Shown: positions 1-64,000 of the stretch, piece by piece
Numbering within the stretch: position 1 is the first letter of the stretch
How the letters are laid out: every line of letters starts with the position of its first letter
Source of the DNA: a virus
Strand: one strand, 5' to 3'
IMG/VR virus record: IMGVR_UViG_3300010413_001770
Span: 3,332 to 67,331 of that record
Length of the DNA stretch: 64,000 nucleotides
Notes under the pieces: generated by a model
The model's input: only the letters and a program-made list of their open reading frames with translations
Told to the model about the DNA's origin: nothing
Databases searched by the model: none
Position numbers and translations under genes: made by a program

Positions 1-6488: not shown

Positions 6489-9371
6489 CTACACCCACAC
6501 GCTCACGTCGTAGCTGTCTTCGTCATCCGGGTCGGCAAACCCGTCATCGTCGCACCAGTAGCCGGAGTTCTCCCGGGCCCACTTTTTCTCGGCGGCGGAC
6601 CAGCCGCTGTCCCACTGGTCGGCACCGACCGACGTGGTGACGTCCATCCAGCTCGGGAAGTCGTTCCCGTCCTCGACCCAGAATCCAGACCGGTCCTCGA
6701 GTCCCCGCCACGGCGAGAGCACCAACCCGACTGTCCCTCCTTTGAGATCCCGGGACACCTCGAGGACTTCGTAGATACCGGCCGGAGGGAGGAGTCGGGC
6801 ACCCGAGCTCGCGATCACCGACTGCGCGATCTCGACCGGATCTCCAGGGACGAGCTCGAACGCGCATGGAGAGACAGCCGGAAGATCCCAGATTCGCGTT
6901 GGACGGCCCCGCAACCCGACGATCCGCACCGCCCACAGACGCGCCGCCGGGCGGTTATAGAACGGGACTTCGTCCGACTCGGTCTTGTGGGCGGGCAGCC
7001 CTCCCCGGTACTTGTACTTATTCCCCGTGTGCGTGAACAGTCGCCCGCTATCCGCCGCCAGGTCCCGCCTGTAGGTCGCCGACGCGACAGTCCTCACGTC
7101 CCGGGCATCCACCTCCTCGATCGGTTCGCTCAAGATGTGGTCTTCGGTCAACCGAGCTTCCGCCACGTCTCCCGGTCTCGGCTGCCACGCACTCACGACG
7201 TATTGGCCGTCGAGATCCGTGTAGAAGACGCCGTTACACCAGGCGGCGATATCGGAGCACAGATCCACGAGATCGGTCGATTCATCTACGTAGAGGCTAA
7301 TCTCGTGGATCGGCACGCTCAGCCCGGTGGCGTCGTCCGTGCCGAGGTTCCAGTCCGACGCTGCCGCAGCAAACGCGGCCGTATCCAGATCCGCAGCCGA
7401 CCCGCCCCATGTCGAGAGCAGATCCTCGATCACGTCGGCCGGGTTGTAGATGAGCACTCCGTCTCCGTCCACGTACCCGGAGAACCACACCAGAACTTCC
7501 CCCGACACGAGCGAGCTATCCTCTTCCGCGGCGGTCGCGTCGTTTGTCCAGTTCGGAATCGTGATCGTGCCGGCGTCCAAGTCGTACGAGTACGCCACAT
7601 CGACGCTGTTGACCGTGACCCGGTCCACACTCCCGATCGAGTGATACGTCGTGTCGGCGAGCTGAAACGTCCCGGTCGTGATGTTGATGCAGATCGGCGC
7701 CGCGTTCTGGATCACGCCGTACGCGAGCGGTACGACCGAGCTTTGGCTGTCGGTGTCCATGCTCGGGTAATCGTCGCTCGAGTAGCGGTTGAGCGGAATG
7801 TTGATGCCAATCTTCTCTTTCCGGTCCTTCACGTCGAGGCGAGCGTCCGGATAGCTGGTATCCCAGCCACGGATCGCCCACACGCCTTGCGAGTAATAGT
7901 CCGCGTACGCCATTTCGATCATGTCGCCGCCGGCACCCGGGTAGTCGATCCCGAGCTTCAGATGCGCGTACCCGGCGTCCCAGTCGAGCTCCCGAATGGA
8001 GTCGAAGAACCCGTCTCCGTTCTCGAGCGTGATCGCGCCGCCACCGATCTGAGCGTCCGAACCGTCGAACAGCGGCGGGATGCGGAGGTTGATCGTGGGT
8101 GCCCCCTTGATGCGCGGCTCGTAGCTCACGGGGAGAGAATCGAGGTCGGTTCGCGTGAATACCTTCCCGACTGTGTTGGACCACTGGAATTCCACTTCCG
8201 CCTGCATGTAGTTTGACCGCGGATCGCCGCTCCCCGTCCAGGTGATCTCCCCGGTCGCCGTGTCCCAGCTCCAGTCCCCACCGTCCTGCTCGACACCATT
8301 CTTGAATAGCCGCGTGACGATCCACTCGAGCGCGGTACACGTGTAGCTGCCGTCGGAGTTCTCGACCCAGTAGGGAATGTGTTGCCGGGCCCGGACCTCG
8401 GCCAGGAACACTCGAGTCGCGTTCGTGGCGCACAGAATGCTCGTGTCCCCAGGAGTGGGGGAGGGGGAGCTCGACGGGGACGCACTCGGCGTGGCAGAGG
8501 GCGACGTGGACGGCGTCCCCGACGGGGTGCCGCTCGGACTCGACGAGGGTGTAACGGACGGGGATACGCTTGGGGTACCGCTTGGACTCGACGACGGACT
8601 GCTGCTCGGCGTTTCCGAGGGACTGGAGGACGGACTGGAGCTAGGAGTCGCAGACGGGGACGCCGAGGGGCTTGCAGACGGGGAGCTCGACGGGGACGCA
8701 CTCGGGCTCGTGCTGGGGGTCCCGGAGGGGGAGACACTGGGACTCGCGCTGGGGGTCCCAGACGGAGAGGACGACGGCGTCCCAGACGGGCTTGAGCTCG
8801 GCGACGAGGATGGAGTCCCAGACGGAGAGGACGACGGCGTGCTCGATGGCGTGACACTCGGGCTCGCACTCGGCGTACCAGACGGACTCGAACTAGGTGT
8901 TCCGGAGGGGCTTGAGCTAGGGGTTACGCTCGGGCTAGCAGATGGACTTGAGCTGGCAGTGGATTCTAATAATTCCCACTCAGTTCCTACTGAGTCGTTG
9001 TTCCCTGGTGTTCCGTACACCCGATACCACTGATACGATACCGAGTTAGAAAACGCGATTTCATCCCAGCCGGATGTTTGAGTTAGCCCGGCCAGGGATG
9101 TTAGCGTATCCCAATCACCGTCGACACCATCCGTTGAATTGTTTGATCCCTGTAGGCTAGCGGACTGATAGTTGTCTCTGGCTTGCTGATTAAGAATGTG
9201 TAACCGAATCGTGTTGACTATAGCTGCGTTTGACTCCAGGTCAATAGCGATATATGAGAAATTCTGAATATACGTCCCAGTATCATTATCCGATATGAGC
9301 GTGCCATCGGTATGACCCGGGAAGGTTGCATTCGTGTAGTGAGGGTACGCTGCGTTGGTAACGTCTGCCAC
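6489..9371 (-). CDS. Baseplate hub/tail-tip protein with an N-terminal discoidin-like domain and a Ser/Pro-rich linker
   Basis: 960 aa. N-terminal F5/8-like domain (LQGSNN...W...YQWYR), then (SPSS/TPSS/SPSG)n, then a hub-like body (VPLAYGVIQNAAPICI, NPADVIEDLL). Confidence 0.75.
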   Translation of the reverse strand: MADVTNAAYPHYTNATFPGHTDGTLISDNDTGTYIQNFSYIAIDLESNAAIVNTIRLHILNQQARDNYQSASLQGSNNSTDGVDGDWDTLTSLAGLTQTSGWDEIAFSNSVSYQWYRVYGTPGNNDSVGTEWELLESTASSSPSASPSVTPSSSPSGTPSSSPSGTPSASPSVTPSSTPSSSPSGTPSSSPSSSPSGTPSSSPSGTPSASPSVSPSGTPSTSPSASPSSSPSASPSASPSATPSSSPSSSPSETPSSSPSSSPSGTPSVSPSVTPSSSPSGTPSGTPSTSPSATPSASPSSSPSPTPGDTSILCATNATRVFLAEVRARQHIPYWVENSDGSYTCTALEWIVTRLFKNGVEQDGGDWSWDTATGEITWTGSGDPRSNYMQAEVEFQWSNTVGKVFTRTDLDSLPVSYEPRIKGAPTINLRIPPLFDGSDAQIGGGAITLENGDGFFDSIRELDWDAGYAHLKLGIDYPGAGGDMIEMAYADYYSQGVWAIRGWDTSYPDARLDVKDRKEKIGINIPLNRYSSDDYPSMDTDSQSSVVPLAYGVIQNAAPICINITTGTFQLADTTYHSIGSVDRVTVNSVDVAYSYDLDAGTITIPNWTNDATAAEEDSSLVSGEVLVWFSGYVDGDGVLIYNPADVIEDLLSTWGGSAADLDTAAFAAAASDWNLGTDDATGLSVPIHEISLYVDESTDLVDLCSDIAAWCNGVFYTDLDGQYVVSAWQPRPGDVAEARLTEDHILSEPIEEVDARDVRTVASATYRRDLAADSGRLFTHTGNKYKYRGGLPAHKTESDEVPFYNRPAARLWAVRIVGLRGRPTRIWDLPAVSPCAFELVPGDPVEIAQSVIASSGARLLPPAGIYEVLEVSRDLKGGTVGLVLSPWRGLEDRSGFWVEDGNDFPSWMDVTTSVGADQWDSGWSAAEKKWARENSGYWCDDDGFADPDDEDSYDVSVWV
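8452..8958 (-). repeat. Coding tetrapeptide repeat (SPSS/TPSS/SPSG)n, about 170 aa
   Basis: Visible in the translation of 6489..9371. Confidence 0.95.
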
Positions 9372-10147
9372 TAGAAGGGTTCCTCAGTGAGCTCGAGAGC
9401 TAAATCCCACAAGTGGTCTGTACCTGACCCGCCGTAGTACCGGTGGACTCGCTCTCTCAAGTTGCTGAGCTTCCCGAACCACAGCCACTCGGCCGGGTAA
9501 TTCGTCGGGTCGGCTGCCAACCACACGGGGATACTGGTCCCCATCGCGTCGACCATGTCCTTGAACTCGTCGTACGTCGCTTGCGCCGCAGTAGAGAATT
9601 CCACGCGGACCTGTTCGATTTTCGGTCGGATATCGGTCCAGGTCGGGCCACCGATCGACCGACTCGTTACAGAGAGGTCAACCGGCTGGATGACGAACCC
9701 CCCTTGGTCGATCGCGCGCGACGGCTCAAAGTAGGGGCCGAGGAACATCCGGCCGAACCGGCGCCGCTCCCCGGCGGACGATTTGGTGAAGATGAACCGC
9801 CAGTATCGGAGTGCTTGCGGACTCGCGATGTAGTGGATGAGCTTGTCCGCCGTGAAGGTGATCGTTTCGTTCACGGTGGGGGAGCCCCAGCTGTCCGACG
9901 AGTGCCCCTGGAGCTTGATCAGGGAGTCCCCGCTCGTGAGCGTGTGCGCCACGGCGGCAAACACGGTCGGCGTCATCGCAGACCCAAGATCGATCACGAG
10001 CGTCTCAGCTGCAGTCGAGTTCCCCGTCTGCCACACGCGGCTCAAGAGGTCGTCCTGCAGGTTGGATGCTGCCCCCCGAAACGTCGCGCTCGAAGCGGTC
10101 AGATCAGCGTCGTCAAACCAATTATCCCACAGCAGTCGTGCCGGCAT
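9371..10147 (-). CDS. Distal tail (Dit)-like protein
   Basis: Directly after the tape measure gene; beta-rich, 258 aa, C-terminal LALELTEE. Confidence 0.65.
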   Translation of the reverse strand: MPARLLWDNWFDDADLTASSATFRGAASNLQDDLLSRVWQTGNSTAAETLVIDLGSAMTPTVFAAVAHTLTSGDSLIKLQGHSSDSWGSPTVNETITFTADKLIHYIASPQALRYWRFIFTKSSAGERRRFGRMFLGPYFEPSRAIDQGGFVIQPVDLSVTSRSIGGPTWTDIRPKIEQVRVEFSTAAQATYDEFKDMVDAMGTSIPVWLAADPTNYPAEWLWFGKLSNLRERVHRYYGGSGTDHLWDLALELTEEPF

Positions 10148-10148
10148 G

Positions 10149-12344
10149 TCAGCGCCTCGTCACGAGCGGGAGACGACCCTCTCGGGTCATGTCGACCAAC
10201 ACTTCCCCGAGGACGCGGTCGTTGAGGACGAGCTGGACGGGGCGGTCCCGGCCCCCCTGCATGAATTCCGTCAGATCCCGGTTCTGGTCGCGGGAGAGGA
10301 TACGCTCCCCACCTTCGACGCTCACCATGGAGCGGCCGGGAGGCGTTTCCGTGAGCCCCGTATCCGCCATCGCCTTCGAGAAGATAAGTGCACTCAGCGC
10401 GATTGCCGCCAACCCGGCCGCGAGACCAGTCGCGAGAGCGCCCCAACCGATTGCCGGGGCGTCGTGCCGCGCCGTCCCGGTAGCGACCAGTGCGGCGTTC
10501 TGCGCCGTCTCCTCCGCGAACAGCGCTCGCTTGATCGCCATCATGGTCTCAGTCGTCAGAAGCCACTTGACCGCGATCGAGACCAGAGACTGAATCACTT
10601 GCGCCGCGATCGATTTGAAGAGGTTCTTCATGGAGTCGGCGAACGATTCTCCGTAGACGATCATCTGAGCGAACGCAGATCCTATCCCGCTAACCATTGA
10701 CGACCCTAGTTGTTCTATTTCTCTCCGTATGTCCAAAACTGTCAACTGTACACTATTCGCCCACTCTAGCCATGTCGGTATACTCTCTTCTACTCTGGTA
10801 TTTAATTGTAGTACTCCAAGCTCAGACAGCTCCCCAATCCCTTGAAGTGCTAACTCTGCGTTTTTTGCTAATTCTCCCATCCCTTCATTTAGTCTATCAA
10901 CTACCACGAGAGTCGCCCCACCGGGCATCTCGTGGGGAAAATTCTGCTCAAACGCTTGCGGTTGGATTCCTGGGGGTCTCAACTGCCCCTGGACCGGTTC
11001 AATCCAAAGAGTTTCTGTTATCCCTTCGATCGGTTTAGCGTTTTTGGCCTTTTCTATACTGGCGACAAGTCTGTCAACAGCAGACGTGATTGAATCGAAC
11101 TGACCAGGTAAAGACTCCAAACTCTTTGACAAATCATTAAATGTATCTACAAACTCATCTCCTTTTTCCGATAATTTTGGTTCCAATATCTCCAGTGTTT
11201 TTCTGTTTACATCATCCAGCTTTTTCAAGTACTTATCAGGTACGAACTTTCTCCACCAAGCGTCCTTATCTAGTGCGTCATTTATATCTTCTATACTATT
11301 TTTGATAGCGCCCGCTTGGAGACCCTTAAACCCAAGAGACACCATCTGATACCCGGCTTTTATGGCCAGAAGAGACTTAAGGAATATCCCTGCCGCCTCC
11401 ACCATAATCCTAAACGATTCTAGAACTACTTTAGCTGTATCGGCAGCCCACCGTTTGAGAGTCCCGTCTCGAATCCACTGGTCGGTCTGATCAATGAATT
11501 TACGTAACTCTTCTTGCATGACTTGGAATGGTCCTGACTCCATAACAAAGCGACCGAACCGCTCCCAATTAGCCCGAAGTCTGGAAACTAATCCAGTCCA
11601 TTTCGTCCCTACTTCGGCGGCGGCCCCTCCAGCGATCTTCTGCATACCGACAAACAACGCGTCCAGTGCCATTTTCGCGGTAATCCCTGCCCGCGTGAGG
11701 TTTTTGAATTCTTCTCCGGATAACCCCAACTCTTCCGTCAGGATCTGCATCGCCGGGACGCCGCGGTCCGCCAACTGCCGGAGCTCCTGCGCTTCCAGTT
11801 TCCCCTTCGCCGCGATCTGACCCATCGCTCGGCTGATACCCTCGAGTGTATCCCACTTCCCTCCTAACGCAGTCGCGATATCCAGAATAGTCCGCATCTG
11901 ATCCATCGTCGGCTTGAGCCCCATCGCCGACATGGTCCGGAATGCCATCGCCGCTTTGTTGACGGAGATGGGAAGACCGATCGTCGCTTGATCGATGGCG
12001 CTGAAGACATCAGCTCCATGACCTTTGGTGAGGGTGTCCAAGACAATCCGCATCTCAGCGGCGGAAGCGGCAGACTCGAGAAACGATTCTCCAATCTTTA
12101 CGACCGTATTCTTGAGAGCCCGCAAGCCGATATATGTTCCAGCCAACTTGAGAACGGACCCAGTAAGAGATCGAACAGCGCGTTCTGTTCCACGAGCTCC
12201 CGTATCCATACTTCGGAAAGCCGCTGCAGATCGGCCAGCACTACGAGTGACCGTTCGCTCCAGACGTCGAAGGTCTGCTTCCACACGACTCAGGTCTGCC
12301 CGGACGTCGATCCACAACCGCCCCAGACTGCCGTCAGACGCCAT
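10149..12344 (-). CDS. Tape measure protein
   Basis: Start MASDGSLGRLWIDVRAD; tape-measure domain (ISRAMGQIAAKGKLEAQELRQLADRGVPA); Ala-rich and helical, 731 aa. Confidence 0.92.
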   Translation of the reverse strand: MASDGSLGRLWIDVRADLSRVEADLRRLERTVTRSAGRSAAAFRSMDTGARGTERAVRSLTGSVLKLAGTYIGLRALKNTVVKIGESFLESAASAAEMRIVLDTLTKGHGADVFSAIDQATIGLPISVNKAAMAFRTMSAMGLKPTMDQMRTILDIATALGGKWDTLEGISRAMGQIAAKGKLEAQELRQLADRGVPAMQILTEELGLSGEEFKNLTRAGITAKMALDALFVGMQKIAGGAAAEVGTKWTGLVSRLRANWERFGRFVMESGPFQVMQEELRKFIDQTDQWIRDGTLKRWAADTAKVVLESFRIMVEAAGIFLKSLLAIKAGYQMVSLGFKGLQAGAIKNSIEDINDALDKDAWWRKFVPDKYLKKLDDVNRKTLEILEPKLSEKGDEFVDTFNDLSKSLESLPGQFDSITSAVDRLVASIEKAKNAKPIEGITETLWIEPVQGQLRPPGIQPQAFEQNFPHEMPGGATLVVVDRLNEGMGELAKNAELALQGIGELSELGVLQLNTRVEESIPTWLEWANSVQLTVLDIRREIEQLGSSMVSGIGSAFAQMIVYGESFADSMKNLFKSIAAQVIQSLVSIAVKWLLTTETMMAIKRALFAEETAQNAALVATGTARHDAPAIGWGALATGLAAGLAAIALSALIFSKAMADTGLTETPPGRSMVSVEGGERILSRDQNRDLTEFMQGGRDRPVQLVLNDRVLGEVLVDMTREGRLPLVTRR

Positions 12345-12743
12345 TCTCGCCTCCTGTACCCATTCTCCCCTCCACCCCCATTCCCGCCTTCTCTCGCTCG
12401 ATGATCCGCCCTTCATGCGCAATCGTGATCATCTTGGCGAGCCGCTTCATCCGCTCGACATCTGCTTCCCGGTCCGCCTTGATCGGGACGCCGAGAAGGA
12501 AATCAGACGGCTTCCACTTCTTGCCGCCGGATTTTCGGAGCGCGTTATACACCGCCGCTGTGAGTTGGCCGATCCGGTAGTCCGCCCGCTCCTCGCCGAA
12601 GGGCTCGAGCTCATAGTAGATCAGCCAATCCAGCAACTGCTGCCACGTGAGCGCCTCCAGAAGGTAGTCCGGATGCGGGAACCCGAGCGCGAGCGCGATC
12701 CGGAAGTAGATTCGTCGTCTCGGGTCCTCCCTCAGTTTTTTTT
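12334..12743 (-). CDS. Tail assembly chaperone, -1 frameshift extension (lambda gpT-like, DUF4035-type)
   Basis: The -1 frame after the A-run reads KKLREDPRRRIYFRIALALGFPHPDYLLEALTWQQLLDWLIYYELEPFGEERAD. Confidence 0.8.
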
Positions 12744-13106
12744 GGCGTCGTCGAGCTCCGCTTCGGTGATCCCGCCGAGCTCCTGGCCGGCCTCGAAGAT
12801 CCGCTGAATGGGCGCCAAGGACTTTTCTCGCAAGAGCTCGACGTCCTTATCCGTGAACAAGCGTTTCCCGTCTGAGTCCACCACGATCCGGGAGACGAAC
12901 CACGTCCGGATCTCGGGAGGAACGCCCTCCGTCCCGGTTGTTCTCTGATAGTCGAGCACGCGGAGGCCCATCTCTTCCATGACACCGGCGGAAGGCTGAC
13001 GCACGAGGACGGCGACGGCGTCTCCGTCGGCCCATTCTGGGCACGGGACTTCCACGGTCTTCAGGTCGCTTGCTTGGATGATCTGTTCTCGGGTCAGGTA
13101 TCCCAT
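12732..13106 (-). CDS. Tail assembly chaperone (lambda gpG-like)
   Basis: MGYLTREQIIQASDLKTVEVPCPEW...DAKKN; GAGGAGG RBS; ends at a slippery site. Confidence 0.85.
   Translation of the reverse strand: MGYLTREQIIQASDLKTVEVPCPEWADGDAVAVLVRQPSAGVMEEMGLRVLDYQRTTGTEGVPPEIRTWFVSRIVVDSDGKRLFTDKDVELLREKSLAPIQRIFEAGQELGGITEAELDDAKKN
12735..12743 (-). other. Programmed -1 frameshift slippery site (A AAA AAC)
   Basis: GCC AAA AAA AAC TGA on the minus strand, between the tail tube and tape measure genes. Confidence 0.85.
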
Positions 13107-13153
13107 CTGTAGCTTCCTCCTCAGTTGGTGGATGATCAGGGTCGGCACCACGA

Positions 13154-14251
13154 CTAAGACAACGGTCCGGACTCAAAGTACTTACACTGAGACTGTAGCG
13201 TATTCCAATTACTGGTAATAGTAATACCTGGAGATCCGGCGGAACTCACGTATGTATTACCATTCCCGTCTACTGAATAGTCATCCAAGTCGAACACTTT
13301 CACAGAATCCAGATAACATCGTACGTTTCTCCCTTCAACTTCTATTTTCATGTCGTGCTCATCTGATAACGGCCACTCATAGGTACTACCCGCTTGCCAC
13401 TCTAATACAGCTTCTGGATCGCCTGAACTGGTCGCTTTCCTCCACCGGATCAATGAAAACCGCCCAACGTTGGAAAAGTTGTCCAAAATCTTCCACACGA
13501 AGGCGTACAGATCATCGGTTGGACTTCCGACTTCTCCGGACCCGATAGCCCGAGCCAATACTCCGAAGAAATCTCCCCCTAGTCCAGCTCCAGCTCGAAG
13601 AAACGTCCCCAACGTGTAATAGTCAGCCGACGAGTCAACCTCTTCCGCCCAGTAGTAACTCTCACCGTAAGAATCAAACGCAGACTCATTCGTGGCATAC
13701 AGTAGAATAGCAGATCGTTTCGGCGGAGTTTGAAATGTACTATATGTCCAGGATTGGCCACTATCCATAGTGTGGTCGATCAGATCCGTATTGGTAGCAC
13801 CGACAAAGTTATCGTAGTAACTATCCGCTACTGGAGGAGTTGGAGGAACAACTATAGGTCCTGGCTTACCATCAATCTTTATATCTACTCTACAAATCAC
13901 CTCCTCGCCGAGATCTGCCACCACGTCGACATTAACCACGAACCCGTCGAGAGTAAACGCGTCCCCCGACTGGAGGTCGAGCGTGTAGTCCTCCGGGTCG
14001 TCGCTCTCCAACCCGTCGATGAAATCCTCATACTCTGTTCTCAGGAAATTGAGCGCGAGAGCTAGGCTTCCACCGTCCCGCATGCCGGCGATGAACTCGC
14101 GGTAGCCGCCGTCCGAGTCCATGTTCGTGACGTCGATCAGGTCTACTGCGCGCCCGTTCCAGCTCAAGTCCACAATCTCGGCAATCAGAGCCCCGCCGCT
14201 CCCAAACCCGAGCGTGGAGTTCTTGCCCGCTAGTGCACTCGAACGCGCCAT
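13154..14251 (-). CDS. Second tail tube paralog with a C-terminal lectin-like domain
   Basis: The N-terminal ~125 aa are clearly similar to 14407..14811 (MARSSA.AGK, VTNMDSDGGY.E.I...DGG), followed by a PPTPP linker and a ConA-like domain. Confidence 0.85.
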   Translation of the reverse strand: MARSSALAGKNSTLGFGSGGALIAEIVDLSWNGRAVDLIDVTNMDSDGGYREFIAGMRDGGSLALALNFLRTEYEDFIDGLESDDPEDYTLDLQSGDAFTLDGFVVNVDVVADLGEEVICRVDIKIDGKPGPIVVPPTPPVADSYYDNFVGATNTDLIDHTMDSGQSWTYSTFQTPPKRSAILLYATNESAFDSYGESYYWAEEVDSSADYYTLGTFLRAGAGLGGDFFGVLARAIGSGEVGSPTDDLYAFVWKILDNFSNVGRFSLIRWRKATSSGDPEAVLEWQAGSTYEWPLSDEHDMKIEVEGRNVRCYLDSVKVFDLDDYSVDGNGNTYVSSAGSPGITITSNWNTLQSQCKYFESGPLS

Positions 14252-14406
14252 CCGACCTCCTGCTACCGCTACCACTACCGCCGCCGATCCTCAAAAAACC
14301 GCCCACCCCTACCCTCCGACGGGCCGAGGTACTGGAGAGCGAAAGGAGGGAACCCTCGTTCCCCCGGCCGCATTCGGACGTCCCAGGAGGATCGGTGCTT
14401 ACGTCA

Positions 14407-14811
14407 TCATGTCGTCATGGTCGGCTGGCCCGTGATCTTGAACGTCACGGTACACAGGACAGCGTCGTCCATCGAGGACTGAATGTCGACATTCGTCACG
14501 AAGGCCGAGAAGTCGAACTCGGTCGCTCCGGAATCCCCGAAGATGATTTGGTAGGACTGCGGATCGTCCGACTCGAGGTCCACGATCAGGTCGTCGTACT
14601 CGTCTCGAATCCAGTTGAGATCGATCGACACCTCGCCGCCGTCCTTGAACGTGCTGATCCACTCCTTGTAGCCGCCGTCCGAGTCCATATTCGTCACTTC
14701 GGCCAGATCGCGGGCTCTCCCAGTCCAGTTGATGTTCTTCACCTCGGCGACGATGGTCGATCCGCGGTAGAAATCGGTGCTCTTTCCTGCGATTGCGCTT
14801 GACCTTGCCAT
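14407..14811 (-). CDS. Major tail tube protein
   Basis: 134 aa; EVTNMDSDGGYKEWISTFKDGGEVSIDLNW and TVTFKITGQP are siphovirus tail-tube motifs. Confidence 0.88.
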   Translation of the reverse strand: MARSSAIAGKSTDFYRGSTIVAEVKNINWTGRARDLAEVTNMDSDGGYKEWISTFKDGGEVSIDLNWIRDEYDDLIVDLESDDPQSYQIIFGDSGATEFDFSAFVTNVDIQSSMDDAVLCTVTFKITGQPTMTT

Positions 14812-14844
14812 TGTGCGCGCCTCCTCGGCCGAGTCCCTGCCCGG

Positions 14845-15258
14845 CTAGACAGATGGTGTGCGGTGAATGCGGAACGAAAGCAGGTAAACGGGTCGGTCTA
14901 CCTCGTCGTAGGTCACGAGCTGGATAGAGGAGGTCGGCCAGATCGCGATGTAGGTGGAGTTTCCCCAGGATTCGGCGGTCACGAGGCGGAGGACGTCCCA
15001 GATCGCCTTGGCGGTCGCGTAGGCGGTCTGAGCCCCGGTATTGCGGACGCCGCGGACGCGGATGTTGACGACGGGGCGCTCGTATTCGTACTCGGAGCGG
15101 CCATCCGGGTCAAACCCGGCGACGTCAAATACCGTGACGGCTGCGTCGGGGGAGGCCGGTTCGCGATGGACGAAGAGCTCCGTTCCGAGCGTCAGAGCCA
15201 GACCGGAGTCGTCCGCCAGCATGAGTGCCACGTCGTACGCCGGAGAGTTGGCCGTCAT
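14845..15258 (-). CDS. Tail terminator protein
   Basis: Position before the tail tube; YERPVVNIRVRG and DEVDRPVYLLSFRI motifs. Confidence 0.75.
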   Translation of the reverse strand: MTANSPAYDVALMLADDSGLALTLGTELFVHREPASPDAAVTVFDVAGFDPDGRSEYEYERPVVNIRVRGVRNTGAQTAYATAKAIWDVLRLVTAESWGNSTYIAIWPTSSIQLVTYDEVDRPVYLLSFRIHRTPSV

Positions 15259-15764
15259 CTCTCAGCCCCCCGCATCCGAGTGATTGCCCGACTGAGCGCG
15301 ACCCGGATGTCTCGACCGATCCGGCTATAGTTGGTCATGAACGCCGTCCAGAGGAACGCATACCCGGGCCGGGCATGAACCGCCGGAGCATACACCGCCG
15401 AGTACCCCGCCATGCCGCTGATTTTCGCGCTCGCCATGAGTTGCCGATTCCGGACCTTGTGGGCCGCAATCATCGCCGCGTGCTGGCCAATCATCTCCGG
15501 CATCGTGGGGAGGCCGCGGCCCATGCGGGGGACGAACGCCCCGTCGGATTCCACGCGTCCATCCGGAGCGGCGGTAGCGAATGCCGAAGCGCGCAGGTTC
15601 CCCTGGTCGACCGGCGTCGCGACCCGGGCCGCCCGCCGGATATCGTTCACTCCGTTCCAGATCGGCTCGGCCACCTCTTTGATCATGTTGTCCACGACCC
15701 GGACGCTGTTCTCGCGAATCCCCTCGAGCCGCACGTGTACCGTGAACCGAGCCCCGGCTGGCAT
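15255..15764 (-). CDS. HK97 gp10-like tail completion/neck protein
   Basis: TPVDQGNLRASA and GYSAVYAPAVH motifs; coupled start (TGATG). Confidence 0.75.
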   Translation of the reverse strand: MPAGARFTVHVRLEGIRENSVRVVDNMIKEVAEPIWNGVNDIRRAARVATPVDQGNLRASAFATAAPDGRVESDGAFVPRMGRGLPTMPEMIGQHAAMIAAHKVRNRQLMASAKISGMAGYSAVYAPAVHARPGYAFLWTAFMTNYSRIGRDIRVALSRAITRMRGAER

Positions 15765-16114
15765 CAGAGAATCGCTTTCCGGACCGTGATCGTCCCGGCT
15801 ACGTTCGGCGTGGACTGGTAGACGCGGATTGCGTACGCGGCGGCGAGGAGCATCGGGTTGGTGATCTCCTCCGCGCTCAAGCTCGAGAGGCTTCCCTTCC
15901 AGAGAACACCCCCGACCTCGAGTTCCTGGTCGGCATGCACGATCGACCGAGAGACGAACGTGTCTCCCATACTGGTCTGGAAGCGCTCCGCCTTGTCGAC
16001 CCACCGACCAGTGATCTCGACCGGCGTGTCATACGTGTAGCCGCCCGTCCCGTCCGGGGTGGGCGCCGCCCAATACACCAACGCGTGAATCAGATAACGG
16101 TCGACCCAGCTCAT
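15764..16114 (-). CDS. Head-closure (stopper) protein
   Basis: VYWAAPTPDGTGGYTYDTPVEITGRW motif; 116 aa; position in the neck module. Confidence 0.72.
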   Translation of the reverse strand: MSWVDRYLIHALVYWAAPTPDGTGGYTYDTPVEITGRWVDKAERFQTSMGDTFVSRSIVHADQELEVGGVLWKGSLSSLSAEEITNPMLLAAAYAIRVYQSTPNVAGTITVRKAIL

Positions 16115-16803
16115 GCGCCAACCTTCCCGTGCCACAACTGGTTGTCCATAAAGTCTCGCACGGCAGGCCCGTTCCAAGCAAGTTCCGCCCACTCGATCAC
16201 GGACTGGAGCTCCCCAAGATCCCCGCCGAGGGCTCGCGCCGGCCACACTTCCCGGAAATCGATTCCGGAGAACCGTTCCCCGGTCGTCAGGTCCCGGATG
16301 ATCTCGAGTTGCCGGTCGACCCAGACACGCCACTCTTCCCGGGTCTGGTACGCCCGCATGAACGCAGTCCGCAAGCAGGAGGACACAACGTCGTCCGGGT
16401 CCCGGCGGACGATCACCCACCGAGCCGTCGGGAACGCCTCCGCCCACTCCGGCCACACGAGGAGCATTTTTGGCTCTTTGTAGAACCAAGGGCCACTCAC
16501 GTACCCTTGCCGGCGAATAATCTCCAGGACGTCGCCGCGGAGATCCGGATAGGACGCTAACCGGTAGATGTCCGGAAAGCCGCGCTGGCCGAGTGGGTCC
16601 GCCCCCATTCTCCGAAAGTAGGGCTTGATGGTCCGGTTCCGGATCTCGTTGTTCTCGAACATCCCCTTCCGGTTGTGCTTACTCGGTCCTACGAGCTCCC
16701 CTCCCCAGGCGCCACACAGTTGAATAATCCCAGCAACCAGGCTGGTGCCCGACCGCGGCATCCCGGTGATCAGAATCGGCCGGCACGTGTGCGTTCGGTC
16801 CAT
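16111..16803 (-). CDS. PAPS-dependent sulfotransferase
   Basis: ILITGMPRSGTS (5'-PSB loop), KEPK, and IVRRDPDDVVSS (3'-PB motif). Confidence 0.85.
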   Translation of the reverse strand: MDRTHTCRPILITGMPRSGTSLVAGIIQLCGAWGGELVGPSKHNRKGMFENNEIRNRTIKPYFRRMGADPLGQRGFPDIYRLASYPDLRGDVLEIIRRQGYVSGPWFYKEPKMLLVWPEWAEAFPTARWVIVRRDPDDVVSSCLRTAFMRAYQTREEWRVWVDRQLEIIRDLTTGERFSGIDFREVWPARALGGDLGELQSVIEWAELAWNGPAVRDFMDNQLWHGKVGA

Positions 16804-16993
16804 GGCTACCCTTCCCGGTTTTCCGCAAACAGACAACAGCCGATGGAACGGAATCCTCGATAGAGACGCACGGGTCGTCCCCCTCGGATCGGCACGGGGA
16901 TGGAACACCAGCCGAAGGCGTGCTCAGAGAGCGGATTTCTGCGAATGTGATGACACGAGCCGCACATGGGGATGTCCCCGTCCGCTCTCCGGG

Positions 16994-19687
16994 TTACCCG
17001 ATACCATTGCCAAGATACGCGTCCTGCACCCATCGGTCCCCTACGTTATGGGGCTTCAGTCGTCCGTGAAAGCAGATGATGTCTGCATCGGTCGGAGGGC
17101 CACCGTTCTTGAGACAGTCCCTCTTGTAGGAGTAGACGCGGGCGTACTCCTGAATCGGGCGGATCGTGCGCCCGGACTCAGCCGAGACCCGCGTGTAAAT
17201 GTACTCCTGGTCGCCTCGGAATGAGTTCATGTTCGTCCGGTCGAAATCGTACAGCAAGAAGGATAGATCCCCGCGCCAAGACATAATCCCGGAGAGCCAT
17301 CCGCCGCGAAGACGGCGGGCGGGAGAGAAGGGGACTAGCATACGGATGTCCGTCGGAGGGACACGAGCGGCCGCTTCCACGAGACGGTCGATCGGTTTCA
17401 GGATAACGGTATCCAGATCGAGATAGAGCACCGGATGCCGGATCGAGAAGAGCTCGAGCTTGGACCACCAGCCGGGGAGGTGCCGGTCCAACCGAATGCA
17501 GTCAAGGCCGGAAAGGTAGCGATCCGTGAGCACGACGAACGAGTACGGCGTCGTGACGTTTCGAGCGACCATCGACTGCAACGTCCGGACGTTTTCGTCG
17601 GAATAGTCGCCGCCGGAGCGGAGGACACACGCGATGATCGGGTGGGAGCCGGCGGCGCTCTCGACGTCCTGGACCGAGAGAAACCGGCTCTTGATGCTAC
17701 GGACCGGAAGAGGAGGAGACTGTTGCTCCAGCTCCGGCTGCGGTTCCAGATCTCGGATAGACGCGTGCCCGCTGGAGGATCGCTTGGCGGGTTTTCGCTC
17801 TCCGGCGGAATCGAGAGCTTTCCGCTTTGCCCGCGGCGGCTTTCTCTGTTTGCTCCTCTCTCGCTGCTTGACCCGGGACTGCACTTGCCTCTTCGCAGCG
17901 AGTGTCGGCAGCGAGACGGCCGCAGTGATGGCATCCTCAACCCGGTCTTCTCTATCCCCACTCCCAGTCCCGGCCCCGATCACCCGGATTGCTTCTGCGG
18001 CAAACTCATCCGCGGTCGACCGGTCCGTGAACACTGGCCAGTACGTTTTCCGCCGCACGCTCGGAGGAACGATGTTCCACGCGAACCTCCTATCTACACC
18101 CCCCGTGTAGAAGTACTCGTGATACAGGAGCACAGTCGGCACACCCCACGCTGCCGACATAATCGATATCCCGGAGTTTGCCCCTACCAGGCCGGCCGCC
18201 CCACGAATCAGCCCGAAAACCTCCTCAAGCGTCGTCTGGCCGCGAAGATCGACTGTCCCGGTCGGCATGGCGCGGATGAGAGAATTCAGAACGTCGTCCT
18301 GAAGGTCCCATTCGGCGCCCACGAACACGGGACGAGCTCCGGTCTCGGCAACGATTCTCCGGCAGGCCCGGATGATGTCCGGGAGCTTGTAGCGGCGGAA
18401 CACGTACTTGTTCGTCCCCTGGAAGACCCAGTAGAAGACCAGGTAGCGGTCGCCGAAGGACCGGATCGCGTCCTCACGAACCGCCTCTTCCCGCAAGGAG
18501 ATGAATCTCGGGAGATCCCACTCGACCGTCAAGTCCGGGTCCACCTCCTCGAGTGCTTTTCCGGCCCGCTGATACCCGTTCCACGTCAGGAAGTAGTCAC
18601 AGCCGAGGATGTCCCGGAAGATGGTGCGCCCCTGACGCAAATATGCCTCGATCCAGATCGGGTCCCGGGCGTTGAAGCGGACCTCGTCGGCGGAGTGGAG
18701 AAACGGAAACATCTTCAGGAAGGGGAAGGACCGGGCGTGAGAGTCGAATTCCTTCGCTCGGGGTGCCGCAATGTAGGCTTCGACCGGGGGCGTGACGCCC
18801 TCCCGGCGCAGTAAGGATTGCAGCTTCGTGAGCGGCCAGTAGACGTCGCCCACGCCCGGCGGCAGGAGAACGGATTTTCGGGCTTGCGGCGGCTTGCGGA
18901 CGCGCCAGCATAATTTGGTCGGGTCCGGGTGTGAGAGTCCTGAGATCTGAAACCCGGTCGAGCGGAGAAGGTCTCGGAATTGCCCCTCCGTCCAGTACCA
19001 GATGTGCTCGATTCGCTTCCAGTGCCCGCCGTCCTCCTCGGGGCGGGACGGCCAGAAGCGGGGAATCTCGATTATGGCCTCCCCGTCCTCCGCCAGCACG
19101 CGAAAGAGCTCGGCTAGGAAGCGGTCCGGCCGAAGCGTGTGCTCCACGACGTCCATGCAGACGATACGGTCGAACGAGTCGGTCGGGAAGTGAATGTCCT
19201 CGAAGCGGCGGTAGTAGATGTGGTCGGACTGCGGGGAGTAACTGTAGCGCCCCACCTCGCAGCCGTAGGCGTCGATCCCCTCGGAACGGCAAACATCTAC
19301 GAGAGCCCCGGAGCCACAGCCGACATCTAGAAACCGTCGCGCCGATCGAAGGGAGAAGCGTTGAAACAGCCGCCGGCAACGGGCGAGGTCCGACTGGTGC
19401 GTCGACACGCCGTAGTCAGCGCGAACGGGCGGGTATTGGGACGCGTAATAGTTCGCGTACTCCTCCTCGGTCGCGAACGGAAGATCCGTCTGCCGGACAA
19501 CGCCGCACGACCGGCATGTCCGGATCGGGATATCGGCGGCGGACTGCGTTCCCGTCTTTTCGGTGATCAGGCCGCGGCGCTCGGATAACGTAGACCGCGT
19601 CTCGCCGCAGTAGCAGGGTAGGTTCACGGCGTGTGTTTTGAGTGCTTTCTCGGTTGGACCGAGTTCGGTGGGCGTGAACGCTACCAT
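16994..19687 (-). CDS. Tri-domain fusion: class I SAM methyltransferase, GT9 (heptosyltransferase-like GT-B) and GT8-like GT-A
   Basis: MTase: FLDVGCGSG, DVVEH. GT9: GVGDVYW, LVGANSGISIMSAAWGVPTVLL. GT-A: WWSKLELF, LYLDLDTVI, GDQEYI, ICFHGRLKP. Confidence 0.85.
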   Translation of the reverse strand: MVAFTPTELGPTEKALKTHAVNLPCYCGETRSTLSERRGLITEKTGTQSAADIPIRTCRSCGVVRQTDLPFATEEEYANYYASQYPPVRADYGVSTHQSDLARCRRLFQRFSLRSARRFLDVGCGSGALVDVCRSEGIDAYGCEVGRYSYSPQSDHIYYRRFEDIHFPTDSFDRIVCMDVVEHTLRPDRFLAELFRVLAEDGEAIIEIPRFWPSRPEEDGGHWKRIEHIWYWTEGQFRDLLRSTGFQISGLSHPDPTKLCWRVRKPPQARKSVLLPPGVGDVYWPLTKLQSLLRREGVTPPVEAYIAAPRAKEFDSHARSFPFLKMFPFLHSADEVRFNARDPIWIEAYLRQGRTIFRDILGCDYFLTWNGYQRAGKALEEVDPDLTVEWDLPRFISLREEAVREDAIRSFGDRYLVFYWVFQGTNKYVFRRYKLPDIIRACRRIVAETGARPVFVGAEWDLQDDVLNSLIRAMPTGTVDLRGQTTLEEVFGLIRGAAGLVGANSGISIMSAAWGVPTVLLYHEYFYTGGVDRRFAWNIVPPSVRRKTYWPVFTDRSTADEFAAEAIRVIGAGTGSGDREDRVEDAITAAVSLPTLAAKRQVQSRVKQRERSKQRKPPRAKRKALDSAGERKPAKRSSSGHASIRDLEPQPELEQQSPPLPVRSIKSRFLSVQDVESAAGSHPIIACVLRSGGDYSDENVRTLQSMVARNVTTPYSFVVLTDRYLSGLDCIRLDRHLPGWWSKLELFSIRHPVLYLDLDTVILKPIDRLVEAAARVPPTDIRMLVPFSPARRLRGGWLSGIMSWRGDLSFLLYDFDRTNMNSFRGDQEYIYTRVSAESGRTIRPIQEYARVYSYKRDCLKNGGPPTDADIICFHGRLKPHNVGDRWVQDAYLGNGIG

Positions 19688-20427
19688 AACGCGATGTCCT
19701 CCCTGGAATAGCCGGCGGCGGTGAGCAACGGGTGGATGATCGAGGCTCGGTTCTTGAGGTAACGGACTTCCGCCCATTTGGGGCCGAGCAAGTGCTGGAT
19801 GGCGTGGATCTCGCCGGCCGCATAGTAATCTGCGAACGGATTCCCGGGTGTCGGATCCACACGCCGCCACTTCCGCGCGATCTTTCCGATCGTGAGTCCC
19901 CGCCGAGAGACGTCAATCCCGCAGTGGGTCGCCACTCTCCGGATAAGATCCCGGCGCTCCCAGTACGTTTTCCTGGCGTCGACCGGAAAAAAGCACACGT
20001 TCGGGTGATGCGCGAACCGCCGAGCGATCTCCACGAACCCGTCCACGATGAAGAAGTGGCGGAACTCCGGGTGGCGCGTTTCGCGCGTGAGGATCGCCGC
20101 CAGGGGGTCTCGGAGAGGGATGACGACGGGGAAGAGGGCGGCAAGTGCGAGGGCGGCGCGATACCCGATCGACTTGTAGTTGATCCCGAGCTGTTGAACG
20201 GAGTTGAAGTCCATCTCCAGGTCGACATCTAGCGTCCGGATGATGGGGAAGTGACCGCGGACGATCGTCGGGGAGCGGAGGACGGTCGACCCGCGCGTCA
20301 AATAGGAGATGTCGAGAACAGCCGCGTCAGGACACAAGCTCCGGAGAACCGTCGTGACGAAACCAGTACCGGTGTGCTGCACACTGAGGACGAAGATCAC
20401 GGGGGGAGTGGGAAGCGTCGGCGGCAT
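19681..20427 (-). CDS. Sulfotransferase-fold P-loop protein (variant HTGT loop)
   Basis: IFVLSVQHTGTGFV and VIPLRDPLAAILT. Confidence 0.6.
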   Translation of the reverse strand: MPPTLPTPPVIFVLSVQHTGTGFVTTVLRSLCPDAAVLDISYLTRGSTVLRSPTIVRGHFPIIRTLDVDLEMDFNSVQQLGINYKSIGYRAALALAALFPVVIPLRDPLAAILTRETRHPEFRHFFIVDGFVEIARRFAHHPNVCFFPVDARKTYWERRDLIRRVATHCGIDVSRRGLTIGKIARKWRRVDPTPGNPFADYYAAGEIHAIQHLLGPKWAEVRYLKNRASIIHPLLTAAGYSREDIALW

Positions 20428-20452
20428 CTTGGGCGTTTCTTCTCCCCCTCCG

Positions 20453-21178
20453 CTACCAGCGTGGGAGCATGAGGTCGGAGTCCCGGTAGCCGACCGAGTG
20501 CAGAAATGGCAGCAGTGTCGGCAGGCATGCGCTCAAGTACGTGAGTGCCGGATGGTATTCGCCACCAAAGAGCTCGAGGATGCGGCCCCAATCCCGGGCA
20601 TCGTACGCGGGGCGGAAAGGGTTCTCCTCCCCGGTCGTGTTCTCCGGTTCCCACTTCTCCGCCGTCATGCGGAGGGCGGAATCGTGAACAAACGGAGTGA
20701 GCCGACAGTGATCGACGAGAGCAAGAATCCGGGCATACCGAACTTCCAGCCGCTCCCGGTGGATGTCCACCGGCAGACAATACACCGTCTGATACCGGGC
20801 GATGGTCGCCAGCTGCCGATAGCCATCCACCACGATCCGTAGATCCGTATCCGGCATGCGGTGTGCCCGTGTGAGGATCGCCGCGACGGGGTCCCGAACT
20901 GTAGTGACCGACCGGAGCGTGCGGCACAGAAAGGTGACGGCGTCCGCGTGGATCCCGACCCGGCGCCCCGTCCCCGGGTCGATTTCCGGGAGGTGCGTGT
21001 GGAGAATCGCTGAAGCCGGGAGGCCGCCGACCGGTTGACCGTCCGAAGAGTCCGGTCCGCGCGTCACGATCGCCAGGCACTGGTGGATCTCCGGCAGGAT
21101 TTGACGCAGAAACCGCAGCAGGAACTGCGTCCCCGTGTGGGGGACGGTCGGGACGAACACGACGCCGCGGTTCTCCAT
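20453..21178 (-). CDS. Sulfotransferase-fold P-loop protein, paralog of 19681..20427
   Basis: VFVPTVPHTGTQFL and TTVRDPVAAILT; shares VDG, PVD, HC and NPF motifs with its neighbour. Confidence 0.6.
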   Translation of the reverse strand: MENRGVVFVPTVPHTGTQFLLRFLRQILPEIHQCLAIVTRGPDSSDGQPVGGLPASAILHTHLPEIDPGTGRRVGIHADAVTFLCRTLRSVTTVRDPVAAILTRAHRMPDTDLRIVVDGYRQLATIARYQTVYCLPVDIHRERLEVRYARILALVDHCRLTPFVHDSALRMTAEKWEPENTTGEENPFRPAYDARDWGRILELFGGEYHPALTYLSACLPTLLPFLHSVGYRDSDLMLPRW

Positions 21179-21910
21179 CTATACTCTCCGAATCACGAGC
21201 TCGGTCACGGCGGACGAGCGGTTGGGTGACACGCCGAGGCAACAGGCGTGGACGATCTGGTCGGCGGCTTCTGCGGGGTCGATCAGTTGGTGGTAGTCCG
21301 GTCGCCACGCCATCATGTCCGTCCGCAACGCGCCGACGAACACGTCGAGGAGATGGATGCCGTACCCGGTCGCCTCCAAGCGGAGAGCGGACACGAAGCC
21401 GCGGAGACCAAACTTGCTGGCCGAGTAGGCGGTCTCGTGGTGTCCGCCGCGCTGCCCGGCGAGCGAGTTCACGAACGCAATGAGCCCGGAGCGGCGGCGG
21501 GCGAACACGGGCCACAACTCCCGCGTGAGCAGCATCGGAGCGAGCAGATTCACGTCGAGCGTGAGCCGGATCTCGTCCTCCGTGAGCGTTTCGATCGACT
21601 GCGCCACCCGGACCCCCGCGTTGTGGACCACGACGTCCACGTCCCAGACGTCGGCGGCGGTGACAAGCCGCCGACGGGTATCCCACTGCGTGATGTCGCC
21701 GTGGACACGGATCAAGCGTTCGGTGCCGTCTCGAGAAGCGGAGGTGGACCGCTCGAGGAGGATCAACCGCCAACCCAGGAGTGCGAACCGTTTGGCGATC
21801 TCCGCCCCCAAGCCTCGGTTCGCCCCGGTTATCAGCGCAGTCTTCGTGCTCGCTCGCGTTCCGTCTTGGAGGACGTTTCCGCGTTCACTTTCGGTTCTTT
21901 CGGCACCCAT
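21179..21910 (-). CDS. Short-chain dehydrogenase/reductase
   Basis: TGANRGLG, HNAG and YSASK motifs. Confidence 0.9.
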   Translation of the reverse strand: MGAERTESERGNVLQDGTRASTKTALITGANRGLGAEIAKRFALLGWRLILLERSTSASRDGTERLIRVHGDITQWDTRRRLVTAADVWDVDVVVHNAGVRVAQSIETLTEDEIRLTLDVNLLAPMLLTRELWPVFARRRSGLIAFVNSLAGQRGGHHETAYSASKFGLRGFVSALRLEATGYGIHLLDVFVGALRTDMMAWRPDYHQLIDPAEAADQIVHACCLGVSPNRSSAVTELVIRRV

Positions 21911-22299
21911 GGAATCTCCCAGTCCGGCAAACGAATCGTATCGGCATCGTCGTGGTGCGTGGATATCTCGAGGAAGGTAACGGCTTTTCCGGCTCGACCT
22001 CGGAATGTGTGCGCCGTCCCGGCCGGTAGCGTGAGTGATAACCCATCCTCCAGTAAGTACGTGACAGCCCGGTTACCGGTCTCGAAGGGCCAATCTCTAG
22101 AGTAGAGCTCAAGCTCTCCTGCCACGACCCAGAACGTCTCTGTTTTCCGGAGATGGTAATGCCAGCCGCAGTGCTTGCCGGGGTTGACGGACAGCACCTT
22201 GCCGCAGTACCGGTCGTTGTTGACGATCCAGCGCTCTTCTCCCCAGGACTTTTCCACCAGGATGCGGCGCTCTAGTTGGGACATCTGCGACCCACTCAT
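21832..22299 (-). CDS. Cupin, mannose-6-phosphate/lyxose isomerase-like
   Basis: VEKSWGEERW, HYHLRKTETF and PAGTAHTF cupin motifs. Confidence 0.8.
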   Translation of the reverse strand: MSGSQMSQLERRILVEKSWGEERWIVNNDRYCGKVLSVNPGKHCGWHYHLRKTETFWVVAGELELYSRDWPFETGNRAVTYLLEDGLSLTLPAGTAHTFRGRAGKAVTFLEISTHHDDADTIRLPDWEIPWVPKEPKVNAETSSKTERERARRLR

Positions 22300-22326
22300 A
22301 CGCTTCCCCTTCTCCCCCTCCCCCCA

Positions 22327-22809
22327 TCAGAAGAACGGCAGCCCGTCTCGACGCAAACAGATGGCCGCCGGCACCCCCATCAGGTACGCGTCCAGCATCG
22401 CTTTCTCGGCGGACTGTTGATCGTGCGGGAAGAACCCGTGGACGTTCTTGAATAGCCGCACCAATCCTTCCGCGTCCAGCGGCCGATGCGTCGGCCCCTG
22501 CGTTGGATAGTCCGCATTCCCTACGAGCATGACCGGCAAGTTGTGCTCATCGATATCGATCTTGATCTGCTCGAACGGTCGCTCCAGCAAGAAGGGGGTA
22601 GTGGAGTACACGATCGGCCGCAGCCCCTCCGCCGCCATCCCGGCCGCCATCGAGATCATAGACTGTTCACAGATGCCGATGTTGATGAACCGGTCCGGCC
22701 AGCGGCGCTTGAACTCCTCCGCGTCCTGGAAGACGTCGCCGATGATCAGAAGGATGCGGGGATCTCGATCCGCTAGCCGACAGATTGCACGACCGAATGC
22801 GCGCCTCAT
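22327..22809 (-). CDS. Transketolase-like pyrimidine-binding subunit (short, no C-terminal domain)
   Basis: RFINIGICEQSMISMAAGMAAEGLRP, ERPFEQI and GPTH motifs. Confidence 0.88.
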   Translation of the reverse strand: MRRAFGRAICRLADRDPRILLIIGDVFQDAEEFKRRWPDRFINIGICEQSMISMAAGMAAEGLRPIVYSTTPFLLERPFEQIKIDIDEHNLPVMLVGNADYPTQGPTHRPLDAEGLVRLFKNVHGFFPHDQQSAEKAMLDAYLMGVPAAICLRRDGLPFF

Positions 22810-23600
22810 GCGGATTCTCCGGTAGGGGGGCTCGAGTCGTCTAGGTCGTCATCCAGATCTACAGGCACCAGCTCCCGCATCGCCTGCCGCTCCTGCTCAT
22901 CCGTCAGCCACTGCGCGTGCCACGCCGGATCGTCCTCCATAAAGCTCACGCCGCGCCCCTTGATCGTCCGCGCCATCACGAGCCGGGGGCGACCACGCGT
23001 CCTCGGGCGCAAGAGCTTCGCCGTGATGGCATCCGTGTCGTGCCCATTCACACTCATGACGTCCCACTCGAGCGTCTCGGCGACGCGGCTCAAGTGCTCC
23101 ATGGGAAGGACGTCGAGGAGGCGGTCGGACCCCTGGATACCGTTCCAGTCCACAATAGCGGTTAGATTGTCCAGGCGGAAACGGGCCGCGATCATGAGGC
23201 TCTCCCACGTGGTCCCCTCCTGACACTCCCCGTCCCCGACGAGAACGTACACCTGCGTACGGACCTCTTGCCGCTTGAGCGCCATCGCCATCCCGATCGC
23301 GAAGGGGAGACCGTGCCCCAGTGACCCCGTCGTGCAGTGAATCCCGTTGGCCGGGTCCCGGACCGGGAAACCATCCAGACGCGGGTTCAGGCCTCGCTCC
23401 CGCAGGAGAACGTAGTACGGCCAGCATCCGTGCCCCTTGGAGAGCACGAACCGGTCCTCGCTCTTCATCACCCGGTCATAGAGGGAGATCAGGATCTCGA
23501 CGCACGAGAACGCTCCGCCCCAGTGATATCCGCCGTGACTCTTGGACAGCCGAATCGTTTCTCGGCGGAGCTGGCGGCTACGGTTGTCGAGTCGAACCAT
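22806..23600 (-). CDS. Transketolase-like N-terminal ThDP-binding subunit
   Basis: FVLSKGHG, TGSLGHG, GDGECQEGTTWE and TIKGRGVSFME motifs; GAGGAG RBS before ATG 23600. Confidence 0.9.
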   Translation of the reverse strand: MVRLDNRSRQLRRETIRLSKSHGGYHWGGAFSCVEILISLYDRVMKSEDRFVLSKGHGCWPYYVLLRERGLNPRLDGFPVRDPANGIHCTTGSLGHGLPFAIGMAMALKRQEVRTQVYVLVGDGECQEGTTWESLMIAARFRLDNLTAIVDWNGIQGSDRLLDVLPMEHLSRVAETLEWDVMSVNGHDTDAITAKLLRPRTRGRPRLVMARTIKGRGVSFMEDDPAWHAQWLTDEQERQAMRELVPVDLDDDLDDSSPPTGESA

Positions 23601-23625
23601 GCTCGGCGTCTCCTCTTGGTTTCGG

Positions 23626-24681
23626 TCATCCGGCATCGGAGAACCAGTTCCCTGCTTCCCCTCCCGGGACGCGGCAGTCCATGAGGACGCGGCCGGCACC
23701 GCCGAACCGAGAGGCCGATACAGCGCGCCCCACGTCCAGAAGGGAGAATCGGCGCGTGATCAGTTTGTCGATCGGCAGCCGCCCGCCGCGGTAGAGCTCC
23801 AGGTATCTCGGGATGTCGAGCTCCGGCCGAGTCATGCCGCCTTGGCTATCCAGGACGGTTTTGCCGGAATACCGGGAGACGAACTCCGGCATGATGAAGT
23901 CCGTCCCGTGCTTCGGTTGGCCGACGAGGACCAGCCGCCCGCCCCGCTTGAGGGACCGCAGCCCCGTCCGGATTACTTCCGGGACGCCGGTACAATCGAC
24001 GAACACGTCCGGAGAGTGAAATACGCTCCCCAGGTCCGTGGAGAAGTCCGTGGCGCCGAACTCGAACGCCAAAGCCGATCGGCGAGCATCCAGATCCACG
24101 CCGATGATCGGATATCCCCCGGTCAGCGACGCCCCCAGAATCGCGCTCAGTCCTACGCCGCCGCAGCCGACGATCACGATGGATTCCCCTAGTCGAAGTT
24201 TCGCTTCCCGCGTGACGACCCCCAACCCGGTCGTGACGCAGCAACCGAGGAGGGCCGCAACGTCGAGAGGGACATCCTCCCGGACCGTCGTGACCCGGCT
24301 CTCGCTCACAACAGCGAGATCCGACCAGATTGCGACCGGACCGGCACCGACGAAGCACTCCCCGGCGGACTCCATGACGCGATACCGGGGCGGTTCGGCC
24401 TCGATCCCGGCCCCGACGCGCCAGTGAAGGACGACGGAGTCGCCGACACGCACCGTCGTCACTCCAGAGCCCACCGCGAGGACTCGGCCGGCGCCCTCGT
24501 GACCCAGAAGGTGCGGCAAGTGCCGGTCCGGACCGGCGTGACCGTCGATCTCCCGTAACTGAGCCCCGCAGATACCAGCCCACTCGACATCCACGAGCAC
24601 TTGCCCGGTCTTGAGCTCCGGCACTTCCAGATCCATGATGCGGAGAGGGGTTCCCGGTTCGACCAACACGGCAGCTAGCAT
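23626..24681 (-). CDS. Zn-dependent alcohol dehydrogenase (MDR family)
   Basis: GICG, LLGHEGAG, LGCCVTTG and GCGGVG motifs. Confidence 0.9.
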   Translation of the reverse strand: MLAAVLVEPGTPLRIMDLEVPELKTGQVLVDVEWAGICGAQLREIDGHAGPDRHLPHLLGHEGAGRVLAVGSGVTTVRVGDSVVLHWRVGAGIEAEPPRYRVMESAGECFVGAGPVAIWSDLAVVSESRVTTVREDVPLDVAALLGCCVTTGLGVVTREAKLRLGESIVIVGCGGVGLSAILGASLTGGYPIIGVDLDARRSALAFEFGATDFSTDLGSVFHSPDVFVDCTGVPEVIRTGLRSLKRGGRLVLVGQPKHGTDFIMPEFVSRYSGKTVLDSQGGMTRPELDIPRYLELYRGGRLPIDKLITRRFSLLDVGRAVSASRFGGAGRVLMDCRVPGGEAGNWFSDAG

Positions 24682-24893
24682 CCGGACTCCTCCTTGGTCT
24701 CCTTGACAACACGATGACAACAGCAGTTTTTTGGATCGGTCGGTACGGTGCAGTCCTTACCCCCCTGATTGTAGTATACGTCAACGATTTCTTCCCGGGT
24801 GAAGAACTTCCAATACCGGTAGCATGCCCACAAGAGTTGCGACCGCTCAGACGCTGGGGTGTCGACTCGATCCACTGAACTGGATTCGCTCAC
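24675..24893 (-). CDS. Small Cys-containing hypothetical protein
   Basis: GTG 24893 overlaps the upstream stop; GGGAGG RBS. Confidence 0.5.
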   Translation of the reverse strand: MSESSSVDRVDTPASERSQLLWACYRYWKFFTREEIVDVYYNQGGKDCTVPTDPKNCCCHRVVKETKEESGC

Positions 24894-25561
24894 AATGACC
24901 CCTCCCGCCGCGCATCCACGATCCAGGAACGCAGGTCCACTTTCGGAAACACGTGCAGAGAGCTTCCCGGTGTGGCGTTCAGACACTCCACGCCCAGCTC
25001 ATCCAAATCGGCCTTGATTCTCGGAAAACACGGCAAGAACCGACGCTCGTAGACGCTCGCCGCCGGACGGTTGTCGTGCGCGTCGTGGTAGTTGTTGCGC
25101 CCGTCCGCCGACTGGTGCATGTCGAACCCGAGGAGAATGATCCGGGAAACGCCGAAATGAACCGCGAGATTGATGGCGGAGGCGCCGGAGCTCTTGTTCC
25201 AGCAGACATAGCGGGGGTCGGCATCCACGCCGATCGTTCGAGCGGGGGATTTCCGCACGACACGGACACCGGGAGGAGGAAGTTGTTGCCCATTCTGACC
25301 CGTTCGATAGAGTGCCGGGCAGCACGTCGCGATCAGCCCGGGGAACTCGAGCATCTCCTTCCGGTGTTTCCGGTAGAAGCGCGCATCCCCGAACCAGCAC
25401 ACGTCGACCCAGTCGCCGAGCGCGAAGGCGTAGTTCACGCCGATGACGCGGTATTCCCGGATCAGCTCAAGCGGAGTATCGGATATGGAGGGGCCGCCCC
25501 CGATGATGAAGGCGGTTCGATCAGGCCACAAACGCGGGACAGTCCATGTCGCGGAGGGCAT
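24890..25561 (-). CDS. Maf/DUF115 (MptE-like, sialyltransferase-fold) glycosyltransferase
   Basis: FIIGGGPSI, IGVNYA, SGASAINLAVHFGVSRIILLGFDM and LNAT motifs. Confidence 0.75.
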   Translation of the reverse strand: MPSATWTVPRLWPDRTAFIIGGGPSISDTPLELIREYRVIGVNYAFALGDWVDVCWFGDARFYRKHRKEMLEFPGLIATCCPALYRTGQNGQQLPPPGVRVVRKSPARTIGVDADPRYVCWNKSSGASAINLAVHFGVSRIILLGFDMHQSADGRNNYHDAHDNRPAASVYERRFLPCFPRIKADLDELGVECLNATPGSSLHVFPKVDLRSWIVDARREGSL

Positions 25562-25575
25562 CCCGAGTCCCGACG

Positions 25576-25908
25576 CTATTCTTTCGGCAAGGGTCTTCTG
25601 GCACTGGCGTCCGGATCTCCAAGGACGGCCCGGGCGTCTTCCAAGGAGAGGGGAGCGTCGTTGATTGGGTCGTCGGTCCCGAAGCGGCACACGTTATAGC
25701 GGCCGCGCCCGATGTGGACGATCTCGAGCGGATAGGCCGGCTGTGGCTCAGGGTCCGGAGGAGAAATCCGGTCCCACGTGTCGAGAGAGCCGCCGAGCTC
25801 GATCTCGGAATCGACCGTGATGACGTCTCCCGGATCGTAGCGGACGATCGGGCCGCCATTCGCCGGCCGGTGATAGTGCACTCCAGACAGTTTCCGGTAG
25901 GTCGGCAT
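25576..25908 (-). CDS. Small capsid-adjacent protein
   Basis: 110-aa ORF directly after the major capsid gene. Confidence 0.6.
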   Translation of the reverse strand: MPTYRKLSGVHYHRPANGGPIVRYDPGDVITVDSEIELGGSLDTWDRISPPDPEPQPAYPLEIVHIGRGRYNVCRFGTDDPINDAPLSLEDARAVLGDPDASARRPLPKE

Positions 25909-25962
25909 CGATCACCCTCAAACGAAGGGAGGCGGGGGAGGGTCGGGTTCCCCCTCTCCGGT

Positions 25963-27036
25963 TTAGGACGCGTGCACCACGCCGCAGCGGCCGTCCTGGT
26001 CGTTCCGAATCTGCGGCACCATGATTGCCATGACCTTGAAGTTCTTGGTCAGGCCGCCATTCGAGTCCCACTCGACCGTCATGATCGAGAGACCGATCAC
26101 CATCCGGACCACGTCGGAGGTCATCTGCACCATGACGACGTTGTCGGCCGTGAGGCTGTCCGCGACTTTGATGCCCTGGATCCCGTTGACCGCGAGGATG
26201 CGCTCCCGAACGGAGCGGTCGGAGTTGGCCTTGAAATCCTCGTCGATCGAGGTGTCGAAGTTGGTCGGGATGTAGATCTGCCAAGGCCCGTAGTACCGGG
26301 CGTTGATACTGGCCTGCTTCATGGCGAGGACGTCGGTCAGGACGTTCGCGACCGTGTCGTCCCAGTTCGCGGTCAGGCTGACCGTGTTGCGGTTGGGTTG
26401 ATCCAGGTATCCCCGGATCGTCCCACCGCCGTGCGTGTACGCCGAGAGACCCGTGAACAGGATGGACTCCACCTTCTCCGCCACCTTGCGGCCCGCGAGC
26501 TCCGCCATCGTCATGTCGAGGGGGTCGCCGCGCGTCCTGCTGGCCTCGAGCGCCCGGATCGAGAACTGGAAATCCTTGTGGACGACCGGGAGGGGCAGGT
26601 AGTTGGTGTCCCACTCGGGGCGGTCCCGCGTGGTCCGGGTCTCGGCGTCCATCGTGACTTCCGCCGCCGTGATGTCGGACTGGTCCTGGTACTCGAGCAC
26701 CGTCTTGCCGAGACCGTTGCTCACCTCGTAGGTGAGGCCGGCGTTGATGAGATCCGCCACCCCGACGAGGCGCGTCTGAGCGGCCTTGAGAACGACGTTG
26801 TCGATCTCGATCCACTCGTCCCGGCGGAGTGTCGCGTTGGCGACCTGGCGTTTCTGCCCCCGGATGTTCGCGTAGAAGTGGCCGTCCTTGCCGAGGTAGG
26901 GACGTAGGGAGCCGGCGTCCATGTTGGCGGCCAGGAGTCTGGACCCAACGTCGCCCGTGAGACCCTGCATCGGCCGGATCGCACCGCCGTTCAGGGTCAG
27001 GACATCGGTTGCGGCCTGAGTCGTTTCTTTCGGCAT
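25963..27036 (-). CDS. Major capsid protein (HK97 fold, linocin-M18/encapsulin-like family)
   Basis: 357 aa; ATLRRDEWIEIDNVV...RLVGVADL and LPVVHKDFQFSIRALEASR; AAGGAG RBS; head-module position. Confidence 0.9.
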   Translation of the reverse strand: MPKETTQAATDVLTLNGGAIRPMQGLTGDVGSRLLAANMDAGSLRPYLGKDGHFYANIRGQKRQVANATLRRDEWIEIDNVVLKAAQTRLVGVADLINAGLTYEVSNGLGKTVLEYQDQSDITAAEVTMDAETRTTRDRPEWDTNYLPLPVVHKDFQFSIRALEASRTRGDPLDMTMAELAGRKVAEKVESILFTGLSAYTHGGGTIRGYLDQPNRNTVSLTANWDDTVANVLTDVLAMKQASINARYYGPWQIYIPTNFDTSIDEDFKANSDRSVRERILAVNGIQGIKVADSLTADNVVMVQMTSDVVRMVIGLSIMTVEWDSNGGLTKNFKVMAIMVPQIRNDQDGRCGVVHAS

Positions 27037-27106
27037 CGATCAATCTCCTTTGAGTGAGCGTGAATTCAGTGTGAGTTCACGAGGGTAAGCCGGAGTGACC
27101 GGCCGA

Positions 27107-27565
27107 TTACGAGATCTCCACGAGGATGCGTCCGGACGGGTCCGCGCCGGAAGAGCCACTCATGTCGACGGCTTCGAGGGCAACGCCGACGATCGCTTCG
27201 ACGTAGTCGGGCTCGCCGCTCGCCGCCGTGTAGACCTGGAGGGCTCCGGTTCCGCCGGACTTCAGAAGCGAGCCGACGGACGCGGTTTCCCCATCCTTGA
27301 GCAGCATGTAGAGCTGGTCTCCGGGACGGGCCGCGATGAACTGGACGCGGGCTCCGGTCGTGTAGGCGGTGCCGATTTCGTCACCTTGGAGATCGTTCTC
27401 GATTGCGACCAGCTTCGGCACTACGTTTCCGCTCGCCGTCGCATGAACCTTGACACCGGTAGAGGTACGCTCGAGCAGGTGCCCCGGAGTGATTCCTGCG
27501 TCGGCCTTCGCCTCGTTCCGCATCCACTCCGAGAGAGTTTTTACCAGGACCGTTCTGTACGCCAT
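27107..27565 (-). CDS. Head decoration/cement protein
   Basis: 152 aa between scaffold and capsid; ITPGHLL, LKSGGTGAL and VGVALEAVD motifs. Confidence 0.72.
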   Translation of the reverse strand: MAYRTVLVKTLSEWMRNEAKADAGITPGHLLERTSTGVKVHATASGNVVPKLVAIENDLQGDEIGTAYTTGARVQFIAARPGDQLYMLLKDGETASVGSLLKSGGTGALQVYTAASGEPDYVEAIVGVALEAVDMSGSSGADPSGRILVEIS

Positions 27566-27679
27566 CGGGTAACCTCCTTTGGAAGGTCGTTTGCCGGGTG
27601 AATACTCCGGTCAGTGTTTGTCGTCGTGATTCCGGCCGCTCGTGCTCGGACTCGTGCTCGCGCTTGAGGACCCGAGCTC

Positions 27680-29437
27680 TTACTGCTTCAACGATGGGAG
27701 CGGCAGTGGGTCCTCGGCATCCTGCTGGGGGCGTGCGTCCAGTACACCGGCTCCCCCCGAGTAGTCGTTCCGCGACCGCGCGAGCGTCTGGAGCTTCTCG
27801 AGCTGCGGAAGATCCATGCGGCGGAGCTCGTCTTCGCCCCAGGGGCAGCCATCCAAGGCCAGAAGGTCCGTCACGATTGCGTCCTTCTGCCGGCGGTGGA
27901 CCGTGAGACCGTGCGACAGCACCTCCCGGATCTCCGGGGGCGCGTTCGCGACGTATTGGTCGACCGTCGTCACGGGAACAGGAGCGGCGGGAGCGGGAGT
28001 CTTGGGCTGGAGCGCCTCCGCCCCCTTCTCGGCCGCCAGCTGCACGGGGGTCTTCTCCGGCTTGGGAGTCCCCTCGGCCGCCGCTTCCAAAAGCTCGAGA
28101 ATGACCTTCTGGTCGCAGGGAGACTGCTTCTCCAACCACTCCTGGTCCGCCTTCTCGTTGAGCTCCAGGATTCGTTTTACCGTTTCGTTCACCGCTACCT
28201 TCGGCATGCTGTTCTCCTCTTCTGCGGGAACATATTCCCGCTGCTCACGGACCCGTGTCGGGTCACCGGACAGTTGGATATCACCGTTGTCGTCTACCGT
28301 GTACTCCTGCCGGTAGAGGGTCGAGCCGTCCTCCGTCCTCCGCTCGTACACGATCGCGTCGTCGTACAGATCCTCGAGCATGTACCAGATGCCCTGCTCC
28401 GGCCGGTCCATAGCGTTGAGGGTTTGATGGACGCGCTCGAACAAGCTCATGATGCTCCCGTTCTGGAGTGCCGTAATGGCTTCTGCAGAACGGTCATCCG
28501 AAGCGAGAATCCCGAGTTTCGTCCTCACCCAGGAGAGAAAGGTCGGCTTTTGGTCGCGACTCACTGGATCCCCGGTATTGTTCTCCGCCATTCCGCCTCC
28601 AGTCTGGGTCAGTATTTCGGATAGATTCTCCAAAGGTAACACACTGAGAAAACGGCTGTCACTATCCGGGGACTGAAGCTCCAGCGTGATCATGCCGTCG
28701 CGGAGAGGACCGACCCGCGCGTTCAGGTGGTGGACACGGACGCCGCAGCCGTCTTCCCAGCTGCAGGCGCCGACGCGGTCCGGGAGAAGCGCCAGATGGT
28801 CGGGACGGTAGCCGGCGAGCGTCTCCTCGAACTCTTCTCCGTTCCAGATCCCCGGAGTGCCGTCGCCAAGTCCCCAGAGACCGGTCGACACTTCGACCGG
28901 TTCGCCGCGTTCGAGCATGGAGAGGGTATCCGGGTCGACGGACTTGATCTTGTCGAGGTCGATCCAGATCTCGGCGCGTAGACGGGGGGAGTCCCAACGG
29001 GCGTTCCAGACCTGGCCGACGACCTGGGATTCGTAGACGGGGGGTGAGTTGGCCGAGATCGGCTCGCCGTCGTCTGCGGTCGGGTGAAGGATGGGGACCG
29101 GGCGACCATTCCAGGCTTCGACGAACAAGCTGAGCTCATCGGCCGGGTAGTAGCGACCGTTGTGGACCCCCTCGACGAGCATGACGACCGGGTAGACGAG
29201 ATGATCACGACCGTTGAGGTTTTCGCGGCGACTGGTGGACGGGAGACGGGAGTGGACCGTGACGGACTCGACCTGCTCGTTGGCGGCTCGTTTGCGTTTC
29301 GACCGCCGCCACTGCGAGTAGCAAACCGCGGCGCGCTGCTTCTCGTCTGGGAAGTCTCGGCCGGTGACCTCGGCCCCCATGCAACGGCTGACGAAGTCGG
29401 AGCGGGACTCATCCGATTTGGGTGTGGGAAGGGGCAT
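27680..29437 (-). CDS. Prohead protease/scaffold (DUF2213-like)
   Basis: WNGRPVPILHP, EVSTG and PDHLALLPDRVGACSWEDGCG motifs; low-complexity scaffold C-terminus. Confidence 0.82.
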   Translation of the reverse strand: MPLPTPKSDESRSDFVSRCMGAEVTGRDFPDEKQRAAVCYSQWRRSKRKRAANEQVESVTVHSRLPSTSRRENLNGRDHLVYPVVMLVEGVHNGRYYPADELSLFVEAWNGRPVPILHPTADDGEPISANSPPVYESQVVGQVWNARWDSPRLRAEIWIDLDKIKSVDPDTLSMLERGEPVEVSTGLWGLGDGTPGIWNGEEFEETLAGYRPDHLALLPDRVGACSWEDGCGVRVHHLNARVGPLRDGMITLELQSPDSDSRFLSVLPLENLSEILTQTGGGMAENNTGDPVSRDQKPTFLSWVRTKLGILASDDRSAEAITALQNGSIMSLFERVHQTLNAMDRPEQGIWYMLEDLYDDAIVYERRTEDGSTLYRQEYTVDDNGDIQLSGDPTRVREQREYVPAEEENSMPKVAVNETVKRILELNEKADQEWLEKQSPCDQKVILELLEAAAEGTPKPEKTPVQLAAEKGAEALQPKTPAPAAPVPVTTVDQYVANAPPEIREVLSHGLTVHRRQKDAIVTDLLALDGCPWGEDELRRMDLPQLEKLQTLARSRNDYSGGAGVLDARPQQDAEDPLPLPSLKQ

Positions 29438-29440
29438 GGG

Positions 29441-30949
29441 TTACTCCTCCTCCTCGGGGGGAGACCCGTCCGCCTCGTCTTCCGGACTCATGACGGCTGG
29501 GAACTCCCCGGCGGGCTCTTCGATAAACTCCGCGTCTTCCGCGCCGTCCTCCACGCTGGCGGCAACCTCGTCGACCGACATGCCGAGGATGTAGCGCAGG
29601 AAGGCGGAGAGCGGCATGAGGGCGCGCAGGTTCCGACTGTCGGCGTACTTCACCAGCGCTTCCGCCTTGACGCGGCTGACGATGGCCTGGTCCTTGTCGG
29701 CCGGGCCTTCGAGTGGAAGCCACTCGACCTTGTACTGGCCGCCGGCGGGGACCGGCAAGATGCCGAGCTCGATGAACGTGTCGACGGTCGGGCGGAGGAT
29801 GACCGGCTCGCAGTACTCATGCCGACGGGTGTCGATCATCCGCGTCCAGTTCTTTTCGTCAAGTCGGCTGGCGAGCTCGCCGCGCTCTGTCCCGGTCAGG
29901 ATCCGCTGCGGGATGCCGGTCGCCCCAGCCAGATTCCGGAACACGACTTCGACGTGGTCCTTGGGGCTGGAGACTTGGGGGCGAAGCTCCTTGATGTCGA
30001 TCCCCTGTAGCCGCATGTAGCGCTGAAACCCGTGGAGGTAGTTCTGGATCTCCTCGTCGAGGTCCGTGCTGGAGTCGAGCATCGCCTCCGGGTCGATGTT
30101 GAACCCGAATCCAGGGAACGCCCCCCGCCAGAACATCTCGGCCGAGCCGCCCACGAGCATCTCGAGGGAGGCGAGGTCGTTCCAGACTGGTTCCATGCGC
30201 GGCGTGCCGTAGATGTCGGACTCGGACGTGTTGTCCGCGATGTGGATGACGCGGGAGTGATGGACCTCGAGCGTACGGGAGGAGGCGTCACCAGTGGGGG
30301 ACACCTTGAGCTGGTACTCGGTCGGCTTTCCGTAGCGCGGAGAGGCGATGTTGTCGTCCCAGTGGGAGATCTTGGCGTTTCCTTCCGCACGGGGATTCAG
30401 GTAGAGGAGTCGGTCGGTCTCGGGCGCTGCGGCGGTGAGGGAGCCGGGAAGACCGAGCAGCAGAACGCCGTAACGTCCAATTCCGGCCACGATGTCCGCG
30501 CGGGTGAGGTAGTGGACGATTCGGTGGGAGCGGTCGAGCGTCGTCCAGGCGACCGAGAAGGGGCTCTCCGGGTCGCCGTCCGTGACGATGGGGGCCCGGG
30601 ACCAAGAAGCGACCGGAGGAGCGGACACGATCCGGCGGGCGACGCCCTGGCGGCGGAAACGGCCGGCGAAGTCCTCGTAGTAGAGGATCTCGGACCAGCC
30701 GAGCGCCTCGTAGAGTTTTCGTTTGGGGGTGCCGGAGCTCGAGTAATAGGAGCGGCCGAGGCGATCAGCCAGTTGCGCCCGCGACGTGATGGCGGAGGCG
30801 AGGATGGCGAGGATTTCCCGGCTGGAGACGGCCGGTTCGGTCGGTTCTGGGGGCGGCGGAGGAGTCCGCCGGGAGCCGTTACCCGCGCTTGTGGATGATT
30901 TCCGCTTCCCCGCTCCAGCTCCTGTTCCCGCTCCAGCCGCCATCAGCAT
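29441..30949 (-). CDS. Portal protein (DUF1073 type)
   Basis: After the terminase; VHHSRVIH, GGSAEMFW and IPQRILTGTERGELAS motifs. Confidence 0.88.
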   Translation of the reverse strand: MLMAAGAGTGAGAGKRKSSTSAGNGSRRTPPPPPEPTEPAVSSREILAILASAITSRAQLADRLGRSYYSSSGTPKRKLYEALGWSEILYYEDFAGRFRRQGVARRIVSAPPVASWSRAPIVTDGDPESPFSVAWTTLDRSHRIVHYLTRADIVAGIGRYGVLLLGLPGSLTAAAPETDRLLYLNPRAEGNAKISHWDDNIASPRYGKPTEYQLKVSPTGDASSRTLEVHHSRVIHIADNTSESDIYGTPRMEPVWNDLASLEMLVGGSAEMFWRGAFPGFGFNIDPEAMLDSSTDLDEEIQNYLHGFQRYMRLQGIDIKELRPQVSSPKDHVEVVFRNLAGATGIPQRILTGTERGELASRLDEKNWTRMIDTRRHEYCEPVILRPTVDTFIELGILPVPAGGQYKVEWLPLEGPADKDQAIVSRVKAEALVKYADSRNLRALMPLSAFLRYILGMSVDEVAASVEDGAEDAEFIEEPAGEFPAVMSPEDEADGSPPEEEE

Positions 30950-30962
30950 CCCCTCAACCGGT

Positions 30963-32432
30963 CTACCGCGCCCCGAATGTGCCCGCCCGCTTCACGCGCA
31001 TGAGATTATTGTAGGCTTTTGCGACCGAATCAATCAAATCATCGTGAATCGACGACCCCCCAGTGATATCGACATGATCCGCTTGCGAGATAAGATCGGC
31101 ATTCCAGGGGGAGTCCACAAGGAAGACGTTACCCGCTTCCGCCGCTACAGCGAGCGGCCGATAGTAGGCTAGTTTCGACTTGGTGGTCGGGACGCCGAGG
31201 AAGTCGTGGCCGGCGAGAACGTAGCGCTTGTAGTAGTGGATGGTCGTTTTCCCGGACGCGCCGGGCTCTTCCTCCATCCGGATCGGGACGTCGAAGCCGT
31301 CGCGCGCCGCCGTCTCCCGGATGAGCTGTTCGACGCTTGCCGGAGTGGCGCGCGTGTAGGCGAGGTCGAGGACGTGGAAGTCCCCCTCCGGAGTGCGGTT
31401 GGCCCGCGTCCCGGCGGTGGCGTCCGGGCCCTTCTTCCGGGCGGTCCGGTACTCCTCCTTCGAGGGGGTGGCGGCGAGATCCCAGAACCGGATGCGGTTC
31501 TGCGGCCGGACATCCGGGGCGACCGGGATGATGCGCCACCAGTGCTTACGGAAGAGCCCGGTCGAGTCTTCCACGTCCCAGTCGCCGTCCTCGAGCTTGG
31601 CTCGGGTAGTGGCATCCAGGTGGCTGAGCGTACGGAGGTACTCTTCCCGGTCCAGGTAGGGATTATCCGCGAGTTTACTAGGAATGAACACAGTCCCTGG
31701 CGAGCGCGTCGAGGCGGTAATGTAGCGGTCCTTGACCCACATGCCGCGGATGTACTCCTCGGGTAGCGGGGGGTTGGACGCGGCGCGGAAACGGATCGGG
31801 ACATCCGCGAGCGTGAGCCCGGACTGGGAGCGCGAGAGACCGCCGCGGTTCTTCGGCCGCCGGAGCCGGGAGAACATGAACAGCGCTTGATGCTCCCGGA
31901 TCGAGACGGCTTCGTCGAGGCCGACGAACTGATAGGCGGCCGACTTGTGGTTGAGGTGGGCGCGTGGCTGGTCGAGAAAGGAAAACGTGAGGACGGCAGG
32001 TTCGGCGAGGGCGGACCCGCCGGGGAGAGACTTGGAGCGGTTCTTCCCGGTCGGGAACTCCCACTGGTCGTACTTACCGTTGTAGTGGGCGCCGGTGCCG
32101 GTGAACCACACTTCCGCGCGGGGGACCAAGCCGTCGGGTTTGACGAGGTTGGTGTTGGTGTCGCGGAAGAGGACGGCGGAGTAGCCCGGGACGTCGACGT
32201 ACTGGAGCGCCGCCATCAGGAGGGCGTCCGATTTGCCGCCTCCGACCGCGCCCCCGTAGAACGCGTCCTCGCAGGTGAGAAGGAGGAAGGCGGTTTGCCG
32301 GGGAGTCGGCTTGTGGGGACAGAACCTAGTGGCGAGACGGGGCTTGAGTAGAGGACCCAGTTGCGTCCGGATCGCTGTCGGGGTCAGTCGCGCCGGCGTC
32401 TTCGTCTTCGGTATCAGGATTGGAGTATCCAT
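30963..32432 (-). CDS. Terminase large subunit
   Basis: YGGAVGGGKS Walker A, GLDEA Walker B, ASNP, nuclease FWDLAA and HDDLIDS. Confidence 0.93.
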   Translation of the reverse strand: MDTPILIPKTKTPARLTPTAIRTQLGPLLKPRLATRFCPHKPTPRQTAFLLLTCEDAFYGGAVGGGKSDALLMAALQYVDVPGYSAVLFRDTNTNLVKPDGLVPRAEVWFTGTGAHYNGKYDQWEFPTGKNRSKSLPGGSALAEPAVLTFSFLDQPRAHLNHKSAAYQFVGLDEAVSIREHQALFMFSRLRRPKNRGGLSRSQSGLTLADVPIRFRAASNPPLPEEYIRGMWVKDRYITASTRSPGTVFIPSKLADNPYLDREEYLRTLSHLDATTRAKLEDGDWDVEDSTGLFRKHWWRIIPVAPDVRPQNRIRFWDLAATPSKEEYRTARKKGPDATAGTRANRTPEGDFHVLDLAYTRATPASVEQLIRETAARDGFDVPIRMEEEPGASGKTTIHYYKRYVLAGHDFLGVPTTKSKLAYYRPLAVAAEAGNVFLVDSPWNADLISQADHVDITGGSSIHDDLIDSVAKAYNNLMRVKRAGTFGAR

Positions 32433-33366
32433 CGTCCCCTGCGGATGAGTTCCGTTTCGAGACTTCCGGGAGAGGCAGTCGCGGCAACAGGTCGTGAACG
32501 GCGCCGGATTCTACCAGGACGCGGAGGGTCTCGACGGCGTGCTGGTCGCTGCCGTACGGATGGTCGGCAATGTCGGAGCCGTCGCCCTGCTGAGCGGTCC
32601 AAGCGTCGAGGGCGCGTTCGAGGAGGGCGTCCTCGCGGAAGAGCCCGAGTGTCTTGTAGAGCATCTCGAGGGCTTTCGTTTTGCTATGGAACCACACTTT
32701 GGTCGTGATGTCGGTGACCGGGGCGTCGTCGTCGGAGTGACCGAGGAGCACTCGAGACGTTACTTCCACGCGGGCAATGGCGGCCGCGATGCCGTCGGAC
32801 CACTGCCGGGGCGGAAGGATGGTCCCGTCTTCCCGGAAGAGGTCGCGGGGGTCGGCGAGTGCGATGGCGGCCGTTTCCTGGATGATGCGGTCCGAGTTGA
32901 CTGCGAGCCGGCTGATACGGGCTTCCGCGCGGCGGTTGATCGCGTCCTGGACGTTGTCGCGGGCAAGCGTGTTGCGGACCCAGCGCTCGCTCACGTTGAG
33001 GGCGCGGGCGGTGGCGGCGATGTCGAAGCCGGAGCTAAAGTATTCCTCGACCGCCATGGACTCCATGACGCGGAGGCCCGGGTAGCCGTCGACTTCCTTG
33101 TCGGAAAGCTCGTGCCGGTCGGGGAACTCGGAGTAGAAGTTGATGGCGGCGACGATGCGCTTGTCGGCGAGTAGCTTGCGGGCGCGAGCGTGGGCGGACT
33201 CGGTCGAGGTGCAGCGCGGGTAGGCGCGCATGTAGGCGGAGGTGAGGTCGGTCGAGTCCCCCTCGATGGCGATGAGCTTGGCGAACCGGCGCTGGTTACT
33301 GGTGAGGGAGAGGAGGGCGGATTCGCGGGATGGGTGGGGGAGGGTCTGGAGAGTAGGGGTGGGCAT
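32326..33366 (-). CDS. Terminase small subunit
   Basis: LTSNQRRFA...AYMRAY helix-turn-helix, a second HTH, and IALADPRDLF...KTKALEMLYKTLGLF. Confidence 0.8.
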   Translation of the reverse strand: MPTPTLQTLPHPSRESALLSLTSNQRRFAKLIAIEGDSTDLTSAYMRAYPRCTSTESAHARARKLLADKRIVAAINFYSEFPDRHELSDKEVDGYPGLRVMESMAVEEYFSSGFDIAATARALNVSERWVRNTLARDNVQDAINRRAEARISRLAVNSDRIIQETAAIALADPRDLFREDGTILPPRQWSDGIAAAIARVEVTSRVLLGHSDDDAPVTDITTKVWFHSKTKALEMLYKTLGLFREDALLERALDAWTAQQGDGSDIADHPYGSDQHAVETLRVLVESGAVHDLLPRLPLPEVSKRNSSAGDDGYSNPDTEDEDAGATDPDSDPDATGSSTQAPSRH

Positions 33367-33374
33367 GGGAGCGG

Positions 33375-33457
33375 GATCTCCATACTGGTAGCTGAGAGGC
33401 GGTAGCAGGGAGCGGGAAGCTGGCTACCAGTATGGAGATCGGAAGAGGGAGTGTCAA
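33375..33457 (-). promoter_or_regulatory. Sigma70-like promoter of the packaging/structural operon, overlapped by an 18-bp inverted repeat
   Basis: TTGACA (33457-33452)-N17-CATACT (33434-33429). IR arms at 33375-33392 and 33423-33440. Confidence 0.7.
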
Positions 33458-33476
33458 ACTTGAAGCGAGAGCAGGG

Positions 33477-33749
33477 TTATCCGTAGATGAGTTCGTTCTG
33501 GTCTGGGTAGACTACTCTTCCAGTGGGTAATTCCCGGAGCGGATGACGGAAATCTCTCCAAATCGGGTGGAGTTTAGCCCAGAGGGCGGCGGCGCACGGG
33601 CGGCAGAGATCGACCCCGGGCGTGACGTCTCCGTGGGTGGGCGGGACCGGGGAGGGGGGAATCGAGTCCTCCCCGGTCCGGAACAGGAGACGGTAGGTGG
33701 AGACGGAGGTGTGGTAGCTGGTCTTCTGGCAGTGGTCGCACACTTTCAT
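33477..33749 (-). CDS. Small Zn-finger-like hypothetical protein
   Basis: CDHC and LCRPC pairs; GGAGGAGG RBS. Confidence 0.6.
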   Translation of the reverse strand: MKVCDHCQKTSYHTSVSTYRLLFRTGEDSIPPSPVPPTHGDVTPGVDLCRPCAAALWAKLHPIWRDFRHPLRELPTGRVVYPDQNELIYG

Positions 33750-33841
33750 CGGGGGTCCTCCTCCTGTAGCGCTCGAGTACTCGAGCGCTCAAGCTCTCAA
33801 GCGTGAACTCCAGCAACCGTACCCATCCCCCCGTCCAACGG

Positions 33842-34510
33842 TCAATACTCCAGTTCTTGCCGCCCGAGCTTGGTAGCGAAGAACGAGAGAAACGTCGGGT
33901 CCGGGAGTGTAAGCTCCAGCATCCAGGCCTGGAGATCCGCACCGTCCACGTCGCCGTCACCGTCGTAGTCGAATAGGAACTCGGCGGGCGGGTCGGCATA
34001 GAGGGCGGCAATCTCGGGAGCGGTTAACGGGTAGTCAAACACCCTCACGTCCTCGATGCGCCAGGGCCAGAGCTGCTCGGTGGCGGCGGTAGTGACGGGG
34101 AGTTGAGCTCCCGGCATGGACCAACAGCCGATCGGGGTAGCGTTCGACGTGAAGCAGACGGAGTCGCTGCCGGGAGACTTGGACGCCACCCAGTGATACC
34201 AGAGGGGAGGACCGGCTGAGCCGCGGTTCGTCGGGAAGTTGACCGGGGGACTGTGGATACGGCCGCCGATGAACCAGCAGGGCCGGATAGCGGGGATGCG
34301 CCAGTAGTCAAAGACGCCGAAGCCGTCGGTCGGATAGCCACCAATCACTCCGGCCGTGGCGTGGATGGGGACGAGACGCGTGTAGGCCGGGATGGGGGCA
34401 GCGGGGTCGACGGTTAACCAGGAGCTGACGGACCAGCCGGGAGAATCGGCGAGGGAGGGGATAGGGGGCAGAAGTAGGGCGGCGACGAGCAGGAGCGTCC
34501 GTGCGGGCAT
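33842..34510 (-). CDS. Secreted protein with a LamG-like segment and a dockerin/EF-hand-like Ca-binding loop
   Basis: Signal peptide; IEDVRVFDYPLTAPEIAALY; DYDGDGDVDGADL. Confidence 0.65.
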   Translation of the reverse strand: MPARTLLLVAALLLPPIPSLADSPGWSVSSWLTVDPAAPIPAYTRLVPIHATAGVIGGYPTDGFGVFDYWRIPAIRPCWFIGGRIHSPPVNFPTNRGSAGPPLWYHWVASKSPGSDSVCFTSNATPIGCWSMPGAQLPVTTAATEQLWPWRIEDVRVFDYPLTAPEIAALYADPPAEFLFDYDGDGDVDGADLQAWMLELTLPDPTFLSFFATKLGRQELEY

Positions 34511-34562
34511 GGGGGGCCTCCGGGTAGCGGATGGACGGTTAACGGTTGACGGTTAACGGGCA

Positions 34563-34592
34563 ACTGTAGCTCGGCTAGCGACTAGGCGTCAA
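34563..34592 (-). promoter_or_regulatory. Putative sigma70-like promoter for 33842..34510
   Basis: TTGACG-N18-TACAGT on the minus strand. Confidence 0.5.
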
Positions 34593-35650
34593 CCGGAGAG
34601 TAGGCTGAGCTATGGTTAACCGTTACCCGTTAACGAGTAACCACTAACTGTAGATTGTTCTACAGTATTATTAACCAGTTACCGAGCCGCGGTTAACCAC
34701 TAGTTAATACCGGCCCGGATATTCGCTGTAGTGTGGAAGTGGGGGCGTATTGACGGCTGGTCAACCGTGACCCTGGGATTCGCAAGGGGATGTTGACTCA
34801 CAGTTAACACTGTCCCGGGATTCACGTAGCGGCGAAGTCGCAGGGGGGCGCCATTTTCAAACGCTGTTTGCGTCGTTGGGGCCCCACTCGAGTGGCCGCG
34901 CTGATTTTCCGGCCCCGACACGACATTAGGTAGACGTCGGGTCGACATTGCACACGACGTGAGAATGTCGGGTCGATGTCGGGTCCATGCGGGGTGATTG
35001 TCAAACGTCGTCTCGGCTGGTAGAACGGGGGCCGGAGGGGGCGGGGGCGTGGTAAGTAAGACTTACCTACCAGCTGGGGGTGTGGAGCTCAAGAGGGAGA
35101 GCTCAAGAGGGGGAGGGGAGAGGGGGTTGCGCTCGAGCGCTCCAGTTGCAGCGTGGGCGCCTTCCCCTCTTGAGCTCCACACTCCGGCTCACGAGCCCGG
35201 AGACGGGTCACCTTTGCGATTACCGGAGCGCTCAAGGGTAGGAGTACCCCCTCCCCATGGATCGTCCAACCGCGGGGCCGCAAGGGGGCGGAACGGGTTA
35301 ACGGTTAACCGTACGTCGACACGTTAACCGCACGTGTGGTACTCGAGGGCTCAAGTGGCCTCTCCACACCCCCTCACACCCCAGTTAAGTAGTAAGACTG
35401 TACGACGCCCGCGACTGGCTACACAGTGACACGGTGACAGACCGACAGACTGACACGGGTACACAGTGACACGGGGACAGACTGACAGACCCGGCGGGAC
35501 GTGCGGGGGAGTATCGGCCTGGCCAGCCGCGGGGGGCCGCGAGGAGGAGGAGGGGCCCGCAAGGGAGGAGAACGAGCACTCAAGCGGCCCCCCTTCCCCT
35601 CTTGAGCATCACCCTTCGTTTTTCCGCCCCCATGGCGGCTTCCGAGAATC

Positions 35651-35827
35651 CTATCCACAGGTTATCCACAGCGACCGAGACTTATTAACAGTTTGTCAAC
35701 ATGTTATCCATAGGTTATCCACAGAAAAGTGACAATCTGCGTCACACGCGGGTGACAATAATTGTCACCAGCCGAAAAACGTTGAATTGACGCCACTTTT
35801 CGACGATCGGCGGGTGAGTTATCCACA
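35651..35827 (+). promoter_or_regulatory. DnaA-box cluster (candidate origin) with a 19-bp palindrome
   Basis: TTATCCACA at 35662, 35715 and 35819; near matches at 35651, 35682 and 35704; GGTGACAAT-A-ATTGTCACC at 35751-35769. Confidence 0.75.
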
Positions 35828-36752
35828 GGTAAGCGTTACTTACCACTGACGTAAATTGTCAGTCGGCGAGTGTTAACCAGTGGTTAGCATCCCCGCTTGA
35901 AAATAGTTGCCCTCGCCGATTCCCTAACGATTTCAGGCGTTTGCGGGCGCGGGCCGCTCGAGAGGAGGGTAACCAAAGGTTAACTCGGCACGCCGTCTGC
36001 TTGTTAACAGGTTGACTGAACGTTGCACGGCGGAACAGACGAGTTCTTTCACAATCGAATAGGCGCCTGGTCGACACACGCCAGCACGGGGTCTCGGGCC
36101 GATGGACGCGGGGACGCGGACAGTAGCACGGCAACAAGGGGCTCTTCGAGGGGCAAACCAGGGCACAAACACAGAGGGCGGGCGGATAGCAAACGGTGTC
36201 CGGCTCGTTTCGAGACTAAGACACGGAAAAACGGGGTGCTGTGCTGGTCGAAAAACCGAATCACCCCCGAAACGGATAGGGACAGCCCGGTAGTACAACG
36301 GTAGAACGACTCCGTTCGCGCAACCGAAACGACGACGACGAACCCGTGCTAGTAGGACGGCCGATCCAAGGAGAGGCCTGCTAGTGGCGCCCGCACCGCC
36401 CTCTTGAGTGTGAGCACAGCTGAAGCGATCGAGCCCAAACGCTACACCGGGCAGAGCACACGGACGTCGACGCGCGCAAGGATTGCGCCCCCACGAGCCG
36501 GCTCGAGCGTTTCAACGGTTTTCACACTACAGAAGCGAAAGGGGCACAGAATGAAGACACGAATGCGCGCAAAGAGAGTATGGATCGTCACGCGCGGACA
36601 TCCTGCATACGGTTGTCTTCTGCCGAAACCCGTCTGGGGAAAGAGGTCCCGATGAGATACGCGATGGTAACTATCGGTTACACGGCCGCTATGCTGGCAG
36701 CGGCCGCTTGGTATTTACTCTAAGGGCGCCCGGGCGCCGGAAAGGGATTCCG

Positions 36753-36953
36753 ATGGACATACAAAGGTTCGAGTCTATCTGCGAAGCACAGGCCGAAGTC
36801 CAGTTTGTGGCGGGATATCTTGAGCAGAGCGCGAAATGGTACTCGCGCCCGCTCAGTCAAGAAGAGTTCTCTCAGCTGATCGGCAAACTCCGTCACGCGA
36901 CGGCCGAGCTCAAGAAACTAGTAGTGATGGAATGCCAACCGTGTGAAAGGTAA
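36753..36953 (+). CDS. Small early hypothetical protein
   Basis: ATG with AAGGG RBS, followed by a hairpin and T-run (36955-36993). Confidence 0.55.
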   Translation: MDIQRFESICEAQAEVQFVAGYLEQSAKWYSRPLSQEEFSQLIGKLRHATAELKKLVVMECQPCER

Positions 36954-37037
36954 AGGGTGGGCGCCAACGTTTGACGGTTGGCGCCCTCTTTTTGCGGTTC
37001 ACACACACACCACACCACACCATACGGAAGGGAAACC

Positions 37038-37700
37038 ATGAAAACCGAGAAAACAGCCGAGCTCAAGAACGTCGCACGTTTCTGCAGCGACATCGGCGTT
37101 TGGGCGATCGATCGGCCCGTTTCTTCGTGCACGCATCGATCGGCGTTCTGTCGCGCGAATTGCTACAACGGGAAACTCTATTCCGTATACGGGCCCGGTA
37201 TGAACGCAAAGGATGAGCGTTCCGAGTCCGCCTGGGAGTCGATGAACACCGATACCGTTTCGGCACTTTTCGACAAATTGGAGCGTTCCCCCCGGTTCCA
37301 AGCGTCGCGCCGACTTCGTCTTATGACACGCGGAGAAGCCCTTAGTTGCGGCGCCGATATAGACCGCGTCAAGCTTATAGCGACCGAAGCGCTGCGACGT
37401 CGCGTCAAGGTGTGGCTGCCGACGCGCGCTTGGCGGAATCGGTCTCTTTGGCCGATCGTCAAGTCAAACCTTCAACCGTTTATCCGTAGTGGCGCCCTCC
37501 GGTTACTGGCGTCCACGGACCCGTCCGACCCGATCGGGCCCGCGGACGGTACGAGTACGATGTTCTTTGGCGATGACGACGCGACATCGGGCCGCGTCCG
37601 ATGTCGCAAAACGCACGCGCACGTGAAGGGCGCATGCGCAACATGCCGCGGGGGATGTTTCTCGCCAACCGAGCGACATATCCACTTGAAACAGCACTAG
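37038..37700 (+). CDS. Gp88-like Cys-rich (radical-SAM-like/Fe-S) phage protein
   Basis: CTHRSAFCRANCY, RLMTRGE, WLPTRAW and CRKT...CATCRGGC motifs. Confidence 0.6.
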   Translation: MKTEKTAELKNVARFCSDIGVWAIDRPVSSCTHRSAFCRANCYNGKLYSVYGPGMNAKDERSESAWESMNTDTVSALFDKLERSPRFQASRRLRLMTRGEALSCGADIDRVKLIATEALRRRVKVWLPTRAWRNRSLWPIVKSNLQPFIRSGALRLLASTDPSDPIGPADGTSTMFFGDDDATSGRVRCRKTHAHVKGACATCRGGCFSPTERHIHLKQH

Positions 37701-38188
37701 TCGAAACGGGCGCGGTATATCGGCGCGCCCGTAGCGGGGAGATTAGCGGCTCCCCGCCTGATGAGACACGCTGCCAACCGAGAGGCGCCAAACGAGCGCC
37801 GGAAAGGGAATTCCCATGGTACGCGAACGCACGCACAGAACGCCGGCCGGTTATGCGGACGAACGCCTCGCCGGCGAACCGGTAGAGTGTCCGGTCTGTG
37901 ATTCGGACGACACGAGTCATTACCTAAGCGATCTGCAAGGTTCGTTCGACGTCGTTTGCCGACACTGCGGGTCCACGTGGGTAGAGTGCTGGAAGTCGGG
38001 CGCGCCTGTTCTCTACCGGCGCTTGACGGCCGTGCCGATTCGGTCGATTGAACCGAGATTGCGACTGCGCGCCGGTTGCCGATAGTAACGTTTGACGCGT
38101 TTGGGTAGGGGCGGACGATAACCGGTGTCCGCCCCCTCTTTGACTCGCCAACCGTACACGAGCCACACGAACGAAAGGGATGCACGCC

Positions 38189-38416
38189 ATGAGAACGCTA
38201 CTTTCGGCAAGAACGCGGGGCAGTCGATACACCATTTACCTCATCGAAAACTCGGACGGGTCTTTTCGAGTCCAAGAATGCACGCATGGAAAGGAAACGG
38301 CCGCGGCCGTTCGATACGACCGGATAGATGCGAGAAACGAGTTTTTCCGTCGTATTGAAAACGCCAAACGTTTTGACGGTATCAACTACAACGTAGACTC
38401 CCCCACCTACTTTTGA
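38189..38416 (+). CDS. Small early hypothetical protein
   Basis: Shares the leader ...GCACGCCATG with neighbouring genes. Confidence 0.55.
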   Translation: MRTLLSARTRGSRYTIYLIENSDGSFRVQECTHGKETAAAVRYDRIDARNEFFRRIENAKRFDGINYNVDSPTYF

Positions 38417-38428
38417 GGAGAACATGCA

Positions 38429-38842
38429 ATGACACGCGATGGACGGGGAAACGTTTTGACGGCCGAAGAGAGGGAAGCCCTCGCGGCGGGGATCAGCGCT
38501 CTAGCTGGCAGCACGATTTTCAGTGTCGAGTTTCTCAAGAAAGACGGTAGCGCGCGCCGGATGACGTGTCGGCTGGGGGTTCCCTACCAGCGCAAGACGG
38601 CCGATCCGACGAACGACGACCCGGGCCGCGCGCTGACGTACTCCCAGGTTCGCGACAAGGGACTCCTGCCGGTATTTGAGATGGTAGGGAAACCCAGGGT
38701 GCGTCGACACTTTGAACGCTCCCTGTTACCACCCGCGCTAACGGAGGAACTCGAAGAGCCTAAATTCAAGTGTTTCGACCTGGAAACACTCCAAACGGTC
38801 CGCGCTCACGGCCGTGATTATCGGCCCGAAGAGCTCTACTAG
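38429..38842 (+). CDS. SH3/WYL-like beta-barrel phage protein (DUF2693-like)
   Basis: FSVEFLKKDGSARRMTCRLGV...FKCFDLETL; GAGGAG RBS. Confidence 0.6.
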   Translation: MTRDGRGNVLTAEEREALAAGISALAGSTIFSVEFLKKDGSARRMTCRLGVPYQRKTADPTNDDPGRALTYSQVRDKGLLPVFEMVGKPRVRRHFERSLLPPALTEELEEPKFKCFDLETLQTVRAHGRDYRPEELY

Positions 38843-39483
38843 TTGACGCGTCAAGGCACGGGGCGCCCCCTCGTTAGTTGCGGGGCGCCCCCCTCTTTGA
38901 AACGTCAACTGTACACGACGCACGAGTCATCCGACACGAAGGGAGCATACACCATGAAACGGCTAGAGTACGCCATCGCGTGGACGAACGCGGACGGGAT
39001 TCGTAAGGTTTCAACGGGTATCTGCAGTTATCGCCCGCAAGAGGCGCCCGAAGAGACGCGGGCGCGCGTTCTCTCATTTCACGGTCCGCAGGTTCGCGCA
39101 ACCGTGAACGCTGTTTCGTGGACAGTCGTTTTCTAGACGCCAACCGATACGCTACCCGTCGCGCCGATCGTAGGCGCCCGTTGCGACACGGGCGGACGGC
39201 CGAAGCGCTCTCAGACCGCGCGCGGGCGCCGGGTAGCGTACTTTTCGAGAAAGGGGTGAGCAATGACACGACGCGAGATCGTCCGACAAGCGGCTCGGCT
39301 GGGATTCACTGGACGTCGGCTGCGGACCGCGGTCCGCAGCTGGGAGCGGTACGCCAGCACGGGGGCGCGCTGGTAGCGGGGGACTCGCCCGGGCGGGGGG
39401 GGGGCTCAGCCTCTCGCCCTCTCGCCCTCTCGCCCTCTCGCGGTCCCCCGCAACCCCGCGGCCCGGCGCCCTACAGCTGGGAG

Positions 39484-39622
39484 TCTCTGTCTTCACGAGT
39501 CCACTGTCTCTGTCAACGGAGGGTCACTGTCTCTGTCAACGGTCCTCTGTCTTCACGAGTCCTCTGTCAACGGAAGGAGCACGCCATGTCTCTGTCTCTG
39601 TCTTCACCCTCTGTCTCTGTCG
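39484..39622 (+). repeat. Iteron-like direct repeats with CTCTGTC core
   Basis: CTCTGTCTTCACGAGTCC twice, CTCTGTCAACGG three times, and further CTCTGTC copies running into the ORF at 39586. Confidence 0.8.
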
Positions 39623-39804
39623 ACGACTTCCTCTCCCCCTTCTCCCTCTCTTGCCCGGTCTGCGGCGACGACCGGTTCGACGTCCTCGGGACGCTCGGCC
39701 TCCTGACCTGGATTCGCTGCCGCGCTTGCGGGTCTGAGTGGACGGACGGGGTCGCCCCCTCGGACGGGGAAGTGGAGCTCGACTCGCGCCTCCCGGCGTG
39801 GGCG

Positions 39805-39853
39805 TAACGGGTAACGGGTAACGGGTAACGGATAGCCGGTAACGGGTAACCGG
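39805..39853 (+). repeat. 7-bp tandem repeat (TAACGGG)n
   Basis: taacgggtaacgggtaacgggtaacggatagccggtaacgggtaaccgg, starting at a stop codon and ending at TTGACA. Confidence 0.85.
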
Positions 39854-42307
39854 TTGACAGTTGCACGTCGGGGACCGGTGTTTACGGACCAGTCCCCGGT
39901 CTGGAGCTGCCAATCACCCCCACACGAGAGGAGCACACGCCATGAACATGACTGTCGACCCGATTGGCCCCTGCGTCGTCATTCTGCCCAACGACGGCGG
40001 CAAGATCGGATGGCTCGAGTACACGATCGTCGACCGAGGACGCGCCGTCGAGCAGTGGGGCGTCGATGAGGACGATCCCTGGGCGAGCTTTGGGCAGCCC
40101 ACCAGTGTCTGTGTCCACGTAACCCGAGACCGCTAAGGAGCACACGCCATGCAAACCCAGCCGACCCAACCGAGAACCGCGGACCTGCACACGGTGCCCG
40201 TTCTGGACCGCTGCCACGGCTCCTCCGCCGTCTACGTGACCCGCATCCTGGGGACCTACTCCACCGGTCGCCCGGCCGATACGGTCGGCGTCCACGCCCA
40301 CGACGTGACGGAGTGTCGGCTCTCCAAGCCCCGGCGACTCACGCGGGACGACGGCTCGGAGTTCTGGACCCGGACGCTACGGGTCACGACGGCGGACGGG
40401 CAAGTCCTTACGCTGTCCCTGTACGGCGACACCCGGGAAGAGTTGGCGTTCATCTGGGGCGAAGCGATGAACGGTTGACGGTTTTGGGTAGGCCCCCGGG
40501 TATCCTCCAGGGGCCTACTTTGAGCACGCCAACCCAACACGAGAGGAGCACACGATGGACGTCACCAGAGAGACCGCCCGTAAGCCGCTCGCCGCGGTCT
40601 ACGCCGCCCAGAACCCCAACCACACCGAGCGTATCATCGCCCGGTTCACCGACGGCGCCGAGCTGATCCTGGTGAGTCGTAGCGTCATCGGTCGTTGGAA
40701 CTGGGCGTCGCGACGCCCGGGCCCGGAAGACGGCAATCTGTTCCACAAGATCACCCTCCACGCCACCGAACGCTCAGCCCGGAGTCCCATGGCCTGGAGC
40801 TACCCGTCCGAGCAGGCCGTCAAAATCGAAAGGAGACGCCCCGATGCGAACCCCCATGACGACCGCTGAAGCTGTTGAGCGCTTCCCCTGCCGGTGCGAC
40901 ATGACCGACCCGGACTGGTGCGGCTGCAGCTGCACCGAGTCCTCCACTTGCTCGACCCGCTGCGACGGTTGCGGAGAGCGGGTATGGTTTGCCGGTTCAT
41001 GGTCTGACAGTCTCATCCCGCCGACCTTCCGGTGCCCGACGTGTGGGCGTGTGCTGTTCAATCCGTTCAGCCGGGACGGCCGCGACCAGGTTCGGCGTTG
41101 GAGGGCGAAGTTTGCGGACGACCGGTAACCGGTCAACCGATTCACACACTGTCACGCATGGTGGGGAGTCCGGTTCGACTAGGGGCTCCCCCCTCCTTTT
41201 CCACTCACCCCCCCCCCCAATTCCTGTAAGGAGAACCGACTCATGAAAACCTATCACGTCCGAGTATCCAGTGCGTCCATCTCGGGACACCCGAGTCCCT
41301 ATCTCCACGTCGCCGTCATGCGCCACCGGGAAGGACCGACCGAGGATCACCCCTACGCAATCCGAAACACCAAGAAGTGGGAAGTCGTCATGGATTGGGG
41401 GCGGTGTCACCTCGGCTGGAAACCGAAGGGAAATACAGCGGGACAGCGCGCTATCCGAGAGGCGGAAGCGTATGTCGCCAAGCTCGAGAAAGAGGAGGAG
41501 AACCGACCATGATTATCTGGGACTTCGACCGCATCGACTGCCGCTCGGTGATCGTTATCGTCGACACGAACCGCCCCGGCAAGAAGCTCGGGGACGAGTC
41601 CGGACCGTGGTACTTCCAGACCACGCAAGAGGCCGCCGCCAAGATCCGAGAGCTCAAGTTGGAGCTCGCGTCCGACGCATCCGAAGAGGAGGTGATCCGA
41701 TGAGAACCGCATGGGAAAAAGCAATCGTTTCGGCGTGGCTCCGGCGAACACTTCCGCCTGTCTGGATCCCGAACACCTGGAACGAGAACACCCAACTAAG
41801 GGGCTACTATGCCAGAAACCACGACTATCATCCTGCCAGAGCTCAGCTGATCTTCCGCCGATGGCCGCACATCATTCGCGGGGCGCTCATGGAGGTGGAA
41901 CCGTGAGAGGGCGTAAGTTCAACGTAGGCGACCGGGTCGCCTATGCCCGTACGTTCCTCCAATCGACCGGCATGATCACCGGAGAGGTTCCGTTCCTCCG
42001 CGGGACGGTGGACGGGACGCTGGAAATCGGCGGGCGACAAGTGGCCCACGTCCTCTGGGATGGACACGACGAGCCGATACACGTCTTGTCGTCGAACCTG
42101 TGGCCGGCCGACAAGCTCCACCTTGAGCCGGCCTGAACCGAAACCGAACGCCGCCCGGTGTTTTCGCGCCGGGCACCAGGAAGCCCCGTCGATGGACACG
42201 CGCGGGTGCCGGGCCCACAAGCGTAAGTCCAGGTCGCGCAACACCAGAGGGGCTTCCTGTTTTTGACGACTCGTTTACCCCCCCCCCCCACGCAAGGAGA
42301 ACCGACC

Positions 42308-42907
42308 ATGAGAATCGACCCCCGTTTCAAGCTCGACCTCGCCGTGTCGCGAGAAGATCGTCCCGCGATCCAACACGTGTATGTCCACCGGAGAGCCACA
42401 GACGGTCGTCCGACCGCAGTCGCGACCGATGGTCACATCTTGGCGCTCGTCCCGGTCGAGCCCACCATGAACGCCGAGACGGGGGCGGAGACCTCCGAGG
42501 TTCCCCCTGTCACCGAGCCCGGCCTCCTGATTCCGCCCGACGCGCTGAAGCACGCGCAGAAGAAAGCGAACCACGGCCAGTTGAGCCTAGCCGTCGGGGA
42601 GCAGAACGGAAAGCCACAACGGGCCGTGTCGACCCCTGACGGCCGCGGGTGGGCGATCCCGACCGGAGAGGACGCGCCAACATACCCGGACTACCCGAAC
42701 GTGCTCCCGGACGAGGGACGCCCGTCCGGCTACCGCGTGACGCTGGATGCTCAGTTGTTGTTCAACCTGGCGCGAGCATTGGGGGCGAGTGACCACCACG
42801 TGACGCTCGAGTTCGGGAAGTCCAACCTGGACGCGATCCGCGTCACGCCGGCCAATCCGGTCGAGGACGAGTTCGGCATCTTGCTGCCTGTCTACATGAG
42901 CCGGTAA
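42308..42907 (+). CDS. Truncated DNA polymerase III beta-clamp-like protein
   Basis: RPAIQHVYV, AVATDGHILAL, YPDYPNVLP and FGILLP motifs; 199 aa versus about 370 for DnaN. Confidence 0.7.
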   Translation: MRIDPRFKLDLAVSREDRPAIQHVYVHRRATDGRPTAVATDGHILALVPVEPTMNAETGAETSEVPPVTEPGLLIPPDALKHAQKKANHGQLSLAVGEQNGKPQRAVSTPDGRGWAIPTGEDAPTYPDYPNVLPDEGRPSGYRVTLDAQLLFNLARALGASDHHVTLEFGKSNLDAIRVTPANPVEDEFGILLPVYMSR

Positions 42908-42926
42908 TCCTACTCCCGACTCCCGG

Positions 42927-42970
42927 TTGACGCCGGGCCCCCAGCGTGGATATCGTGGGGGCCCGGCGTC
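42927..42970 (+). promoter_or_regulatory. Sigma70-like promoter folded into a 15-bp perfect hairpin
   Basis: TTGACG-N18-TATCGT; stem arms 42929-42943 and 42956-42970 place the -10 element in the loop. Confidence 0.6.
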
Positions 42971-43028
42971 GATCTGTTAACGGTTAACTGTCATTCTCAC
43001 TCTCACCCGTTCAGGAGGATTCCTCACG

Positions 43029-43202
43029 ATGCTGCTGACCGCACTCTACCTGGCCGCCTTCTTCGGCGGCGTATCCGGCTGGACCGTCTTCGGGATACTA
43101 CTGTCCATCGACCGGGAAGTGGGTCGTGTCTGGGTATATTCGGTCGCCCAGCTCGGGTGCCTGCTGATTGTTCTCCGGTCACTCGAATACTTTGGAGGAT
43201 AG
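43029..43202 (+). CDS. Small two-TM membrane protein (57 aa, below the ORF-track cutoff)
   Basis: MLLTALYLAAFFGGVSGWTVFGILLSIDREVGRVWVYSVAQLGCLLIVLRSLEYFGG; AGGAGG RBS. Confidence 0.65.
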   Translation: MLLTALYLAAFFGGVSGWTVFGILLSIDREVGRVWVYSVAQLGCLLIVLRSLEYFGG

Positions 43203-43204
43203 CC

Positions 43205-43330
43205 GTGTCCATCCTGACGCTACTGTCGCTACTGTTTTCCACGATCGGCTGGGTCGTCCGGCTCTCAGTCCTGGCGGCCGTTCTCACGCTCAGCTGGGTT
43301 GTCGACTTTCTCTGCCGCTCGGACGGGTGA
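43205..43330 (+). CDS. Small hydrophobic protein (41 aa)
   Basis: MSILTLLSLLFSTIGWVVRLSVLAAVLTLSWVVDFLCRSDG; GGAGG RBS; coupled to the next gene. Confidence 0.55.
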   Translation: MSILTLLSLLFSTIGWVVRLSVLAAVLTLSWVVDFLCRSDG

Positions 43331-43755
43331 TGGGGGCCCCCGCTCGACCGCGGCGCATCCCCTGGGTCGTCCGCTGCGAGAACCCGGCGTGCGACTGGGA
43401 CGACTACGAGTTTACCGAGGAGGTGGACGGTTGGCCTCAGACGGAGATCGCCAACCGAGAACCGTTCTTCTGTCCGCACTGCGGGTATCCGGCCGTCCGA
43501 GGGGCGGGCGTCTATCGCATGGGCGCGGGCAGGACTGACCCGAGAGGAGAATCCACTATGAAGATCCACTCATCCATCACACTTGCTCGAGTGCTGGCCC
43601 TGGCCGCCGAGGACGACTACATCGGCGTCTGTGTTCACTGTGGTGCAGAGACGTCCGGCGTGGAACCGGACGCGCGCGAGTACCCGTGCCTAATGTGCGG
43701 CCACCAGTCTGTATTCGGCGCCGAACAGATCGCGGTCGAGTTCAACATCGACTAG
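43330..43755 (+). CDS. Zn-ribbon protein (internal in-frame start with RBS at 43558)
   Basis: CENPAC/CPHC and CVHC/CLMC pairs; GVEPDAREYPC motif. Confidence 0.6.
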   Translation: MGAPARPRRIPWVVRCENPACDWDDYEFTEEVDGWPQTEIANREPFFCPHCGYPAVRGAGVYRMGAGRTDPRGESTMKIHSSITLARVLALAAEDDYIGVCVHCGAETSGVEPDAREYPCLMCGHQSVFGAEQIAVEFNID

Positions 43756-44106
43756 TTACTCGAGAGGAGATTCCATCATGTCCGTTCGATACCGTAGAAA
43801 GAGAACTCATCGCCCGGCGTCCGTCGCCAAGCTGGGCGTCCCGGGCGTCACCATCCCCCGAGACACTCGCCCTGTCCCCGGCGTCCGCCTCTCCGCCATT
43901 ACCTACTGTGGCCGACAGTGGCCCGAGCCCATCTACCGTGTCGTCACGGCGTGGTCGGCCGTCACCTGCCGCCGATGTCGTGCCCGGCAGCGGCTCGACC
44001 AGGAAGCAGCGGGTCGGCGGGCAGCAAGAGAGCGCCGGGAGCGGGAACGGGAACATGAACGCCGGCAGCGGGAACGGGAGCGGGAACGGGAACAGGAGCG
44101 AGCAGC

Positions 44107-44628
44107 ATGAGGGCGGCAGACTACGTCCTCCAGACGGCCGCTCAACTCCTGGAGAGAACGGCCGACCAATTAGGGGCCGCATGCTCCCACGCCGTGGACC
44201 TCATCCTAGCGTCCCGCGGCTATGTAGTCGTCACTGGGATGGGCAAGAGCGGCTACCTTGCGCAGATGATCGCGGCGGATCTCCGGTCTGCCGGCACTCC
44301 AGCACTCTTTCTCCACCCGGCCGAGGCGGTTCACGGAGACCTCGGGATTCTGCGCCCCGGCGACACCGTCCTCGCCGTCTCGCGCTCCGGAGAAACAGCC
44401 GAGGTGCTGGCCCTCTTGCCGACAGTACGGCGGCTCAAGCTTCCACTGATAGCAATCACGAGCCGACCGGACTCCACGCTCGGGCGCGCCAGTGACGCGG
44501 TTCTCCACCTCCCCGTGACGGTGGAAGGGGACCCACTCAACCTCGCTCCGATGGCGTCGACGACCGGGACTCTAGCGATGGGGTATGCGCTTGCCGTGGC
44601 GGTCCTGGAAGCACGCGCGAACCGATGA
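44107..44628 (+). CDS. KdsD/KpsF-like SIS-domain sugar-phosphate isomerase, C-terminally truncated
   Basis: VVTGMGKSG, FLHPAEAVHGDLG, SRSGETAE and EGDPLNLAPMASTT motifs; lacks the HPGG segment and CBS domains. Confidence 0.88.
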   Translation: MRAADYVLQTAAQLLERTADQLGAACSHAVDLILASRGYVVVTGMGKSGYLAQMIAADLRSAGTPALFLHPAEAVHGDLGILRPGDTVLAVSRSGETAEVLALLPTVRRLKLPLIAITSRPDSTLGRASDAVLHLPVTVEGDPLNLAPMASTTGTLAMGYALAVAVLEARANR

Positions 44629-45083
44629 TCGACACTTCTGCGACACTTCGGTTTCTCTTCTTCCACTCTCGAGCTTCCAAGGAGACCGCCTCTATGAACA
44701 TCCACTGTCAACGAATGTCGGCCACGATCTCGGACAAATCTTGCCGGAGCTTCCGCGCCTGCGCCCGCGATACCATCGAGAAGTTCCGCTCCGGCACCCC
44801 CGTCTGGGAGATCCAGGAGCATTGTCTCGACCGGCTTCTCGTCTGCGGCGTCTGTGCCGGAATGGTGGACTCTCAGCTGATCGGCGAGATGATGGGCCAG
44901 GTCGCCGACCGGGCCGACGCAATCGTCCGCTACCTCATGCGCGAGGACGACTACGGGTCCCGGGAGGAGAGGGCCCGGGCTCGGAAGCTCCGCTGGTATC
45001 ATGCCAACCGAGAAACGGAAATCATCAACCGGCGAGAACGCCGGAGGAGGCAACTAGAATGCGATCAACACCTCGAAGCATAG
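44625..45083 (+). CDS. Hypothetical protein
   Basis: Coupled ORF of 152 aa. Confidence 0.5.
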   Translation: MIDTSATLRFLFFHSRASKETASMNIHCQRMSATISDKSCRSFRACARDTIEKFRSGTPVWEIQEHCLDRLLVCGVCAGMVDSQLIGEMMGQVADRADAIVRYLMREDDYGSREERARARKLRWYHANRETEIINRRERRRRQLECDQHLEA

Positions 45084-45310
45084 TAGCGCGATTCATCGGG
45101 GGCCCGAAGGACGGCGATCTGCAGATCCTTCCGGGATTGCCGCAGGAGTTCTCGGTCCACGTGCTCGACCGGAGCCGCGATCAGAAAACCGAGTCGGTTG
45201 TCCCGGTAGACACGATGACTGTCCTCTACGACCTGATCGGCGTGGACCACGAGGCGGCCATCTACGTGGCGCGCCCGGAACCCACCCGGTCGGCTGGCCG
45301 CCGTGGGTGA
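45059..45310 (+). CDS. Hypothetical protein (FIGGPKDG motif)
   Basis: GGAGG RBS; GGPxDG is a common small-phage-protein motif. Confidence 0.55.
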   Translation: MRSTPRSIVARFIGGPKDGDLQILPGLPQEFSVHVLDRSRDQKTESVVPVDTMTVLYDLIGVDHEAAIYVARPEPTRSAGRRG

Positions 45311-46079
45311 TCGGAGCCGAGACCAGAACGGTCGCTGGAAGCGGGGGAACGGAAACGGTAGCTCCCTCCCCCGCCTCCCGTTCGCCCGTTCTGTCCATGT
45401 CGAGCGGGACTGGATCACGAGCCGCCAAGCTGCCTATCTGGCCGACCAAGACCGCCGCCGGGCTGAGTTCACTCGCCGAGTGGAAGCTGGAGACCCGCCG
45501 GGCGTGGCTCGGTCTCTCCAGTCCATCACGCGGCTGCTCTCGACCCCGAACCGCAGCTACCTTGACGCCGAGACGCCGGAAGGCCTACACCAGAAGGGGC
45601 AGTCGACCGACCGGGACGTGGACCTGGACGACCCGGCCGCAACCGGCTATTCCTTGGAGGACGTACCGATGAAAGATCGCGTCGTGTTCGGGGCGCAACG
45701 CCGCCCCGGTGTGATATCGGACCGGAAGCTCGCCGAGGCGACGGGATACACGCCGGCCCACATCAGCTACCTGATGACCGGGAAGCGCAACCCGTCGCTC
45801 GAGTGCCTGAGTCGCTTGGCTGTAGTACTCCAGTGCTCGCTCGACGAGGTTCACCAGTACATTCAGGAGCGGGTCCGCGGCCGCTACATGAACCGGTCCG
45901 ACATCGTGGTCCCCGTTCCACCTCCCCGGGTGCCGCCACCGCTAGAGACTCCCCCGACGGCGCCCAAGACTCCCTCTCCCGACCCCACTCCAGTACACGT
46001 GCAGAAGCTCCAGATTGGACTGTCCCTACTCGAGCCCGACGACCCGGACGACCCGAACGACCGGCTGACGGACGAGTAG
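45303..46079 (+). CDS. XRE-type HTH-containing regulator
   Basis: SDRKLAEATGYTPAHISYLMTGKRNPSLECLSRLAVVLQCSLDE. Confidence 0.75.
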   Translation: MGDRSRDQNGRWKRGNGNGSSLPRLPFARSVHVERDWITSRQAAYLADQDRRRAEFTRRVEAGDPPGVARSLQSITRLLSTPNRSYLDAETPEGLHQKGQSTDRDVDLDDPAATGYSLEDVPMKDRVVFGAQRRPGVISDRKLAEATGYTPAHISYLMTGKRNPSLECLSRLAVVLQCSLDEVHQYIQERVRGRYMNRSDIVVPVPPPRVPPPLETPPTAPKTPSPDPTPVHVQKLQIGLSLLEPDDPDDPNDRLTDE

Positions 46080-46126
46080 ACGGACCACCACCCTACCGAG
46101 AACCATTCGCTCGAGGAGGATTCCGT

Positions 46127-46636
46127 GTGTATGACCCCAGGGAGAAGGAATTCAATGTCCCGGCCTCGGACGTCCGCGGCCACAACACACGCGTGCAGTT
46201 CCGGATCCAGCCGGGGCACGCGCAACAACTGGATTCGGTCGTGGCGAGCAAGAAGTTCCCGTACCGCTCGAGGGGGGATCTGTACCGACACGCCCTCTTG
46301 CGTCACCTGAAGTGGCTGGAGGCGCAGGACGGGAGCATCCCGAGCGTGTTGCGCCAGGTGGAGGTGATACTCGAGCTCGTCCGGCAGGACGAGTTCCAGG
46401 TTGAGTTCGACATGGTGTTCGACCGGCTGCACACGCTGGTGAGTCAGCACATCGCGGCCAAGCGGGAGAATCAGGCGCGGAGGTTGATTTTGGACGTGAA
46501 GCACCAGATAGCGCTCATGCCGGACTGTCAGGCGAAGGAGGAGTATCAGAAGGCGCTGGAGGAGCGGTATTCGCACCTGATGAAGGGTGTGGTGCTGTTC
46601 CCGGAGCGGGATCGGGAAGCGGAAGGAGGAGAGTGA
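46127..46636 (+). CDS. Ribbon-helix-helix-like DNA-binding protein
   Basis: GTG with GAGGAGG RBS; RVQFRIQPGHAQQLDSVV...YRSRGDLYRHAL. Confidence 0.55.
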   Translation: MYDPREKEFNVPASDVRGHNTRVQFRIQPGHAQQLDSVVASKKFPYRSRGDLYRHALLRHLKWLEAQDGSIPSVLRQVEVILELVRQDEFQVEFDMVFDRLHTLVSQHIAAKRENQARRLILDVKHQIALMPDCQAKEEYQKALEERYSHLMKGVVLFPERDREAEGGE

Positions 46637-46798
46637 CGAATGAAATTCAAAGTGACCACCGGGAGTGAAAAGCGGGAGGCCTAGGTCCCCAGTTATTCCC
46701 GGGCTGGGGGGACTCCACGCAGTGCCCGGCCAGATGCTCCCATGTCAGCCTCCCTGGGGAGCCCACGCGACAAAGAGGATACCACTTGTAGGGTGCCC

Positions 46799-46894
46799 CG
46801 TCACTGGTCTAAGCGAAAGGCGTCTGGCACGAAGCCAATATCTTGCCCTTTGGCGGGTAGGTCAGGAGATCCGGGTTCGAGGCCCGGGTGATGA
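46799..46894 (+). ncRNA. tRNA-like structure (degenerate)
   Basis: Acceptor CGTCAC/GTGATG, D-like GTCT/AGGC, T arm CCGGG-TTCGAGG-CCCGG; non-canonical D loop and anticodon region. Confidence 0.35.
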
Positions 46895-46962
46895 AAAACA
46901 GGGCGAGTGGCCATAGTCCTGGGGCATCCCATCTTCTAATGCTCAGAGAAGGGAGCGAGTCG

Positions 46963-48477
46963 ATGTTCCCCACCGATATGCAACCATCCCATCTTGGATT
47001 CCGTCAACCATCCTGGCGGCCCGGCCAGCTCCCCGCCATTGCCAGGATCACGGATAGCCGCCAGTCAACTCGATTCTCCGGTCTCAGTGCTCCCACGGGA
47101 TTCGGCAAGTCCCTCGTCTACCTCGCCGCCGCCAAGCTCATCGGTCGCACCGTCGTCCTCACCTCCACGAAAGCACTCCAGGATCAGCTCGTGCGCGACG
47201 TCCCGGACGCCGTCACGGTCAAGGGCCGGTCCGAGTTCCCCTGTCTCTACCACGGCGGCCGCCACACGGCCGAGGCGGGCGTCTGCCGGATGCGCGTCCG
47301 CTGTCCGTACAAAGATAACGGCTGCCGCTACTGGTTACAGATCGAGTACGCCAAGCTCGCCGATCTGGTGATCACCAACTACGCGTTTTGGCTGACCGCT
47401 CGAGCGGCAGATCTCAGGGACTTCGACCTATTGGTGCTCGACGAAGCCCACACGGCGACTGATTGGCTCGACGAGGCGCTCACCGTCCGGTTGAGGGAGC
47501 CGACGATCCGGACCCGGCTCCCCGACTCCGAGGACCCGGCCGAGATCGCGTCCTGGGCTCGGGAACGGGCGGCCGTTCTTCCGGCACCGCCCAATAACGA
47601 CCCGTCCGCGATCCGGCGGTTCCTGCGCGCCAAGTCCCTCCTGGAGTCGGCGGCCCAGGCCGGGAAAGGTTGGGTAGCGGAGCGCATCAAGAACGGCGGC
47701 GGCCCGGGCGGGATCGACATGGCGCCGATCTGGAGCGGGACCGGGGAAGGGAAGACGCGGCTGTTCGGCGACCTTCCGAGAGTGCTACTCACGAGCGCCA
47801 CGCTCACGCGGAAGACGGTCGAGCTTCTCGGCGTAGCGGCGGATGAGCTCGACTGGCAGGAGCATGAGCATGGAACGCCGGTTGATAACCGTCGGTTAAC
47901 CTGGGTCCCCACCGTCCGTGTCAATCACCGGACAACCCGTAGTGAAATGATGGAGTGGGTGCGGCGCATTGACCAGATTTGTGGTGGACGCCTAGACAGG
48001 AAGGGGGTTATTCATACCGTCAGCTACTCGCGATCACAGCTGGTGCTCGAGAGGAGCGCATACTCGGAGTTAATGGTGGGGCACACGAGCGGCGGACTGG
48101 CAGCAGCGGTGACTCAGTACCTGAGCGGTGACCCGCCGCAGATCCTTGTCAGCCCCGCCGCGACCGAGGGGATCGACCTACCGGGTGACCAGTGTCGCTA
48201 CCAGGTGCTCGGCAAGATCCCCTACCCGTACACCGCAAGCAAGGTCATGCAGGCCCGGATGGCGCGGGACGCGGACTATGCGGGTTACCTGGCCATGAGC
48301 GCCCTTGTCCAGGCATGCGGGCGCGGGGTACGGTCCGCCGACGACTGGTGCGAGAACCTCATCATCGACGACAACATCCAGTGGTTCGCGCGACGCAACG
48401 GACGGTTCGCGCCCAAGTGGTTCATGGACGGCTACTGTGAGCGCTCCACGATTCCCGAGCCCCGGGAGATTTGGTAG
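46963..48477 (+). CDS. DinG/XPD-family SF2 helicase
   Basis: APTGFGKS, LDEAH, TSATL, EGIDLPGD and QACGRGVRSADD motifs; Fe-S Cys residues. Confidence 0.9.
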   Translation: MFPTDMQPSHLGFRQPSWRPGQLPAIARITDSRQSTRFSGLSAPTGFGKSLVYLAAAKLIGRTVVLTSTKALQDQLVRDVPDAVTVKGRSEFPCLYHGGRHTAEAGVCRMRVRCPYKDNGCRYWLQIEYAKLADLVITNYAFWLTARAADLRDFDLLVLDEAHTATDWLDEALTVRLREPTIRTRLPDSEDPAEIASWARERAAVLPAPPNNDPSAIRRFLRAKSLLESAAQAGKGWVAERIKNGGGPGGIDMAPIWSGTGEGKTRLFGDLPRVLLTSATLTRKTVELLGVAADELDWQEHEHGTPVDNRRLTWVPTVRVNHRTTRSEMMEWVRRIDQICGGRLDRKGVIHTVSYSRSQLVLERSAYSELMVGHTSGGLAAAVTQYLSGDPPQILVSPAATEGIDLPGDQCRYQVLGKIPYPYTASKVMQARMARDADYAGYLAMSALVQACGRGVRSADDWCENLIIDDNIQWFARRNGRFAPKWFMDGYCERSTIPEPREIW

Positions 48478-48484
48478 GGACGGT

Positions 48485-48772
48485 ATGCTGACCGATCGGA
48501 CGGACCACGTCCGGCCTGTTCTGGACTGTGAGGTAACCGTGGCGCCCGACGGATCGGACATCCAGTCCATCCGCTGCCACACATGTGAGCGAATCACGCT
48601 CGAGCCTCTGTATCGGCTCTCGATCGGCCGAGAACCCGGCTGGAGCATGCACCCGGTTCTCTGTCTCGAGTGCGTCAGCCGGTTAACCCTTGCAATCTCA
48701 ACCAGTGTGCGCGACCAAACCTTCGACGGGGAGGCGACAACTCAGGGAGCCACAACCACATCCAGAACCTAG
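48485..48772 (+). CDS. Small Zn-finger hypothetical protein
   Basis: CHTC and LCLEC pairs. Confidence 0.5.
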   Translation: MLTDRTDHVRPVLDCEVTVAPDGSDIQSIRCHTCERITLEPLYRLSIGREPGWSMHPVLCLECVSRLTLAISTSVRDQTFDGEATTQGATTTSRT

Positions 48773-49032
48773 CGCGATGGGCGGCAGCTTAAGGGGTGGA
48801 TACCCTATCGTCCAGTTCAAGTCGGTAGCGCGCCGCAGCGGGATGGACCGGAAAACGCGCACTTCCGGTCGCCCGCAGGAGAACTCGACGAAAACGCGAA
48901 TCCCTCGAGGGGGGTGAGAAGCCCCCCACTTTATTAGCCGCGAGCCGCGAGCCGCGAGCCGCGACAAGTGACACGCAGCACGCTCATCAGGGGCAATCGA
49001 TTCCCCCGACCAACCACAGAGGAGAACTACCC

Positions 49033-49833
49033 ATGGCAGGAATCAGTCTCAACCCGGAAACCTTCGTAGAGGGCGGACTCCTGGACGATGCCGACGTCGT
49101 GTTCAAGGAGGCCGCGTTCGAGCTCTGGGACTACCAGGGAAAGTCCCCCGTCCAGGTCCCCGCTCTCAAGCTCACGATGGAGCTCGACGGCGGCGACACG
49201 TTCGAGCAGTACTACTCGATGGGGAGCGCCAACGACTGGATGCCGAGCGAGGACGGCAAGAGCCTGATGGCGGTCGGCGGCGCGACCGGGATTCGGAAGT
49301 CGACGAACGGGAGCCTGTTCCTGACGAGCTTGGTGAATGCCGGCTTCCCGGCCAGCAAGCTCGGCGATGACATCACGGTGATCGTGGGGACCAAGGCCCA
49401 CATGATTCAGAAGGCGCAGCCGAAACGGGCCGGCCTCGAGGGCGGCGACAAGCGGAAGGGTGCGGACGGCAAGGAGTACGACCGGACGCTGCTGGTGGTG
49501 GAGTCGATCAAGGAGTTGCCGAAGGGCGTCGGGAAGGTAGCGGCTGGAGGAGGGAAGACGGCCGCCGGGAAGGGCGCCGGGAAAGCGGCCGCTGCTGCTA
49601 CGGCTGAGTCCGAAGAGGGCGGCGCCGAGGACGTGGCGGTCGCGACGATCCTGCAGCTCCTGGCCGAGTCCCCCGTCCTCGAGAAAACGAAGCTCCCGGC
49701 CGAGTGCTTCAAGGTGATCAAGGGTAACCCGCACCAGGCGGCCGTGCTCAAGCTCGTGTTCTCGGATGAGTTTCTGGGCGCGGATGGCCGCCCCTGGAAC
49801 TACGCCGATGGAGTGGTGTCGGCGGCCGGGTAG
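49033..49833 (+). CDS. Putative ssDNA-binding/replication accessory protein
   Basis: Strong RBS, beta-rich N-terminus, Ala/Gly/Lys linker, located in the replication module; function inferred from context only. Confidence 0.5.
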   Translation: MAGISLNPETFVEGGLLDDADVVFKEAAFELWDYQGKSPVQVPALKLTMELDGGDTFEQYYSMGSANDWMPSEDGKSLMAVGGATGIRKSTNGSLFLTSLVNAGFPASKLGDDITVIVGTKAHMIQKAQPKRAGLEGGDKRKGADGKEYDRTLLVVESIKELPKGVGKVAAGGGKTAAGKGAGKAAAAATAESEEGGAEDVAVATILQLLAESPVLEKTKLPAECFKVIKGNPHQAAVLKLVFSDEFLGADGRPWNYADGVVSAAG

Positions 49834-49873
49834 TGACCAACGAGTGAGGAATCCCAGTCCCTCATAACCTCGA

Positions 49874-49937
49874 GCCCCCCGGGGAGGCTGAACCGACAAC
49901 CGGATACCAGCCGATAGATCCCCGGGGGTTTCTTTTT
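49874..49937 (+). terminator. Terminator-like structured element
   Basis: CCCCCGGGG...CCCCGGGGG followed by TTTCTTTTT, with an inner GGCTG/CAGCC stem. Confidence 0.6.
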
Positions 49938-50476
49938 GCCTGGGAGGAAGAGGAGGAGGGAGTCAATGCCGATGGAGGATCCCAGCCTGTCCGAACAGCT
50001 ATCCGAATTGGACCTGACGCAAGATTACCTGGTCGTCTGTGACGAGGTCATCGAGGACCTGGAGGCGGTAGTCAATCATCTCATGATGATCGGGTGGAAA
50101 CCGACGGGCGGCGTGTCGGTGAGTGTGTGGCCCAACGGAGATCTAGGAGGTACTTACTATGCACTGTACACTCAAGCGATGATCAAGGGGGCGTCCGAAT
50201 GAAATCACTTCAGCTGCGTTCAATAGACTCTGTAGGAGATCTACGCCGATGGCTTGAACCTCTGCCGGATGATCAAATGATAGAAGTTGATATTGTTTTG
50301 CTAGATGATCCAGACATTTCTAACGCGCCTATGGAGAGTTTGAAAACTTGGATTGTGACTCGAGACTCCTGGAGACATCCTGCAAAAAAAGAATGGAGAC
50401 GAAGATACGGTTTCGACTTTCCTCGATACGGTAGTGGTCCCGACCAAGTGGAGGACACTCAGACAGGATATATCCC

Positions 50477-51169
50477 ATGAAATCACTCGAATCGGTCGGC
50501 TTCACGACGGAGCGCTCCACGCCCAAGCGCCGGATGCTGCTCTCGATCTGCGGCCGAGAAAAACAAGGCAAGACACACTTTGCGCTTACCGCCCCCGGCC
50601 CTATTGCTCTCATCGACATGGACATCGGGACCGAGGGCGTGATCGAGAAGTTCGCCGACAAGAAGATCTACTACCTCGACTTCAAGCCGCCCGAGGACCG
50701 CGCCCTCGCCGAGTCCGATTGGGACCGCCTCGTCGAAGGCTACTCCGCCGTCCTGGAGCACCCCGAGATCCGGACGCTCATCTGGGACACGGCGACCGAA
50801 GGGTGGGAGCTCCTGCGGATGGCACGGTTCGGGAAACTCTCGCAAGTGATGCCGCATGCGTACGGGCCGGTAAACGCAGAGTGGCGGCGGCTGATCCGGA
50901 AAGCGTATGACGCGGACGTGAACCTGATCCTATTGCACAAGATGAAGCGCATGTACGTGAACGACAAGTGGAACGGGAAGTACGAGCGGTCGGGATTCTC
51001 GGATATCGGGTTCCTGGCGCAGTGTAACGCCGAAGTGAGTCGGAACGCGGAGACGGGCGAGTTCCGCTGTCACGTGATCGACAGCCGACAGAACCCGGAT
51101 CTCGCCGGGATGGATCTCGAGGGGCCTATGTGTACGTTCGAGACGCTGCTCGATTTGGTGTTCTCATGA
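50477..51169 (+). CDS. AAA/RecA-like ATPase (Sak4/AAA_24-type recombinase)
   Basis: GREKQGKT Walker A, IDMDIG, LIWDT and NLILLH motifs. Confidence 0.75.
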   Translation: MKSLESVGFTTERSTPKRRMLLSICGREKQGKTHFALTAPGPIALIDMDIGTEGVIEKFADKKIYYLDFKPPEDRALAESDWDRLVEGYSAVLEHPEIRTLIWDTATEGWELLRMARFGKLSQVMPHAYGPVNAEWRRLIRKAYDADVNLILLHKMKRMYVNDKWNGKYERSGFSDIGFLAQCNAEVSRNAETGEFRCHVIDSRQNPDLAGMDLEGPMCTFETLLDLVFS

Positions 51170-51866
51170 GCGGGAAGTTCCACTCCAGCATCGGCGTGAT
51201 CCGCGCGGTCGAGGAGTGCTTCCAGGTGATCGCGGAAGGGGTTGACGAGGCGCTGGAGACCCTCTACGGAGAGCGCCGCGGGTTCGTGCTGCTCACGTTC
51301 GAGTTTGACGCTCCTGGACTGGGAGCGTACGTGAGCAACGGGAATCGGTCCGACGTCGTCCACTGCCTACGCGAGTTCCTGGACCGGTATGAACGCGGCG
51401 AAATGATCGGGAGAGCGGAAGGGGAGGCGTGAGCGCATGAGTGAACGCAAGGGAGACCCGCTACCCTCCGCCCGCGACCAGGCCGGTCAACCGATAACCA
51501 TTCTCGGCTCTTGGGTCCGCACGTGTGGGCACTGGGATGCTGCGGTGCTTCCCCCTCCACTCCTCTACATGGAGGTCCGGAGCCTGGACGAGCAGATGGA
51601 AGCCGAGACGGACTTCGGCATGACGGTCGCCGAGATCCGGATGGAGGGGCGACCGCAGTGCGCGCAGTGTGGGGAGCCGCTCGAAGGAGAGTCCAGTACA
51701 TGAGACTATTTATACTGAAGCATATAGTGCTCACTCTTCCAGTTATAGGAGTTGGGGTGATTTTGGGCCTATCAGGTTTTGGAATAGACCGTTGGGAGAC
51801 GTGGGCGGTTGTGACTCTTACGGCTCTTGCCGGTCATGCTGGATTTTTAATTGGGGAGCGCTGCAC

Positions 51867-52607
51867 GTGATCCTCATCGACGACCGCATCGGGAGCTCCC
51901 ATCTCGGCGACCACCTCCGCCCGGGGATTCTCCACTCCCTCACCCGGCTCGAGTACGCCGACTGCATGTGGGCGGGGAACGGTCCGACCGGGTCGACACT
52001 CGTCGGCGTCGAGCTCAAGACCTTGAGCGATCTCCTCTCGAGCATGCAGTCCGGGAGGCTGATGGGGCATCAGCTCATCGGCATGGCGCAAGAGTTCCCC
52101 TACCGGTATCTGGTCGTCGAGGGGAGCTGGCGGACCGACCAGGACACGGGGACGCTCGAGACCTGGAGGCCGGGCGGCTGGCGGCCCTTCACGCTCGGGA
52201 ACCGACGCTTCACGGGCCGCGAGCTGGAGGCGTTTCTCGTCGCGGTCGGAGCAGTCGCCGGCACTCACGTCATCCAGACCCGCGGCCGAGCCCACACCGG
52301 GGAGTGGGTCAGCACGTGCTACAGCTGGTGGCAGAAGGAGTGGAAGCGCCACCAGACGACCAGTGCGTGGAAGACCATTTCGGAAGAGGGGGCGCCGAAG
52401 AACGCGTTCCTGGTGCGGCCGAACATCGTCATGCGGGTCGCTAAGGAGATCGACGGCGTCGGCTGGGATCGGGCGCGTAAGCTCGGGGAGCGGTACTCAA
52501 GCGTCCTCGAGCTGGCACTGGCGACCGAAGACGAACTCATGACCGTGGACGGTATCGGCAAGAAGGTAGCCGCCGAGATCCGGAAAGCGATGACGATGGT
52601 CGGGTAG
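51867..52607 (+). CDS. ERCC4/XPF-type nuclease with HhH (Holliday junction resolvase-like)
   Basis: ILIDDR, LEYADC, GVELKTLSDL, YLVVEG and VDGIGKKVA motifs. Confidence 0.85.
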   Translation: MILIDDRIGSSHLGDHLRPGILHSLTRLEYADCMWAGNGPTGSTLVGVELKTLSDLLSSMQSGRLMGHQLIGMAQEFPYRYLVVEGSWRTDQDTGTLETWRPGGWRPFTLGNRRFTGRELEAFLVAVGAVAGTHVIQTRGRAHTGEWVSTCYSWWQKEWKRHQTTSAWKTISEEGAPKNAFLVRPNIVMRVAKEIDGVGWDRARKLGERYSSVLELALATEDELMTVDGIGKKVAAEIRKAMTMVG

Positions 52608-52666
52608 CTGATCGAGATCCGACCTCCGACCCCCAACTCTAGCTCCCGCTCCAGTGAGGACTCCCG

Positions 52667-55600
52667 ATGCCCGTCTCCCGTAACCAGTTCACCTGCGCCG
52701 CCTGTCCCCTCCACACGACCCGCCGTCAGATCGTCTGGGGAGCCGGCGACCCCCACCAGGCCTCGGTCGCCTTCATCGGGGAAGCCCCCGGCGAACAGGA
52801 AGACCTCGACGGGAAACCGTTCGTAGGCCGCACCGGCCGCATCTTAGAGCACCTCATCCGCCGCACCGGGATGGCATACCAAGCCCACCGCGTGTATCTC
52901 ACCAACGTGGTGAAGTGCCGGCCACCCGCAAACCGCGACCCCACCCCGATCGAGTTCAACACGTGCCGGAAACTCTGGCTCCGGGATGAGATAGCCGACA
53001 TGGCGGCCGACGTGATCGTCCTCCTGGGGCGGTTCGCGATCCGGCAAGTGTTATCCGCCGACCTGACCGTCGAGCTCTCTACCGGCATCCCCTACCGGCT
53101 CCCGGTAGGCGGCCGCTCCCGCATCCTCCTCCCGATCATGCACCCGGCCGCCGGCCTCCGCTCCCCGGAAGACATGGCGGTCGTGATGGACGGCTTCGAC
53201 ACGCTCGCCCGCCTCCTCCGGGGAGACTATCCGGCGGACCAGATCCGAACCACTGTCCTCGGAACGACGAACGGAGAATACCGTCTGATCAACAATCACA
53301 TGGAGCTCGACGCGGAACTGTTCGCGGCGAACTGGATCGACCGGGCGACCATCTGCGTCGACACGGAAACAACCTACGACGGCCGCGCACTATTCGTCCA
53401 GCTCAGTTGGGAGTCCGGGCACGCCATCGTCGTTCCCGCCGACAATCCCGATCTCATGCGCCTCGTCGCCCGCGTCCTCGCCAAGCCGACGATCACTACG
53501 GTCGTCCACAACGCGATGTTCGACCTCCCGGTCCTCGAGTCCGTCGGGATCCGCCCCTACCGCACGCTCGACACGATGGTGATGGCATACTTGAGCGGGC
53601 AACCGCAAGGTCTCAAGCCGCTCGCGTACCGGATCGCCGGCATGGCGATGGACAGCTACTCGGACGTCACGGCAGTGGCGGGGACGGAGAAGTACGTCGA
53701 GTTCCTGGGCCGGATGGTGGAAATGGAGTGGCCTACACCAGAACCGGAGCTCTCCTTCACGGCGGACGGGGAGCCGAAGGTCCGGAAACCTCGCGGACCG
53801 GCGAGTCGCGCCAAGAAGGTGCTTGCCGACATCGAGAAGGCAGCGGCGGACGGCACTTCAGTCGATATCCCCGCTCGGGTCCAGAAAATCATCACCGACC
53901 TGGGGGACATGATCTCTCCAGTCCTGACGCTCCCAGGGACCGACCTCCGCGATATTCCGCTCGACGACGCCGTCCACTACTCCGGCCGGGACGCGGACGC
54001 GACCACACGAGTGTACCCGGAGCTTCACCGTCGCGTGTCGGATCTCGGCATGGAAGAAACGCTCGAGCGCGACATGCGAGCACTCAAGCTCTGCGACCAG
54101 ATGCAGCGAACCGGCTTCCAGGTCGACATTCCCTACATGGAGGGGTTGAGCGACTACTTCTTCAGCCGGATGGCGGAAGTGGAGGAACGCGCGCATCGGA
54201 TCGCGGGTCGGTACGTGAATCTGGGCTCTCCGGATCAGGTGGCTGAGTTGCTGTACCGGGATATGAAGTTCCCCGACCAGGGCACGACCGACGCGACGGC
54301 ACTCCAGAAGCTCAGCTACGACGACCCGTCCGGGATTTGCCTGACCGTGCTCGAGTACCGCCAGTTCCAGAAACTCCGGTCGACCTACTCGAGCGTGATC
54401 CCCCGGCTGGCGCGCTCAGACGGTCGCGTCCATGCCGACATTCGGATCACGCGGACGAGTACCGGGAGACTGAGCACCGCCAACCCCAACCTGATGGCGA
54501 TCCCGGTGCGGACCGATGAAGGCCGGAAGATCCGGGGAGGGTTCGTCGCGCGCGAAGGATTCTCGCTGGTCTCGGCCGACTACTGTCTTGTCCGCACGAC
54601 ACCGGTCGTCACGACAACCGGGATCAAGCCGATCGGGGACGTCACTCCGGGTGACGGTGTCCTGTCGAACCGAACCTCGGACGACACTCTCCGGTTCTCG
54701 AGCGTGATCCGGACACTCTCGTTCCCAGTTCCCAAACAGAACTTACTCCAACTGTATTTGTGCGGCCGGAAGAAACCCGTTATCTGTACATCGGATCACG
54801 AGTGGATCACGTTTTCTGGAGATCGCGTCAAGACTGCGGATCTGAGACCGGGCGACAGACTTCGACACGTGAAAGCGGGTCATGCGGGACGGGCAAAGTA
54901 CCCGACGTGGTATACGAGATCCAATCGATCTTACGTTTACAAGCACCGAATCTGTGCCGAGTATGTACATGGGGAACAGCCGGATGACTGTCACGTGGAT
55001 CACATTAACGGAGACGTAGAAAACTGGACAGAAGGCAATCTCAGATACCTTCCGGCTAGAGAGAATCACGCACAAGGAGGTCGACGCTATTGGGCCACCG
55101 TAAAAGCGGGGGAGAGATCCGACGAGAACCGACTCAACGGTCTCCGGGTCGGGCTGTCCAAGCGGCGGTCGTACTCTGGAGAAGGGAATCCGAATTACGG
55201 AAAACGAAAAGGAGAGGACCGGACATGTCCGCAGTGTGGGGAGATTTTTTACGCACCTCCGTGTCGGTCCTCCAAGTTCTGCTCCGGGACTTGCTACCAC
55301 GCGAGTCGACGGAGAGTTAGCGAAAATTACGTAGTGGATCGCGTCGAACCTCACGACAGAGACGAAGTAGTCTGTCACCTGGAGGTTGCGGAGGATCACA
55401 CGTTCGTACTCCAGAGCGGGCTCGTGAGCGGTAACTCCCAGATCGAGATGAAAGTAGCAGCGTTCGTCAGTCAAGATCCCAACATGCTGGAGGTCTTCCT
55501 TTCCGGTGATGATCTCCACACGAGAACCGCCATGTGGATGTTCGGGATTGACGACCCGGCCAAGGTCGACAAGGAGAAGCACCGCTACCCGGCGAAACGT

Positions 55601-56158
55601 GTCGGCTTCGGCGTTCTCTACATGATCTCGGCACTCGGTCTCCAGCGCCAGCTGGTCGCCGAGACGGGGGACGCGGCCTACTGGACGGTCGAACGCTGTC
55701 AGGACGCGATCGACCGCTGGTTCGGGGCGTTCGGCCGCGTCCGCGACATGATCGAAGCGTTTCTCTCCGAAGCCCGGATGACCGGCATGGTGACGGACCT
55801 CTTCGGCCGCAAACGCCGCGTCCCTTGGTGCCGAATCCCGCCGAACGTGGACGGTAAGCTCCACGAGGAGGGGCTCAAGCAGGCCGGGAATGCGCCGATA
55901 CAATCAGGAGCGCAAGGGTTGATGAAACAGGCGATGGGGGACCTGGTCGAGATCCTTCCGGCATTCGAGGGGGTCGTGTACCCGGTACTCCAGATCCACG
56001 ACGACCTCTTGTGGGAAGTCCGGGACGACGTGGTCGAGGATTGGCTCGGCGTGCTCATCCCGGTGATGGAGTCCGCCGACCAGAGCGCGGGCATCCCGAT
56101 GGGGATTCCCATCACGGTCGACACAAAGGTAGGGAAGCGGTGGAACGAACTCGAGTAG
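52667..56158 (+). CDS. polA: Family-4 uracil-DNA glycosylase / 3'-5' exonuclease / family A DNA polymerase fusion, intein-containing
   Basis: UDG: GEAPGEQED, NVVKCRPP, HPAA. Exonuclease: VDTET, HNAMFDL. Polymerase: TGRLSTANPNL, DY|SQIE, AKRVGFGVLY, IQSGA, QIHDDL. Confidence 0.93.
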   Translation: MPVSRNQFTCAACPLHTTRRQIVWGAGDPHQASVAFIGEAPGEQEDLDGKPFVGRTGRILEHLIRRTGMAYQAHRVYLTNVVKCRPPANRDPTPIEFNTCRKLWLRDEIADMAADVIVLLGRFAIRQVLSADLTVELSTGIPYRLPVGGRSRILLPIMHPAAGLRSPEDMAVVMDGFDTLARLLRGDYPADQIRTTVLGTTNGEYRLINNHMELDAELFAANWIDRATICVDTETTYDGRALFVQLSWESGHAIVVPADNPDLMRLVARVLAKPTITTVVHNAMFDLPVLESVGIRPYRTLDTMVMAYLSGQPQGLKPLAYRIAGMAMDSYSDVTAVAGTEKYVEFLGRMVEMEWPTPEPELSFTADGEPKVRKPRGPASRAKKVLADIEKAAADGTSVDIPARVQKIITDLGDMISPVLTLPGTDLRDIPLDDAVHYSGRDADATTRVYPELHRRVSDLGMEETLERDMRALKLCDQMQRTGFQVDIPYMEGLSDYFFSRMAEVEERAHRIAGRYVNLGSPDQVAELLYRDMKFPDQGTTDATALQKLSYDDPSGICLTVLEYRQFQKLRSTYSSVIPRLARSDGRVHADIRITRTSTGRLSTANPNLMAIPVRTDEGRKIRGGFVAREGFSLVSADYCLVRTTPVVTTTGIKPIGDVTPGDGVLSNRTSDDTLRFSSVIRTLSFPVPKQNLLQLYLCGRKKPVICTSDHEWITFSGDRVKTADLRPGDRLRHVKAGHAGRAKYPTWYTRSNRSYVYKHRICAEYVHGEQPDDCHVDHINGDVENWTEGNLRYLPARENHAQGGRRYWATVKAGERSDENRLNGLRVGLSKRRSYSGEGNPNYGKRKGEDRTCPQCGEIFYAPPCRSSKFCSGTCYHASRRRVSENYVVDRVEPHDRDEVVCHLEVAEDHTFVLQSGLVSGNSQIEMKVAAFVSQDPNMLEVFLSGDDLHTRTAMWMFGIDDPAKVDKEKHRYPAKRVGFGVLYMISALGLQRQLVAETGDAAYWTVERCQDAIDRWFGAFGRVRDMIEAFLSEARMTGMVTDLFGRKRRVPWCRIPPNVDGKLHEEGLKQAGNAPIQSGAQGLMKQAMGDLVEILPAFEGVVYPVLQIHDDLLWEVRDDVVEDWLGVLIPVMESADQSAGIPMGIPITVDTKVGKRWNELE
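54584..55435 (+). mobile_element. Intein with an HNH homing endonuclease in PolA motif A
   Basis: SADY|CLVRTTPV...TSDHEW...HVDHINGDVENW...NL...HTFVLQSGLVSGN|SQIE; 284 aa. Confidence 0.9.
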
Positions 56159-56180
56159 GACGACGCGACAGGAGGATGCG

Positions 56181-56765
56181 ATGTCCCAACAGCCGCCGAA
56201 TGGTCATCCTTGGAAGTTTGCATGGAAGCGGGGGGCAACCGAGTCAGCCGAGTCAGCCGAGTCGACCGCAGCAGCCACCCCCATCCCGGAATCCCCCAAC
56301 CGTCCGCCCGAGTCCGACCCGGCCGCTTGGCTCGCCGCCCACGCCGCCGATCTCCTCGACTGCCCCCTCGGCCCTCTTGGTATCCGCATCCTCCCCGCCG
56401 CATGCGCCGCTCGCCAACGAGCCGCCAAGATTCACTGCCGGTGCGTCGACCCTCCAGTCTCCTCGGCAGACCGGGAGGGCTCACTCGCCGGGGATGCCGA
56501 CCACTATCAACTCAAGGCCCGCCGCGGGAGTCTGGCGCAGAAGTACGGCCGGCACGCGGCGGACCAGTTCTCAGAGGCCGACGCCCCCGCCGAGCTCAAA
56601 GGGACAGCCGGGACGACGAGACGGAAAGCGACAAAACGACCAGAGAACGGAGAGTCCGCAGGAGGAGCGGAGTTCGTTCCGGATCGGGAAGCGGAAACCT
56701 GGCAGAGGAGAGAAGAGGACCGGGAATTGATCCGGGACATCATGAGCGGGAGGATATGGGCATGA
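56181..56765 (+). CDS. Hypothetical protein
   Basis: AGGAGG RBS; 194 aa. Confidence 0.55.
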   Translation: MSQQPPNGHPWKFAWKRGATESAESAESTAAATPIPESPNRPPESDPAAWLAAHAADLLDCPLGPLGIRILPAACAARQRAAKIHCRCVDPPVSSADREGSLAGDADHYQLKARRGSLAQKYGRHAADQFSEADAPAELKGTAGTTRRKATKRPENGESAGGAEFVPDREAETWQRREEDRELIRDIMSGRIWA

Positions 56766-56946
56766 TGTGCGAACACGGAACAGCAAACAGGTTCAGTTGT
56801 GACGACAACGTAAAACCTAGGTTTTTCTACGGAATTGAATACACCCTGTGTGACCACCACTACATCGTCATGCTCGGTAAATTCCAGAACGAGAAGGATT
56901 TCCGCTATCAGATACTAGCAGAAAGCAAGAAACGGAAAATTGTAGG

Positions 56947-58041
56947 ATGAAACGACTGTCCAGACTCAAGCTCCACAACTTCCAGGCCCACCGGGACACC
57001 GAGCTCGACCTCTCGTCCGACATCACGGTCCTCATGGGTCCCAATGACTCCGGCAAGTCCTGCGTCTGGCGCGCGCTCTACTGGGTCGCTACCAACCGCC
57101 CGACCGGCAGCGGTCTCCAGTCCACCTGGTGCGGCCACACGCGCGTCGACGTGGAGCTCGCCGACGGGACGGTCGTCTCCCGGATCAAGGACGGGCGGAT
57201 GAACAGCTACCGGATCGGGAAGCACGAGTACAAGAGCTTCGGCACCGACGTCCCGGCCGCCGTGACGCAGACGCTCGGATGGGACCCCTCGATCAACTTC
57301 CAGGCCCAGGACGACGGTCCCTTCCTCCTCTCCCTCTCGCCGGCCGCCCGGGCCGAATCCCTCTCTGCTCTCTACGGGATCGCGGACGCGGACCGGATCA
57401 TGGCGAACCTGGAGTCGACGCGCCGGTCCCTCGCTGCCGAGATCCGGACGCAGCGCGCCATCCTGGAGACCGACGAACCGGAGTGGGAGAGCCGCCACAC
57501 CGGCCTCCAGGATTCCAAATCCGGCCTGGAAGCGACGAGAGCGGTCTACCAAGCCTTGGAGTCCGAGGAAGACGAGCTCGGCGCTCTACGGGCGGAGATT
57601 GCGTCTCTCAAGCGATATGCCGGGCAAGTGTCGGTTCTCGAATCGGCGCACGGGCCCTTGGCGGAGGCACTCGAGCTCTGGGGGCCGGTGAGCCGGGAGG
57701 CGAAGGGGGTGGACCGGCTCGACAGCTGGGTCCGGGAGGCCCGGCAGGCGGAGCAGCGGATAGGAGAGTGCGGGGAGCGAATCCCGGCGATTCAAGCCGC
57801 CATCCGAGTGTGGAGCGAGTACCGACAGGCCGCACTCGAGATCGAGAACCTGCAGGTGATGGTGGGGCGGGGCCGGGAAGCGCACGAACGGGAAAGGGAG
57901 TGTCAGGCCGGGATCGAGGACCTGCGCGCCGAGATCCAGAGCATGGGCCTGAGCGTGTGCCCGACGTGCGGGCAGCCGGTCGAATCTGCCGACGCGTTCC
58001 TGACTGGACGCCTAGACACCCGAGACGAGAGGATGAGCTGA
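56947..58041 (+). CDS. SbcC/Rad50-like ATPase, N-terminal half (Walker A, coiled coil, Zn hook)
   Basis: LKLHNFQAH, GPNDSGKS, FQAQDD (Q-loop), coiled coil, CPTCGQ. Confidence 0.85.
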   Translation: MKRLSRLKLHNFQAHRDTELDLSSDITVLMGPNDSGKSCVWRALYWVATNRPTGSGLQSTWCGHTRVDVELADGTVVSRIKDGRMNSYRIGKHEYKSFGTDVPAAVTQTLGWDPSINFQAQDDGPFLLSLSPAARAESLSALYGIADADRIMANLESTRRSLAAEIRTQRAILETDEPEWESRHTGLQDSKSGLEATRAVYQALESEEDELGALRAEIASLKRYAGQVSVLESAHGPLAEALELWGPVSREAKGVDRLDSWVREARQAEQRIGECGERIPAIQAAIRVWSEYRQAALEIENLQVMVGRGREAHERERECQAGIEDLRAEIQSMGLSVCPTCGQPVESADAFLTGRLDTRDERMS

Positions 58042-58478
58042 TGAACGGACCGATGAACGAACCGATCTACCGGGACTACGTCTATGAGGGGGGAACCATC
58101 CGAGTCCATACGCGGACCGGCGTGGAGGAGTGGACCTCCAGGCGCTGGAAAGAGAAGCCGGACCGGCGATTACGCGGTGACCTCAAGGCGGTTTTTCGGG
58201 AGGACGCGTCGGAAAGCTGGTCCTCGTCGCCGACTATTCGATAACCAGTAACCAGTACCGGTAACCGTTACCCAGTCATCAGACCCCCAGCCGGGCATTG
58301 TGCCCCTACTCGCCCTCCTACGTGTGGTGTGGGCTCGCTGCAGATCGATGGTCGGATCAGACACCCGGACTGTCTCTGTCTGCAGCGGGCGGGACGTACG
58401 TGAGTAGTGTTCCCGGGCGTTCCGGGAACAGGCTGGGACTGTTGTTGACTGATCGAGGAGCACGAAGGAGACGCCGGG

Positions 58479-58820
58479 ATGGACAACCTCACCGACTATC
58501 AGAAATACCGGGGTAGATGTCGAGAACTGGCCGAGGAAGCCGTCAAGCAGAATCCGACGCTCACGCTCGTGCGGGGACACTACTATTGTCCCGTATGGGG
58601 CAAACAGCCTCATTGGTGGGCGAAGACGCCAGAGGGAGAAATCGTTGATCCGAGTAAACGGCAGTTCCCGTCCAAGGGGATCGGAGACTACGAAGAGTTC
58701 GACGGGATGGTCGAGTGCTCAGAGTGTGGCACGCGGATACCGGAAGAGGAGGGGGATTACGAGAGCAACTACGTGTTCTGCTCCTACGAGTGCCACGGTC
58801 GCTTTGTCGGTGTCCTATAA
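58479..58820 (+). CDS. Cys/His-rich hypothetical protein
   Basis: HWWAKTPEGEIVDP and CSEC...FCSYEC. Confidence 0.6.
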   Translation: MDNLTDYQKYRGRCRELAEEAVKQNPTLTLVRGHYYCPVWGKQPHWWAKTPEGEIVDPSKRQFPSKGIGDYEEFDGMVECSECGTRIPEEEGDYESNYVFCSYECHGRFVGVL

Positions 58821-59063
58821 TCACTGCTAGCCGCTGAAGAGGAATCCCGACCCCATGCGTGGAAAACGAGCCCGCCTGCTCCGGCAAGAATACCAACCCC
58901 CCGGTCGCGGCCGGGAAATCCAGTACCGGATTCTCAAACGCGACAAAGCTGGGAATCCCGTCGCGATCGCCGCCGTCGCGATCCCGGAAACACGCCGACT
59001 CTATCAGGAGGCCAAACGAGAATGGAACCGCCGACCCAGACCCGACCGGCGAAGGGCTAACCC

Positions 59064-59375
59064 GTGAAAGCAGAGATTGAATGGCATCCAGTATCTGATC
59101 CGCCGGAGGAGAAATGCGGCTGGTTTTTGGCGGCCGTCAATCCGGAGAACCACGAGAGCGTGTCGGCTTCCAGGTTGGACAGTTGGCGAGAATTATATGG
59201 AGTAGCCGTCGCGTGGTACAACAAGGATTCTCTGGACAAGTGGTATTGGAAGGATCGGCCACACAACCGGTATGACCACGGCCGCGGAGATCGGGCCCTT
59301 CCGCTCAGGGGTAGGATTACACATTGGGCCCGATTTCCTGCCGTGCCCAAACTCTTTCAGAGGAACGAATCATGA
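59064..59375 (+). CDS. DUF551-like phage protein
   Basis: WHPVSDPP...ITHWARFP terminal motifs. Confidence 0.6.
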   Translation: MKAEIEWHPVSDPPEEKCGWFLAAVNPENHESVSASRLDSWRELYGVAVAWYNKDSLDKWYWKDRPHNRYDHGRGDRALPLRGRITHWARFPAVPKLFQRNES

Positions 59376-60397
59376 AACTCATCCTGACCGCCGACACACA
59401 TATCCGGTCCGGGCGCCCCCGGTGCCGGCGTGCGCCCGCGCTCGAAACACTGGGCGCCAAGCTCGGCTGGATGGCCAACCTCCAACGTGAGCTCGACGGT
59501 GCCCCCGTCTTGTGCGCGGGAGACATCTTCCACACGTGGGACACGGACGTGCCGTCCCTGGCGCTAGCGTTCCGCCACATCCGGAACTGGATCGTCACGC
59601 CGGGGCAGCACGATCTCCCGCACCATCGGATCGAGGAGCTTGAGCGCTCCCCACTCCACGTCCTGGAGGTCGGCGGCCGCGTCGAGATCCTCTCGGACTG
59701 TACATGGGCCGACCCCCTCCCGGGAGTGCGCGTGTACGGTATTCCGTACGGGCGGCTGGAAGAAGATCTGCCACGCCTGATCTCGCTCGCCCGCCAGCCG
59801 TCGCACGTCGGATTTCGCGTCCTACTGCTGCACCACTTCGTCTACTCCGGGAGGCCGCCGTTCCCCGGAGCTGAGTCTCTCGGGGTGGAAGCGCTCGAGC
59901 TGATCCGCCGCACAAAGGGGATGTTCGACCTGATCGTGACGGGTGATCACCACGTGAGATTCATTGTCCAGGACCCGGAGAACCCGCGCACGATGCTCGT
60001 CAACCCGGGCCCGATCTACCGGACGACGGCGGATGAGGTGGAGTTCGCCCCCGCCGTGGCCGTGTGTGATCCGGAGGCGGAGTGTACCGAGGATATGTTC
60101 GACGTCTACCGGGTGCCGATCTCCGAAAACGTGGAAGACGACTTCGATCTACAAGTCGTCGAGTTGTATCGGAGGGGGTCGCGGTCGGTGCATCGGGAGT
60201 TCACGTCCGGGCTGGGGGACGAGACCGAAGACACACCGTCCGCCGAAGCTCCCACTCCGGAGTCCTGGTCCGCCGTCCCGTTCGAGGAGCGCCTCCGCGC
60301 TCTCCTGGCCGGTATGCCGCCGGAAGTGCAAGCGGAAGTCCGGCTGGCGTGGAAAGCCGACGTGGACACGCACGACCGCAACCGGAAGAGGAGATAA
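59372..60397 (+). CDS. SbcD/Mre11-like metallophosphoesterase
   Basis: ADTH, AGDIFH, PGQHD, TGDHH and NPGP motifs. Confidence 0.88.
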   Translation: MKLILTADTHIRSGRPRCRRAPALETLGAKLGWMANLQRELDGAPVLCAGDIFHTWDTDVPSLALAFRHIRNWIVTPGQHDLPHHRIEELERSPLHVLEVGGRVEILSDCTWADPLPGVRVYGIPYGRLEEDLPRLISLARQPSHVGFRVLLLHHFVYSGRPPFPGAESLGVEALELIRRTKGMFDLIVTGDHHVRFIVQDPENPRTMLVNPGPIYRTTADEVEFAPAVAVCDPEAECTEDMFDVYRVPISENVEDDFDLQVVELYRRGSRSVHREFTSGLGDETEDTPSAEAPTPESWSAVPFEERLRALLAGMPPEVQAEVRLAWKADVDTHDRNRKRR

Positions 60398-60403
60398 CCG
60401 CTC

Positions 60404-60640
60404 ATGCCCATCGACCCCGACATTGCCCTCAAGATGACGCGCCTCCAGTCCAAGCTCGGGACCCTACAGTCCGACCTGGACGCCGCCCGTGGCGCCTACC
60501 AGTCCGTCCTGGAGCGCATCCAGGCGGACTACGGGTACGAGTCCCTCGAGGAGGCAGAAGAGGCACTCACGAGCCGACTTCTCACGCTTCAGACGTCCGT
60601 CAACCAGCTCAAGAACATGATCGCGAAGATTCAACTGTGA
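60404..60640 (+). CDS. Small coiled-coil protein
   Basis: 78-aa heptad-rich ORF coupled to the next gene. Confidence 0.6.
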   Translation: MPIDPDIALKMTRLQSKLGTLQSDLDAARGAYQSVLERIQADYGYESLEEAEEALTSRLLTLQTSVNQLKNMIAKIQL

Positions 60641-61299
60641 ACCCCGGTTCCGGTTCCCCCCGACTGGCCGACATCGGGCACACCCTCCGCGAAAAGGAAC
60701 TCGAGCTGGAGCGCTCCCTCGCGGAGCTCAACCTCCGGCGTCGGCAGCTCAGCCAACTAGCCGCCCAGGTCGAGTCGGCCGAGTCCCGGCTCACCACGGT
60801 CGAGATGTCCCTCGCGGTCGTCCAGGACGCCGCGTTTCGCTGGAAGCAGGAAACCGCCGGCCGGGTCGACCGCGCCGTCTCGGCCGCCCTCTCGGCCGTG
60901 TTCGAGACTGAGTACCGGTTCACCACGCGCTGGGTGACGCGGCGTGGGAAGGTGGAGGCGGACTTCGAGGTCCGCGGCGGAGGGGTGAGTGGTGCCCAGT
61001 CGGCTGACCTGGACCTACTGACGAACCGGGGCGGCGGCATCCGGGACATCGCGGCGTTCGCTCTCCGGGTCGCCGTCTGGTGGATGACGACGCCGCGGCC
61101 CGCGCCGGTGCTCGTGCTGGACGAGCCCTTCCGGTTCGTGAGCTCGAGCTTTCACGCGACCGCGCAAGTGCGGGGATTACTGGAGGAATTGAGCCGGGAG
61201 TTCGGCGTGCAGATCGTGCTCATCACGCACGAGACTGCACTCCAGGTGGGGAAGGTGTACATGATTCGAGATGGGGAGGTGGAAAATGCCGACACTTGA
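60637..61299 (+). CDS. SbcC/Rad50-like ATPase, C-terminal half
   Basis: Coiled coil, RGGGIRDIAAFALR (signature), LVLDEPF (Walker B), ITH (H-loop). Confidence 0.85.
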   Translation: MNPGSGSPRLADIGHTLREKELELERSLAELNLRRRQLSQLAAQVESAESRLTTVEMSLAVVQDAAFRWKQETAGRVDRAVSAALSAVFETEYRFTTRWVTRRGKVEADFEVRGGGVSGAQSADLDLLTNRGGGIRDIAAFALRVAVWWMTTPRPAPVLVLDEPFRFVSSSFHATAQVRGLLEELSREFGVQIVLITHETALQVGKVYMIRDGEVENADT

Positions 61300-62206
61300 A
61301 ATCGACGCTGTCTGTGCCGTCTGCGGACGACATCTGAAGTCCACGTTTAACTATCGAAACCTAGAGATCCAGGCCGAACCGTGCGAGACCTGTCTTGAGG
61401 AAAAGTACGAGGAGGGATATGACAGGGGTCGCGAAGAAGGTCTCGAGGAGGGAAAATAGAATGCCGCATCCGCGCCGAATGACTCGCTATGAAGTTATCC
61501 AGATGGGGGAGTTCAACCGTCATCCCGTCTACACGTGGGATGACCGGGACTGGTTCCGGTCCCACACACAGACTAGACCGGGAGACCACACATGGAAACC
61601 GACTACACCGCCTGCTTCACGCTTGACACGCACGATCATGTTGCTGTTTTCGCGCCTACTGCCACCGAAGTGACCCACACCGTCCGCCGCTTGGCCGCTC
61701 TCGGGTGGGAACCGGTCGACCCCGATCAGGCCCCGATACCCGTCCTCCACCACTACCCTGGCGCCCACTCTCCGGAGTTCTTTCTCACACTTCAACGGCC
61801 CACCATCGGCGGACGGCCGCTCTATGTCTCCGCAGCCGATCGCGAATTCGAGCAAACCATCTGGTTACCGGGGGCCGGGTTATCCGAGCTCCGGACGATC
61901 TCTTAGCGTCTCCAGGCCCGAGACACGTAGCGCATCCTCCCTCGCACGGTTGAAGCGCCAACAGCACACTCTTCGCCCTCACACCCTCCTCCTGGATCGC
62001 CTGCAGGAGGAGGGTGATCCTTCCGTCCACCCAGTACCCCGGCAACCCGTCCTTCTCCATCGGGTGGTCTTCCATTCTCCGGAGCGCCAACTCCGCCCCA
62101 CCCCATCGCCCCATCCCGGCATTCCCGAGATTGTGTGCCAGCGTCTCGTACGACCGCGGACAGACCGGGATCAACGTCGGGACTCCCACCCGCATGCGAG
62201 AAAACA

Positions 62207-62638
62207 TTACCGGGTCGGCTCCCCGCGATTACGGAAGTCTGGGTTACCGGAACTCTTTCCGCGATTGAGCAACTCCGTCCGGATATCCCGAACGTCCTCC
62301 CAGAGACGGTTCGTGTCCGAACCGATCCTCGTCTCGAACTGGGAATACTCTCTCAGGTGATGGTCTAGGCCCACCACGGCGCCATGGACCGTGTCCCCCA
62401 GCACGTCCACGCGGTAGAGAAGCCCGCCTGTCCCTGCCAGCAACAACCCCAGCAACGTGATCATCAGGTTCATCCGCCAACGCCAGGAACTCGACATCAC
62501 GACGTGTTCGCGGCAGTATCCGTCGATCAACGGGCAGTCCTTGCATGACTCTCTCCGGTTTTCCACTCTTCGATCCTCTCCTCCGTAAGGACTTGGCATC
62601 CGAGTCAACTCCTCATGAGCGCGCACTGGATCCGGCAT
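62207..62638 (-). CDS. Single-TM membrane protein (holin-like?)
   Basis: TM segment LMITLLGLLLAGTGGLLY followed by a helical region. Confidence 0.5.
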   Translation of the reverse strand: MPDPVRAHEELTRMPSPYGGEDRRVENRRESCKDCPLIDGYCREHVVMSSSWRWRMNLMITLLGLLLAGTGGLLYRVDVLGDTVHGAVVGLDHHLREYSQFETRIGSDTNRLWEDVRDIRTELLNRGKSSGNPDFRNRGEPTR

Positions 62639-63012
62639 CACCACAACTCGAGTGCCTCCATCATCGCCGTCGTGGATTCGCCGATCGCGTTTAGTTTCCC
62701 GCTCGAGTCCAGGCTCTTCGCGATCTGGCCGTAGGGTGTTGCGTCCAGGTTCTTCCCGAGTGAGTTCGCCGGGTAGCGGATCTCGGCCTCGTCGATGATC
62801 TCCTCGACCGCCGGCCGATCTCGCACGAACGCGGCGAAGTGGGCCGCCAAGTACAACTCAATCTCGCGCAAGAGTGTGGCCGACATTCCCTCCCCGGCCA
62901 GATAGGTATCCACCACGAGACTCGCCGTCTTGAGGTACGGACTGATCTCCGTCTCCGTGAGCGCCGTGGAAAACACGCGCTTCACGTCCCGTTCTGTTGT
63001 CCGTAGTGCCAC
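62638..63012 (-). CDS. Head-to-tail adaptor (connector; DUF4054/gp6-like)
   Basis: RTTERDVK...LREIELYLAAHF...LDATPYGQIAKSLDSSGKL; GGAGGAGG RBS. Confidence 0.75.
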   Translation of the reverse strand: MALRTTERDVKRVFSTALTETEISPYLKTASLVVDTYLAGEGMSATLLREIELYLAAHFAAFVRDRPAVEEIIDEAEIRYPANSLGKNLDATPYGQIAKSLDSSGKLNAIGESTTAMMEALELW

Positions 63013-63042
63013 AGCCGATCCTCCTCCCGGCCTCTTTGGCCG

Positions 63043-63375
63043 CTATGGCCCGTCCACGTGAAGAAGCACGACCATCTTCATGTTCTGCGCCGGACTCGCG
63101 TCCGTCGTCCAGTCGATCTCGATCTCGACCCGGTCGCCACTGTCCCCACCCTGGATGTACAGCCAGAACGTGTCGTTCGAGTCCAGGGCGTCATTACTCG
63201 AGTCCAGAATGTCGGCCGTGACGTCGGCGCCCGTGTCCCGGTCGTATGCCGTGGCGTCCGGGCCGCTCGCTACCGTCTCTCCGCTGTCCATCCAATCCGT
63301 GAGGTTGAAGCTCAGCACCAGTTCTTCGCTCGCCTTCTTGATGAACACTGCGTCGTACATGGAGTGTCTGGCCAT
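63043..63375 (-). CDS. Phage fibre-adaptor-like beta protein
   Basis: FIKKASEELVLSFNLTDWMDSGETVAS...YIQGGDSG...WTT resembles small Ig-like fibre adaptors (K.P.e.lDy.fDw..wL..getI.S...v.GG..G). Confidence 0.55.
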   Translation of the reverse strand: MARHSMYDAVFIKKASEELVLSFNLTDWMDSGETVASGPDATAYDRDTGADVTADILDSSNDALDSNDTFWLYIQGGDSGDRVEIEIDWTTDASPAQNMKMVVLLHVDGP

Positions 63376-63376
63376 A

Positions 63377-64000
63377 TCAGATTCCCCTCTCATGCCAGTC
63401 CGGGACCGGCGCAAACTTGTCGATCAGCCATCCGAGTGGTCTCCCCGCCTGCTTCCAGTTCCCGCCCTCCCAAAGCCAGCGCGAGTAGGCCCGCGCCGCA
63501 TCGATCTCGGCTTGACGGATCGGGTAGGGGAACGTGAACCCGCGCCCTTGCGTCCGGAACATGTGGCCGAACCACGTGCGCTTGTTGACGACTTGTCGGC
63601 CGCCGGATAGCCATGCTTTACACGCGACTTCGACGCCCACCTGTCCCCAGCCGCCGTGCTGCTCGTCGAGTCCCTCGAGCTCCAGATACCGGTCCCTGAG
63701 CTGGAACCAGCAGGCCCCCACGCTACACATCACGTCCGCGATCTTCGGTTGCGCTTCCGGCCGGCGCTTGTAAGCGCCCCAGTACTGGAACTGTAGATTC
63801 CGGTCGAACCGCGCAAAGTCGGTCCGGCGGGCGAGCCGCGGTTTCCAGACCAGTTCCCGGCTCACCGGCTTCCCGCACTCCTTGCACGGATCGGGGGGCC
63901 CCTGATATCGCCGATGCCCCTCCTCGCAGACCCAGTCGAACGCGTGTAGATTGTACATCCTCGGAATGGTCGTCGTCTCGCGGCTGAGCTCCCCGCTCTC
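63377..64000 (-). CDS. Polypeptide GalNAc-transferase (GT27)-like / GT2 glycosyltransferase, C-terminal part (runs off the right edge)
   Basis: Open from base 64000 (ESGELSRETTTIPRMYNL...). GACWF..RDRYLELEGLDE..GGWGQVGVEVACKAWLSGG...WFGHMFR...FTFP parallels the GalNAc-T [17 protein letters not shown]...VGHVFR motif. Confidence 0.75.
   Translation of the reverse strand, partial: ESGELSRETTTIPRMYNLHAFDWVCEEGHRRYQGPPDPCKECGKPVSRELVWKPRLARRTDFARFDRNLQFQYWGAYKRRPEAQPKIADVMCSVGACWFQLRDRYLELEGLDEQHGGWGQVGVEVACKAWLSGGRQVVNKRTWFGHMFRTQGRGFTFPYPIRQAEIDAARAYSRWLWEGGNWKQAGRPLGWLIDKFAPVPDWHERGI

Follow-up and report, generated by a model that had tools for sequence, protein, structure and literature searches.

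The minus-strand open reading frame at the end of the window, by which is meant the whole 64,000-nucleotide stretch of viral DNA analysed, belongs to a glycosyltransferase (GT) family to which, among characterised enzymes, the eukaryotic GT27 polypeptide GalNAc-transferases are closest. We put at roughly 60% the probability that the enzyme is the initiating Ser/Thr O-glycosyltransferase for the SPSA tracts of the phage. The open reading frame itself probably encodes the last two thirds of a GT-A glycosyltransferase that is soluble, Mn2+-dependent and made of one domain, with an estimated full length of ~329 amino acids. Judged from gene neighbourhood, the acceptors would be the tract proteins, and this uncultured tailed phage probably sugar-coats its own fibres.

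The open reading frame has 207 codons and a TGA stop (positions 63379-63377, minus strand), and its 5′ end is open. The end of the window is also the end of the 67,331-bp contig, and thus the gene was cut by assembly and not by biology. The two pieces of the gene are as follows:

63377..64000, minus strand: C-terminal 207 codons and stop of the GT27-like glycosyltransferase (sequence, BLASTP)
Contig bases 359..3, locus L002, outside the window at the start of the same contig: N-terminal 119 codons of the same gene

The assembly lacks ~7 nt between the two pieces. By BLASTP, the N-terminal piece is 84% identical to residues 11-108 of the homologue P0123 and the C-terminal piece is 79% identical to residues 112-314, which leaves exactly three P0123 residues missing between them. 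The dangling bases GC at the junction fit the Ala that P0123 has there. The frame presumably runs intact across the gap, whose bases are unread. The start of the gene overlaps an upstream GT2 gene by 14 nt, and the GC3 of the open reading frame, 0.81, matches that of real genes in the 62% GC window. Alternatively, the gene might be broken and inactive, truncated or out of frame where the contig ends, with the tracts being plain unglycosylated linkers. The junction is indeed unassembled, and in IMG/VR the record counts as linear, with 87% completeness. However, the two pieces are both open and high in GC3, they are collinear with P0123 save for exactly the three residues, the dangling GC suits the expected Ala codon, and every catalytic invariant is present. 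A broken gene is therefore very improbable.

At the amino acid sequence level, the likeness to the GalNAc-transferase motif that a first-pass annotation of this DNA had pointed out is confirmed and lies beyond chance, as phmmer, a fuller homologue and a profile all match GT27. The 207-amino acid fragment, searched with phmmer against 177,635 PDB sequences, matched 14 at E ≤ 10, and 12 of these are GT27, the best being GalNAc-T2 (E 0.004). The full-length homologue P0067 reached E 4.5e-7 against the PDB, with both halves aligned. For a profile of 49 homologues, the top 13 PDB matches are all GT27 polypeptide GalNAc-transferases (E 2.2e-11 to 9e-8), matched over both protein halves, whereas GT2 enzymes are matched over the N-terminal half only (E 1e-6). 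In this profile search of the PDB, standing for the comparison of GT27 with GT2 by HMM that the annotation had proposed, GT27 and not ordinary GT2 gives the best match.

PF00535 (Glycos_transf_2), at residues 16-117 in the N-terminal half, is the sole Pfam match in P0123 (47.5 bits; cut-off 23.3). PF00535 also covers the catalytic domains of GT27, and accordingly this match does not discriminate between GT2 and GT27. The 207-amino acid fragment, which is without the PF00535 half, gave nothing useful with Pfam, PHROGs or NCBIfam, and full-length P0123 gave nothing with PHROGs. Glyco_transf_7C (PF02709), which represents the C-terminal motif region of GT7 and GT27, has no match in the fragment at E ≤ 1 or in P0123 at E ≤ 0.01; it is carried by 52% of the members of one neighbouring ESM-Atlas cluster.

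At the structural level, comparisons rest on an AF2 model of P0123, a homologue that is 79-84% identical to the window's protein, and not on a model of the latter. The model has a pLDDT of 93.4, and its only low-confidence internal block is formed by residues 261-270 (mean pLDDT 63), at the presumed lid loop. With Foldseek, all 28 entries among the matches listed to rank 50 are GT27 (E 1e-15 to 3.5e-13). With VIA-align, 29 GT27 entries are found at Z 23.5-27.2 (~268 residues, 2.8 Å) and the best ordinary GT2, at Z 19.7, comes next. The structural check suggested at first pass therefore places the model of P0123 closer to GT27 than to ordinary GT2.

Functional motifs in the C-terminal piece are located as follows:

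63554..63718, minus strand: 55-residue Gal/GalNAc-T-like motif, fragment residues 95-149 (PDB alignments)
63629-63649, minus strand: W-G-Q-V-G-V-E, inside the 55-residue motif
63554-63574, minus strand: metal-binding His within W-F-G-H-M-F-R, inside the 55-residue motif
63521..63538, minus strand: F-T-F-P-Y-P, part of the presumed lid loop after His-x-Phe-Arg (GalNAc-T2 alignment)
63779..63790, minus strand: F-Q-Y-W, an aromatic motif opposite the Phe280/Trp282/Tyr284 region in the peptide groove of GalNAc-T2 (alignments)
63875..63928, minus strand: Zn-ribbon-like insert, C-x3-H ... C-x2-C (CEEGH...CKEC), fragment residues 25-42

A DxH motif, which was to be looked for in the full gene, is present as D-A-H in the N-terminal piece recovered at the other contig end. 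All 49 homologues have D94, H96 and H257, which correspond to Asp224, His226 and His359, given as the Mn2+ ligands of GalNAc-T2 in PMC4432651. In the phmmer alignment, Trp331, Gly332, Glu337, His359, Phe361 and Arg362 of GalNAc-T2 are identical in the fragment. The same enzyme bears out the annotation's view that the metal-binding His and the downstream TFP loop are kept, both being found in the alignment; its flexible loop is Arg362-Ser373 (PMC4432651). The proposed replacement of the Glu of WGGE by Val also holds, as Glu334 of GalNAc-T2 aligns with Val in the window's protein. This position is M, V or F in the sequences displayed in the family alignment. Because the Glu of WGGE is hydrophobic across the family, donor handling is probably unlike that of GT27.

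On the acceptor side, Y184 and W185 are invariant in the family and F182 is nearly invariant (49 homologues). F182 and F259 are the counterparts of Phe280 and Phe361 and are identical to them; in GalNAc-T2 these two residues recognise Pro-x-Pro peptides, according to PMC4432651. Trp282 falls at a two-residue gap in the phmmer alignment and faces a Tyr beside the invariant Trp in the profile alignment. The insert, described at first pass as Zn-knuckle-like, is conserved, with C136 and C153 invariant and C150 nearly so in 49 homologues. It follows the DxH strand and precedes the acceptor-side motifs, and other family members have CxxC where the window's insert has C-x3-H. Perhaps it forms a metal site, and the term Zn-ribbon-like is used here in that presumptive sense.

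The stop codon comes 61 residues past the metal-binding His, and the fold starts ~25 residues after the start codon. Pfam found no ricin-type (CBM13) lectin domain in P0123, P0024 or P0002. A membrane-bound or secreted enzyme was considered and rejected, as 19-residue Kyte-Doolittle averages reveal no hydrophobic anchor; the maximum is 0.97 in P0123 and 1.79 in the N-terminal piece of the gene, reached over the Ala/Pro-rich leader together with the first strand. Lacking a lectin domain, a membrane anchor and the WGGE Glu, the enzyme should not be classified within GT27.

The genes of the phage that bear on the proposed function are the following:

63043..63414, minus strand: weakly podophage fibre-tail adaptor (Gp77)-like, next gene downstream of the GT (Pfam PF23148)
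1..508, minus strand: first 169 codons of a 240-amino acid second GT-A glycosyltransferase, termed D2, with an invariant E-D-D
512..3214, minus strand: 900-amino acid fibre-like protein with two long SPSA-type tracts (65% Ser/Thr/Pro/Ala), presumed acceptor (Pfam PT repeat, E 5e-24)
6489..9371, minus strand: 960-amino acid tail-tip protein, presumed second acceptor (phrog_8917)
16994..19870, minus strand: 958-amino acid fusion protein joining methyltransferase, GT9 and additional GT domains (glycan toolkit)
16111..16908, minus strand: sulfotransferase, Sulfotransfer_3 (glycan toolkit)

PF23148 scores 25.2 bits on the Gp77-like gene, under the 27-bit cut-off, and the likely ATG of this gene (63375-63373) is 1 nt past the GT stop. 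The tail-tip protein, whose gene directly follows the tape-measure gene (10149-12422), has a ~170-amino acid tract of the SPS(S/A/G) type, and its non-repeat part has only one distant relative in IMG/VR. The neighbouring glycan enzymes also include a GT2, methyltransferases, two sulfotransferases in all and a radical-SAM/SPASM protein.

Relatives of the GT are encoded on at least 403 IMG/VR contigs and on 60 MAG contigs, and the family comprises 2477 + 1263 matches at E ≤ 0.001 with 90% clustering. Open reading frames with an alternating-Ser/Thr tract occur within 10 kb at 62 of the 80 viral and 37 of the 60 MAG loci. Where at least 5 kb is available on both sides, 58 of 62 loci hold a serine-repeat open reading frame and four are without one. 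All 151 of 151 tract open reading frames are on the GT strand, and the nearest tract is within 1 kb of the GT at 43 of 98 loci. Other flanking families are diverse, the commonest being present in 24 of 140 loci. In five MAG genomes (0.7-2.1 Mb), all 22 matches to the window's tract are in one open reading frame per genome, at most 3 kb downstream of the GT. A hand tally of 44 further genomes places 66 of 114 tract matches within 20 kb of a GT27-like match, where chance would give ~0.5-7%; 40 are on other contigs and eight are on the same contig more than 20 kb away. Nine of these 44 genomes have no tract match at E ≤ 1e-5. In cellular contexts of the CPR, the GT-tract pairing is seen beside TatC, cohesin/dockerin and Ig-like surface proteins. 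The first-pass annotation had named the gene as the best candidate for the initiating Ser/Thr transferase of the mucin-like tracts. The tract role is supported by strong lineage-independent synteny; initiation, the peptide acceptor and the sugar are what we infer beyond it.

The acceptor might also be other than protein, such as a polysaccharide of the host envelope, a carrier lipid or the DNA of the phage, and the tract proximity would then reflect the usual spot for accessory genes in a fibre module. The database names of the family, GT2 and "involved in cell wall biosynthesis", point in this direction, as do the many sugar-tailoring genes of the phage, which could build a polysaccharide. 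But the tract pairing persists across unrelated flanks and recurs in the cellular CPR contexts, there are whole genomes in which the tract is essentially confined to the vicinity of the GT gene, and P0123 shows no membrane segment (Kyte-Doolittle values peak at 0.97). Thus a non-protein acceptor is unlikely, and DNA glycosylation in particular is weighted low because of the tract synteny. The labels "GT2, cell wall biosynthesis" are probably misleading for these phage genes.

D2 could be the initiator, because it is a GT-A enzyme coupled to the fibre gene here. Its start is 3 nt past the stop of the fibre gene, and it is homologous (E 6e-13) to a C-terminal domain that is fused to the GT27-like domain in ~550-amino acid relatives. 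D2 occurs in 107 of 140 loci and in most relatives is fused to the GT27-like domain. Its model (pLDDT 92.6) has SpsA as the best Foldseek match (E 2.2e-6), and among the matches listed all are GT-A. Were D2 or another GT to add the first sugar, the GT27-like enzyme would belong to the tract pathway but would extend on a sugar acceptor. The frequency of D2, its invariant E-D-D and its 3-nt spacing from the fibre gene favour such an order, as does loss of the sugar-side Glu of WGGE. On the other hand, the acceptor-side half of the GT27-like enzyme is matched, among solved structures, only by peptide-glycosylating GT27; Phe280 and Phe361, the residues that recognise Pro, have invariant or almost invariant counterparts; and the nearest folds to D2 (SpsA, WrtF, B4GALNT1 and GlcAT-P) are glycan-extending enzymes. 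This order of action is conceivable though rather doubtful. A complex prediction for the GT alignment together with a fibre tract segment of 46 residues gave no answer (score 0.00, mark 0.32) and weighs on neither side.

With the GT27-like enzyme as initiator, the preferred reading, events may proceed as follows. In the host cytoplasm, at a late stage of infection, the nucleotide sugar is bound via D-A-H and the downstream His, a step that homology shows. The lid loop would then close over the donor. Ser/Thr hydroxyls in the alternating-serine SPSA tracts that the fibre (512-3214) and the tail-tip protein (6489-9371) carry would receive the sugar, a step suggested by the synteny and by the conserved aromatics of the putative groove. 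D2, the GT2, the methyltransferase-GT9-GT fusion, the methyltransferases, the two sulfotransferases and the radical-SAM/SPASM protein may then extend and decorate the glycan.

The origin of mucin-type O-glycosylation is an open question, and to our knowledge GT27 enzymes have been treated as a eukaryotic invention. A search of the literature, most subscription journals excepted, brought up no description of GT27-like enzymes in phages or prokaryotes. It is tentatively suggested, with less than even odds, that the phage and CPR-bacterial enzymes are a prokaryotic/viral sister group of eukaryotic GT27 and that mucin-type logic exists outside eukaryotes. If so, soluble GT-A enzymes with DxH would initiate O-glycans on repeat tracts rich in Ser and Pro in these groups too, many uncultured phages would build a methylated, sulfated mucin-like fibre coat, and ultra-small bacteria would modify surface proteins in this way. 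The GT27 lectin domain would be a later eukaryotic addition, with the Zn-ribbon hairpin and the fused second GT-A in its place here. A family with the active-site architecture of GT27 that is genetically tied to mucin-like tracts offers a prokaryotic counterpart that can be put to direct test. It suggests that the fibres of environmental phages are widely coated with glycans, which would bear on adsorption, on resistance to proteases and on the evasion of immunity or defence. For glyco-engineering, it may supply enzymes that are small and soluble, along with simple tags made of repeats.

Among known systems, the eukaryotic GT27 enzymes (GalNAc-T1, T2 and T10, Drosophila PGANT9 and Toxoplasma GalNAc-T3) share with the phage enzyme a GT-A domain with DxH and downstream His metal ligands, the Trp-Gly that opens the Gal/GalNAc-T motif, His-x-Phe-Arg followed by a T-F-P lid loop, and, as far as Phe280 and Phe361 are concerned, the groove aromatics. 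Likely acceptors in both are Ser/Pro-rich, mucin-like tracts, on the phage side as judged from synteny. Unlike GT27, the phage enzyme is soluble, has ~329 amino acids, and is without a ricin-type lectin domain, membrane anchor or stem; it has a hydrophobic residue for the Glu of WGGE and a Zn-ribbon-like hairpin inserted after the DxH strand. The family is large, is often fused to D2 and methyltransferases, and is found in phages and in CPR and other MAGs, not in eukaryotes, with most members phage-borne.

Ordinary bacterial GT2 enzymes (SpsA, the chondroitin polymerase K4CP and WrtF) have in common with the phage enzyme the PF00535 N-terminal nucleotide-binding half and the GT-A fold. Their structures superpose at Z 17-19.7, against 23.5-27.2 for GT27, and the profile match to GT2 is confined to the N-terminal half. 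Such enzymes use DxD and a catalytic base, whereas the phage family has DxH and no acid at the catalytic-base position.

In the serine-rich-repeat adhesins of Gram-positive cocci (GspB/Fap1), S-x-S-x repeats are glycosylated in the cytoplasm by soluble GtfA-GtfB; the transferase genes are beside the acceptor gene and extending GTs act afterwards. Long alternating-serine repeats and a transferase gene that adjoins the tract gene are common to both systems. GtfA-GtfB is a GT-B (GT4) pair that initiates with GlcNAc, whereas the phage enzyme is GT-A and GT27-like, according to the model, and its tracts are Pro-rich.

Virion glycosylation in mycobacteriophages also involves methyltransferases. According to PMC12363180 and PMC12619734, glycosyltransferases of mycobacteriophages Che8, Corndog and Myrna modify the phages' own structural proteins, and capsid and tail-tube subunits carry the glycans at their C-termini. 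A tblastn search of P0123 against 50,697 GenBank phage records found no mycobacteriophage relatives (Che8 gp110/Corndog gp38 group) and gave one match, at 27% identity and E 4e-4, in an unannotated 4.2-kb record. Phage-encoded transferases that act on the phage's own structural proteins would nevertheless be common to both systems, with long fibre repeat tracts, unlike in the mycobacteriophages, as the presumed targets here.

The glycosyltransferase gene resembling GT27, the CAZy family of eukaryotic polypeptide GalNAc-transferases, runs off the window end as a C-terminal fragment with the following features.

Features of the GT27-like fragment (window coordinates)
63377-64000, minus strand: C-terminal 207 codons, open at the window end, stop codon TGA at 63379-63377
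63554-63718, minus strand: 55-residue Gal/GalNAc-T-like stretch (fragment residues 95-149)
63875-63928, minus strand: CEEGH...CKEC segment (fragment residues 25-42)

The fragment has a GC3 of 0.81, like other real genes in this 62% GC window. As the window covers bases 3332-67331 of a viral record of 67,331 bp, it ends where the contig ends. Within the initial 3.4 kb of contig sequence (locus L002), a same-strand frame is open at the contig start and ends in ...K-L-D-A-H-C-A-V-G-D-G-F-D-V-K-L-M; read from an ATG at contig 359-357, it encodes an N-terminal piece of 119 residues. By BLASTP it matches residues 11-108 of P0123, the closest full-length relative (316 aa), at 84% identity, and the window fragment matches residues 112-314 at 79%. 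Thus exactly three residues are absent between the pieces, and the two bases left over at the start of the contig, GC, are compatible with the Ala of P0123 at that site. The adjoining gene halves at the two contig ends indicate that the genome is circular or circularly permuted. As judged from these alignments, ∼7 nt is unassembled at the contig junction and the whole protein is predicted to have ∼329 aa. The gene is split across the contig ends, but its pieces align to P0123 with only three residues between them, and a broken gene is very improbable. The N-terminal piece also supplies, as D-A-H, the DxH motif that the first-pass annotation had proposed to look for beyond the window.

The 207-aa fragment matched nothing in Pfam, PHROGs or NCBIfam, and P0123 matches PF00535 alone in Pfam, over its N-terminal half. 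Against PDB sequences, GT27 enzymes were 12 of the 14 matches listed for the fragment (top GalNAc-T2, E 0.004). P0067, another homologue (386 aa), reached E 4.5e-7, with the DxH region and the Gal/GalNAc-T motif as its two matched stretches. With a profile built from 49 single-domain relatives (A2), the top 13 matches were all GT27 (E 2.2e-11 to 9e-8), followed by bacterial GT2 enzymes at E ∼1e-6 that matched in the N-terminal half only. The AlphaFold2 model of P0123 has a mean pLDDT of 93.4 and a pTM of 0.91. Among its Foldseek matches listed to rank 50 there were only GT27 structures (E 1e-15 to 3.5e-13), and VIA-align gave 29 GT27 entries at Z 23.5-27.2 (∼268 aligned residues, 2.8 Å); the top non-GT27 chain was a Leptospira GT2 enzyme (Z 19.7), then WrtF, K4CP and SpsA at Z 17-19. 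The GalNAc-T likeness read earlier from a single motif therefore stands, as GT27 enzymes and not ordinary GT2 enzymes without DxH lead in the profile, Foldseek and VIA-align comparisons. Sequence comparison and the modelled fold together show that the predicted product is a GT-A transferase of the DxH/His type and that GT27 enzymes are its nearest relatives among solved structures.

The window belongs to a tailed phage, with the genes listed here.

Genes in the phage (window coordinates unless stated)
30963-32432: terminase
29441-30949: portal
13154-14275: major tail protein
10149-12422: tape measure
6489-9371, same strand, downstream of tape measure: tail-tip protein, 960 aa, with a ∼170-aa SPS-x-type tract
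512-3214, same strand, behind the tail-tip gene: fibre-like protein, 900 aa, containing two very long SPSA tracts; Ser/Thr/Pro/Ala make up 65% of its residues
1-508 plus contig 3117-3331 (L144 118-840), minus strand, 3 nt behind the fibre gene: D2, a second GT-A, 240 aa
contig 3190-346, same strand, behind D2: TylF-type methyltransferase, Sulfotransfer_2, radical-SAM/SPASM protein and GT2, in order
L002 1089-1844 and 1860-2864, minus strand, between methyltransferase and GT2: the radical-SAM/SPASM protein and Sulfotransfer_2 protein of the preceding row
63043-63414, minus strand: gene weakly like podophage fibre-tail adaptor Gp77 (25.2 bits against a 27-bit cut-off)
16111-24720, minus strand, structural arm: Sulfotransfer_3, MT-GT9-GT fusion, cupin, split transketolase (two genes), Zn-ADH

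The GT27-like gene follows GT2 across the contig junction, its start codon overlapping the GT2 stop by 14 nt, and is itself followed by the weakly adaptor-like gene. The likely ATG of the latter is 1 nt beyond the GT27-like stop, and its weak adaptor likeness places the GT27-like gene in a fibre-attachment module. The sugar-tailoring set at 16111-24720 hints at an unusual sugar, possibly branched and sulfated.

D2 has no Pfam match. It is homologous to the C-terminal domain of ∼550-aa relatives (E 6e-13), and the usual two-domain enzyme is thus split into two genes here. Its model (pLDDT 92.6) shows a GT-A fold, though a divergent one, with SpsA as the top match (E 2.2e-6); all matches listed are GT-A transferases. 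The family has an invariant E-D-D motif and is present in 107 of 140 related loci, as 99 stand-alone matches and 65 inside long open reading frames. Relatives of 920-1190 aa (among P0001-P0028; for example P0002) carry the GT27-like domain, a second PF00535 domain and Methyltransf_24 in one chain, and are in effect one-chain glycan assembly lines.

At E≤0.001, the GT27-like family comprises 2477 longer proteins and 1263 of similar length. Its members are found on 403 IMG/VR contigs and on 60 contigs among 185,579 species genomes, every one from a MAG; 50,697 GenBank phage records gave one weak match. ESM-Atlas neighbours of the family are 90-100% viral.

The association with alternating-serine tracts (SPSA/SPS-x repeats) was analysed in the 140 loci, 80 viral and 60 from MAGs, taking in at most 10 kb of either flank. 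A composition test found an open reading frame rich in Ser/Thr and Pro in 59 of the 80 viral loci. A periodic regular expression detected tracts in 44/80 viral and 26/60 MAG loci, with 95 tract frames on the GT strand and 0 on the opposite strand. By an alternating-Ser/Thr measure the counts rise to 62/80 and 37/60; a tract frame is present in 58 of 62 loci having at least 5 kb on both sides and in 40 of 75 with truncated flanks. All 151 tract frames so found are on the GT strand, against 2040 of all 2268 frames. Of 98 loci, 73 have their nearest tract frame downstream and 24 have it upstream; the distance is no more than 1 kb in 43 loci and no more than 3 kb in 79. The loci do not form a single lineage: when all 2268 frames were clustered all-against-all, one GT/MT/tract super-cluster emerged, and the commonest flanking family beyond it reaches only 24/140 loci.

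Whole genomes served as controls. Five MAG genomes (0.7-2.1 Mb) were searched with the window's own tract protein, and all 22 matches fell in a single frame per genome (1546, 908, 3985, 538 and 1477 aa). Each such frame shares the strand of the GT27-like gene and begins no more than 3 kb downstream of it. Of 44 further genomes, 35 had tract matches at E≤1e-5 (n=114), which were compared by hand with the GT27-like positions. Sixty-six share a contig with a GT27-like match and are no more than 20 kb from it, a 40-kb neighbourhood amounting to 0.5-7% of the genomes searched; 8 share a contig with one but are farther off, and 40 occur on different contigs, many of these being of low identity or close to a contig edge. 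At least one match lies within 20 kb in 28 of the 35 genomes. The 8 farther matches are on three contigs, G011:C1 (56 kb), G018:C40 (37 kb) and G027:C1 (43 kb), with GT and tract near opposite ends and therefore adjacent if the contigs are circles; they probably represent circular genomes of phages that ended up in MAG bins. On two large CPR-bacterial contigs, L126 (744 kb, CPR) and L099 (455 kb, Parcubacteria), the GT27-like gene, D2 and a serine-tract frame stand amid cellular genes: TatC, an IS200 transposase, an asparagine-synthase-like gene, and genes for Ig-like surface proteins, dockerin and cohesin. Thus the pairing exists beyond phages too, and ultra-small bacteria may use the module for their own surface proteins.

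These data show that the GT27-like gene, the genes for serine-repeat proteins and a second GT-A make up a conserved module. A non-protein acceptor for the GT27-like enzyme is unlikely beside the tract pairing. The GT27-like enzyme would act in the cytoplasm as the initiating transferase, glycosylating Ser/Thr residues of the tracts, and the neighbour enzymes would extend, methylate and sulfate the glycan. We give a probability of 0.6 to its being the initiating enzyme for the tracts. That it acts in this pathway after the first sugar has been added is a secondary possibility of some weight. Glycosylation of phage virions is already known from mycobacteriophages (PMC12363180, PMC12619734); in the literature searched, neither a phage family resembling GT27 nor the pairing of such a family with serine-repeat fibres is described.

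The enzyme was also compared with GalNAc-T2 residue by residue. According to one study (PMC4432651), the Mn2+ ligands of GalNAc-T2 are Asp224, His226 and His359, Trp331 is a key catalytic residue, the flexible loop spans Arg362-Ser373, Pro-x-Pro peptides are recognised by Phe280, Trp282 and Phe361, and mutants W282A and F361A are nearly inactive. In the fragment-PDB alignment, window residues are identical opposite Trp331, Gly332, Glu337, His359, Phe361, Arg362, Phe280 and Tyr284. Trp282 falls in a two-residue gap of that alignment, and the profile alignment to GalNAc-T1 sets its position against the Tyr in an invariant Tyr-Trp doublet. Invariant in the 49 relatives are D94, H96, H257, F259, R260, W229, G230, Y184 and W185 (P0123 numbering). 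The sole internal low-confidence block of the P0123 model, residues 261-270 (pLDDT 63), is right behind Arg260, at the site of the GT27 lid loop.

There are also differences from GT27. GT27 enzymes have the acid of WGGE; here Gln-Val-Gly stands opposite Gly333-Glu334-Asn335, so that Glu334 is replaced by Val, as had been read from the window. GT27 enzymes also have a lectin domain, for which the window's enzyme has no room, its stop being only 61 residues beyond the metal-binding His, and a membrane anchor, likewise missing from the window's enzyme. Conversely, the supposed Zn-knuckle-like insert is borne out as a Zn-ribbon-like hairpin with three Cys conserved across relatives, a feature not in GT27. 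On account of the missing acid, lectin domain and anchor and the added hairpin, the enzyme is not filed as a GT27 member; it represents a related family, very probably with much the same mode of action but a donor that is different or differently bound.
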